This document shows, one piece after another, positions 1 to 64,000 of a stretch of 64,000 nt of DNA. A program made the position numbers and the translations under genes. The notes under the pieces were generated by a model. The model did no database searches. It worked only from the letters and a program-made list of their open reading frames with translations, and had not been told where the DNA came from. Positions within the stretch are counted from its first letter, which is position 1; each line of letters opens with the position of its first letter. The DNA comes from Eledone cirrhosa (Eukaryota): positions 218,674,001 through 218,738,000 of the forward strand of contig OZ024742.1 of the NCBI GenBank assembly GCA_964016885.1, read 5' to 3'.

Positions 1-140
1 CATAGTTACGTCCCTTTACGATCTGAGTTCAAATGCCGCCGAGGTTAACTTTGCCTTTCATCCTTACGGGGTCGATAAAATAAAGTACCAGTAATGTACT
101 GGGTAATTCCCAGCCTTGTGCCAAAAGTAGAAACAATTAT
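1..140 (+). mobile_element. tRNA-derived SINE (family A), 5' end cut by the window edge
   Basis: B-box-like GAGTTCAAATGCC plus core CTTTGCCTTTCATCCTTACGGGGTCGATAAAATAAAGTACCAGT, repeated many times in the window (e.g. 33159, 46541, 50757, 59225, 63155). Confidence 0.85.
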
Positions 141-292
141 GGGTACAGTCATGACTGTGTGGTTAAGTAGTTTGCTTTAGAAACATGCAGTTTTAGGTTC
201 AATCTCTTTCTTGAGCCAACCAATGCGTTATGAATTAGTTTGGTAGATGGAAACTTTGAAGAATCTCATCACAACTCATCATATCTATATCC

Positions 293-331
<39 letters not shown>

Positions 332-575
332 GATGTGGATCTGTGGTTATTTTAATGGGAATTATGAATGCAGGTCAGCAGTTTGCTTTTTGAGTGTTTT
401 CTTTGTGGGTTATATAATAATAACAATAATGAAAATATTGTGTACAGTGCTCAGGTGCACTACAACTCATCAAAAGTGTATGTATAGTAGATAGGATAAT
501 GTACAAACGCCAGGAAAATGAGCAGTGCATGAGTCATGATATACACATGTGTGCATGTGTATGGAAGGGGTACAT

Positions 576-2255
576 CAGGTGTAGTTTTTTCAAATTCAAG
601 CACTGCCTTTTTTGTCAGTTTCTTGCGATAGTTGGAAGATTTATTCCGCTTTTTTCTGTTGGCATCTGATTTATGCAGTTTATATTCCCGTTCAGCGTTC
701 CGACATTCTTTCTTGGCAAGTCGGACCACTGAAGTTTCCCAAATTGCACTTTTGAGGTGGGTTTTTTTCTGCTTACGCGGCACTGATGCTGCACACGCTA
801 TCCATATTGAGTCCAGGATGCTCTGGAGTATAGTGTTAACATCTCCAGAGTTATAGAACTCATGCCAGTTTGGACGCTGTAGCTCAGTGCAGTACAAGTT
901 CCAATCTGCTTTCTTCCAATCAAAGCAAGCAGATTGGCGATGGTTCTGGTTTTTGTTGCTGCTCGCAAGAGCCAGATTGGCAATGATCATAGCATGATCA
1001 GAGTCGCCTAGAGGTTCCTCAGTAGTACAACTGATAACCACTTCAGGAGTAGTGGTGAAGATCAGGTTCAAAGTGTTGTCACCTCTTGTTGGAGAGGTGA
1101 CTACTTGTGACCAGTTTGAGTCCAGCACTAGCTCAAGGAAATCGTTTGCACTTTCTCGCCAACGAAAGGTTTCCCAATCGATCTCAGGATGATTGAAGTC
1201 ACCTGCAATAAACACATAAGTGGCTTTTTTCCTGGCAGCAGCTCTGAGGATATCGCAAAGCTGTGTGTCATGATGGTAGTTTGGGGGGCGATAAACAACA
1301 CCAAGCAGAAGTGTTGACATGGTCATAAGTATGTCACAGAAAAAAACTTCTTCTTGTGATTCGTTCAAATCAACGTAAGGAATTACCGAAAAGTTTGAAC
1401 GAACGTAGACCATCACACCACCACCACGGCGATTAATGCGGTCCTTGCGGAACAGGTTGTACCCAGTAATGTTGAAAACCCCATCACAGAGTAAGGAATG
1501 TGTCCATGTTTCCGTGACTGTGATGAAGTCAGGGTTGATGCTTCTGACATAGGAGTTAAACAGATGTATCTTGTTGCATAAACTGTGATCATTTAAGGAC
1601 AACAATTTGTACCCTGCTTGCAGTTTATGATGGTGTGTAGAGGATGGCAGGTTGTTCTGGTTTAGTTTCCCAGAGTTGTTGCAGTTTTTTTATTGCCAGT
1701 TATTGTGGGTGGAGCACACTCAGACCAGCTGGTATCTCTCTTCCACGTTTCACAAACCTCCAGATCTGCCCATCATCACGCAGACTAAAACTTTCATGTT
1801 GTGTTGAGTTCCGGTCAAAGGAAGCTGCAGCATGTAGCTTTGGACGTACATGGGGTGGTACGCCTGGGCATGTTCGGAAGGTAATCAGATTTTCACGCCC
1901 AGCTTTAACAGAGGCCAGATGATATGAAATTGCCTCAGCGGGGTCCCAAAAAGACAGCCTGATGAGTCTGGGTTTTGGACCAGGTTGACCAAGGCGGAAA
2001 GCACCCTTTGGGGGAACACAGCCTAGGTCTTTGGTTGAGCTGGCAGCAAATGCCTGAAGATCAGCCTTGTCCTCTGGTACCCCAATGGCAATTACTTCAT
2101 GAGTAGCAGATTCCGCAGTCTTCTCAGTGTGCCCAGATACGGCAAAAGGTACAGGGAGATTCTTTAGCAAAGCATTCCGATAAGACCCCTCATTGTGGGG
2201 TCCTACCCGAATGCTTGCTTTTATTCCTGTTACTTCCCTTCTTAAAGCAGAAATC

Positions 2256-2257
<2 letters not shown>
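576..2257 (-). mobile_element. CR1/L2-like LINE relic: ORF1 fragment plus ORF2 AP-endonuclease, no RT
   Basis: ORF 460..1605 has APE motifs (VTETW, RRGGGV, VYRPP, GDFN, GDSDH); ORF 1700..2257 has ORF1-like FRLG..PKPRLIRLSF; the 5' side ends at (TA)n 2260-2340. Confidence 0.85.
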
Positions 2258-2353
<96 letters not shown>

Positions 2354-2818
2354 TTGAAAAGTAAACAGGAAATTACACAGCAAACTATATATCACGATTT
2401 ATGGAGGCACTTGGGAGATTTGAAATTTGAAATGTGGGAATCAAAATGCAGAAAATAATTGTAACAATCAATCAACAATAATAGCTTTAGAAAAGAGAGT
2501 AAAATGCCCTTAGGTACAGGAAAAGATGGCTAACAGCTGTTACAGGGAATTGAACTCCATATCTCTTGCATACTGGTTGGATTTGTTAGACAGTATGCTA
2601 AGGAAGGAGAGCTAACAATGAATTCTGTCAAATTTAAAGAGCTATACTTAACAACTTGCAGCCAGAGGTAATAAAATAATAAGAAACCTAAATCCTTTGT
2701 TTCCATTTCTTGTGTCATATCACTACAACTACTACCATTACCACTAAATTCATCCACTTTTTTGTGGTGACATAAAACCTTTCCATCTAACATGATTCAA
2801 CATTAACTACCTCAATTT

Positions 2819-3070
2819 TCAACTGGATAATTCTGTATCTTCCTCAATGACTCTCTTTATTGTCTTGAGAGGTCTGCCATGTTTGCATCTCACATTAGTG
2901 GGCTTCCATAGTAACAGCTTTGTAGCAGATTCATTGCCTCTCATGACGTGACCTGCAGGTTGAAGACACCTGACACACATGGTATGGCTAATGGGTGGGA
3001 GGTTGCCATAGAGAAATATGTTTGTAACATGGTCAAGAGGGTTGATATTTCTTATATTTCTTAGCAACCA
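2819..3070 (-). mobile_element. RTE-type LINE 3' fragment
   Basis: Decayed post-RT peptide (LYGNLP..AGHVMR..LLLWKP..GRP), similar to the 58500-58940 fragment. Confidence 0.65.
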
Positions 3071-3137
3071 TCTAAAACTAATGACATTAAATACTTGTGC
3101 TTGTAATATCTCTTAATTTCTATCTGTTCTCTCACAG

Positions 3138-3298
3138 GTTTGATGATACAAAGTATTGTTATGACTGTTGCCGATCTTCACAGGTGGAGCTGAAGTTATG
3201 CAGCCGTTGTAGAGCAGTTTTCTACTGCAGTAAAAAATGTAAATCCTTGGCATGGTTAGACAGACATAGGGAAGAATGTCCTAAATTTGCTGAAAAAG
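3138..3298 (+). CDS. ANKMY1: MYND zinc-finger exon of an ANKMY1-like gene (internal exon; upstream exons outside the window)
   Basis: Acceptor ctcacag| and donor |gtatag; encodes KYCYDCCRSSQVELKLCSRCRAVFYCSKKCKSLAWLDRHREEC, resembling the C-terminal MYND of ANKMY1 (CYxCxRS..V.L..C.RC....CSK.CK..AW...H...C); ends in phase 1. Confidence 0.8.
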
Positions 3299-3504
3299 GT
3301 ATAGTGTCTCTTTTTTCTGATTTTCATTTTTTTCCAGTTTCATTGTTCAATTATACTTCATGACCCTTTCTACTATGGCATTAAGCTGATAAATACTTTG
3401 TGGGGGAAATTTGGTAAACGGAAACTGTACAGAAGCCTGTTGTATATAAAGCATCAAGAGAAGTAGTAGTCAAACTAGTAATCCACATAGACAAGCGGGT
3501 AATA

Positions 3505-3760
3505 TAGAAAAGGCCTTTGACAGAGTACCTTGATAATTTATTTGGTGGTCCTTAAAGCTATGTACAGAAGAACTGTCAGTAAAGTGAGAGTAGGAAGCGA
3601 GTTCATTGAGAAATTCAAGGTACAGGCAGGAGTTCCATCAAGGTTTGGTTCTTAGCCCACTGCTGTTCATCATAGTTCTCCAGGCCATAACAGAGGAGTT
3701 TAAAACTAGCTGTCCATTGGAACTTCTCTTGCAAATGATCTGGTCCATAAAAGAACTAGA
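3505..3760 (+). mobile_element. RTE LINE RT fragment
   Basis: EKAFDRVP and HQGLVLSPLLFIIVLQAITEEFKT match the RTE at 6125-8300. Confidence 0.8.
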
Positions 3761-4967
3761 GAATAAGGACCCAGATTCTTTCCATGCAGGCCAAGCAGAA
3801 AGTGTGCAAGACCTTAGCAGAGACATCTACCTCCATGGAGATATTCTAAAGTGGTCTCAAAGAGCAACAATTACTTGTGTATATGTAAAATTAATGTATA
3901 ACCTGGAGAAAACAAACTAATTAACATGCTGGTTGGATAAAAATTTGGAATCCAGTAACAGGCACCACTCCAAAAACAGGCTTGTTGTAAATACCATGCT
4001 TTTGGTTTTGTGTCTGCAATAGAACCTCATAGAAATATTCCTTTTGTTCATCTGCCAGTTTTGATTATAGTACATATGCAGAGATAATTATTACTATTTT
4101 GTTATTCTGACTATCTCAGTTACCTTATCCATTTCCCTGCCAATAGTATGCTAACTTCACTCACCTAAAAGAATTTGTTTTTATCTTTTTTATTTGTAAG
4201 TAGTTTAGATGTTGCACCCCTCCATTTTACTTACCACTTGTACACACCACATGTGTTATATCCCACAGTTAGTGGATTAACATGTGAATATCACTAAAAT
4301 ATGTACCATATTTCAAAATAGTAAGGGTTGACATCAAAAAGGAAATTTGTCTGTAGAATGCTACTGGAATGTCTCATCAAACTAATACCAGCACGGAAAA
4401 GCAAATGCCAAAATGATGATAATGGCCAGCTATACTCTTGCTAGATAATAATAGCTTTATTATATAGAAACTTCATAATATGACAGTCCCATTTGGTGGC
4501 TATTGCAGTCTGCGTCCAGTTTGTTGAGTTTTAGAAGGGGAGCAGTCCACATTCAGTTTGCTGAATTGGGAAGATGGTTCAGAGGCTGGTTTAGCAGGAG
4601 TCATGAGTGCAGGCTGGTGTTTGCTTTAGAATGTTTGCTCAGTGAGTGTTTTGTGGACTGATTAGAGCAATAACAGTCTTATTTACATATATATATTTAC
4701 AACTACACATTAGTGTCAGTGTTATACACAGTAGTGGGGCAGTCAGATGGGAAAATCTGGTTATGTGTAAGCACCCCTTAACCAACATCAAGCAATTGCA
4801 CTCATTCTCTTCTCATCATTAAACACGTTATCTTTTTGGCTAGATATCTTTACTATATCATTTTACAGTAGTATTTACATCCTCACTATATCACTTTACA
4901 GTGTCATTGATTAATATAAGATAGAGTTATACCTCCTATGTTATCTATATTTTGTTTTTATTTGCAG

Positions 4968-4990
4968 TAAAAGACCTGAACAGAGATATT
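4968..4990 (+). CDS. ANKMY1: 23-nt microexon of the ANKMY1-like gene ((V)KDLNRDI)
   Basis: Strong acceptor tttgtttttatttgcag| and donor |gtaagt; converts phase 1 (MYND exon) to phase 0 (giant exon) with no stop. Confidence 0.7.
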
Positions 4991-5290
4991 GTAAGTTTTG
5001 TTTTTATTTTACTTCTCAACATTTAGTGAAATTATTTTTTTGAAAACCAGAAAAGGATTTTCATTGAATTTTTCTCGGAAATTATTTTGTTGTTGTTTTT
5101 TTTTTAAAATATAAATCTGTTATATAGGTTAAGGAGGTTGCTTCACAATCACAAGGTTTTTGTTTTAATCTCACTGCATGGCACATTGTGCAAATGTCTT
5201 CTACTATAGTTTCAGGTTGACCAATCCTTGTGAGTAAAATTTGGTTGTTAGAAACTGCAGAAGCCTATCATATATAGATAAAAGTATATA

Positions 5291-5807
5291 TTGTATATAC
5301 TTGTATATAAGTTGAGAAATATGTGACAAATGTGTGACAAAAAGTTGACGGTAAAATAGGTGGGAGGGGGGATCGACTCATATTTGAGATCAACATTAGG
5401 CCGATTTTCACTAACATCAAATTTTACATAAATGCAGTGCTAAAATATTTTTGCTTTGGAGGTGAGTGTTACTTTGGTTTCATTTTGGAGGTGAAATTTG
5501 TTTCTTTGTATTGTTTTTGATATGTTTTGAATAAATATGGCCTTCAAATTGGTTAGAAATTGGTAAAAACTGGAGCGGTGAAACAAAATCTATACTCTAA
5601 ACAACACTTAAAACATTTTAAATATCAAAATATTAAAACTTTACAAATATATTCTCCACTCATTAGAATTTCAAACAGTGTCATCTAAACAATGTGTTGA
5701 TTAGCTGACTTGGCTTATGAACGGAGTTTGGATTTTTGCTTATTTCACAGACATAAAAATAAGGGGTCGTCTTATATTGGGATTAGCTTATATTCGAGTA
5801 TATACAA
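5291..5807. mobile_element. Tc1/mariner-pogo-type MITE
   Basis: Imperfect TIRs TTGTATATACTTGTATATAAG / CTTATATTCGAGTATATACAA flanked by TA; non-coding interior. Confidence 0.6.
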
Positions 5808-5820
5808 TATAAATATATAT

Positions 5821-6110
5821 ATCATCATCATCAACATCACCGTTTTATGTCCGTTCTTCCATGCTAGCATGGGTTAGACGGGTTGTCCTGTTGTGGGCAG
5901 TTCTGGTCGGCTGACCATGCCTTGCTCATACAGGAACTGATTTTGGCTTGATTTCTACAGCTGGATGCCCTTCCTAACACCAACCTCATTTACAGTGAGT
6001 GCTGGGTGCTTTTTTCCGTGGCGCCTACACGTCCACTTTACAGTGTGAGCTGGGTGCTTTTTGGCATGGCACCTCCACGACCACTTTGCAGTGGGAGAGT
6101 GTGGGGGCAT
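5821..6110 (-). mobile_element. SINE-type element with RTE-like 3' tail and (GAT)n end
   Basis: Shares GGATGCCCTTCCTAACACCAACC and the (CAT)n end with many copies (9900, 10500, 37600, 57960). Confidence 0.7.
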
Positions 6111-6124
6111 ATTGTCTATATGCT

Positions 6125-8300
6125 TCAGCTTGTACCCATGGGAGGTCGGGTCTTCTGTATTACTGCGTGACGCCAGAGGTCACGGTCGTGTGTCACCGCC
6201 TTTGAGAGGTGTAATTGGGTAAGGTCGGCTTTTATCACCTCATCCCAGGTCTTCTTGGGTCTCCCCACTCCGCGGTTTCCATTGACTTCTAGCGCTCTGC
6301 ACCTTTTTATGCAGCTGTCATCCTTCATACGCATCACATGTCCATACCAATGCAACCGCCTCTCCTGCACACAGCATTTGATTCCTCTTATGCTCAGTCT
6401 CTCTCTCAATTCATTTATGCTTTGCCGTTCGCGTATATTACTATTACACATCCATCGGAGCATGCAGGCTTCATTTCTTTCTAATCTATGTAAGTCTTCC
6501 ACCTTCAGTGCCCAGGTCTCACTACCATGTAACATTGCTGTTCGTATACACGTATCATACAGTCTGCCTTTCATTTTGAGGGAGAAGCCTTTTGCAGCTA
6601 GCAGTGGCAGTAGTTCCCTGAACTTCTTCCATCCCGTTCTTACCCTAGTTATTGTACTTTCTGAACACCCACCTCCGCTGCTAATTCGGTCACCTAGGTA
6701 GCAGAAGCTGCCTACTGTTTCTACAGAGCCCTCCCAGAGATTGGTGGTACTTGTTTCCTGTGGCTGTTTGCTGCTTGCTGTCTCAGCACAGCTGCTACAT
6801 GTGAAGCCTACATTCTTAATTAAGCTTCCTGAGATCTCGCTACATCTCTTGTGTACCCATTGCTTGCATTTGGGGCAGAGAATGGAGTTCCTACCTACAC
6901 CTTTCCTACATACTGAGCAAGGCCATTTCCCTGAGGGGATCTGGGTTCTGTTTTCTAGTCTACTTACAAGGACCTTAGTCTTTGTCAGGTTGACTTTGAG
7001 ACCCTTTCTTTCTAGTCCCTGCTCCCAAGTTTGGAATTTCTTCTCTAGTTCTACCATAGATTCAGCTATAAGTGCGAGGTCATCTGCATACAGGAGTTCC
7101 CATGAGCATCCAGTCTTAAACTCCTCCATTATTGCCTGCAGGACTATGATGAACAGGAGAGGGCTAAGAATAGAGCCCTGGTGGACACCAACCTGAACGC
7201 TAAATTCCTCGCTATACTCATTGCTAATCCTAACTTTGCTGACTGCTCCTCTATACATGGCTTGTACAGCTTTCACAAGCCATTCATCTACTCCTAGTTT
7301 TCTAAGAGCCCACCAGATTATAGCACGTGGAACTCTGTCAAAGGCTTTCTCGAGATCGACGAATGCCAGGTAGAGTGGCTTACTTTTAGCTAGGTACTTT
7401 TCCTGTAACTGCCTCACAAGGAAGAGGGCATCAGTGGTGCCTCTTCCTGGTACAAACCCAAATTGCATCTCATCTGGTTTCACCCGGTCCCTAATCAACT
7501 GTGCTATAACTCTTTCTGTTACTTTCATGACCTGGTCCATCAGCTTTATACCTCTATAGTTTCCTCTATCTAGTGCATCACCTTTACCTAAGCTATGTTG
7601 GGAGGTACATTCCTCACTAGGGAAGGCATTTGTGTTTACGACCGTCCATCCATCACGTCCTCTGATGAGGATAAAATCTATCTGACTAGAATGCTCCCCT
7701 GATCTATAGGTGATCAGGTGGTTGTCGGGTTTTTTGAAGTTTGTGTTACATATCGACATGTCATTGGCGTTGCAGAATTCTAGAAGTCTGAATCCTTCTT
7801 TATTTCTTGTGCCAACCCCATGGCCTCCATGGACTCTTTTGAAGCCGTCACAGTGTTTACCTACATGTCCGTTAAAATCTCCTGCGATGATTAGGAAGTC
7901 ATTGTCGTTTGTTAGAGCAGTAGTGTGCATTAGGGACTCGTAAAACTTATCCTTCAGTTCGTCTGGCAACCCCGATTGTGGTGCGTAAGCTGATATTATT
8001 GTGGTTTTTGTTTTATTCAGGACTAGTCTGAGTGTAATGATTCTTGCATTTACCTTGTACACTGAGATTACTTTATCTACCCACTTGTCAGCTAGTAGAA
8101 TACCTACACCACCCATCCCATCGTCATTTCCCACCCAGAAAAATTTGTAGCACTGACTTTTTCCTACAAGGACTCTAGCAGACTCTCCTCTCCATCTAGT
8201 CTCTTGCACACAGTCGACATCAATTTCCTTTCGCTCTAGTATCTCTACGATTTCTCCTGCTCTTCCTTTGATTGTGCTTACATTGATGGTACCAACTCAG
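6125..8300 (-). mobile_element. RTE-clade LINE: APE + RT + PHD finger, in-frame internal deletion
   Basis: ORF 694 aa with QETRW, GDFNGHVG, DLEKAFD, HQGSILSP, YADD and a C4HC3 finger; the frame continues upstream to L*VGTINV (about 8300); lies antisense in the ANKMY1-like intron. Confidence 0.93.
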
Positions 8301-8598
8301 AGTTTTGGGCATTTGTCAACATTCGTGGAGAAGGGTCGATTTTTGCAGGGTGTGTGTATGTGCTTCCTGTCTCTGAATTGAAGCTTCACATGTGTGCTTG
8401 GTAGCTCACGGATTCATATTCATTTTCATTTATTAATTCAGGGTTACTCCATTTATTCTCAGCTCATCCATACATAACGGTAGGAAAATTCAGGGCTAGA
8501 AGAACAGTGGTGGTGGTAATAATGGCAGGTTGTGTTGGGCTGGGACGGGGGAGTAGAGAGGTAGGTAGTAGTAGAAATGGCAGGGTTGGTAGTGGGTG

Positions 8599-8627
<29 letters not shown>
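8599..8627. repeat. poly-G tract
   Basis: Uninterrupted G run in the purine-rich region upstream of the RTE ORF. Confidence 0.9.
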
Positions 8628-8629
<2 letters not shown>

Positions 8630-9035
8630 TGCTGAAGTTTGATTGGTCGAATAGGCTATGGTGGTGTGGAAGGGAAATTGTGAGGTAGGTAGCCAAATCA
8701 TGGCCTGTAGCATCTCAGGGCAAAATAGACGGATAGGAGTAGATGACTTTGAAGAGAAAGCGAACTGATAAATAAAACAACACTAATAATAGTGTAAGAG
8801 AGAGGAGGCGAGTAGATGACTTCGTAGAGAGGCAGCATGGTAGAGAAAATGAGGGTAAAAAATAAATGTGTTGTGGAAGCTAGTGAAGTGATAAATACAG
8901 TGAAGTGATAAATATTTTATCTGATGAGAGCATACCAAAGTTTTTTGGTACCCTTGAAATATATATAATAAAATAAATATGGTTTTATAAATATAGTTTT
9001 CCATTTATTAATATCTCTGATATATATATATATAT

Positions 9036-9283
9036 ATTAGAAAATATATAGCTTTCACCGTATTTTTGACTAAAGGAATTTTAGCTTGATAACGGGGTTT
9101 AGAACCCTCAGTTAAATGGAAAAAGATGAGTATTGATGTACATGGGAGTCGAACCCACATCTGTGGTTATCGCGAACCCACATCTGTGGTCATCTTTTTC
9201 CATTTAACTGAGGGTTCTAAACCCCGTTATCAAGCTAAAATTCCTTTAGTCAAAAATACGGTGAAAGCTATATATTTTCTAAT
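9036..9283. repeat. Perfect 94-bp inverted repeat with 60-nt loop
   Basis: Arms 9036-9129 and 9190-9283 are reverse complements; loop carries the direct repeat CGAACCCACATCTGTGGT twice; (TA)n nearby on both sides. Confidence 0.92.
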
Positions 9284-9313
9284 TTCAAACTCACTCACTG
9301 TTTCAAAACATAC

Positions 9314-9375
<62 letters not shown>

Positions 9376-10989
9376 CAAATGTAAGTGTACAAACCAATCA
9401 AGAAGGAGAGATAGGAGATTAAGTGAAAGTTAGCAAGAGAATCATATACCATGCAAAAAGTGTATAGGTAGAGCGTTAATATAAAAATTATTCTTAAAGA
9501 ATGCAGAACCAAATTCTTGAACAAATATATTTATTGGTTTACAATTGTTTCAGGCCACAATTCAGTCCGTAAAAATAAAATTTATCAATTATAGAATGGT
9601 AAGAATAGATGATATTAAAACTGAACTATGAACTGACTTCATCTTCAGAATCAAAAAGAAAATAAACATAAAATTTAAAAATACATGTCACTGATGGTGG
9701 GGACTACAAAAAGATGAAAGACAAACCATACCACTTATCAATCGAAGGACTGAAACAGAAGAATAATACATTCTAAATTCAAATAAGCCAGTTATGCATT
9801 TAAGTAATGGAGGATTGACATAACAATTGTAAACCAATAAATATATTATATATTTTGTTGGTACTGTATTCTCTAACAATAATTGTTATATATATCATAT
9901 ATCATCATCATCATCATCGTTTAACGTCCGTGTTCCATGCTTGCATGGGTTTGGACGGGAGTTTTCCCACTTGAGGCAAGAGTGGTTGTCTTGCTCGCAT
10001 AGGACTGTCTGGCGGGTTTTCTACAGTTGGATGCCCTTCCTAACACCAACCACATTTACAGTGTGGGGCTGGGAGGTTTTTACCGTGTTGCCTACACGGC
10101 CACATTACAGCGTGGACTGTCTGGTAGGTTTTCTACAGCTGGATGCCCTTCCTAACACCAACCACATTTACAGTGTGGGACTGGGACGTTTTTACCGTGT
10201 TGCTTACACGGTCACATTACAGCGTGGACTGTGTGTTTTTTTTCGTGACACCTACACGATCTCATTTGTTTCGGCCTGGATTTTGTGGCACCAACATAAC
10301 TTTACATTGAAAGGGGCGGTGTGGATGGGGTATATATATATATATATATAAATATATATATATATGTGTTCAGACCGGGTGATGTGTCTCAGACCGGGTG
10401 ATGTGTTGTTTCCTTGAGCAAGACACTTTATTTCACATTGCTCCAGTTTACTCAGCTGTAGAAATGAGATGATAGGGACTGGGATCCATATCATTCAGTG
10501 GTCGTGGAGGTGCCACGGCAAAAAAAAGCACCCAGCACTCACTGTAAATGAGGTTGGTGTTAGGAAGGGCATCCAGCTGTAGAAATCAAGCCAGAATCAG
10601 TTCCCGTCCCACTCTTGCAAGCAGGGAAAAGCGGACGTAAAAATGATGATAATGATGATGATGATATTTGTTTTGCAAGTTTTTTTATTTGAAATCGTGT
10701 GTTGAAACAAATATTGTTATATTTGGGGGAGGGTCACATTGTTATAATATTGCCAGAAATACATAATAAAACACACTCACTGTGTGGTTGTAATTACAAT
10801 ACAACAAAGGAAACATAATAATATCGCTGATGATGTCACAGGTGTGTGATGAAAGAACTCTGAGAGACTATATATATATATATTGATATCTATATTTTTA
10901 ACTGTTGGTCAATCAATGATAAACATTGATTGCCAACTAAATTAGCTATAGCGATATAAAATATATGGAGGCGAAAACAGATTAATTTA

Positions 10990-11292
10990 TCCAATCGAGT
11001 CCAGTCTGATCCAGTCCAATATGATCTGATCTTACCCAACCTATTTTGATCCAATCTGGATCATTTTGTTCCAATCCAAGCTCATCTGATTTCGCCCAAT
11101 CTAGTCTGAAGCAATCAAATCTGTTCCAGTTTGATCCAATCTGACCCAATCTAGTCCAGAGCAATCCGATGCAGTCTGATCTCGATCTGATCTGATCTGG
11201 TCTGATCCAATCCAATCTGATCTGGTTTGGTTTGATCCGATCCAGTCTGATCCAATCCAGTCTGATCCAGGCCTGACCCGATCTGGTCTGAC
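10990..11292. repeat. Degenerate pentamer microsatellite (GATCC/GATCT/CCAAT)
   Basis: 5-bp periodic gatcc/aatct/gtctg units. Confidence 0.8.
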
Positions 11293-11865
11293 CATGTAAG
11301 GTGGTTGACATCAAGAAGCGTGTCCAGCAATAGAAACCATGCCACATATGGAACATAATGAGCAAGACCAATTGCTCCAACCCATCTGGCCTGAGGCCGT
11401 GATTAGCCGTCCAACCCATGCTAGCATGGAAAACAGACATTAAATGATGATGATAAAGATGGTAATACTAATGATTTTTCAATCATTAATATCAATGTTT
11501 TTTGGCACTAAACATTAGTAATATCAAGCTTATATAATTAGAAGGGCCTTAAAATCTTATTTGTTAAATTATCTTAACTTTTGTTAATGCGATGTAAATG
11601 AAATGTGATTTTCTTTTCCTGGGACTTTTTTTCCTAGCTACAATTTATGTCCACTACCATAAATACTTGAATTAACAAACCTGTTTTAGACATTTTCTGC
11701 TAAACTATTAGAAGTTGAATATAATAGTTCAATATTTAGTTATGTTATGGAATACAGCTTGGCACAAACATATATATACTGAAGCTTATATTTGCATTCA
11801 AACTCATGTCCTTACAAACTCATGCAAACATTAATTTCAAATCTTAATTTTTCTTATTTTTCTAG

Positions 11866-14800
11866 ATATATGGTAAAGCTGAAGAGTCTAATGGTTATAG
11901 TGATGGTAAAAATGGTAAAATGTATAACATTGGTAGAAAGGATAAAACTGGTAGAAGTGATGAAACTAGTAGAAGTGATGAAACTGCTAGAAGTGATGAA
12001 ACTCGTAGAATTGATAGCTATGATGAATCTGATGAATCTGATGACTATGATAGACTTGATGACACCGATAGAATGGGGAAAACTAGTAGAAGTGGCCAAA
12101 TTTATAAGGGTCGTAAAGCTGATAAAACCGCTAGATTTTTTGAAAATGGTAGAATTGATGAAACTGGTAGAGATTATGATAGACCTGATAGAGATTATGG
12201 TAGAGATTATGATAGACCTGATAGAGATTATGGTAGAGATTATGGTAGACCTGATAGAGATTATGATAGACCTGATAGAGATTATGGTAGAGATTATGGT
12301 AGACCTGATAGAGATTATGGTAGAGATTATGGTAGACCTGATAGAACTGGTAGAATGGATAAAACCGTTAGAACTGATAGAACTGGTAGAATTTATGAAA
12401 ATGGTAGACCTGATAGAACTGGTAGAATGGATAAAACTGTTAGAAGTGATAGAACTGGTAGAATTTATGAAAATCGTAAAATTTATGAAAATGATAGACC
12501 TGATAGAATTGGTAGAATGGATAAAACTGGTAGAGCAGATAAAACAAGTAGACATGATATAACTGGCAGAACTGATAAAAGTGGTAGAACTGATGCAACG
12601 GGTAGAATGGATATAACTGGTAGAACTGATAAAAGTGGTAGAACTGATACAATGGGTAGAATGGATATAACTGGTAGAACTGATAAAAGTGATAGGCCTG
12701 ATACAATGGGTAGAATGGATATAACTGGTAGAACTGATAAAAGTGGTAGACCTGATATAACTGGCAGAACTGATAAAAGTGGTAGAACTGATACAACTGG
12801 TAGAATGGATATAACTGGTAGAACAGATAAAAGTGATAGAACTGACACAACTGGTAGAATGGATATAACTGGTAGAACTGATAAAAGTGGTAGAACTGAT
12901 ACAACTAGTAGAATGGATACAGCTGGTAGAACTGATAAAGGTGGTAGAACTGATACAACTGGTAGAATGGATATAACTGGTAGAACTGATAAAATTGGGA
13001 GAATGGATAAAACTGGTAGAGCAGATATAACTGGTAGAACTGATACAACTGGTAAACCTGATATAACTGGCAGAACTGATAAAAGTGGTAGAACTGATAC
13101 AACTGGTAGATCAGATATAACTGGTAGAACTGATAAAAGTGGTAGAACTGACACAACTGGTAGATCAGATATAACTGATAGAACTGATAAAAGTGGTAGA
13201 ACTGACACAACTGGTAGATCAGATATAACTGGTAGAACTGATAAAAGTGGTAGAATTGACACAACTGGTAGAAGTGATAAAAGTGGTAGAACTGATACAA
13301 CTAGTAGAATGGATACAGCTGGTAGAATTGATAAAAGTGGTAGAACTGATACAACTGGTAGAACTGATAAAAGTGGTAGAACTGATACAACTGGTAGAAT
13401 GGATATAACTCGTAGAACTGATAAAATTGGGACAATGGATAAAACTGGTAGAGCAGATATAACTGGTAGAACTGATATAACTGATAAAATTGATAAAAGT
13501 GGTAGAATGGATAAAACTGGTAGAGCAGATAAAACTGGGAGAATGGATAAAACTGGTAGAGCAGATATAACTGATATAAATGGTAGAATTGATAAAACTG
13601 GTAAAACTGATAAAACTTGGAGAATGGATAAGGCTGGAAGAACTGATGTAAGTGGTAGAATGGATAAAAGTGGGAGAATGGATAAAACTGGGAGAATGGA
13701 TATACCTGAAAGGATGGACAAAAGTGGGAGAATGGATCCTATGGAAAGAATGGATAAAACTGGGAGAATGGATAGAAGTGGTAGAATGGATAGAATGGAT
13801 AAAAGCGGGAAAATGGATCCTATGGAAAGAATGGATAAAACTGGGGCAATGGATAGAAGGGATAGAATGGATAGAATGGATAAAAGCGGGAAAATGGATC
13901 CTATGGAAAGAATGGATAAAACTGGGGCAATGGATAGAAGGGATAGAATGGATAGAATGGATAAAAGCGGGAAAATGGATCCTATGGAAAGAATGGATAA
14001 AACTGGGGCAATGGATAGAAGGGATAGAATGGATAAAAGCGGGAAAATGGATCCCATGGAAAGAATGGATAAAACTGGGGCAATGGATAGAAGGGATAGA
14101 ATGGATAGAATGGATAAAAGCGGGAAAATGGATCCTATGGAAAGAATGGATAAAACTGGGGCAATGGATAGAAGGGATAGAATGGATAGAATGGATAAAA
14201 GCGGGAAAATGGATCCTATGGAAAGAATGGATAAAACTGGGGCAATGGATAGAAGGGATAGAATGGATAGAATGGATAAAAGCGGGAAAATGGATCCTAT
14301 GGAAAGAATGGATAAAACTGGGGCAATGGATAGAAGGGATAGAATGGATAGAATGGATAAAAGCGGGAAAATGGATCCTATGGAAAGAATGGATAAAACT
14401 GGGGCAATGGATAGAAGGGATAGAATGGATAGAATGGATAAAAGCGGGAAAATGGATCCTATGGAAAGAATGGATAAAACTGGGGGAAGGGATAGAATGG
14501 ATAGAATGGATAAAAGCGGGAAAATGGATCCTATGGAAAGAATGGATAAAACTGGGGGAAGGGATAGAATGGATAGAATGGATAGAATGGATAAAAGCGG
14601 GAGAATGGATAAATTTGGGAGAATGGATAAAAGCGGGAAAATGGATCCTATGGAAAGAATGGATAAAACTGGGGGAAGGGATAGAAGGGATAGAATGGAT
14701 AGAATGGATAAAAGCGGGAAAATGGATCCTATGGAAAGAATGGATAAAACTGGGGGAAGGGATAGAATGGATAGAATGGATAGAATGGATAAAAGCGGGA

Positions 14801-15993
14801 GAATGGATAAATTTGGGAGAATGGATAAAAGCGGGAAAATGGATCCTATGGAAAGAATGGATAAAACTGGGGCAATGGATAGAAGGGATAGAATGGATAG
14901 AATGGATAAAAGCGGGAAAATGGATCCTATGGAAAGAATGGATAAAACTGGGGCAATGGATAGAAGGGATAGAATGGATAGAATGGATAAAAGCGGGAAA
15001 ATGGATCCTATGGAAAGAATGGATAAAACTGGGGGAAGGGATAGAAGGGATAGAATGGATAGAATGGATAAAAGCGGGAAAATGGATCCTATGGAAAGAA
15101 TGGATAAAACTGGGGGAAGGGATAGAATGGATAGAATGGATAGAATGGATAAAAGCGGGAAAATGGATCCTATGGAAAGAATGGATAAAACTGGGGGAAG
15201 GGATAGAATGGATAGAATGGATAGAATGGATAAAAGCGGGAGAATGGATAAATTTGGGAGAATGGATAAAAGCGGGAAAATGGATCCTATGGAAAGAATG
15301 GATAAAACTGGGGGAATGGATAGAAGGGGTAGAATGGATGTAATGGATAAAATGGATAAAAGTGGGAGAATGGATAAATTTGGGAGAATGGATAAAAGCG
15401 GAAAAATGAATCTTATGGAAAGAATGGATAAAATTGGAAGAATGGATAGAACTGGGAGAATGGATAAATTGGAGACAATGGATAAAACTAGGAGAATGGA
15501 TAAAAGTGGTATAATGGATAAAACTGGGAGAATGGATAAAACTGGGAGAATGGATAAATTTGGGACAATGGATAAAACTGGGAGAATGGACAAATTTGGG
15601 ACAATGGATAAAACTGGGAGAATGAATAAAACTGGGAGAATCGATAAATTTGGAAGAGTGGATAAAACTGGGAGAATGGATAAAAGTTGGAGAATGGATA
15701 GAAGTGGGAGAATGGATAGAAGTGGGAGAATGGATAGAAGTGGGAGAATGGATATACCTGGGAGAATGGATATGCCTGGGAGAGTTAGTCAATCTTCTAC
15801 ATCTATGAAACTAGGACAAATTGGGAATCTTGGAATATTGGGTCAAGTCATGAAAAATGGTAAAAGGATGGCCGAATCTGATAAATTGAAAATCCTATTG
15901 AGCAAATTTCTATTCGCAACATTTAAACCTGATAGATATAAATTGGTACCAGATACTGAATATCTGTATGGAACCAACTACAGCCATAATTAA
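11866..15993 (+). CDS. ANKMY1: Giant terminal exon (1,375 aa plus stop) of the ANKMY1-like gene: M/D/R/K/G/T tandem-repeat polyampholyte with a unique C-terminal tail
   Basis: Acceptor ttttcttatttttctag| at 11865; phase 0 (IYGKAEESNGYSDGKNGK-M11920) is in frame with ORF 11920..15993; ends in non-repetitive VSQSSTSMKLG...YLYGTNYSHN*. Confidence 0.72.
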   Translation: MYGKAEESNGYSDGKNGKMYNIGRKDKTGRSDETSRSDETARSDETRRIDSYDESDESDDYDRLDDTDRMGKTSRSGQIYKGRKADKTARFFENGRIDETGRDYDRPDRDYGRDYDRPDRDYGRDYGRPDRDYDRPDRDYGRDYGRPDRDYGRDYGRPDRTGRMDKTVRTDRTGRIYENGRPDRTGRMDKTVRSDRTGRIYENRKIYENDRPDRIGRMDKTGRADKTSRHDITGRTDKSGRTDATGRMDITGRTDKSGRTDTMGRMDITGRTDKSDRPDTMGRMDITGRTDKSGRPDITGRTDKSGRTDTTGRMDITGRTDKSDRTDTTGRMDITGRTDKSGRTDTTSRMDTAGRTDKGGRTDTTGRMDITGRTDKIGRMDKTGRADITGRTDTTGKPDITGRTDKSGRTDTTGRSDITGRTDKSGRTDTTGRSDITDRTDKSGRTDTTGRSDITGRTDKSGRIDTTGRSDKSGRTDTTSRMDTAGRIDKSGRTDTTGRTDKSGRTDTTGRMDITRRTDKIGTMDKTGRADITGRTDITDKIDKSGRMDKTGRADKTGRMDKTGRADITDINGRIDKTGKTDKTWRMDKAGRTDVSGRMDKSGRMDKTGRMDIPERMDKSGRMDPMERMDKTGRMDRSGRMDRMDKSGKMDPMERMDKTGAMDRRDRMDRMDKSGKMDPMERMDKTGAMDRRDRMDRMDKSGKMDPMERMDKTGAMDRRDRMDKSGKMDPMERMDKTGAMDRRDRMDRMDKSGKMDPMERMDKTGAMDRRDRMDRMDKSGKMDPMERMDKTGAMDRRDRMDRMDKSGKMDPMERMDKTGAMDRRDRMDRMDKSGKMDPMERMDKTGAMDRRDRMDRMDKSGKMDPMERMDKTGGRDRMDRMDKSGKMDPMERMDKTGGRDRMDRMDRMDKSGRMDKFGRMDKSGKMDPMERMDKTGGRDRRDRMDRMDKSGKMDPMERMDKTGGRDRMDRMDRMDKSGRMDKFGRMDKSGKMDPMERMDKTGAMDRRDRMDRMDKSGKMDPMERMDKTGAMDRRDRMDRMDKSGKMDPMERMDKTGGRDRRDRMDRMDKSGKMDPMERMDKTGGRDRMDRMDRMDKSGKMDPMERMDKTGGRDRMDRMDRMDKSGRMDKFGRMDKSGKMDPMERMDKTGGMDRRGRMDVMDKMDKSGRMDKFGRMDKSGKMNLMERMDKIGRMDRTGRMDKLETMDKTRRMDKSGIMDKTGRMDKTGRMDKFGTMDKTGRMDKFGTMDKTGRMNKTGRIDKFGRVDKTGRMDKSWRMDRSGRMDRSGRMDRSGRMDIPGRMDMPGRVSQSSTSMKLGQIGNLGILGQVMKNGKRMAESDKLKILLSKFLFATFKPDRYKLVPDTEYLYGTNYSHN
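13795..15310 (+). repeat. Homogeneous ~81-bp (27-aa) tandem repeat inside the giant exon
   Basis: Unit MDKSGKMDPMERMDKTGAMDRRDRMDR with variants, built from a 9-bp ATGGATAGA-like subunit. Confidence 0.92.
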
Positions 15994-16423
15994 CCACTGA
16001 ATGTTTGAATTAAAGACAATGCTGCCACAATTGACAGAATATGTGTATGGAAGAAACTTCCACCACAATTGACTAAAAAACTTGTATAAAGATTTAACAG
16101 AGGTTTAAAATTTCACATTAACTGAGATGATTTTTGCTGTTGGCTGATTCATTGTAATGGCTGAGAGATCATTGAATGTTTCAGTATATTATATTGCACT
16201 GTCAGGACAAAAGAAACAATTACATAATTGTTTATCATTTAAAGAGACAGGAAGAGAGAGAGAGGGAGAAATAGAAGAGAGGAGGGAGTGGGATAGAAAG
16301 AGAAAAGATGACAAATTAAAACAACAAAACAAAAAAACAATCAATGTTTGTTAATATATCAATCAAAATGAATTTTTTTCTGAAACTTTTTCCTGTTGAT
16401 TAATCAATAATGACAATAATTAT

Positions 16424-16590
16424 AATTGTTTCTACTTTGGCACAAGGCCAGCAATTACCCAGTGCATTACTGGTACTTAATTTTATCGACCCCATAAGGA
16501 TGAAAGGCAAAGTTAACCTCAGCTGGATTTGAACTCAGATCATAAAGGGCCCTAACTCTATGCTGCAAAACATGGTGTCTGAACCTGAAA
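16424..16590 (-). mobile_element. SINE family A
   Basis: Reverse complement of the 1-140 core. Confidence 0.8.
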
Positions 16591-16928
16591 TAATGTATAA
16601 AATCAAAGGATTGTCTGAATAGCGGCAAGAATTTGAAATTTGTATTTATGACAAATTCTCTTTGTACAAATAAATAAATAAATAAATAAATAAACAATAA
16701 GTAATAAATATATAAGTAATAAATAAATAAACAAATAAATAAATAAATAATAAATGATAAATAACAAATAAATGAATAAATAATAAATAAATAAAAATTT
16801 AATGAATAAGTAATAAATAAATAATAAATAATAAATAACAAATGAACAATAAATAATGAATAAATAAATAATAAATAAATAAATAATATGTAAATAAATA
16901 AATAATAAATAAGTAATAAATAAATAAT

Positions 16929-18950
16929 CCGAAAGTCCTCCCATGTCTTAACTTTGGACACTTTTACTGTCTCTGCTGCGATTTTTTGCGCCTGCTTGTA
17001 CCACAAGTGGAAGAAGGAGGACTTATTTCCAAGCCTAGCTTTGTAAACCTCCTTCTTTGCTCAGATGACATTTTTGACCTCTTGATTGAACCAAGCAGTC
17101 CTCCTGCCATCCGGCACCACATGAAGCCTCTTTTGCCCACAGCATTTAACAGCTGAAACAGAAACTGCTGCACTAAACAATCTCCACTCTGTCTCAACGT
17201 CCTCAGTTTGCTCAGGGAGTTCTCTGAATTTGGATACAATGGTATCTGTATACCTAGTCCTGACTTTCTTATCCACCAATGCTTCCCACTTTATCCTGTA
17301 GATTGCTCTGGACCTGCCAGTTTTGAGGGCTTCTTTGGCTTTAGGTAGTCTCAAGTTGCAGATAACTAGATGGTGACCAGTTGACAGCTTAGCACCTCTC
17401 TTAACACATACATCCATCACAGAATCAAAGAGATCAGAGACAATTACAAAATCAATTATTGATTTTGTCCCTGATTCCTCCTATACCATGTATATTTATG
17501 GATGTCACTCTGCTGGAAGAAGCTGTTCATAATAGAGAGTCCATTTCTAGAAAAGAAGTCCAGCAAGGCCTCTCCATTTGTATTTAGATTGGGGTTGCCA
17601 TTTTTTTCAATCACTCCTTTCCATGTCAGGTCATGAGTGCCAATATGTGCATCAGGATATATGACTCAGTCTTAACAACATCTAACACTGCAGTGACTTC
17701 ATCAAGGAAGGACCTGTATTCGGACTCCTTGTTTGATGCATAAACTTGCACCACCCACAGAGACCTATGTTTCAGTCGAAGCTTCAAGAGGCAAATCCTC
17801 TCTCCTAATGGAATCCAGTCCATTACACATTCTGACAGCTGGGGGCTTTTGTGCAGTAATTTCTTGCGCCACACTTGAATAGTGGAATTTCCATCCTCCA
17901 TCCAAATCAAGTCATGGAACTTTGTTGAGGAAACCCTGACTATATGTAGCTGGTAGCAGCTAGCCCATTCCACTAGTTCCTGCTCCTTACTTGTAAAGGC
18001 TGTATTCAGATAAATGGTGCTAAATCGAAACCATTCAATGTGTGAGTCAGACTCTGCCAAGAGTGCATACTGTCACCTCTCCTGTTTATCATTTACATGA
18101 ACAAGATTGGCATGCACAGCTGGGTTGGAAGTGGTTTCACGACTAGTGGGTAAAAATCAGTCAGCTGGAATTTACAGATGACATGGTGTTACTTAACTAG
18201 ACAGAAGATGATCTTTGACTTGCACTTGATAGGTTTGATGCCCAGTGTTGCATGGCTGGAATGAAAATCAGTACTGCGAAAACTGAAACATTCATCCTCT
18301 CAAGGAAGCCTGTGTAGTGCACGCTACATGTGAATGGAGTTCCACTGAAGCAGATAAAGAAGTTCAAGTATCTCGGGGCCGTATTCACAAGTGATGGAAG
18401 GCAGGAGGCTGAATTAAGTGCCAGAATTGCGAAAGCTGGTGCAGTAATGTACCAGCTTCAGCATTCAGCATTCAGTAATCCAAAGAAGGGTGATAGGCAT
18501 AAAAGCCAAACTCGCTGTCTTCAAATCGTTTTTCGTGCCAACCCTTACCTATGGTCATGAATCTTGGGTAATGACTGAAAGAATATGATTGCGAATACAA
18601 ATGGCTGAAATGGGGTTCCCCCGAAAGGCCTTTGGAGTAACATTACTCGATAAAGTGCATACCTCAGAGAGAGAGTCACTCCAGGTAGAGCCCCTTCTTC
18701 TCCGAATTGAGAGATCACAGCTTCGATACTATGGGCATGTGGTTAGGATGTCTCAGGAAAGAATTGCTGGACCCAGGGGTAGAACCCGAGTAAGATGGTT
18801 GGATACCATCCATGAGCTTGGCTGGTCTTGCTTGGGGATCCAGCCGGATCAGCTGGAGATGGTTGCTTCTGACAGAACCTGCTGGAAGGAGTGTTTGTTG
18901 ACTCTGCTCCCATGACCCTCTCAGGAATAAGTGAGTGAAGAAGAAGAAGA
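16929..18950. mobile_element. RTE (BovB/Expander-like) LINE with inverted 5' part
   Basis: APE segment on - (about 16930-18000) abuts RT C-terminus and 3' end on + (18001-18950, CQECILSPLLFIIYM.., (GAA)n tail); A-rich (TAAA)n-type repeat on both sides. Confidence 0.8.
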
Positions 18951-19259
18951 AATAAATACTAAATACATAATAAATAAATAATAAAGAAATAATAAAGAAA
19001 AGAATAAATAAATAATCAATAAATAAATAATAAATAAATAATAAATAAATGATAAATGATAAATAAATAATAAAAAAATAATAAATAAATGATAAATAAA
19101 TAATAAAAAAATAAATAAAAAAATTAATAAATAAATAATAAATAAATAAATAATAGACATAAAAAAGGACACTACATGAGATTCAAACTCCTCAAACTTT
19201 CAACTGGTTGGCTGCCAACTTATCTACTCAGTATATTGTTACACTTATTTATAACTTAA

Positions 19260-19446
19260 CCCTTTATCATTTACATAACTATATTTACTATTGCATTTTC
19301 AAGGTAAAGTGTTTCTCTCACATAATATGAGATTTTGATGTTATCTATTTTGAGAACAATACCTAAACATCGGTATGAGCAGCAGGTTATGGCCAGTTTG
19401 AACAGAAAGAGGTGAGAGAATTCTGGCCAGGTTAAATGCTAAAGGG
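19260..19446. mobile_element. piggyBac-type MITE
   Basis: TTAA|CCCTTTATCATTTA ... TAAATGCTAAAGGG|TTAA. Confidence 0.7.
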
Positions 19447-19686
19447 TTAATCCAAATAAAAAATATGCAAAATAATATATTAGTCTTTTTTTTTTGGCAG
19501 ATTCTTAATTTCTAACATGAAAATCATAAAAATCCAAACAGATTTTTTTTTAAATGTGCATAATAAAAAAGTTAGTGTCGGTAAGGGTTAAGAAGAATTT
19601 ACACTATTTTGGACTGATACTTGATGGATGAAAGGATAAGTTTATCGAGTGAGATTTTGATGCAGAACAGAGAGCCAGAACAACTA

Positions 19687-20860
19687 CATCATCATTTTAC
19701 AACCATTGTTCCATGCTTGCATGGGTTGGACAGGTCCTTCTCAGTACAGCATCTCTCCACTTGTGTTCCTTTTGTTCTCTCTTCTATGAGCTTCAGTGAT
19801 TTGAGATCAGTTCTCACCACTTCCATCTAGGTCTACCTCTACTGCAGCTTCCTTCCACTGTGATTATTTGGCACTTTTTCAATGATGATCATCAACCATG
19901 TGCAACATATGTCCATACCAATGCAGTCTCTAAATTTGATTCCTCTGACACGCAGTTTCTCCCTCAGTTCAACTCTGCTTTGTCATTCTCATACATTAAC
20001 ATTGCACATTTCATTGAAGCAAGCTTGCCTCATTTCTCTCCAGCCTTCACATGTCCTCTGTGTTTATTGCCCATGTCTCATTACCATGCAGCACGGGACT
20101 TTGCACACAGGCATCATACCGCTGACCTTTTGTTCATAACCGTTCCCTAAACTTCTCCCAATCCTGTCCTTATTCTAGCTACTATGCTCTCTGAACACCC
20201 CAGTTCACTGTTAATTATATTATTTAGGTAACAGAAGCTATTAACCACTTGTATGGATCCTTCCTAGGATTGGAAAAGGTTTATATTTTATTATTATCAT
20301 TGGCAATTACTATCTGCTACATACAATCTTAGATCTACTACATACAAAGTCTTCTTTTCATGTTAGTCGGTTATCCCACAACACCTCTTATGTATCAAAG
20401 ATTTGCATTGTGTACATCATATAGAGTTTATGCCTACTCCTTTTTGACATATCGAGCAAGGTCACCTACCTGATGAGATTGTTGCCCTATCTTTTGGGTT
20501 TTGTTAAATTTATTCTAAGCCCTTTTGATTCTAAGTTCAATTTCCACAACTGGAATTTATTCTCTAGTTCTTCCATAGATTCAGCTAAGAGGACCAAATC
20601 ATTGGCATACAGAATTCTCATGTGTAACCCATCTTAAACTCCTCTGTTATGGCCTAGAAGACTAGAATAAACAGAAGTGGGCTAAGAACTGAACCCAGAT
20701 GAGCTCCTACCGGTACCTTAAATTCCTCTCTAAACTTACTTTACTTACAGCTCTTCTGTAGATGGCTTGTACTGCTCTAATAAGCCACTCTTCTACGCCT
20801 AGTTTCTTTAAGGACCACCAGATGACCGATTGGGGTACTCTGTCAAAGGATTCTCTAGAT
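19687..20860 (-). mobile_element. 3' half of a decayed RTE LINE (from the DLE motif to the tail)
   Basis: Homologous to 6125-7360; stops exactly at CTCTAGAT (20853-20860). Confidence 0.85.
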
Positions 20861-21395
20861 CACAGGTTCTCAACCCATTTCGGCTAAAGTCCCCTTTTGC
20901 CCCTTAAAATCACGAAACTCCCCTCCTACCCTATTTTCCATTTTTCAATATACTACTGATTTTCATATCAGTAGATTACTGGGTCAAATCAAGTTATGTT
21001 AGAATATTTTTTAAAATCTTTAAAAAATACTCGTACGAATTAAATACAAAAATGTTTCAGTTCAAAACAAAAGCAAGCTATTTCAAATTATATATTTTTG
21101 AAAAATAGACGTGAATGTTCTCAAAGATTTGATCTGTCGAAAAAGCTTTTTTTTTTAATTCGATATTTCACCGTTAGCAGTTGTAATATTTTGAGTGGAT
21201 AGACAATTCTACAATTCAAACTGTAAAGTCAAAATACAAAAGATGCAAAATGTGAAGAATTTCTTACTTTTCTCTGGAATCACAAACCACAAAGGGAAAA
21301 ATAGTACCTTGCAAAATAAAGTGCCTCAATCACAAACTTAGTTGCAGCGAATGAACTGAGATGCTTGGTGACAGTGAGCAAACAATATCTGTATC

Positions 21396-21432
<37 letters not shown>

Positions 21433-21606
21433 GATAGACACACACACACACATACAAACACACACACACACAAACTTGTGTGTGTGTGTGTGTGTGTCTC
21501 TCTCTCTCTCTGTGCCTTGTTTTTGGTACAGAAAGAATTTTGTCTCCAGTTTTTATTGCCGGATCAAAGGCCACTGCTCTTTTCAACAACGTCAAATAAC
21601 AACGCC

Positions 21607-22987
21607 ATATATAATATATATTTGTGAAATGGGTGGTGGTTGAAATTCAAATGTGCACGGTTAAATGATAGTAGACATGGTCGGACTGACATGAAAATTT
21701 AAACACCTATGTAAAAAGTGCCAAGGAAGCAAACAGACGAGGTTTCAAATCTCTAACTTGAAAAATGTGGTCCCTGGGGCCTCAAAACTATCGCGTTCGG
21801 TGAGTTATTTCCACCTGTTCTAATACTTTTGTCTTATTTACAATTTCATCAACGTTCTTTCGCTGTTAACATACAGTACCAATAATTTGAAAAATATTAT
21901 TGAAAGTTTATTATAAAGAAGCAGTTTCAGGAAAAAGGGTAAACTATCATACAAACCTTTATAATATGCATTTTTAAACTTGCATATCATCGACATTGCT
22001 ATTTCGTTGTTAATAAACTATTATCCTTCTACATTTAACGATCTTACAGTACCGTTTTATGAAATCGATTCTGCAGTACGGTCACTGTTTTCCATCAAAA
22101 GAAATAAAACCCTTGGTGATACTTGGTTTTAGTGTCCTAAATTATCATCATCGACATTCAATTATTAGCTCCACCCACTACACGATACGTCACGAAGGTA
22201 AATGTTTCGAAAAAATTTAAAACTGTATATCGCAACAATATATTGTTTAAAGAAATTTTTTTTCTGTTGTTAAAAACTGTAAATCTGTTAAAAAAAAATG
22301 TGTTTCGCAGCAATTTTTTTTCTGTTAAAAACTGTAAATAAATATTCATGTAAAAATGAAGCATAGTGTTTCGGTTAAAAACTTAAAAACTATAAATAAA
22401 TATTCATGTAAAAATGAAGCATAGTTTTTCTATGAAAAACTGTAAATAAATATTTATTTTGTTCAAAAAATAAATCAAAAATCTAATTTTCTCTGTTAAT
22501 ATTTTAATAAATATTTATTCTAAAAATTCAATGTTTTTTCGTATAAAAATAAAGCATGTAAGAAAATGAATATGTAAAAATCAAGCAGCAGCAACAGCAG
22601 CTGATGACGTGTCGTGACGTATCGTGTAGTGGGTGGAGCTAATAATTGATTGTCGATGATGATAATTTAGGACACTAAAACCAAGTATCGCCAAACCCTT
22701 AAATTGCGAAGAAGGGACGCATGTTTTTATTTTAATTCTAATACATGTTAACCACCACTAACAGTAAGTAGTATTTTTCAAATTGCATATCATCGACATT
22801 GCTATTTCGCTTTTAATAAACGACGCTTTTCACCTCGCTCCACTTCTCATTGTACGCCGTCCAGCCCCAAGTGCATATTTCTATTTTTTTCCTGAAACTG
22901 CTTCTTTATAATAAACTTTCAATGATATTTTTCAAATTATTAACTTAATAAAAAGTGGCCCCGGGTGCAACCGGGCTCAGCTGCTAG
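21607..22987 (+). mobile_element. Non-autonomous Helitron-like element (5' end approximate)
   Basis: 3' hairpin CCCGGGTGCAACCGGG followed by CTAG|T; internal inverted repeat 21881-21936 / 22886-22941. Confidence 0.6.
22115..22692. mobile_element. MITE with 81-bp TIRs and 8-bp TSD (Merlin-like)
   Basis: TIRs 22115-22195 and 22612-22692, starting GG and ending CC; TSD AAACCCTT at 22107-22114 and 22693-22700. Confidence 0.85.
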
Positions 22988-23058
22988 TATATATATATAA
23001 ATGAAGAGAGAAAGAGGGAGAGACAGAGAAAGTAAGAAATGTGTGTGTTTGGTACACG

Positions 23059-23103
<45 letters not shown>

Positions 23104-25920
23104 TTAGTAAGGTTCTAGCTGCGGATAGGAATAGGAAGGAAAGGGAGCTAATAGATAGAGTAGAAGAGGCAATTAGAAGCGGCGACGTGGCCAGAGTGCT
23201 AGCGTCGAGAACGGCTTTGAGCCAGTTTTTCGACGCGAAGCACGAAGGTTGCGTTGTCCGAAGTAAAATACGTGCTCTAGGGAACGAGGGGACCAAAGCT
23301 GTTAGCTGGGCCCGCGTGACAGAGGCCAACAGTGGAACTAAATCCACCATCCGGTCTTTGCGAGACCTGGATGGACGGGCGATTCTTGAGCCTAAGCAGA
23401 TGTGTGAGGCCTTTCAAAGGCACTTTGCCCGACTGTTCGGGAGGGGCGGGGAGCCGGTTGGGAACGTGGACTTCGGTCCATACCTCGACGGCCTGCCGCG
23501 CCTCTCGGACAGGGAGGCGAAGTCCTGCGAGGAGCCGATTTCGGCCGCTGAGATAGAGGACGTGCTGAGCCAATGCGGCAAACGCAAATCCCCGGGTCTC
23601 GATGGTCTTCCTTACGAATTATATCTAGCTATGCCGGACTTGTTCCCCGATCTCCTCGAGGCGGTCTACTGCAACTGGCAACAGAACGGGAGAATTCCCT
23701 GTACTGTGACCAAGGGCGTAGTCACGCTAGTGAGGAAGGACGAGAACAAGGGGGACGAAATAAGTAACTTCAGGCCCATAACTCTGCTAAATACAGAGTT
23801 ACAGATTTTGGCCAAGGTGCTAGCAAAGAGGTTGGCGCTTGTCGTGGGCAACCTGGTGGGAGATGCGCAGACATGCGCTATCCCGTCCAGGTCCATCCAT
23901 GACAACCTCCACCTCATGCGATACATCATAGAGAGGGTTGGGAACGAACCCGGCTTTGGTGGGGCTCTGATCAACTTGGATCAATCTAAGGCGTTCGATA
24001 GGGTCGACCATGGTTACCTGGATGCGGTGCTAGCGGCGGCAGGCTTCGGACCCGTTTTCAGGGGCTGGATCACTGCTATGCACAGCAGCCGCATCTGCTC
24101 TAGGGTCAAGGTGAACGGCTACCTCTCGGAGCCGTTCAAAATCGCGCGGTCCATCCGACAAGGGTGCCCTCTCTCCTCCCTTCTGTATGTGTTGACTCTC
24201 GAGCCACTACTGCGGAAGTTGGAGTTGTTGCAGGGCATCCCTTTGGAACCGGGATTGCGGAAAGCGGTGTCGGCCTACGCCGATGACGTGACAGTAATGG
24301 TCTCGACGGCCTCCGAAATCGAGGCGGTCGGCACCTTACTGGAGGAGTACGAAAAGTTCACAGGGGCTAAGCTGAACCGGGACAAGTCGATCGGTTTGCA
24401 ACTCGGCACGTGGAGGGGCAGACCGATGCCCTCCGATAGCGTCGTCGGACGCTGGACGGAGGGCCCGGTGAAGTTGCTCGGGGTCTGGTTCGGACCGGAC
24501 CTCCAGGTGGAGAAAAACTGGGCGGAGGTTACGAACAGGGTGTTTGCACTGACCCAGAAGTGGGCCAGTTGCAAACTATCCCTGAAAGGTCGGGCGGAGG
24601 TGGCGAACACCTACATAGCGTCCGTCATCTACTACCGCCTGACCGTAGTACCCTGCCCAAGGGAAACCCTCACCAAGATGGAGCGCGCGCTCTTCCAATT
24701 CCTTTGGAAGAGGCGGGCTCCTATGGTGAGGAGATCCATCTGCTGTCAACACCCTTCGAAAGGAGGGTTGGGGATGCCGTGGCTAATGATGCGTAAACAC
24801 GCATTAAGGCTACGGCACCTCTACGTATTCCTCACCGGACAACCGGTGTGGGCCTCGTTTGTGAGACGAACCTTTCCCAGACTCGTCTCACTCACCGAGC
24901 TGCAATCCTGGGTCAAGCAGAGACCGAGAAAACTGGGCGCCTGGCACACTGAGTGTGCCCAGGCGCTCACCGCCCTCTGGCAGGCGGATCCGGTTATCAG
25001 TGGAGACTCCACCGCAACATTCTATAGAGGGCTGGTACGCAGCAGGTGCGACGACGCCCTCGGAGAAGCCCTAGACATGGAGGAGGACGAACTGGCCAGC
25101 CTGTTCGGTAGGACATTCAGCCCGGGACCTATGGACAACTTCCAGAAGTCCCTGGCCTGGCAGTGCTACCGAGGAGCTTTACCCGTTCGAGAAAGGCTCT
25201 ACAGACACGGGCGCCCGGGTAGGGACCCCGCCAAAAAGATCTGTCCCAGATGCGTGAGCGACGAGGAAACCGTTGCACACGCATTAGTACACTGCTCGGG
25301 CGTAGCCGATCTGTGGGGCTATGTCGAACAACTGCTGTCAAGGGTGGGACCGATCCGGTTGACCACCGAGTCTATTGTAATGATCAAGCCGCCTCCCCCC
25401 TTCAAAGATGAAGCAGAGGCGGTGTTTCTGTGCGTAATAGCCATGGCGAAAGAGGTTGTATGGTGGACGCGTCTGAAAGGACTGAGGTCGGGCACCTTTC
25501 TCTCTGGCCAACAACTGGTCCGTTTCTTCCGATATCATTTCGGAAGAAGGATCAGGATGGAGAGAGAGGTGCTGCACCCCAGCCGTTTCTATGAAAGATG
25601 GGTGAAAGTGGCGAGAATGGCCCGTGTGAATGGGCCTTCACTCTACATCAGACTATAGGTGAGGAAGATGAAAGACCAAGGGAGCACCCCTTCTCTGTGC
25701 TCCTGAGGAGAAGGGTTGCACACTTTTTTCGGGGGTGTGTGCGACCCCCCAAGGCGCCTCCTCTCTATTGAGGATTTTGTTAAAAATTTTATTTTTTGTT
25801 ATATCTTATTTTATTTTTATATTTTGTTATTGCCTCCTCCTTATTGAGGACGCCTTTTTGTGTAAACTCCCCCCTTTGTACTTGTCCCACTTTTGATGCC
25901 CTAGTGGCAAATAAAAGAAA
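23104..25920 (+). mobile_element. Tx1-like (L1 clade) retrotransposon copy 1: 5'-truncated, open RT plus C-terminal zinc finger
   Basis: Uninterrupted frame to 25658 with SPGLDG, NFRPITLLN, DQSKAFDRV, RQGCPLS, YADD and CPRC..ETVAHALVHC; 3' UTR ending AATAAAAGAAA; (TATC)n on both sides. Confidence 0.95.
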
Positions 25921-25922
25921 TA

Positions 25923-25964
<42 letters not shown>

Positions 25965-27000
25965 CTGGGCACCGTTTGTGAGACAGGCTTCCCCACAGAT
26001 CGTCTCGCTGACGGAGCTGCAGTCCTGGGCGAAGAAAAGACCGAAAACGATGGGCGCCTGGCACATTGAATGCGCTCAGGCGCTCACAGTCCTCTGGCAA
26101 GCGGGCGCAGCAATCAGTGGAGACTCCACTTCGACATTCTATAGAGGGATTGTACGTTACAAGGGCGACGACGTGCTCGGAGAGACTCTGGGCGTCGAAG
26201 ACGATGAGCTCACCAGTCTGTTTGGTAGGACTTTCCGCCCGGGACCTATGGACAACTTCCAGAGGTCCCTGGCCTGGCAGTGCTACCGAGGAGCTCTACC
26301 GGTTAGTGACAAGATCTACGGGCACGGACGTGCCGGCAGGGATCCTTCCAAGAGGACGTGTCCAAGATGCGCGCAGGACATTGAAACAGTCCTGCACGCA
26401 ATTGTATACTGCCCGGGCGTAACCGACCTGTGGAACTATGCAGAACAACTGCTGTCGCGTATTGGACAAATCCAGTTGACTGCCGAGTCCATAGTAAGGA
26501 TCAAACCGCCAGCCTCTTTCAAAAACGAAAGAGAGGCGGTTTTCCTCTGTACGGTGGCTATGGTGAAAGAAGTTATATGGTGGACGAGGTTGAGAGGACT
26601 GAGAACAGATGCCTTTCTCTCCGGACAACAATTGATTCCCTTCTTTAAGTATCACTTTAGAAGGAGAATGACAGCGGAGAGAGAGGCACTGCAATCCAGT
26701 AAATTTACTGAAAGGTGGGTGAATGAAGCGAAAATGGCCCGAGTGATTGGGCCTTCTCTGTTTATAAGCCTGTAGGTTGAGGAAGAGAGCAAAAGGAAGA
26801 AAGGAGCACTTGCACAACACGCTCCTGGAGTTGAGAGTTGTTCTATCGACGGGGTATTAAACAACACATTTGTGGCGCCTCCCCCCTATTGGGGATTTCG
26901 ATTGTTTGTTTTTATATTTTTTACACGACTGTATGTAAAATCCCCGGCATGTCTTTGTATTGTCCCCTTTTCTTGTGCGCCCTTGTGGCTAATAAAGAAA
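25965..27000 (+). mobile_element. Tx1-like copy 2 (diverged subfamily, 5'-truncated)
   Basis: ORF 25978..26775 is paralogous to the C-terminus of copy 1; ends AATAAAGAAA followed by (TATC)n. Confidence 0.93.
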
Positions 27001-27010
27001 TATATATATC

Positions 27011-27041
<31 letters not shown>

Positions 27042-27042
27042 C

Positions 27043-27461
27043 CTCTGGCCAACAACTGGTCCGTTTCTTCCGATATCATTTCGGAAGAAGGATCAGGATG
27101 GAGAGAGAGGTGCTGCACCCCAGCCGTTTCTATGAAAGATGGGTGAAAGTGGCGAGAATGGCCCGTGTGAATGGGCCTTCACTCTACATCAGACTATAGG
27201 TGAGGAAGATGAAAGACCAAGGGAGCACCCCTTCTCTGTGCTCCTGAGGAGAAGGGTTGCACACTTTTTTCGGGGGTGTGTGCGACCCCCCAAGGCGCCT
27301 CCTCTCTATTGAGGATTTTGTTAAAAATTTTATTTTTTGTTATATCTTATTTTATTTTTATATTTTGTTATTGCCTCCTCCTTATTGAGGACGCCTTTTT
27401 GTGTAAACTCCCCCCTTTGTACTTGTCCCACTTTTGATGCCCTAGTGGCAAATAAAAGAAA
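27043..27461 (+). mobile_element. Tx1-like copy 3 (short 3' piece)
   Basis: Reads identical by eye to 25502-25920; flanked by (TATC)n. Confidence 0.93.
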
Positions 27462-27491
27462 TATATCTATTTATCTATCTATCTATCTATC

Positions 27492-30400
27492 CTTTTTCTC
27501 TATCTATCTCTGAAATAGAGGAAGTTGTGTGCCAGTCACGCTGGTAAGTTTTTGTCTTTTATTTATAAAAAACAAAAATGATTGTTTTAAAAAAAATATA
27601 CCAGTATATAGATTGACCCTCTGACTAAATTGTCAGTGGGTGGGTCATATAAAAATTTATAACAACTTGTTTTAACAATGAATGTTAACATTAAAGCGCT
27701 TCCCGCCAAAAATGGAAATGGGAGCATTGAAATGAATGTCACTATGGCAACAGGTAGTGACCGAGATAAATCATACCAAAACAAAAGTATGGAAACACAT
27801 ACGGCACAAAAAAATATTCAACAAGAGAAAAACACAACTTCACAATCACAAATCAAGCAATTGAGAACTACAAAAACAATAACAACGACAACAATGACAA
27901 CAACAACAGCAACAACAGTAATGACAACAACACCAACAAGAACAACTCCACAAACAAGTAAAAAAAAGGTTTCATTGCACAAACTGTCCAAAAAACAACT
28001 ATATACACAGATTGACATCTCTAATGCCGGAGAATTGCTAAGAGATGCCAAGCAATATATAACTTTTGGGGAGGTGGCGCTTTTAGCACACTTCTCCCCA
28101 AGAATTGCGTAGAGACACTGTCCTGAAAACTATAGTTTTTAGGACAATCTCAAATACCACCAGAAAACCAGCTCAATTAACTCAAAACGAAATTGAGCTG
28201 GTTCTAAGAAACTCCATGAAGGACATTACTTTCATACAGAAGGGAACACTCTTCGGGAGTTTATCAATAATAATGAAAGACCACTTGACGGCACAGAAAT
28301 ATTCTGTGTCGCCAATTGTGTCCCCCCTCTACACATTTTTCCCCACATATATGGGAAAAAGGACCCCAAAAATAAAAGTAACAAATATCACACCAAATGT
28401 AAGCATCTGGTGGATATTAGCTGGTTTCATCAATTTTGATGAAGATACAGTAATTTCGGTAGGAAAGTCCTCCAGGGGCATATTCAACGGTACAAGCTTA
28501 GAAGTTCTGGTCCAAATGAGACCAGAACGGGTAGCTAGAATACCACAACGTGTGCCTCTGGATGGAAATTCCTACATTAAACATTTCTGTTGAGGGTAGG
28601 CGGCCTTCATCATACCAGTGTTTAAGCTGTGGTCACCTGAGGGCTTCCTCTCCTCAATTAACTGCATAAAAAAAGGCACTACTGCCGACACCCAACACAA
28701 CAACACAACCACCACCACCACAACAACAACAACAAGACACAAAAATAACAAAAACAAACCAAACTGCAAACACAGTCCCACCCAACCCCTCTCCACCTAA
28801 ACAACTCCAAAAACACCCACAAGCACAACAGCTCCCCAAAACATACCCCTCCCCAATCAAACAGACACCACAACGAACGAAGCCCCTTCGTCATCACTTA
28901 GTGATGATGAGGGAGAACCCCTCCGCTCCAAAAAAAAGAAAAAAAGACATAACACGAACAAAAAGGCAACAAACACACAACCACCAACACAAACAACACA
29001 AACATTACAAACAAAAATCCCCCCTCCCGAAAACAAAACAATGACAACACTCCAAACACAAATACCCACAACAAAACGAAAACACACACAAGAACAACAG
29101 ACAAAAACTAACACAACACAACAAAAATATTATATATACATAAACACTGACAATAAAACCTTGATGGAGGTCATCTCCAAAAACCCTTCCGTGGAAACCG
29201 AAGGAAAATATTTTACCAAATGTAAAGGCAAACCTAATTTAAGGATGATTAGGGTCCCTACGGACACATATAAGTCCTTAAAGGAAAACTTTGCTGAGGA
29301 CGTGGGGAATATGTGTGTTAAACCAACGAACCGCGTCCTCTTGAAACGTTTCCCCACCCCACCCCAGACACCGCCACTCTTCCAGACACCCCCTCCCCAC
29401 CAAACATCTCTGTTCCCACCCCGCCAGGAACCACCACCCTACCAAACAACCACTCCAACACGCCCATGGACATTGTGCAGCCTGGTCCCCAGGAGACAAA
29501 GAGGTGAGTGATTTCTTTTCCTCTTCTTTTAACTTTTCAGCACCAGCATGGCCAATATAAGAGTTGGATGTGTGAATGTACGTGGCCTGGGGTTGCCCTG
29601 GAAACAGGGGAACTCTTAAACGACCTCAGGTCCCACAGTATGGATGTAGTAGCCATTTGCGAGTCCAGGATCCACAGCGAGCGACAGCTGGCCCCCATCT
29701 TCGAGATCTATGCATCTCTCTGTCAGCCGGGAGGTGGGGGCGGGTTTGCCGTTTTGCTGCGGAAACACCTGGACTCGTAACACAGACGATACATCTGGAC
29801 CCGGAGGGTCGACTGGTGATCCTAGACGTTGACGGTAGTGAAGGTGGAGCCTTCAGGCTGGTGGCCGCATATGCTCCATCCGGGACACCGAGGCCAGACT
29901 TCTTCAAACGTCTAGAGACTTTTCTGGGAACGTCCCGCTCCTTGCTTTTAGTGGGGGACTGGAATGGAATCCTAGATGCACGTTGGGCCTATGTGGGAGC
30001 ATGTCCCGATAAAGGGGGGTGTAACAGCCTCAAACAGTTAATCGGCCGATTTGACCTGGCCGATAGATATCGACTAGATTTTCCGACTGTGCAACTGTGG
30101 ATGTGGAATAATCTCAGCGGAACATCTAGATCGTACCTAGATAGGGTTCTAGTTAGAAATAAAGATAGGGACATGTTAAGCAGTCCACAAAAGTTCATGG
30201 TTGCCTATTCAGATCACAAACTAGTGACCTGCATGGTCAACCTTGATAGAACCCATAGACAAGGACCCGGCTACTGGAAGCTGAACTTGTCGTTACCGAT
30301 ATGCAAAGCCTACAGTAGACAGATTAGCACTTTAATTAAACAGCACTTGACAGGGGCCATTGTCAACAACAGATGGTGGTACTCTCTCAAGAGGGCAGTT

Positions 30401-33048
30401 AGATTAGACTCGTTAGTTTTTAGTAAAGAATTAGCGTTAAATAGAAATAGAACCAAGAAGGAACTGATAGATAAAGTAGAAGAGGCAATTAGAAGTGGCA
30501 ACGTAGCCAGCGTGCTAGCAACGAGAACGGCCTTGAACCAGTTCTTCGACGCAAAGCACGAGGGCTGCGTTGTCAGAAGCAAAATACGTGCTCTGGGTAA
30601 CGAGGGAGCCAAAGTTGTTAGCTGGGCCCAGGTGACGGAGGCAAAAAGTGGCAACAAGTCCATGATTCAGTCTTTGAAGGACCAAGACGGACGCATGATA
30701 CGTGAGCCGAAGCAGATGTGCGTGGCCTTTCAGCGGCACTTTTCTCAGCTGTTCGGGCAGGGCCGTGCACCGGGAGAGGCTATGGATTTCGGTCCATACC
30801 TCGACAGCCTATCGCGACTCTAGGACAGCGAGGCGAAGTTTTGCGAAAAGCCGATTTCAGCCGTTGAGATAGGGGACGTGCTGAGCCAATGCAGCAAACG
30901 CAAATCTCCAGGTCTCGACGGTCCACCCTACGAATTTTACGTAGCAATGCCGGACTTATTCTCCGGTCTCCTGGAAGCGGTCTACTGCAACAGGCAGCAG
31001 AACGGGAGAATTCCCAGTTCTGTGACCAGGGGCGTAGTCACACTAGTCAGGAAAGACGAGAATAAGTGGGATGACATAGGCAACGTCCGGCCCATAACTC
31101 TGCTAAACACAGAGTTACAGATTTTGGCCAAGGTGTTGGCAAAGAGGCTGGCGCTTGTCGTCGAAAACCTGGTGGGAGAAGCGCAGACATGCGCAATCCC
31201 GACCAGGTCCATACACGACAACCTCCACCTCTTGTGATACATCATAGAGAGGGTAGGGTGTAAACCCGGCTTCGATGGGGCCCTGATCAACTTGGATCAG
31301 TCTAAGGCTTTCAATAGGGTTGACCATTGTTACCTGGATGTGGTGTTTGAGGCGGCAGGCTTCAGACTTGTGTTCAGGAGCTGGATTGCTGCAATGCACA
31401 ACAGCAACATCTGCTCAAGGGTCAAGGTGAACGGCTACCTCTCAGAGCCATTCCATATCACGCGATCCATTCAACAGGGATGCCCTCTCTCCTCCCTTCT
31501 GTATGTACTAACTCTCGAGCCACTACTGCGGAAGTTGGAGCTATTGCAGGGCATCCATCTGGAACCGGGACTGTGGAAAGCGGCGTCGGCCTACGCCAAC
31601 GACGTAGCAGTAATGGTGTTAAGCACCTTGCAAATCGAGGAAGTTGGCACTTTACTGAAGGAATACGAAAGGTTCACAGGAGTGAAGCTGAACCGGGACA
31701 AGTCCATCGGTTTGCAACTCGGATCGTGGAGAGGCAAACCGATGCCTTCTGATGGCATCGTCAGGCGCTGGACAGAAGGACCGGTAAAGCTGCTCGAGGT
31801 CTGGTGTGGTCCGGACCTCCAGGTGGAGAAGAACTGGAACGAGGTGACGGCCAAGGTGTTTGCACTCACCCAGAAGTGGGCCGAGTGCAAACTATCCTTT
31901 GGAAGAAGCAGGCTCCTTTGGTGAGAAGATCCATCTGCTGCTAACACCCTTCAAATGGAGAGCTGGGGATGTCGTGGCTGACGATGCACAAACACGCGCT
32001 CAGGCTGCGGCACCTCCATGTATTCCTCACTGGACAACTGGTGTGGGGCCCCGTTCATGAGGCAAGCATTCCCACGACTCGTCTCGCTGACTGAGCTGCA
32101 GTCCTGGGTCAAGCAAAGACCGAGGAAAATGGGCGACTGGCACATCGAATGTGCTCAGGCGCTCACAGCCCTCTGGCAGGCGGACCCGGCGATCAGTGGA
32201 GACTCTACTTCGTCATTCTAGAGAGGATTGGTCTGCAGCAAGTGCGACGACGCGCTCGGAGAAACTCTAGGCGTAGAGGAAGACGAACTGGCCAGTCTGT
32301 TCAGTAGAACCTTCCGCCCGGGACCGATGGACAACCTCCAAAAGTCCCTGGCCTGGAAGTGCTACCGAGGAGCTCTACCAGTTCGAGACAAGCTCTACAG
32401 ACACAGGTGCCCGGGCAGGGACCCTTCGAAAAAGAACTGTCCGAGATGCGTGCGCAACGAGGAAACCGTCGCGCACACATTTGTACACTGCCCGGGTGTT
32501 ACCGACCTGTGGGGCTATGTAGAACGACTATCGTCTCGGGTGGGACCAATCTGGTTGACCACCGAGTCCATTGTCATAATCAAACCGCCACCCTCCTTCA
32601 AAAATGAAGGAGAGGCAGTTTTCCTTTGTGTGATAGCTATGGTGGACGAGGTTAAAAGGGCCAACAACTGATTCTTTTTTTCAAATAGCACTTTGGAAGA
32701 AGAATCAGGATGGAGAGAGAGGTGCTGTACCCCAGCAAGTTTTAGGAAAGGTGGGTGAAAGTGGCTCGACTGGCCCTAGTGAATGGGCCATCTCTCTATA
32801 TCAGCCTGTAGGTTGAGGAAAAGGAGGAAGAGAGGAAAGAGGTACAAACTCTTTGTATTCCTGGAGATGAGGGTTGCACATTTTTTTCGGGGGTATGTGT
32901 TACCCATATAAACTGTCTCCCCCTATTGCGGAAAATTGATTAACTTTTAAATTACATTTGTGATAATATTTTACATGTTTTTATTGTATGTAAACTTCCC
33001 CCTTTGTATTTGTCCCCTTCTTTTGTGCCCCTGTGGCTAATAAAGAAA
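27492..33048 (+). mobile_element. Tx1-like copy 4: near full-length but decayed (ORF1 about 27678-29510; ORF2 29548 to about 32810)
   Basis: ORF1 has a degenerate knuckle VEGRRPSSYQCLSCGHLRASSP; ORF2 starts MANIRVGCVNVRGL with APE (VGDWN, SYLDR, SDHK, GPGYWKLN), RT and zinc finger; several stops and frameshifts; (TATC)n at both ends. Confidence 0.92.
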
Positions 33049-33069
33049 CATATCTATCTATCTCCCCAA

Positions 33070-33466
33070 CAGGGGGCTCAAACATGCGGCCCACAAACTA
33101 CTTTTCTTTGGCCCATGGTAGCACCAATATTTCAGATTCCATTATAACTGGTGAAAATAAGGCGGTGAGCTGGTGGAATTGTTATCACATCTGGCAAAAT
33201 GCTTAGCGGTACTTCTTCCATATTTACGTTCAAATTCTGCTGATCTCAACTTTGCCTTTCATTATTTTGGGGTCAAGGAATTAAGTACCAGTTGTGAACT
33301 GGGATCGATGCAATCGACGGGACCCTAAACCCCAAATTTCATGCCTTGTGCCTATAGTAGAAATTATTATAACTGGTGAAAATCATCACCCACCACCACG
33401 TTTGGCCCACTGTGCCTCTCCTCCAGGTTGTAATGGCCCTTTTATGTCCTTGAGTTTGAGACCCCT
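33070..33466. mobile_element. hAT-type MITE interrupted by a SINE
   Basis: Ends CAGGGGGCTCAAAC ... GTTTGAGACCCCT. Confidence 0.65.
33159..33365 (+). mobile_element. SINE family A with 18-bp TSD
   Basis: TSD ATTATAACTGGTGAAAAT at 33141-33158 and 33366-33383. Confidence 0.85.
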
Positions 33467-33629
33467 CTTCTACACACACACACATACACATACATATACA
33501 CTTTACTTTTTTTCTGTCTCTGGACTACGCCCATGCTGGAGCATCACCTTGGTAAGTTATGGGGAAGTCAACAAACCAACAAGCATTGGTAGGAGGGCAA
33601 ACACAAATGTAAACACACACACAGACATA

Positions 33630-34140
33630 TCTATATATGTAAAGTTGTATTCCTGTCTGTTTGTTTGTTTGTTTGATAAGTATATATCATTTTAATCAAA
33701 GTGTTCCTCAGCATCACAAACCACAGCTTAAAACCACGCTGTAAATCTTTTCCCTTCGACTTATATGAAATTTAAACTATAGGTAAATGACAAGATATGA
33801 TGCCTATTCACAAAAGTTTTGAATTGATATTTTGAAAAAAATTATTTACACAAAACAAAATAAGAATAAGATTTAATAATGTAATTTTGATTTGATATAT
33901 TACAAAAAATAATTGTTTCTATTTTAGGCACAAAGCCAGCAATTACCCAGTACATTACTGGTACTTTATTTATATTACAAAAAATAATGTTTTCCAGTTT
34001 TTCATGCATTACATTTTACACTGAGTAATATTGAAATGCAGAGTTTTTTTCCATAAATTATATCACTTATTTAAAATCAATCATCATTTTCTTACAAAAA
34101 AAATGTGTGAAACGCAGCAAGGCTTGGGTAATTCGGCTAC
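33630..34140 (+). mobile_element. Helitron-like non-autonomous element
   Basis: Starts TCTATATATGTAAAG..GTCTGTTTGTTTG; ends in a degenerate hairpin GCAGCAAGGCTTGGGTAATTCGGCTAC. Confidence 0.45.
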
Positions 34141-34292
34141 ACTATATAATATATACTATGCCAGGAGTTGTGACTAATAGATAGTATCAGCAATGGATAC
34201 ATTGTTTCTTTGGTCTCATTTGACGAGTTCTACTCTACTCAGTAAGTGAACAAGGTCTGGGATCTTGTTGATCAATCGAATCAATTGATACA

Positions 34293-34842
34293 ATATATAT
34301 TATATAATATATACTATATAATATATACTATATATACTGTATAATATATACTATATAATATATACTATATATACTATATAATATATACTACATAATATAT
34401 ACTATATAATATATACTACATAATATATACTATATAATATATAGTATATAATATATAGTATATAATATATAGTATATAATATATACTATATAATATATAG
34501 TATATATACTATATAATATATACTATATAATATATACTATATAATATATACTATATATACTATATAATATATACTATATATACTATATAATATATACTAC
34601 ATAATATATACTATATAATATATACTATATATATATTATATAATATATACTATATAATATATACTACATAATATATACTATATATACTACATAATATATA
34701 CTATATAATATATACTATATATACTATATAATATATACTATATAATATATACTACATAATATATACTATATTATATATACTATATATACTATATAATATA
34801 TACTATATAATATATACTATATAATATATACTATATAATATA
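34293..34842. repeat. AT-rich minisatellite (ATATACTATATAAT-like, about 14 bp)
   Basis: Tandem tatactatataata units with variants. Confidence 0.92.
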
Positions 34843-35502
34843 AAAGAGAGATATTTATTGGTTGGTTGGTTGAATCACATGAAAACTACACACACACACA
34901 CACACTCACACATAAATACACACACATCTAAAGAGAGAGAGAGAGAGACAGAGAGGGGCAGAAAGAGAGAGATAGACCGTTACACAGAGATGTAATTAAA
35001 ATGTTAAATATTCAGAGAGAGTAACGTCCCACGAAAGTCTAGAAACGGCTTAAACTATAGATCCTTTGATCTATAGGAAGGTTTAACAATATTGCGTTAG
35101 CTTTTATAAAGTCGTTTTACAGTCTTTTATTTTACAGAGCAAACAAAAATTGATACTATTTGAAATTAATCTACCCTTCAGCTTTTATCCATATACTACT
35201 TACAGACCGTACTAACGAAGCAACACTTCAGAAGCAATGTTATGCAGTATGACTGTATTGCTGTTTCAGATGACGTCCTTTGGAGCTGAAAAAGATCATA
35301 CTGACTATGGTTATTTCACAACATTTAAAATTTCCAAGCCTAATAAGGAAGTTTTATTATTGTTTTTTTTTCTCTCTCTCACACACACACACACACATTA
35401 TGGTCTCACCTCATACCAGACAACACATCCAATACAGTCATTTTCACTTTTATCCTTCTTCTTTTAACTATTCACCCGGGCGAAGCCGGGTACCTCGGCT
35501 AA
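34831..35502 (+). mobile_element. Helitron-like non-autonomous element
   Basis: 5' CTATATAATATAAAAGAGAG; 3' hairpin CCCGGGCGAAGCCGGG followed by CTAA|T. Confidence 0.55.
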
Positions 35503-35910
35503 TACATATATACGATGCGCTTCTTTTAGTTTCGGCCTATCAAATCCACTCACAGGGCTTTGGTCGGCCTGGGCAGTGGGACTGAACCCGGAAACATGTG
35601 GTTGGGAAGCAAGCTTCTTGTCACACTGCACACATATATATATATATATATATGGTATTAAATTAAGAATGAAAATAAAAACAACAAAGTCAAGTTACTT
35701 TATATCTTTTATTTTCATTGTTAATTTAATACCTAATATCTGACTCTGTATCTAAAGAATTAACTCAGCGAAACACAGAACTTCACTATGGATTTTACTG
35801 GATTACATTGAGTTCTATCTACAGTATGGACCCTACTACCAGAGGTAGACCACACTGAAAAAGGAAAAATAAAAATATATATATATGTGAGTGTTTATGT
35901 ATTATATATA

Positions 35911-37400
35911 TTATCATCATTATCATTATTTCACGTTTGCTTTTCCCTGCCTGCAAGGGTGGGACGGGTCTTATTCAGCCCAGCATCTCTCCACTTGTCA
36001 CGGTCCTTCGTCATCTCCACCGTGAGCTTCAGCGATCTGAGGTCTGTTCTCACCACCTCCGCCCATGTTTTTCGTAGTCTACCTCTACCACGTCTTCCTT
36101 CAACTGGCAATTCCTGGCACTTCTTCACCCATCGGTCATCCTCCATGCGCATCACATCTCCATACCACCTCAGTCTCCTCTCTCGCACACTACGTTCTAT
36201 CCCTCTCAGACACAGTTTCTCTCTCAACATATTCATGCACATCCAATGGAGCATGCTTGCCTCATTTTTCTCCAGCCATCGCATATCCTCTGCAGTTGTT
36301 GCCCATTTCTCACTACCATGCAGCATCGTGCTCCTCACACAGGCATCATATAACAGGCCTTTCGTACACAGGGAGAAACCCTTCTTCGTCAGCAGCTCCC
36401 TAAACTTCTTCCAAGCCGTCCTTATTCTAGATACTATGGCCTCGGAACATGCTAATCTGATCTCCTAGGTACCGGAAGCTATCCACCACTTCTATAGCCA
36501 CCGCCTGCATTTGAAAAATGTGTCTATCAATGCGACTTCTACTGTCTAATTTCCCTGTACATCTACTGCATACATATTTCTCCCTACCTGTTAGTTTGCC
36601 TGCTATCCCATTACATCTCTTGTGTACCCAGGATCTGCATTGTGTGCATTTTATAGAATTTATGCCAGTTCCTTTTCTGCATATCGAACATGGCCATTTC
36701 CCTGATGGAATCAGTTTTGTCCTCTTTTCTACTCATCAACATTTTTGTCTTAGCTAGGTTCACTCTCAGTCCTCTTGATACCAACTGCTGTTTCCATAGC
36801 CAGAATTTATTCTCTAGCTCCTCTACTGATTCTGCTATAAGAACCAGATCGTCAGCATAGAGAAGTTCCCATGACATCCAGTCTTAAACTCCTCTTTTAT
36901 GGCTTGGAGGACTAATATGAACAAGAGTGGGCTGAGGACCGAACCTTGATGTACTCCTACTTGTATCTGGAATTCCTCACTAAACTCCATTCCTACCTTG
37001 ACTTTACTGACAGCACCTCTGTACAAAGTTTGCACTGTCGTCACAAGCCATTCCTCTACACCTAGTTTCCTTAGGGACCACCAGATGACAGATCGGGTAC
37101 CCTATCAAAGGCCTTCTCTAGGTCAACAAAGGCTAAGTATAGTGGCTTATTCTTCTCTAAGAACCTCTCTTGTAATTGTCTCACCAAGAAGAGGGCATCT
37201 GTTGTACTTTTCCCAGGCACAAAACCAAACTGCATCTCATCTAGTTTGACCCTTTCTCTAATTAGTTGTGCTAATATCCTTTCTGCCACTTTCATAACCT
37301 GATCCATCAGTTTTATACCCCTATAATTGCTCCTCTCCAGAGCATCCCCTTTACCTTTGTAGAAATTTATGAGAATACTGCTGCACCAGTCTTTAGGTAA
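35911..37400 (-). mobile_element. 5'-truncated RTE LINE (RT, PHD, 3' end)
   Basis: YKGKGDALERSNYRG, DLEKAFDRVP, YADD, ending NKTRPTLAGREKQT* then a (GAT)n-like tail; frameshifted. Confidence 0.9.
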
Positions 37401-37449
37401 TATATATGTACATACATACATTTACGTATGTGTACATATTTGTATATAT

Positions 37450-37843
37450 GCACATGGCTTAGTGGTTAGAGCATTGGCCTTGCAATCGAAAGGTTGTGAA
37501 TTCAATTCTCAGACCGGGTGATGTGTTGTTTCCTTGAGCAAGACACTTTATTTCACATTGCTCCAGTTTACTCAGCTGTAGAAATGAGATGGTAGTACTG
37601 GGGTCCATAGCATTCCACTGCAAAGTGGTCGTGGAGGTGCCATGGCAAAAAAAAAAGCACCCAGCCCACACTGTAAAGTGGACATGTAGGTGTCACGGAA
37701 AAAAAGCACCCAGCACTCACTGTAAATGAGGTTGGTGTTAAGAAGTGCATCCAGCTGTAGAAATCAAGCCAGAATCAGTTCCCATCCCACCCTTGCAAGC
37801 AGGGAAAAGCGGACGTAAAATGATGATGATGATGATGATGATG
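37450..37843 (+). mobile_element. tRNA-derived CORE-like SINE (family B) with RTE-derived tail
   Basis: A/B-box head, CCTTGAGCAAGACACT core, and tail CCCACCCTTGCAAGCAGGGAAAAGCGGACGTAAAA(TGA)n matching the RTE 3' end at 35911-35970; truncated copy at 10372-10663. Confidence 0.8.
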
Positions 37844-38841
37844 CATGCATTTATATTTAAGTGTGTGTACATGTGACATGATTTATGTTTTTTTGATAAG
37901 GAGAGAATTTTGACTCCAGATTTTATTACCTAGGGACTTTAACTACCAGTTTTTCAACCTCATCAAATACCAACACCGGCCTGTGTGTGTATATATGGTG
38001 AGGAGGGTGATTTTGGACACCTTGCAGGACAAAAAATAAAACCTGACAAAAGGCGGAAGAACTCATAAGAGTCAATGGCCATCCGAAAGTGTGTAAATAT
38101 GTATATACACATGTACCGCGCAGTTAAACCACTGGGAGTGAAGGACCCCTAGCCTTTGTCAGGGCATTCTTCTAGGAGAAGGCAACTCAGGAAACTGTGA
38201 TAACTGATATAAAACCTGCGGCTCAGTAGTTACCGATGATGTTGATATTTTCTTCTTTTCGGGTTATAGCAACCGTCGCTCAGAGAGTGGGATTGGCTCA
38301 GTGCACAGTCTTTCCTCACTTTAAAAAATATCTTCATGCACAGGCATTGCACGATAAAATTAATTAATAATTATTAATAATTATTAATAATTAATAATTA
38401 TTAATAATGGTATATCGTGCAATGGCCATACTTGATAACGAGGGGGCAGCCATTATCATGTATGTATGTATGCGTGTGTATGTATAAGTATATACCCACA
38501 CCTTTCATGACCATTGCTTCTTTTTCTTCTTATTTCTGTTGAAGTTGTTCTTGTAACTGTTGTCATAGTTGACGTTGCTCTTATTTTCTTTGATTTCTTT
38601 CGTTTTTCTTTTATCTCCCTAGGGAATTCGTTGACAAGCTTCTTTTATTTATTTTCTTCGTTTTCTTCATTCAAATGCATTCACACTGGCTGTCTCAGAG
38701 ACGTACAAATATGGCTTATAAAATTTACCAAAGTAAAGAGCCTTCCACACCCCCCTAGCACCTCCAAAGCTTCAAACATCCCCCTACTCCAACCCTCCCC
38801 CAAGCTCCGAAACGTCCTCCCCACCCTGTTGAGAACCTTTG

Positions 38842-40190
38842 CTCTAGATCAACCAAAGCTAGATATAGAGGTTTACTCTTAGCAAAGAACTTATCTTGTA
38901 GTTGACTTATTAAAAAGAGGACATCTATTGTGCTCCTCCTTGGCATGAAACCGAGTTGCATCTCATCTAATTTGACTCTTTCCTTAATTACTTGTGCTAG
39001 AACTCTTTCTGCCACTTTCATAACTTGATCCATTAGTTTTATTTTATTAGTTGCTCCTTTCTAGAGCAACACCTTTTTCCTAACAATTAAAGATTATACT
39101 GCTGCACTAGTTATTGGGTATGACCCTGTTCTGTATTATCTGATTGACTATATTCAGTTCTTACTTCTGCATCTGTGACTATCTCTAACATTCCAGCAGC
39201 TTTAGCATTTTTCATCTCCTTGATTGCTTCTTTCAATATCTGGTCCCTCTATTGGCTAAATTGGCGATAGTCTCTCTTCCCCAACTCATTCTCCACATTC
39301 ATCAGCCTCTCATAGTAGTATTTCTAGGCCTCTTTCTTTTTCTAGGTGCACCAGTGTCATTTCTAACACACTTTCCCCCCAACAATATCCTGATTCACAC
39401 CGACACTGCCATGCAATGCAGAACACTTCACATCACAAGACATTAGCTAACCACCTCCTTTCATGCTATATATACTTGTTGCCTAGCCTCTCTTTTAGCT
39501 ACCAGTCTCTGATTTCCCTATTTTTCCAGTCTTTCATGCCTGTTTCTTGGCTTTAATGACTATCTACTGCGCTGCTCCACCACCTGAACCTATACTTAAC
39601 AGAAATGTCCTTTAGCCTCCAAATTGTCGTGTTTCCTCTTCTGTCTTGAGCTTATTTTGATGTCGCTAATAACTCACTTATGTTGGACAGCACTCTCTTC
39701 TCTGGAAAAGGTCTTTTTATTCTTAAGCAACTGTCTATCACTTTTTCTAACAAGTATGAAGTCAATCTGTCCAACATGTCCATTAAAATCATCTGCTAGG
39801 ATGATAAGGTCTCTGCCATCAGTAACTCAGGTTGTCTGTAGTTGTTCATAAAAGTGGTTCTTTGTGATGTATAGATAGAGATAATTGTTGTCTTCCTATT
39901 GCTTATGACTATTCTAAATTTGATAATTCTGTTGCTAAATCTAACTACTTTGATTACCTTATCTATGCACTTCTCAGCTAGTAGGATACCTACTCCATCT
40001 ACCCTTTTGTAATAACTGACTCAGAAGAGCTTTTATGTTGTTTGCCTGTTTGAAGTCTTGCAGAGGTGCCTCTCTATCTTACCTCACAAACATAACATAC
40101 ATCCACTCATCGCATCTCAAGCAACTCCACAGTTTCACCTGATCTACTTTTCAGTGTGCCTACATTGAGTGCTGTGGCTCTGAGATGAGT
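38842..40190 (-). mobile_element. 5' half of the split RTE LINE (APE up to LYLALVDLE)
   Basis: Continues the 19687-20860 piece across the TSD. Confidence 0.85.
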
Positions 40191-43100
40191 TACCTGGTAA
40201 TAGTGATTTGGTCCTTTTGTAGTTTTGTACCTGGAAGGGAATAAGGGTGTGCAATTGCGTGATAGGCAGTCAAGGGTTTCTTGCACATGGCTACTCTAAT
40301 CACCTCATTACTGTATGCAACACTGACTGGATGCCCTTCTTATTACTTTACAGTAGGGACATGGCATTTAGTTCAATACAGAACTGGGCAAATCTTTCAC
40401 CCTGTGGCACTCATGGAACATCCATAAAGTCCTTCGCCAGCTGTAATCAACAAATTCCTGAATTTACAAAATAATACACTTGTCACAAAAAATATAATTA
40501 TAATCTGGACAATTGTATTATTTGGAACTAATTAAACTAAATTTAATATTATGTTACTTCATAATAGGGTGGTGAATTAACAGAATTGATAGAGTTTCAG
40601 ATAAAATGTCATTCTGGTATTTGTTCTGGCACTATACATTCTGTGGAGGCATGTGGCCTAGTGGAAAGGGTGTTGGACTTACAATCATAATGTTGTAGGT
40701 TTGGTTGTGTGTTGTGTTCTTGAGCAAAACACTTCATTTTACTTTGCTCCAGTATACTGAGCTGAAAATGAGTACCAGCAATAGCTGGGAGTTTAACTCT
40801 GTGATGGACTGGCGTCCTGTCCAGGGGGGAGTCTTGTACTCTGAGTCGCTTCACACCATGAAACCGGGATAAGCACTGGCCAAATGAGCCTTCTGGCTTA
40901 AGACAGACTTTAGACTTTACATTCTGCTTTCATCATTCTAGTGTCAATAAAATAAAGTAAGTCACATCATGGGGTTGATTTAATCAACTTTCCTCATCCC
41001 ATCAAATTGCTGGCCTTGAGCCAAAATTAGAAACAATTAAGGGTAGTAGATTGGCAGAATTGTTAGTGTCAAATAAAATCCCATTGTCGTATTTGTTCTG
41101 ACTCTTTACAAATCCAGCCAAGGTCAATTTTACCTTTCATCCTACAGGGGCTGATAAAATAAAGTACCAGTCTAATACTGGCGTTCATTTAACCATCTTT
41201 GCCCTTCCTCCAAAATTTGTTGGTCTTATACCTAAATTAAAAATTAGTATTATGTTTTCTATTATGAGCAAATGGGGTCCACGCACTGGCCGCCCCACGG
41301 TCCAGGTGGACAGAATAGAGAAGACATTTCCCCAGAGGATGGTAAGGGAGATGCGATGGAAGTATTATGTTAATTCATAAATGTTATTAAATTGCTACTC
41401 AACCTCTTAATGAGATTTATGCAATTGCCCTCAACCCTGTACAAGTTTGTTGCAGTCAGGGTTCAGCATGATTGTAGTTATAAGCAGGGCAATGTAGATA
41501 TGAGTAGTTAGGCATATTCCATACAAGAATGTCTGGAATTGTACAATTTATCATCACTATTCAAGAAATTTTGTGGGCTGCATGAGAAAACCTTATGGGT
41601 GGCATGTTCCTTGTGAGCCATAGTTTGCCCAACTCTGCTTTAATGACTGTCAGTTCACAGCCTATGTAGACTACATCCAAATAAAGTTCACTCATTGATG
41701 CAGTGCTCTCTGTATGTCTCTTGTACTGCTACTACTACTAGTTTCTGCTCCATTCAACAAGCAAGTTTGTTGCACCTTATAATTTTGGGTTGTGGTTAGT
41801 TACTTTACTGAATCAGCCAATAAGAGAGCTCTTATCGGGTTACTTTGTCTGAACTATTAAGATTAACTTTAGAAATCTGCAATGTTTTAATATCCTATTT
41901 TTTAATGAATATTGCTTTGTTTCCAACTTTGTAACTAAATATGTTGGCTTGAATAAATTTGTGTGTTCATAATGATATATCAACATATTTTTCTGAACGT
42001 AATTTGAACTCAGAAAACTTAGCACTATGAAATGAATAGACTGTAGTACAACACATAGTTTAAGACACCTTTATAACAATAAGTTATTAGTGGCAAAATA
42101 ATTTTTTAAATTAAAAAAAAAAAGCCGTGAGCAAAAGTTTAAAGTTTTTGACCATCATGTATGTCGTTGATATACCAATGTATCTAATTTTTTTCTAATT
42201 CTTCCATTTACAAATCAAAAATGCAAATTATGATAAAAATAATAATTTAGAAGATTCATCATATTGTAAATAAAGATACTTAGACTGTTGCAGGGCTGCT
42301 GGATTAGCTTTTTTCTGGCTGTTGTAAACATGGATGGTTTGGAAAAACAAATTCTTTCACTGCATATATTGAGTATTTGAAAAGAATCATTGACAGTTTC
42401 TTCTTTCCTCATCTGACTGAACCATAAAACTCCACATTTTATTTATACACACTCTCACACAGATGCACATACATACACTCACAAACATACACCCACACAC
42501 ACACATCATATATCCCATTATGTTGATATACAACATATTTAGCCTGAGACATTGCTATCTTGTTGACACTAATGGCGGTCATTAAAGACTTAATTGATAT
42601 GTAGTAATGATGGTGTTGGTTGTATTGCTTTTGCTGTTAGTAATGACAGTGGAGGTGTTGGTGGTTGTGCTAGTGTTGATGATGATAATGGTAGTGATAA
42701 TAATATTTGTGATAGTAGTGGTGGAGGTGTTGTTGTTGGTAATATTTCATGTGTTGTTTGGTTTCATAGTTTCATTTTCAAAACTAGTGTCAGTGTCTGT
42801 CAAACATATACATATACACCAGGTCTGAACCAAGCTCCCACTGTCCCTGCCTCCGTTTTTCACTATTATGAACAAATGGGGGCCCATGCGCTGGTCACCC
42901 TGCGACCCCGGCAGACAGAATAGAGAAGGCATTTCCCCAGAGGATGGTGAGGGAGACGTGTTGTAAGAGCCATTCCAACTCGCGAGGCTCACCCCACTCA
43001 TTTTAATTAGTCAACCATGAATATATATAAATTACTCACAATCGCCACTGACCAAGTGGCATTAAACATGTTCACTATTTTTACAGCAAAATCATAAAAA

Positions 43101-43238
43101 GTTCAATTAAAGAACCAAAAGTGAAATAAAAAATAAAGACACAACAGCTGCAGTTTCATATCTTTATCATATTTATTTCACCCTCCCTTAAACATTTTCA
43201 GAAAGCTGAATGAAACGAAAAAAAAAAAGAAATGAAAA

Positions 43239-43422
43239 TCAGTCGCCTTTCTTTGAAATTAACTTGTCAATGAGAGTTTTCAATTCAGATTTATAACTAT
43301 TATAACATAGAACACCATTCTCATCAAAGTATTTTGCCACAGAATGTTTTAATGTTTCTGACCTGGAAGAACCTTTCACACCATTTTCATAATCAATCAT
43401 AAGTTGGTATACATCATCGTAT
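43239..43422 (-). CDS. SPCS2: SPCS2 exon 5 (terminal)
   Basis: Acceptor ttttcccttacag|; (K)YDDVYQL..KHSVAKYFDENGVL..* resembles the SPC25 C-terminus. Confidence 0.93.
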
Positions 43423-43551
43423 CTGTAAGGGAAAACAGGAATCAGTGAGAAATGAGACAGTAAACTATAGAGAATAAAGTAACCTAAGTAACAACATAAA
43501 ACAAATAATTGAAGAACATCTTTGGTGAGACACACTCTATTTTGACTTTAA

Positions 43552-43736
43552 CCTGAGGCAAGTCAAGCCCATCTTTCTGGAACAAGTCAAGCCCATCTTT
43601 CTGAGACAAGACAAACCCACTCTTCTGAGGCAAGTCAAACCCATCTTTCTAAGGCAAGGCAAGCTCATCTTTCTGAGGCAAGTTAAACCCATTAAGTCGA
43701 GTTCATCTTTCTGAGGCAATTGAAGCCCATCTTTCT
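43552..43736. repeat. 24-bp minisatellite in SPCS2 intron 4
   Basis: About 7 copies of CTGAGGCAAGTCAAGCCCATCTTT. Confidence 0.85.
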
Positions 43737-44108
43737 CCAGTCTATATACCACTAATATATAATCAGACAGACTGGGCCAGTTGAGGGTTAAGTCCCTTTG
43801 ACACAATGCAGGGTTAGTAAAATGGTATGAACGATTGACCTTTTCATTCAGTTTGAGATTTTCTGAAGATGGTCACTTATCCCTATTCTCATTCAAAGAA
43901 AAAGGTGTGTGTGTGTGTGTGTATACATACATACATACATATGTATATAAATGTACAAAATATGTATATGCACAAACATATCTGTGTATATAACTAGATA
44001 TATATAAATGCACACACACACACACACACACATAACTCGTTAAGATGTTGGTAAATGCAAACAAGAAGTCCTATTACATTTGGAAGAACAATCAAATAAC
44101 ACACTAAC

Positions 44109-44243
44109 TTTTTGAGGTAAGACGATATGGTTAAAACATTATCAGGATCAACGCCAGCAGGATCTTTCTGTAGTGCCACCAGAAATATTCCTTTCTCTTT
44201 ATAAGATGTGTAAAGTGTGAGAATGGCCATCAAGAAAAAATAT
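44109..44243 (-). CDS. SPCS2: SPCS2 exon 4
   Basis: [34 protein letters not shown]; donor gttagt; phases consistent with neighbours. Confidence 0.95.
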
Positions 44244-44438
44244 CTAGAGTTCAGATAAGGAAACAATAAAAGAATACAAAAGGAATCTCTATTCAACATT
44301 TTCATGCAGTAAAATAAAGAATGATTATAAATACTAGCAGAAAAAACGACCTTCAGGCGGTTTTCTGCTAGCATATGTGGTGTGCATATTAGTATTATAC
44401 GCAAATATATATATGTAAATTGAAAAGTAAATTACAAT

Positions 44439-45065
44439 ATCTTCTTCTTCACCCACTTATTTCTGAGAGGGTCATGGGAGCAGAGTCCTTCTCAAACACT
44501 CCTTCCAACAAGTTTGTCAGTAGCAAACATCTCTAACTGATCCAGCTGGATCCCAAAGCATGACCACTCATGGATGTTACCCAACTATCTTGCTCAGGGT
44601 CTACCTCTGGATCTCTTGCCGGTTGATTTTGCCTGTAAAATCTGTCCAGCGATTCTTTACTGAGACATTCTAACCACATGTTCATAATATCGGAGTTGTG
44701 ATCTCTCAATTCGGAGAAGTAGCAGCTCTACCAGGAGTAACTCTCTGGTCTCTGAGCCAAGCACTTTATCGAGTAATGTTACTCCAAAGACCCTTCGGAG
44801 GAATCCCATTTCTGCCACTTTTATTTGCAATTGTATTCTTTTCGTCATTACTCAAGATTCATGATCCTCGGTAAGATTTGGCAGGAATACCAGGAAGACA
44901 GTGAGTTTGACTTTTACACTTACCCCCATTCAACTGATTGCTGAGGCTGGCGCTTTACTGCATCAGCTTTTGCAATTCTTGCACTTAATTCAGCCTCCTG
45001 CATTCCATCACTCATGTACATGGCTCCGAGATACTTCAACTTCTCTAACTGCTTCAGTAGAACTC
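44439..45065 (-). mobile_element. RTE (BovB/Expander-like) 3' fragment
   Basis: Same family as 18001-18950 (AEMGFLRRVFGVTLLDKV, (GAA)n tail). Confidence 0.85.
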
Positions 45066-45249
45066 CAATCATATGTATATAAATTTGAGGGACTTCTGTC
45101 CACCCGTCTGTCACACAATGTGTATGTGTATGTAAAAGGAAGGAAAGGGATACACACATATATATCTCTAACTTAAAAACAGTGACACACACACACGTCT
45201 CTAATTTAAGAACGCCGATAAACTCACGCGCACACAAATACACACTTTG

Positions 45250-45670
45250 GCTCGGGGCAAACATTCCCTCAATTTTGGAACCGTCTGGGTTGTCCAGAAT
45301 TGATGGGAAAAGACTTGATGGTCTTACTCTGTGCTCCTGGTCGAGAGGCAGATGCCTTATCTGACTCTTTTGCTTCTTCCCACATCCTGGATGCAGCGGT
45401 AAGGGCGAGAGCTTCAGCACCCGCAGCTGAACCGAACAAAATCCTAAAATACAGTGTTCTGTCAGCTAATTACACTATCCAGCCTGTGGCATTCAAGACG
45501 TTTGGGGGAGTCGGGCTACTGACAGTGAGGTTCTTATCTTCACTGGCAGCTCACCAAACAGCGGTAACTGGTGATGCTCGTGAGGGCACTTGGTTGTTCC
45601 AGCACCTCAGCCTCGCCATCACCCCAGGTAACGCTGCGAGCATGCTGGCTTGCCTCAAAAATTATTAGAG
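45250..45670 (+). mobile_element. CRE-like non-LTR element, restriction-like endonuclease 3' fragment
   Basis: EPSGLSRIDGKRLDGLT..W..G; PVAFKTFG; LSLAITPGNAASML*. Confidence 0.7.
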
Positions 45671-46540
45671 AGGTTTCTCAGTGCTCCTCGCTATATTGTT
45701 ATCTTTTGCTCTGGTAGCGGCTCATTTGTCCACCCCTTTCGTCTGCATTTTGGTCTATGTGGTCTAAGATGTGTGTATTACGTGCTTGTGTACTTTTTTC
45801 TTTCTTTTTTTCCTTTCCCTTTCTTTTGTATATATTATATTTGTTTTTGTGTTTTCGTTCTGTCACCATTATATTAAATTTTTATATAAATGAGCTATAA
45901 AAAAAGAGTTTAACTGTGTTGCTAATAAATAAATAAAAAGTTGTACTTCATTTTACTCTCGAACGCAGCTATCATGACTGTATGACTATGCATGTGTTTG
46001 TGTAAATGTATGTGTGAATGCGTGTTTGTGTAAATGTATGTGTGAATGTATGTATGTGTTTGTCTGAAAGTATGTGTATTTGTGTGAATGTATGCCTGTG
46101 ATCGTGTATTTTTGTAAGTTTGTGTTTGTACGATTATAGTTATATACTCATACATATAAATGCATGTATATGCACATACACATCAGCGTGTTGAAAAAAA
46201 TTCTCATCTCTTCATCTATCTCTCTCTCTATATATATATGTCACATAATCACTCTATCTGTATCTCTCTCATCACACACTCTCTCTTTCTGTGTATGGTA
46301 GTTGAAGTGGTGGTGGCAATATGCTGGAAGTGTAGAAATTTGAAACTTTTAAAAGAAGTCAATTTTAAATAAACAATAAAATTATTTATATTTAATCAAG
46401 AGTTAAGAAATTTAGTATATAAATTATGTAATATTCATTCATTATTTATTCATAGTAATCCAACTTATTTTACTAACTGGATTAAAAGAAATAAATTGGA
46501 TGCTGTCCCGCACTCCTCCCTTTATTATAGTATAGATATA

Positions 46541-46758
46541 GGGCAGTGGATTGGCAGTATCGGTAGAGAGTCGGACGCCATGCTTTGCAACATAGAGTTA
46601 CGGTCCTTTATGATCCGAGTTCAAATCCCGCTGAGGTTAACTTTGCCTTTCATCCTTACGGGGTCGATAAAATAAAGTACCAGTCACGCACTGGGTCGAT
46701 TTTATCGACTTTCCCCTCCCCCCAAAAAATTGCTGGCCTTGTGCCTATATAAGAAACC
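46541..46758 (+). mobile_element. Full-length SINE family A with 17-bp TSD
   Basis: A box TGGCAGTATCGG, B box GAGTTCAAATCC; TSD ATTATAGTATAGATATA at 46524-46540 and 46759-46775. Confidence 0.88.
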
Positions 46759-49700
46759 ATTATAGTATAGATATATAAAGCATCCAGCCCACCCTGTAAA
46801 ATGTTGTGTTGGTGACATGACAAAAAGCACTAAGCCCACCTTGTAATGGCAGTTGTGTAGGTGATACAACAAAAAAACACTCTGCCCATCGTGTAAAGTG
46901 GTTGTGTTGGTGACATGACAAAAAGCACCCAGCCCACCCTGTAATGGTGATCATGTACAGCAAACAGCACCCAATTCACCATGTAAAATGGTTATATTGG
47001 TGACATGACAAAAGGTATGTAATCGGTGCCACTGACCTTTCAGACAGGCTGGGGTTTACAACTCAACTTAATTACACTTCCATACTTCCAGTGCACTGGG
47101 AGCATTTTATTGTGGCACCAACACTAGGGTGCTTGTAATGTCTTTGACAGAACTGAAGAGTCTTCTCAATCCTTTGGTTGGCAAGTTTTCTATGGCCGGA
47201 TGCTCTTCCTATCACCAACGAATCTAAAGAGTGTAGTGGGTATGTTTTATGGCACCAATACTATGAGGTAATTATGCTTTTTTACACAACTGAAGGGTCT
47301 TCTCAACCCATATATATTCATCTCACTTTCACCATGACTGGACAGTCATTAGGGAAGTTTTTGCAGCATATCTTGGGCAATTATAGCCCAGTAATACCCA
47401 TCTTTCACCAGTATGTATATATCACATACATATATAAAGAGAAATTATAGATAACAAAAACAATATCCAGTAATATCACACATCTATGATAAATTCATAA
47501 GTGTGGTAGAATTGATTAAACAGATCATCATCATCATTTTACGTCTGCTTTTCCCTGCTTGGGATTAAATAGACCACGTTTTTGTGAAGTCTTTAATAAC
47601 AGTACCACAAGCTAATACACTTTCATTTTTCTTTCAATAAAGAAATGGAGAGAAAAAAAATAATGGTTTCTAATTTAGGCAAAGAGGCAGCATATTGGGA
47701 AAAGGGGAAAGTTGATTTAACCATCCCAGTACTTAACTAGTACTTTATTTATTGACCCTGAAAAGATTGAAGGTAAAGTTGATCTCGACAGGATTTGAAC
47801 TCAGAATGTAAAAAGCTAAAGCAAACACCATGAGGTATTTTGTTCAATGCTCTAATAACTTAACTCATCCACCATCCTTAATATTGATTTCTAATTTAGA
47901 CACAAGGCCAGACATTTTGTAGAAAGAGGAACATTGATTAAACTGATCCCCTTACATATCTGATACTTAGTTTTATCAAAACTGGAAAGACAATTTTGAT
48001 GTCAGTGGGATTCTGTTGATGTTTAGTTCCAAGTCAGACCAGATACAGCAGTCCTATGATCAAAGATATTCTGATCAAGACCATTGTCTTTTATTAAAAT
48101 ATTATCGAATATGTCCTCTTTTAAAGATATTCTATTTGGTTGAAACTTCTAGCAGGTTAAGTGACTACATAGTGGCTCTCTGATTCACTTACATTGGTTG
48201 TTGTTAACACTAGAGCAAATTATTCAATTAATATTTAGATGAATTCATTATCTTACTGCCATTTTTCCATGCTGGTATAAATTGGCTTGGTTAAGATGCT
48301 TAGTACATATTCAGAATTGTTGTCCTTGCTTGTATGTTCCATTTTTCGCTTGGTTTCTATAGTAGAATGCCCTTACTACCACCAATGAATTTTCAGAGTG
48401 TACTAGGTACACTAACACAAGTGAGGTTATTATGCCCTCAACATGACTAAATAGAGCTTTCTACTCCATGTTGCTACTATTCAATTGCAAACACTTTATA
48501 GAGTTTAGTGGGTGCATTTTATCATGGAACCAACACTATAGAGGTTACCTTATTCAAGATTACTCCATTCTTTCAAGGCAAATGTGACAAAGAGTGAAAA
48601 TAGAAATGGAATAATGGCTAAGATTACACAATGCTGTGTAATGTAGGGCAACTCTCAGTCTCGTAATAAGATTTTAACTTATAGTAGAAAGGGACCCTTC
48701 ATTCATGACTGATCATGAATTTGTACTTGAAAAATACCTTTCCAAAGTGGAAGGTGCTTTGTGGAAGGCTAGCAGTGGCCCATGCATACCTGCCTTCCCT
48801 CTCCATGCTACCAATATTGACCAAAGGAAACAGAAAAGCCGATACAACCTGCTGCAACATATTTTTCCCAACCGAGTAGAATAACGTGAAAAGAAATCTC
48901 TTTCTCAAGTACAAAACGTGCTTCTCAGTCAGAGAATCAAACTCATGACCTTATGATTGTGAGCTCAACAACCTCATCAGCCATGTACTCTCATAAACAT
49001 ACAGCACAATCATCTAAACAATTTTTTGCTACTTCTAACATAGAACTGTGTTTACTTATGCTATCTATTTGTACCTAAAAGAAGTGAATCATTAAGAGCA
49101 ATGTATCTAGACCACAAAGATAGAACATCACCAGTAATAATGTATGAGCTGTGGAACCCTCAACTTGCTGTTTGTCTTTTTTTCCCAGATGACCACCTCT
49201 AAGAAACTTCTAAATCTTATAAGTTTGATTAAGTGATGTTAGCAGGGAAACTAAAAGTATGATGATGATGACACAGTTACCCATTGAGAAAAACTCTTCA
49301 ATCTTATTTTTATAATAAAAACTGTGTTTGTCATACTTATGTTAGTGTTTCATCATAAAATGTACATTAATCTGATAATGTTGTAAAAAATCCCTAATGT
49401 TTTATACAAAGGGGTTTACCTATGTTACAATATTTTCCTTTCCTGTTTAAATGTTTAAACAGTTAAAGTGAAGAAGCTTGCCATGGGGCTTGCAAGGTTA
49501 CCTCTGCTTTGGTAGAGAAAATGGCTTTAAAATGCTTCTTGTATATTTACCCCCAATACTTTGTCTGGTATATATTTTATCAACATCATAAAACAAAAGA
49601 TGAAGCTATATAGTTACAAGAGCAGGAAACTGATATGAAGCTTAATACTATAATGTATTTTCGTCTGATACCTTTTAGTTGTGTCAAGGACATGACAGCC

Positions 49701-50332
49701 TTCCTAGTGTTGGTGATCTACACAATAAAAGCACCGAGTATATGCTGTAAAGTGGTTGGTGTTGGGAAGGGCATTCAGCCATAGAAAGCTTGTTAAATAA
49801 GGCGTTGGGAGGACCTTTCAGTTTGTGTCAAAAGACACAACAACTTCTCTTCTGCATTCGATAGAATGTATGACCGTACATAAGCAAGATGCAAACCTCC
49901 CGGCCGGTATGGGAGATCAGTAGCACTGTTTGAAAACTGATTTGGTCTATGTAGACATCTCCAACACTTGCAAGAAAGGAAAGCGAACGTTTAAACAATG
50001 ATGATGATGACACACCTTTTTGTTGCCAATGAATGCTAATGCACATACATATATTTATCATTTATATCATCATATGTGTGCGTAATATACTTAGTACAGA
50101 GGACCTCCTCAGAGTCAACAGCCATCCACTCCAACTATGGGTTAAATAGCCTCACCAACCCACAATTGGCCAAGTGTGGTGAGTATGGCTACACCCCTGA
50201 TATGACCAAAACCAACAAGGTCAATCAAGGAGGGGTTCCTCCAACAGGAGTGAGAAGGCTCTGGATTGGAAAGAAAATAACCAAATGATAAGAATTAAAA
50301 GTTTGGTGAAATCAGTTTGTAGCAAAGGATAC

Positions 50333-50493
50333 GATAGGACACAAACAATGAGAACAGGACGAGAGTGAGGGAAGGGTTTCAGATAGTCCCAAATAAGTGC
50401 AAACATTGCAAATCCAACAGCAACTGTACAGATAGCCAGCCGACCATCCATCAACTTGGTGCTTTCAACAAATCCCATTTTCTCAACGAGAAC
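50333..50493 (-). CDS. SPCS2: SPCS2 exon 3
   Basis: [53 protein letters not shown](S), the SPC25 transmembrane region. Confidence 0.96.
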
Positions 50494-52263
50494 CTAGATT
50501 AAAAAAGAAATTAAAGAGAAACAATTTATATATATTTATATGTGAGTGTGTGTGCATAAGTACACACATATATCAGATATCTTGATAATGAATATTGATA
50601 TAATACTACTAAGAGTTGTATATTGTTAATAAACTAGGATTAATTGAATTTCTTTTTAATAATATATTTTCCATAATAACGGGGGACTTATTAATGAAAC
50701 TATTATTTCTTTTGGGTGTACAAAAATACTGGATAATTTCAGCTTGTATTATCTTTAACTTTGCCTTTCATCCTTACGGGGTCGATAAAATAAAGTACCA
50801 GTAATGCACTGGGTAATTGCTGGCATTGTGCCTAACGTAGAAACAATTATCTTTTAACATTTTAAGATATCCAGTTTTTGACACAGAGACGATTGATCGA
50901 AGCAGCATGTTGTTTTTATGCCCTGTCATCTCTGAGTCATAAGTCAGGGCATAAAAACAACATGCTGCTTCGATTGCCTCTAGGTCAAAAACATAAACAC
51001 ACTTTTTTGTTCTCTGTCTTTTTTTTCTTTGCTTTTTTCCTTACAGCCTCTTGGAATGTGTTTACCAGCATTCCGTTGGTATACATCTATTATGCAATTT
51101 ACACCTGAAAATGTCACTGGGTTCTTACGCAACCTGGCCATTGAAATGTGTATAGTGTTTGCAGAAATAAATAATTAAGGAAATTCAACATATTTGGCCT
51201 CCTGTCATTTTACTTTATAATACATATATATATAAAGAGAAAAGAGTATATATATATATATATATAGACAAACTGACAGAGTGAGAGACACAGAGTCACT
51301 GTACTAGAAAGAGCAGTGAAATATGCCCACCTGCCTCCTCCCCCAATTCCGTTTTCGGGGAAAAATGTCAATGGCGAGCATGTAGGTTAGATTAGTTGAA
51401 AACACATGAACAACCTTAATTAGTATCAATTTTATTAATGTTATTAGCGGTCAATGTACAAACAGACACACTTCCATTTTATAAGTATTATAGATGACCT
51501 CTACAGGACTAGAACTGTTCCATTCATAAGTAATTTCCATATAAAATAAAGATGCCTATACTCTACCAACATATCAAGTACCATTATTCCAGATCCCGAT
51601 TGTAACTCCACCCTTTATTATATGTATCTATATATATATATATTTTATCACCATTATTTTACATCCACTTTCCATACTGGCATACAATTGTCCTGAGGAT
51701 ATCCTGAGCATGGACAATAGAATAAAAACAATCTACCCCTACGATTTAAATAAAGGGTTCAGGTTAATATTCCAAAGAAATATGACAGTTACTGGAGAGT
51801 ACAACAGCTGAAACATTGTGATCAAAATAACCAAGATGAGGTTATTAATCCAAATAAATCAATGTATGAGAATGATAATTCCTGATATCAGAAAAAAAAA
51901 ATTGTTTCAGCTAATGTGACTTAAAAGTTATCGATGTTATATTGTTATCTTTTCCCCTTTGTAAACATTTTTTCTTTGTTCTTATTTCAAATTCTTCGAA
52001 AGATGACAAGCAAGCATGCATGGCCATGTGATTAAGATGTTCACTTGCAACTACATGGTCCAGTTTGTCCAAAGCCTTGTAAATGAAATTTGTTTAACAG
52101 AAACTGTGTGGAATCCCATCAAATAGATTGTACCTGTTTTTGAATGGTAAACTTAATTTGTCACTCAATATCACATGATCATCTCACTCTGATTCAGCTA
52201 TTGATACAGCCCTTCTTCCCCCGACTGATTTATACAGAAAAGAATATCATGAAAAAAATATAC

Positions 52264-52347
52264 CTTTTTAGCAGCATCATCCAATGAATTCTTTAAAGCT
52301 GTACCATCCCATTTGTCTACTTTTACAGGCTTATCATCAATTGACCA
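52264..52347 (-). CDS. SPCS2: SPCS2 exon 2
   Basis: tttttag|WSIDDKPVKVDKWDGTALKNSLDDAAKK|gta; 84 nt, phase 0-0. Confidence 0.96.
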
Positions 52348-53629
52348 CTAAAAATCAAAGAAAAACAGAATTGAATAATTCAAAAGTTTTACATATGCTT
52401 TTTAAAAAATAGGAACTGAATGTTGGACTTGTGATTCTTATGGGCTCAACCATTATGTTCTGTTGTCCAATCCCACCCATCCACCTCACTCCAATTAAGG
52501 TACATAACTCTATTTGCATTAATTAGCTTAGTTTCAATTTCACACTGAAGTAACGAAATAGCAGAAAAAGTACCTAACTGTAGGGTCATTAAAGTGACTG
52601 CGAGGGGTCCTCTCCACTCGATGGGTGGGAGGTGGTAAGGGGACGAGTGGGCTAAGGAGGATAATAAGTATGATAGGAAAGGGGGATATAGGAAGATGAC
52701 AAGTGTGATGTCATGGGTGCATGATTGTAGTGGAATTTAGGAGGGGTGCGAAAATGTGGTGTCATGAGTGTAAGGCAGGTGTGGTGAGATTTAGTAGGGT
52801 GACGTAAGAAAGAAGGGAGGGGATATACAGTGATGATGAGAGCAGTTATTAAACAGCTATGTCAAGTGTGGTGGGGGAGTAAAGAGGGTGGACGTGGTCG
52901 TGGATAAAGTGGGCAGGTATAATGATGATGAGAATAGTTGTGGGAGCATGTGGGATATTTACGGAGGCACCTTATTTTTATAGCAGCAGGCAAGTCTTTT
53001 CCAGTACTGCATGTCACTAATCTTTATGGTCCTGTCATCTCTGTTGTGAGGCTCAGCTTTCTATAGTTAGTCTTCACCACTTCATCCCTTATCTTCTCAG
53101 GTTTACTTCTTCAACAGGTCCCATCAACTGACATTTCTCAGCACCTCTTTATACAGCTGTCATCTTCCATATATATCACATGTTTGTACCAGCACAGTCT
53201 GCTTTCTTGTACACTATTTTAAATATTTCTTATACTAAAATTTTTCTCTCACACTTTATGCACACTAGCATTACACATCCACCAGAACATACTTTATTTT
53301 TTTCTAGCCTTTGCAGACTTTCTGTAGTCAACACCCATGTTTTCGTAGCATCTAAGTTCCCATTCAGGAATCATATTGTCTACTCTTCACTTTTTCCAGC
53401 TCCTCCTTACTCTGGCTACCACACTTCCATTGTTGTTTTGGTCACCTAAGTAACAGAGGCTGTTAACAATGTCTAGTAATCAGCCTGGCAATTGTGGAAA
53501 TCTAATTCATATGTGTTCTTAGTGCTTATTTCGTCTGTCCATATATTTTCTCCATTAATCTGCTTGTAATCCTACTACATCTGTTTGTTTATGGATTCCA
53601 TTGTTTGCCTCCAATCCGCTTCAAAGCTA

Positions 53630-54140
53630 AACAGCGGTGCATGACTCAATTCAGTGCCCTCTTCATCAACCAGTACCCTACTTGACGACGAATGCAATCG
53701 CATCAGAGTGGCCCAACGTCTTGGCCTCCGCATGTGTGAGTCACATAAATGCTGTTATGGGGCTGTCATTGACAAATTTGGCCTGCACCCACTGTCATGC
53801 CACCAGAGCGCAGGCCAGTTCCCCTGACATGCTGCTCTCAACGACATATTGAGAAAGAGCCTGGATGTACTGGTGCCAGCAGGCCTCAATCGCGGAGACG
53901 GCAAGCACCCCAACGGAGTTACCCCCTTCCCATTTGAAGGAGGTAGATCCCTCAGTTGGGACGCCACATGTTATGACACATTAGTCACAACTTAGTCACT
54001 TTGACTACAAAAGACGTTGAGACCTCAGGCGTCCTTAGACCCCGAACTGACGAGCTCCTCCGCGAGGTGGGGTGGCAGGTACAGCAAGTATCACTGGCCA
54101 TTGTCTGCGTAAATGCTTTTGCAGTTTTGTCCGCGGGGCA
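53630..54140 (+). mobile_element. CRE-like RLE fragment
   Basis: [52 protein letters not shown]. Confidence 0.7.
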
Positions 54141-54904
54141 CAACCCCAACACACCGCGCCCTAGCACATCAATCTCCCCCCCCCCCCTCCTGTTCTTCTG
54201 TGGCCCTATAGTCCTTGATTTTCCTCTCATTTATGGCTTTTATAGTCCTTTCCTCTACTTTCTCATACAGCCAGATGTGCCCTTCTTTTCCTCTTCTTCA
54301 TTACTTAATTTTAAGCCAACTTTGTGAATATTTGTAATGTTATTTATTTAAACAACTGTGAATAATAAAATTGTTTTTTTTTTTATTCTCAAAATGAATA
54401 AATAAAAGAATCTATAAGTAATATTTCTAAAACATTAGGTAAGACAACTAATAGCTCTCATTTCTCGAAGCTTCAGATTCCAGAAGAAAAATCCATCTTT
54501 TTGTGAATTTTCGAAAACCTAAATGTAACCCATGCAAGCGTGGAAGATGGACGTTAAACGATGATGATGATGAACAAGTGGAAACAGTTGCTTGTGACAG
54601 GACCCGCTGTAAGGAGTGCTTGATGAATCTGCCCCCACGACTCTCCCAAGAATAAATCTACAAAGAAGATATATTATATATATTGTTGCCTGAATGTCCG
54701 GTTGTAATCACTAAAGAAAGATCCCTCAATATGTAAACGTAGAGATAAATGTACTATATTGTATAAAATACATGGCAAACTGGCGTATACCTTTGTAGGT
54801 ACTCAGAGTTTACCGAAACAAGCTGATGTTGCTTCGGAGAAACTCTGAGCGCCTAGGAACATATATACACACACAGAAACATATATATATATACATATAT
54901 ATGT

Positions 54905-55169
54905 TATGCTCTTGTTTTAACAAATGTATGTAAGCCTTAATTTGTCTTCTACATGTCCTTATACTTGTTTAATATTCAACATTCGTATTTTATGCTTATA
55001 TATATGTGTGTGTGTGTATATATATATATATAAGCATAGTGTGTGTATATATATATACTCACACACACACATATATATAAGCATAACATACGAATATTGA
55101 ATATTAAACAAGTATAAAGATATGTAGAAGACAAATTAAGGCTTACATACATTTGTTAAAACAAGCATA
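54905..55169. repeat. ~110-bp imperfect inverted repeat in SPCS2 intron 1
   Basis: Arms about 54905-55017 and 55060-55169 around a (TA)/(TG) spacer. Confidence 0.85.
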
Positions 55170-55484
55170 CCATACATATGGAGATTCAATAATACTACGT
55201 GGTCACTCGAACCGTTAGAAAGACCAACTATATATCTCACCACCCCCTTATTATTTAAAGAAAAAGGAAGGTCTCATTGGACAATGTAGTCATATATATA
55301 TACACATAAACGAAATGATGAGAAGGGAACCTAGGTCTGATTTACAACAAACATGGGTAGCGGGTAAACAAAAACATGGGATGGAGACGAGGAGACTCAC
55401 ATATGGAATAGTGGTAATATGGAAACATATGAAAGAATAGAAAATAAAACGAATGTTTTGATATTTAAAAAATATAATACTCAC

Positions 55485-55520
55485 TGCACTCTTAGATTTA
55501 TTTTTGTTACTATTTGCCAT
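55485..55520 (-). CDS. SPCS2: SPCS2 exon 1 (coding part)
   Basis: AAAATGGC start, MANSNKNKSKSA|gtgagt, phase 0; total CDS 36+84+161+135+184 = 600 nt (199 aa). Confidence 0.8.
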
Positions 55521-55559
55521 TTTGCTTCTGGCAGCAGAAAAAGATAATTGAGAAAAATT

Positions 55560-55720
55560 AAGGACAGAGAAAGCAGAAAACGGGAAAATGAAAGGTGCTG
55601 TTCATAAACAAACCGGAAGTTGACGTGGATACGAAAACGAGGCTCTGTTAATTATTGCCCTCTGTTGGATACCGTTGTCACAACAACACTAAATTACAGT
55701 TGTGACATTTGCAAGTTTTA
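55560..55720. promoter_or_regulatory. Putative bidirectional promoter SPCS2/IFT81
   Basis: ETS site CCGGAAGT (55613-55620) adjacent to a CRE half-site TGACGT (55621-55626); X-box-like GTTGTCACAACAAC (55674-55687). Confidence 0.55.
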
Positions 55721-55814
55721 TTGTGTACATGGAATATTCCACAGAAGAAGTAAAAGAAAAGAACTTAATATTTTAGGTAGAGTAAATATAATTTATGGCA
55801 AATTATGTTTTTCA

Positions 55815-55975
55815 GCTTGTGGCGTTCGATACGTTTGGTTTGGACGTGTGCCACTGGCAATGAGGATCTTGTTATTGTTGGCGGCTCGATAGTGCTTGGG
55901 TTATTTCAAAGTTTTAGTCTCACCATCACTTGTGGCAATGCTGCGAATATTTTGGATTGTTTCAGAAATTATTAG
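55815..55975 (+). mobile_element. CRE-like 3' remnant
   Basis: FQSFSLTITCGNAANILDCFRNY* parallels 45595-45668. Confidence 0.6.
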
Positions 55976-56439
55976 AGGATAACTCCAGCACCTCTTGTGG
56001 TGTGTCTATTGAGTGTATATTTTCTCCCACTTTTTCTTTCGTTTCTTTAAGGTAAAAAAAAAGTGTTTATTTGTATGCCTAATTATGCTGATATTGGGTT
56101 GTAGATTCTAGCTTCCAGCCATTCTGTCATTCATGTTCCTGCCCTCAGATAGTAGTAACGAACTCGCAGGAGAGTTGGACAGCAAAAGGTCTTCAGAGAA
56201 GAACCCACCTCCCTCAAGCAAGTGTTTCAACCCTTGAAAATATATGATAACCGTCTCCAGTCGATTATATCAGCAGCGTTTCTTTATTACTTCCATATTT
56301 CATTAAATATGTAATTTGAGGCAGATTCCGTTTCTGTTTCTAGCGGGTCGAAGAACAGCGTAAAAAATCCCTTATTAGCACACACACACACATGTACATA
56401 TTGTCGTAGGAAGCGAAGGGGCTTACCTTTGAGTCTTTA

Positions 56440-57300
56440 CACGTGTCCGGGCTGACCTCGACACCCCATATTTCAAGAGCGACCCTTAGTGCTATGTTGC
56501 TGTCATCATAACATACAGTCCTGTTCTCCGATTTGGGTATGTACCAGCTTCCTCTTACTGGGTCCTCTGCCTTTACCCTCTCTGCGATTTCCCACATCAT
56601 GGCCACCGTCCTCTCTCCCACTCTGTCTCCCGAGTTCACCCCATCCACTCGTGACATAGCTGCATGCTGTTCTGAGCCACCCCGCAACGGGAACCACCAA
56701 TTTCTCACATACTGAGAAAAGTTCTAGTATGGCCATGTCAGTGCCCAGTTCTTGGACTTCATTTCCCCTTTAAAATACTAATGTGCTCGTCTTGTCTCTT
56801 CACAGCCTGAATCCCTTCCATCATCTTGGCGGTTTCGCAGTTAACCCGAACCTTCCAAGGTGGCTTGAGACCTCTGCTGCCGGTACTATGGTTTCATCTA
56901 CCAAGGTATCGTCGTTGTAGGAATTGGTGGCCCTCTTCACTTTGTTCACCTTCCCCAGAAGGACGTTGAGAACCTTCGCCATGATCTTTGGTGGCGAATT
57001 TAAACCAAACCCCAGCCTGGTCAGGCAGTATTTTTGGCCCAGCTGATACTTCCACAGCTTTTCATCTACATGTAGCTGCAGATATGCTGACTTTAAGTCG
57101 ACAATCATGGAGGCCCCTGTCATTTGTCTACCCGCTTACATCAGTAGCAAATTATTTTAGGCTTCAGCTCCCTGCAGTGCCTTGCCATGTGTTGACCCTG
57201 ACACCCGAAGCACTGTCCTTTGAAGGCCCATGGCCAAGCATTATGAGGACTCTTCTAACCTCATCCTTCGTTGATTGCTGTTGACTCCTATCGAATTCCA
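56440..57300 (-). mobile_element. Decayed LTR-type (Ty3/gypsy-like) RT-RNase H fragment
   Basis: VDLKSAYLQL, RLGFGLNSPP, SYNDD, YDDSNIALRVALEI. Confidence 0.7.
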
Positions 57301-58509
57301 TCTCTCGCCCCTCGCATGACCTGCCCTACATATCCGGTACCCTAGCCCCACATTTATATAGGTAGTGATTATATATTGTAATTCCGTTTATTTTTCTTCC
57401 TTAAAAAAGGTGTCCTTTTTCAAAATTTATTTGTAAACAAGAATTATTTCAATTAAATTACGTACCTGAGATATGGTCGTGTTGGTGTTCCAATAAAAGC
57501 ACCCAGTCCATCCTATAAGGTGTAGTGCTGGTGTGATGACAAAAAGTACCCAGCCTACCCGGTAACGTTGTAGTGTTGGTCTGACAATAAAATGCTTACA
57601 AATTACATGCTGTAAAGTAGTTGGTGTTAGGAAGGGCATTCAGCTGCAGAAACCAAGCCAATTACGAGCATGACATAGTCTCCTGGCCAGTCTAGCCTTA
57701 ATATGTGACAGCCCATCTAACCTATGCCACCATGGAAAATATATGTTAAATGGTGATGATGGTGAGATGTAGAAATGGATGGCAATGTCACTGGTGGCAA
57801 ATTCTGTAGGCCTTTGCCTTTCGCTTGGATGATATTGGTGGTGTGGAGAGGGGACACTGGTATGCATGCGATTTCCACAAAAACACCTTGCCTGGTATAG
57901 AGCCATGGAGAGGAAATTTCTAGGTGCAAAACTCATGGTCATTCATGACTGAAGGCAGTCATCATCATCATCATCATCATCGTTTAACGTCCATATTCCA
58001 CGCTCGCATGGGTTTGGACGGGAGTTTTCCCACTTGAGGCAAGAGTGGTTGTCTTGCTCGCATAGGACTGTGTGGCGGGTTTTCTACGGCTGGATGCCCT
58101 TCCTAACACCAACCACATTTACAGTGTGGAACTGGGAGGTTTTTACCGTGTTACCTACACGGCCACATTACAGCGTGGACTGTGTTTTTTTTGTCGTCAT
58201 ATATATATATCATCATCACTCTTTAACATCCATTTTTCTATGCTAGTATGGGTTAGACGAGGTGTCTCATTGTGAAACAAGTCAGATCAGATGACCGTGT
58301 CTTGCTCATACAGAGCTGTTTCTGGTTTGGTTTCTATGGCTGGATGCCCTTCTTAACACCAACCACATTTACTGTGTGGACTGGGTGCTTTTTATCGAGA
58401 GACCAAAACAACCAACTGACAGGTTGGACTGAGTGCTTTTTGCCGTGTTACTAACACGACCACTTTACAGCATGGTCTGAGTACTTTTTGATATATATAT
58501 ATATATATC

Positions 58510-58940
58510 TAGGGCAGGTAAAATTCCCGGGATCCATAGACAGTTTTCTCCAGCGGTCTCTGTCCCTCATCATCGCTGCCATGTCCTGCATCTCCAAAAG
58601 ACCAGTGTCTATCCTTAGGGCATCAACATATGTCAACCTCGGACTTCCTCTTCCAGTGTGTCCATGCAGGGGCTCCCACAGGAGCACTGAGTGTAATGTA
58701 AACTCTGGATGTTGGTGAGCATGTCCAGCTAACCTCAGTCTCCTCTGAGCTACTTTCGAACTGACTTTTGGGAGGCTCCCGTACAGCTCTGAATTCTTTC
58801 ATCCTCAGTGTATACTGATTAATGTTCAGAGCCATCCTCAGCATTCTCGTGTAGCACCCATCCACCATCTGAGTGAGTTTCATGGTCAGTGTCCAAGTCT
58901 CAGACCCGTACAGCAGCGCAGACTCCACTACAGCAACGAT
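58510..58940 (-). mobile_element. RTE 3' fragment
   Basis: VESALLYGSETWTLT..DGCYTRMLR..LLWEP..GRG. Confidence 0.8.
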
Positions 58941-59224
58941 GTGTGTGTATATATATATATGTATCGAAAAGCAGACGTAAAATGATGATGATGATAATTA
59001 TGTAAATAAACCTCACTTTCTAATACATATATGCATATATACGTGTGTATATATGTATGTATACATATGTCTGTATGTATGTATATATGTGTGTATATAT
59101 ATATGTAATATATATATATACGTGTGTGTGTGAATTTATATGGTTATATATGTGTTTTGTGCTAGAGTGAATTTTGTATGGTTTGAATATATAACCACAG
59201 GGTTAGTAATTTAAAGCTTCAACC

Positions 59225-59855
59225 TTGGCAGTATCGGTAGAGGGTCGGACGCCATGCTTTCCAGCATAGTTACGTCCCTTTACGATGTGAGTTCAAATCC
59301 CGCCGAGGTTGACTTTGCCTTTCATCCTTACGGGGTCGATAAAATAAAGTACCAGTAATGCACTGGGTAATTGCTGGCCTTGTGCCAAAAGTAGAAACAA
59401 TATTACTTACCAGCTGATTTAGATGTAGGTAATCCTTTTTACTGATATTCAGCTTGTACCTGACTGGTGTTAAGTTCTGGCTTCTACTGCGTCAATCAAA
59501 TGAGAGATACTTTGATGGAGAACATTTGTTTGAGCTATTTACTAGAGCCAGCAAGCAATGATAAAAACTATATTTCTGCTGACACAACTATTTATTCAAA
59601 AATGTTTGGAGTTCTCTCCCATATTTGCTTCACCCAACAATAATTGTTTCTGATTTAGGCATAAGGCCAACAATTTTGGGGTGAGGCGAAAATCGGTTAA
59701 ATCGAACCCAGTGTGTTACTGGTACTTGATTTTATCGACCCCATAAGGATGAAAGGCAAAGCTAACCTCTACAGGATTTGAACTCAGAACGCAAAGAGAC
59801 GCAACTCTATGCCACAAAGCATGCCCAACACTTTACTGATACTGTCAATCCACCT
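59225..59855. mobile_element. Two SINE-A copies in inverted orientation
   Basis: + copy about 59225-59404; - copy about 59641-59855. Confidence 0.8.
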
Positions 59856-60967
59856 AAAAATAATATTAGCTAACTCTAGTATTTTTTCCTAGTCACCACA
59901 TTTAAACCTGCTTTGTGGTTAGATAATTGGATTTGTAATCATGAGGTTGCAAGTTCGATTCTTGGACTAGGCAATGTGTTATCCTTGAGCAAGGCACTTT
60001 ATTTCACATTCTCTTTCTGCCAGGAGTTACAATTGGTAAATAATATCAGCAATGGAAAGACCAATGGAAACATTGTTTCCTTGGTCTGCTTTGACGAGTT
60101 CTATCCCACTTGTTAAGCAATTGAGGTCTGGAATCTTGTTAATCATACTTGCTGATTATTGCTGATGTTGAAAATATGGGAAAAACTCCAATTTTATTGC
60201 TGGTAACCTTCTCATAGGAGTTGAGTTGTGCATTCAAAGATAATGATAAATTCAATGTTTACAGTGCTACCTACAATTCTGAACTATAAATTGCCCCACA
60301 GAAAAGTTGTTCAGAGGTTTTCCCCACTGTCATCCAAATATTAGATTACTCACCATCGCATTGTCTGTTGCCAATTTTCATTAGTTTGGACTTAGATGTG
60401 TAAACACATTCTAAAACATTTTTATTCATTTCAAGTTGTCTGTCATGCTTTTTTTTAAATTATTGATTTAATCATAGAAGAACAGAGCTTACTTCTCAAA
60501 ACAACCCTTGTATCCTAAATAATAGGTGTGTGTGTGTGGGTGGTGGGTGGGGGGTATCAGTAATTGTATAGTGTACGGTCGTAAATATGGGATTTCTTGT
60601 AATGTTCTTTTTTTGTCATATATAATGTTTTTTTAATGTAAAATATAATTATTATTAGATTCTCCAGCTGCTATATCGATTTGAATTACTTACAATAAAA
60701 TTTCGCCAGAGATAGATTAGCCAAATTTGATAAGTGTGAGGGTGGGGGAAGTCACGATTATTCAAGACTTGAGAGTATATATTAATTTGTTTGTCTCCCT
60801 TATCTTTTTTTGACTTTATATCCTCCATACAGGTATAGTCTGGATTAGACATGACATTAAAGGTTTTAGCTAGCACAAACTTATCTAAAAAGAAAAATAT
60901 ATTGTCTCTAATTAGTTTTTTTTTCTTTAAATGTTTCTTTTAGTTTTGAATCATTGAAAATACTACC

Positions 60968-61111
60968 ATGAGAGACCAACTGAAATTTATTGTTCAAGGG
61001 TTGAACAAGGAACCGTACAATAAGAATTTTAACCTGATATCTTTTGATAGTTTGGAGCCATTGTCATTATTGCAGATTCTCACTGATGTTTTAGCAGAAA
61101 TTGATACAAAG
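60968..61111 (+). CDS. IFT81: IFT81 first coding exon (exon starts at 60944; gene continues beyond the window)
   Basis: [48 protein letters not shown]|gtaggt matches the IFT81 N-terminal CH domain; acceptor ttttag| at 60943. Confidence 0.95.
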
Positions 61112-63154
61112 GTAGGTATTTGTTTCATCCTTTTAGAATTGATAAAATATACCAGTCATACATTGGATTTGATTTAATCAACTGACACTGGCGCTTCCCA
61201 GGTTTCTTCGAGCTAGAATCTATAACTGTGAATCCCAAACAAATCTAAATGCTGTTTACACTTTAAGGGTGGATGAGAGTGTAAACTCCATTGGCCATAG
61301 TATCTTTATGATAAGGAGCACCTCTTGAAATTATTTGCTTTGAAAGAAACAATGATGGGTCACTAATGCAAAAATCCTATACTAGACCTCTATTGGTCCT
61401 CACAATGAGTGTTTCAGTCATTTTATCAATGGTGCAGCCTGCTTGTAAAATTAATGTGTGAGTGGCTAAACATTCCATAGACACAAGTGTTTTTAACAGT
61501 GTTTGGCAGATACAACTCCTTTTTGCCAGCTGTTTTGACTAGAGTAGCTTGAAATAAAGTATCTTGCTCAAAGACAAAATGTGGCACCAGGAATCAATTC
61601 ACAATCTTCAACTGAACAATCAAATCACTAAGCCACATGCCTTCAAGTCATACAATTAACTGAATATATGTTATCATGCCTGATATAGTCAACAAGAGAA
61701 TAAGAATTTGTGAATGTAGACTTGTGAAAAAGCAGTGTCCAGCTTTCTATATGGGTGGACCTACCCTGAATATAGTCAAAGAATCAGTTGATATTTCAAC
61801 ATTAATAGTGAACTGAAGTATTTCAATGTCAATATTGAATTGATGCGAGACAAAGCAGAATGGAGTAAGAAGATATTGCCGTATAGAATTGTTTTTACTG
61901 CCGCTGTCTACTTATCCAATTTATGGAAGAATAATCGCAAACTGCAAAATATTAGGTTTTTCAGAAATGAATGTAGGCTTTATGCTTTTATTTGTTTCAA
62001 CAAACAAATATCTGCAAAAAATATCTTAGAACATCGAAATTTTATGTTACTGGAATAAACTTGTATCTTGGCAAAAATTTGTAGATTCTAATGGTTTTTA
62101 TTTTGATCAAAGTTTATTCTGAAATAAGATATGTCATTTTAAAATTAATGTTTAGAAACCTGCATTAATTTCTGAACAACTTCATTGTTTTTAACCATCC
62201 TATCAATCTGGACTGAGATATATTGGGATGGCCATGACAGGTATAGACATTTATTATGTTGTAGTGCTGCTATAAAACAGCAGTAAGCCAAGGTCATGTG
62301 TGGTTCCTGTTTGTTGCTAGATGAACTGAGCCACTATGAATCAGTTGTCCTGGCTTTGTACAAAGCGAATAAAAAATAGATGACTGATAAATTTCAGAAA
62401 GCTGGTACAATGCAATAGAAATATATACAGGGCAAAAAATGACGAATAAAACAAAACAAAGTAATAGGTTACCTAGTATATTTGAACATGATGATATTTC
62501 AAGACTAATACCCTCTTTTTAAATGTAAAACAAGAATAGTTCAAAACAAAAATGAACGATTGATGTGTTCTTCCTTAAATGGTAGACCAGTTAGAGAAGA
62601 ACACATCTGTTTTACCCACTATATTTGAACATAATATTTCAGGGCTATTTCAAATGTACGGAAATACACTGGGTAAAAACATTACTTTGTTTTGTTTTGT
62701 CATCATTTGCCCTTTATATATTTCCACCATATTGTACTGGCTTTCTGAAATTTATCAGTCATTTATTACATATCTTACAATGTTTCATATTAACTATGCT
62801 ATTTTATTCTGAATAAAAACATATTTATCAATCATTCACAAAGATTTGAATTAATGTTAACATATTAAATACATGGATATGCAAACAGATAGTTAAGCAA
62901 ATGTAAATATATTTATTGCAGAGAGCTTCAAAACTTAACTAGAAATAATTATGTGGTGAGGAAAAAAAACATTTGTTATTAACCAATATTACTTTAATTT
63001 TTTTTTTTTGGCAAGTATGGGAGATAACTCTGAACATATTTCAATCTTATGATTTGATACGCAAAGCAAAGACTTGCTGAAGGAGTGATATTTTGTTGAA
63101 GTCATAATAAAGCAGGTCGGGAGTTCTCTCCCATAGTTGTTAAAATAATTAAAA

Positions 63155-63320
63155 TAATTGTTTCTACTTTAGCCACAAGGCCAGCAATTATCCAGTACAT
63201 TACTGGTACTTTATTTTATCGACCCCGTAAGGATGAAAGGCAAAGTTAACCTCGGCGGGATTTGAACTGAGACTGTAAAGGGACGTAACTATGCTAGAAA
63301 GCATGGCGTCCAACCCTTAA
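63155..63320 (-). mobile_element. SINE family A
   Basis: Near-identical to the 1-140 and 59225 copies. Confidence 0.85.
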
Positions 63321-63685
63321 TGATTCATCATCATTTCTAATTAGATTTTCAATGCTCACTGCATTAAATATTTTCATACTGTCTTAACTATTACTTTTAC
63401 ATGTGAATGGTGTCTCTGAGTAATATATTCTCTCCAATCAGTAGTTTAGTGCTGAGCAAGGGATGATTTATATTTGTATTTGGAAAGAAATAAAGCCTGC
63501 ATGTTTCGATAGATGTGTAATTGTAATATACATAAAAGGCAAAGTGTAAATGAACTGAGAAGAATTTGAGCATAAGAGGGATCAGATGCAGTGTGCATCC
63601 TGATCACCCCACCCTTCTCCCATGCCTTTACACCTCCTGCCCCAGTTCCCTGTCCACACTGAAGAGTGGTCGTTTTGTGCCATTA

Positions 63686-64000
63686 CAAAAAGCACCCAGC
63701 CCACATTGTAAAGTGGTCATGTAGGTATCAACAAAAGCACCCAACCCACACTGTAAAGTGGTTGTGTAGGTATCACAACAAAAGGCACCCAGCCCACACT
63801 GTAAAGTGGTTGTGTAGGTATCACAACAAAAGCACCCAACCCACACTGTAAAGTGGTCGTGTAGGTATCACAACAAAAGGCACCCAGCCCACACTGTAAA
63901 GTGGGTGTGTAGGTGTCATGACAAAAAGCACCCAGCCTTCAGTGTAAAGTGGTTGTGTAGGTATCACAACAAAAGGCACCCAGCCCACACTGTAAAGTGG
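63686..64000. repeat. 47-48-bp tandem repeat derived from the SINE-B interior
   Basis: Unit AAAAGCACCCAGCCCACACTGTAAAGTGGTTGTGTAGGTATCACAAC; runs off the window end. Confidence 0.9.

Follow-up and report, generated by a model that had tools for sequence, protein, structure and literature searches.

The window analysed here, 64,000 nucleotides of the Eledone cirrhosa genome, carries the 3' end of a gene that its sequence identifies as ANKMY1, which is a cilium and sperm-tail protein, and the protein predicted from it is an extreme variant of that known protein. In the reading we regard as probable, a charged repeat of about 1,300 amino acids lies between the MYND finger and a conserved C-terminal NYS-x-x motif, and a 23-nt connector, itself probably constitutive, bridges the MYND exon and the exon that encodes both repeat and motif. 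The features are collected in Table 1.

Table 1. Features of the 3' end of ANKMY1, in window positions
Feature	Position	Strand	Remarks and basis
MYND zinc-finger exon of ANKMY1	3138..3298	+	phase 2 in, phase 1 out; Pfam, homologue tblastn
Putative 23-nt connector exon	4968..4990	+	phase 1 to 0; single-copy DNA; splice scan
Intronic LINE (endonuclease + RT)	6125..8296	-	antisense to ANKMY1; ORF list, Pfam
Rejected phase 1-to-0 exon	8442..8560	+	in young repeat; 1,056 genome candidates at 91-96% identity
Strong 3' splice site of last exon	11836..11865	+	11.3 bits; TTCTAG ends at 11865
Last coding exon (very likely)	11866..15993	+	1,375 codons + stop; ORF list, splice signals
Oldest, degenerate 18-nt-derived zone, RDYGR/RDYDRPD units	11866..12330	+	23-27% from zone-B consensus
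Six-residue repeat [K/I/T]-[T/S]-G-R-[T/M]-D	12330..13700	+	18/54-nt period
Young Met-rich 81-nt (27-aa) array	13714..15473	+	~22 copies, 87% matches
18-nt GRMDKT-type zone	15350..15785	+	repeat analysis
Non-repetitive C-terminal segment	15786..15975	+	weak phase-1 AG at 15813-15814, 2.3 bits
Conserved ANKMY1 end motif, NYSHN + stop	15976..15993	+	homologue alignment and counts

Gene identity

The identification as ANKMY1 made in the sequence-only reading holds, as MORN, ankyrin, MYND and the C-terminal end motif are all present. Thirteen upstream exons match the MORN-ankyrin-MYND plan of ANKMY1 by homologue tblastn and Pfam (MORN, E 9e-10 and 6.5e-4), the ankyrin repeats are colinear with those of the homologues by the same two methods, and 13 of 13 exons join without a stop into about 900 amino acids. 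The domains, including a DxRIA-type helix, stand in the same order as in mouse (PDB 9IJJ chain 5B) and Bulinus truncatus (KAH9509404.1) ANKMY1. The best summed tblastn scores belong to molluscan homologues. The core is nevertheless very divergent from its homologues (best identity 41%), and in a quick tree of 34 proteins it has the longest branch, 3.4. The excerpt of PMC12297659 available to us describes mouse ANKMY1 as a C1 projection protein near the radial spokes, and there a central-apparatus location in motile cilia is demonstrated for the mouse protein only.

The single MYND finger is of the CxxCxRS type and close to the C-terminus, as expected of ANKMY1, and all its ligands are intact. 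Its 161-nt exon (Pfam zf-MYND, E 4e-9), with a CAG acceptor and an AAG/GTATAG donor, has one match in the whole genome. The apparent phase-1 intron directly after MYND is seemingly common to homologues, a G lying five residues past the last Cys in 30 of the 47 short gene calls among them, many of which then enter intron-like sequence.

The probable last exon and its conserved end

ANKMY1 very likely ends with the 4.1-kb open reading frame as its genuine last exon, and the earlier reading of this frame as coding is upheld by its NYSHN end, the strong acceptor at its codon 1 and a frame open throughout. Scored with a small matrix built for this analysis from 13 sites and generic frequencies, this acceptor ranks first among the 505 AGs in 3330-11870 and exceeds each of the 333 AGs between 11866 and the stop, the highest of which reaches 2.7, so that the best AG in 12.7 kb is placed at codon 1. 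There are no stops in the coding frame, and 28 and 356 in the other plus-strand frames. The signs of a noncoding minisatellite, namely frame breaks and a lack of splice or homology anchoring, were not seen, given the acceptor, the end motif and the unbroken 4.1 kb.

Conservation of an NYS-x-N-like end, which the sequence-only reading had raised, was borne out when mollusc and other C-termini were compared. A profile search, the alignment of which was poor and the best 120 of 173 matches of which were checked, gave 106 MYND-bearing homologues, and 89 of these 106 end in NYS-x-x, the stop always falling exactly two residues after the S. The NYSHN form ends three homologues among the best 120 of 173 and is found in Bulinus, Biomphalaria and Lymnaea; no homologue named as cephalopod, nor any other close one, is among the same 120. 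In an alignment of 81 rows, chosen for carrying the motif, N, Y and S do not vary. Among 20,169 frames that end in a stop within 264 kb, this is the one with an NYS-x-x end. The motif would likely bind a partner; in the AlphaFold model of a clam homologue it is not docked on the core. The mouse chain is aligned only to residue 887 of 906, and mammals may therefore be able to do without the NYS-x-x end. No mention of the motif was found in the portions of the ANKMY1 literature available, and no literature was found on an ankyrin repeat and MYND protein in octopus. A strictly terminal NYS-x-x in ANKMY1 from molluscs to reptiles provides a quick check of 3' gene models.

The exon consists chiefly of D (18.5%), R (16.9%), M (12.2%), G (11.7%), T (10.0%) and K (9.7%), with Tyr at 1.7%, Gln at 0.3%, 138 Met-Asp dipeptides and a net charge of +76. 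Its earlier description as Met-rich fits the 3' half only (21% Met in amino acids 611-1160) and fails for the part before, with 1-5%. Pfam gave no match on the whole frame and, on the residues from 12502-13701, a LED repeat below cut-off. A homologue search with the MYND exon (proteins of 94-2000 aa) returned one candidate and none significant, one with the last exon (756-2407 aa) three weak compositional matches among 8,000 scored, and the ESM Atlas, queried with the Met-rich zone, a best value of 0.86, leads only.

A probable 23-nt connector exon

The last exon is likely reached via the 23-nt exon, for which splicing is predicted from signals and phase. The coordinates, splice signals and phases first given for the MYND exon, the 23-nt exon and the long frame are correct, and the phase logic holds. 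Flanked by TTTGCAG and ATT/GTAAGT, the small exon reads VKDLNRDI with its upstream base, and the join 3138-3298 / 4968-4990 / 11866-15993 gives an uninterrupted frame of 1,436 residues, with GTNYSHN before the stop. Of its two splice sites, both called strong before, the acceptor deserves the term (10.3 bits; known acceptors of the gene, 8.1-13.7) and the donor does not, its 4.3 bits lying under all 13 known donors (5.2-10.4); the three known donors without G at -1 all read GTAAGT as well. In 528 kb, both strands, 4968-4990 is the one place where an acceptor scoring 10 bits or more is followed by GTAAGT within 51 nt, by criteria set after this pair had been seen. A contig spans the exon with one differing letter, at 4920; the read contigs, from one sample, are genomic because exon-intron borders are run through, and no splice joint occurs among those listed.

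Skipping the exon shifts the frame as predicted earlier, to ...FAEKDIW and a stop at 11874, with the repeat and the end motif lost. A regulated switch, in which skipping by tissue would yield a compact protein ending nine residues past the last MYND cysteine and inclusion a giant form, is unlikely. It would accord with the weak donor and with the position of the skip stop within the last exon, where junction-based decay would not apply. Small inserts also vary here among homologues (oysters P0099, P0173 and P0185 versus P0176; Anolis P0219 versus P0220), but these junction inserts preserve the end motif, whereas skipping would lose what 89 of 106 homologues (best 120 of 173) keep, and any constitutive 3n+2 exon would equally shift the frame. 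Also in favour of a switch, the mouse protein functions in the central apparatus although its MYND is followed by no more than about 20 residues, and for human ANKMY1 an isoform made by intronic polyadenylation is described (10.1101/2021.04.05.438492, in excerpt).

Marks of neural microexons are likewise absent. According to the excerpt of PMC8797185 at hand, eMIC-regulated microexons have a weak 3' site, a long AG exclusion zone and UGC. The Eledone cirrhosa exon resembles neural (eMIC/Srrm4) microexons in being shorter than 30 nt and in its weak donor, but it differs in its strong acceptor, with no TGC or TCTC at -45..-6, in an AG-free zone of 39 nt, a length exceeded at 9 of the 13 acceptors known for the gene, and in an exon length that shifts the frame. 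The proposed on/off switch is thus not upheld, and the exon is probably always included. A more elaborate form of the switch, in which a polyampholyte brush of about 160 kDa on the C1 projection would face negative radial-spoke heads and the exon would toggle giant (sperm) and compact (other cilia) forms to tune flagellar mechanics, seems rather improbable.

Repeat expansion within the linker

From MYND to end motif the linker here is 1,389 aa of largely tandem repeats, against 29-213 aa (median 77) in the 89 motif-bearing homologues and at most 322 aa in any homologue (P0074), all among the best 120 of 173. The homologues all have a linker between MYND and the conserved end, and the repeat sits inside it; because the last exon ends in the conserved NYSHN, the linker grew and no tail was added, contrary to the first proposal. 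The six-residue zone holds 69 units, with 65 of 68 spacings exactly six codons, and the top 10 periods in each of the four repeat zones are multiples of three. In three of the four zones, mismatches show no preference for third codon positions. The length of the 81-nt array is taken from one assembly. In the clam model the linker is of low confidence (pLDDT <50 over most of 1045-1106).

We propose that the variable linker acquired a purine-rich 18-nt minisatellite, which expanded in waves, from degenerate 18-mers through 18/54-mers to the young 81-mer array, the frame to the end motif being kept because growth was always in multiples of three. Selection would likely have acted on frame and end motif and little on the residues of the repeat. 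In the product, of about 2,350-2,430 aa, the repeat would form a 159-kDa spacer, predicted to be disordered and a slightly positive polyampholyte, that separates a folded core, likely on the C1 central-pair microtubule, from the short C-terminal motif. Most likely the expansion adds no new module and is slack that this fast-evolving gene tolerates. If expressed, it would give a central-apparatus protein a linker 6 to 48 times that of motif-bearing homologues. Nature would then have tested how large a disordered, charged mass can be accommodated beside the radial spokes, and a coding exon would clearly have captured a minisatellite type that is spread through the genome.

Could the repeat instead be intronic, with the MYND donor joined to the phase-1 AG before 15815 and an ordinary linker of 65 aa? 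That join is in frame, the linker length is typical (best 120 of 173), and similar 18-nt arrays occur elsewhere in the genome without gene context, their open frames reaching 12,035 codons, so ORF length alone is no evidence. About 10 stops would be expected by drift in the last exon and none is seen, a deficit overstated because repeat copies are not independent. Against the intronic reading, the 15815 acceptor lies under the leave-one-out range of known acceptors (3.8-10.7 bits), about 3 in 10 AGs score as high, four of the other arrays inspected are broken by frame shifts or stops, and it would remain unexplained why a frame that runs open for 4.1 kb into the motif starts at an 11.3-bit acceptor. 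We hold it to be quite unlikely.

Other routes to the last exon

The last exon might also be entered through the repeat-derived exon at 8442-8560 or at the in-frame AAG at 11876-11878, which is improbable. Three of the four phase 1-to-0 connector candidates use acceptor 8442, and 4968-4990 is the sole one in single-copy DNA. The 8442-8560 exon outscores the 23-nt exon (18.0 versus 14.5 bits), but it lies in a young high-copy element and cannot be an old connector; the AAG is in phase 1, but it scores -1.3 and stands 13 nt behind the strong TAG.

The link to the ankyrin block

No convincing exon linking the ankyrin block to MYND was found by HMM and splice scan in the 58-kb gap, so that a pre-MYND segment found in homologues, some 45-90 residues, is unaccounted for here; the last ankyrin-block exon ends in phase 0 or 1 versus phase 2 for the MYND exon. 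That gap, with the very long branch, could mean that MYND and the last exon became separated from the ankyrin block and that the repeat grew under lost constraint, but this is very improbable: the upstream exons join without a stop, the MYND ligands and end motif are all intact, the short-read contigs carry no variant at the donor of the last ankyrin-block exon, and the link could still run through a GC-AG donor or through an exon that is small or missing from the assembly.

Comparison with other repeat proteins

Coding minisatellite expansions in disordered regions include those of the mucin or neurofilament type, with Ser/Thr/Pro or KSP repeats. The ANKMY1 repeat shares their units in multiples of three, layered waves, low complexity and weak residue-level constraint, but it alternates R/K with D, is Met-rich and belongs to an axonemal protein. 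In the accessible parts of the literature on cephalopod coding minisatellites, microexons and octopus sperm axonemes, nothing was found on ANKMY1.

A reflectin identity was considered and rejected by composition, spacing and description. Like cephalopod reflectins, the repeat has Met-Asp dipeptides, is Arg-rich and more than 35% charged, and is poor in Leu/Ile/Val. PMC11931252 gives the reflectin motif as MDX5, X being S, Y, Q, W, H or R, and describes the proteins as Tyr-rich. In ANKMY1, by contrast, MD recurs every 3 or 6 residues without Tyr/Gln/Trp-rich spacers, and the unit derives from the local KTGRTD 18-mer.

Gene identity and exon structure

The MYND exon has a single match in the 3.0-Gb Eledone cirrhosa genome, on this contig (C3). 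Within 200 kb upstream, homologues from a representative search, all of those bearing a name being ANKMY1, match exons in colinear order between about 103 and 56 kb upstream of the window. Twelve of these exons join into 859 open residues and a thirteenth contributes about 40 more; according to Pfam, they contain MORN repeats and ankyrin repeats. The gene forms the longest branch in a tree of 34 proteins. No convincing exon for 45-90 residues of the homologues was found in the 58 kb between the last ankyrin-block exon (4199-4331 of the upstream stretch L006) and position 3138. Phase 0 and phase 1 are both possible at the end of the thirteenth exon, and the MYND exon begins in phase 2; the gap could be bridged by a GC-AG donor or a 10-nt exon, or explained by sequence omitted from the assembly. 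A GC donor at L006:4199-4331 would join the MYND exon directly, deleting the missing segment.

Re-reading the sequence bore out the positions that an earlier, sequence-only reading had given for the MYND exon, the 23-nt segment and the 11865 acceptor. The three joined pieces translate openly over 1,436 residues to the terminus GTNYSHN*, and without the small exon a stop at 11874 yields a product ending FAEKDIW*. In one genomic sample, short-read contigs span the MYND exon as well as the small exon and the beginning of the last exon, each with at most three differing letters. Left of 2979, the contigs of short-read runs X1 and X2 diverge from the window, possibly through a structural difference between haplotypes or individuals. 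Downstream of the stop lie ATTAAA signals at 16009 and 16315 and an AAAT microsatellite (16669-16927) rich in AATAAA.

Features of the ANKMY1 region and its neighbours
Feature	Position	Strand	Remarks
LINE fragment, endonuclease	460-1689	-	
MYND finger exon, 161 nt	3138-3298	+	Pfam E 4e-9; phase 1 at its end
23-nt segment	4968-4990	+	TTTGCAG before, GTAAGT after
LINE fragment, endonuclease+RT+PHD	6125-8296	-	
1,375-codon open frame	11866-15993	+	acceptor ending at 11865, frame from there
Degenerate 18-nt units	5' end of last exon	+	
Six-residue x-[T/S]-G-R-x-D zone	12330-13700	+	
Young Met-rich 81-nt array	after x-[T/S]-G-R-x-D zone	+	about 22 copies
18-nt zone, then 65-70 unique residues	3' end of last exon	+	
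LINE fragments, several RT+zf-RVT copies	23001-32700		
Signal peptidase SPC25/SPCS2 gene, last exon	43239-43547	-	Pfam E 8e-8; gene faces ANKMY1
24-nt tandem repeat adjoining SPC25/SPCS2 exon	43553-43692		

The C-terminal motif and the linker

Used as a genome query, the tail retrieved unrelated 18-nt arrays with long open frames on contigs C2, C4, C5, C7 and C15, so ORF length by itself proves nothing about coding; the proof is the anchors at both ends. An array of about 45 kb reading DRTSCI (C4, 180.35-180.40 Mb; stretches L034 and L037) has a 12,035-codon open frame and, along the array, a few frame shifts. Several of the retrieved arrays contain frame shifts or stops, and no gene context was seen around any of these arrays, DRTSCI included. 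Purine-rich 18-nt arrays in five other stretches (L025, L028, L031, L032 and L033: TGRVEV, DGQIDS, TPGRVD, YTGKMD, KRGRVN) resemble the ANKMY1 repeat unit.

Among the 120 homologous proteins listed, 106 match the MYND pattern and 89 of these, among them snail, clam, fish and reptile proteins, terminate in NYS plus exactly two residues (NYSHN exactly in three); the remaining 17 include partial models. The sequence-only reading had proposed comparing mollusc C-termini, and the NYS-type end is indeed conserved in 19 of 24 named molluscs. Because this end is common to homologues and, out of 20,169 frames across 264 kb that finish at a stop, occurs only in the 11866 ORF, that ORF is very likely the real last exon.

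The linker from MYND to motif measures 29-213 aa in homologues (median 77) and 1,389 aa here. Since homologues already carry a variable linker before the motif, it was an existing linker that grew; the protein gained no tail of the kind originally proposed. No close relative was found by homologue searches with the MYND exon and tail or among the 120 proteins listed from the profile search.

The probable 23-nt exon

To join a phase-1 donor to an acceptor in phase 0 takes a 3n+2 connector; the alternative is a different acceptor. As entries to the last exon, the in-frame acceptors 11879 and 15815 score -1.3 and 2.3, far under 11866 (11.3 bits). Four connector candidates exceeded the thresholds. 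Three use acceptor 8442, inside a repeat for which the genome yields 1,056 candidates, and were set aside; the fourth, 4968-4990, is single-copy. It is also the sole pairing of a strong acceptor with GTAAGT within 51 nt in 528 kb, by criteria chosen post hoc. Its donor (4.3) scores lower than all 13 known donors of the gene but matches the three of them that lack G at -1, each GTAAGT. Comparable or better phase 1-to-0 scores number none in 44 kb of known introns, one in the 58-kb gap, two in 96 kb upstream and four in 48 kb downstream, so the small exon may be a chance occurrence. On condition that the last exon is this ORF, 4968-4990 is probably a true exon.

That its inclusion or skipping acts as a regulated on/off switch, as had been suggested, is improbable. 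In favour of a switch, the stop upon skipping falls in the last exon, the mouse protein continues for only about 20 residues beyond MYND, and oyster and lizard models differ by small inserts at the post-MYND junction while retaining the motif. Against it, skipping here loses the conserved NYS-x-x motif. The strong acceptor, 39-nt AG exclusion zone and absence of an upstream TGC are also unlike eMIC-regulated microexons, in which the 3' site is very weak, the AG exclusion zone is long and UGC motifs are present (PMC8797185). None of the tests favours regulation. At the protein level, bivalve and lizard ANKMY1 models (P0099, P0173, P0185, P0169, P0172, P0198, P0220) have small inserts directly behind MYND that look optional, which suggests that this intron often gains small exons.

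Repeat constraint and likely function

The leading repeat periods of the last exon are all multiples of three, and its other two plus-strand frames hold 28 and 356 stops. Drift simulation predicts about 10 stops where none is observed (zone P 0.12, 0.73, 0.003 and 0.10), a deficit overstated because repeat copies share history. In three of the four zones variation does not peak at third codon positions, and constraint on residue identity therefore seems weak. The charged fraction is 0.43-0.55, with a slight positive excess.

In mouse, ANKMY1 belongs to the C1 part of the central apparatus, where CCDC180 binds it near the RS8 interface (PMC12297659; 10.1101/2024.08.06.606614). The AlphaFold model of a clam homologue is confident in the core and not in the linker or end motif; the motif therefore likely has its binding partner in another protein. 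The linker expansion is real and is a variant of an already known protein. Most likely, a ciliary or sperm protein that evolves fast has tolerated a minisatellite expansion in its disordered spacer, and selection has acted on reading frame and C-terminus. A mechanical or electrostatic role is possible, with the repeat facing radial-spoke heads, which are negatively charged (PMC12297659). Likeness to reflectins (PMC11931252) is compositional only.
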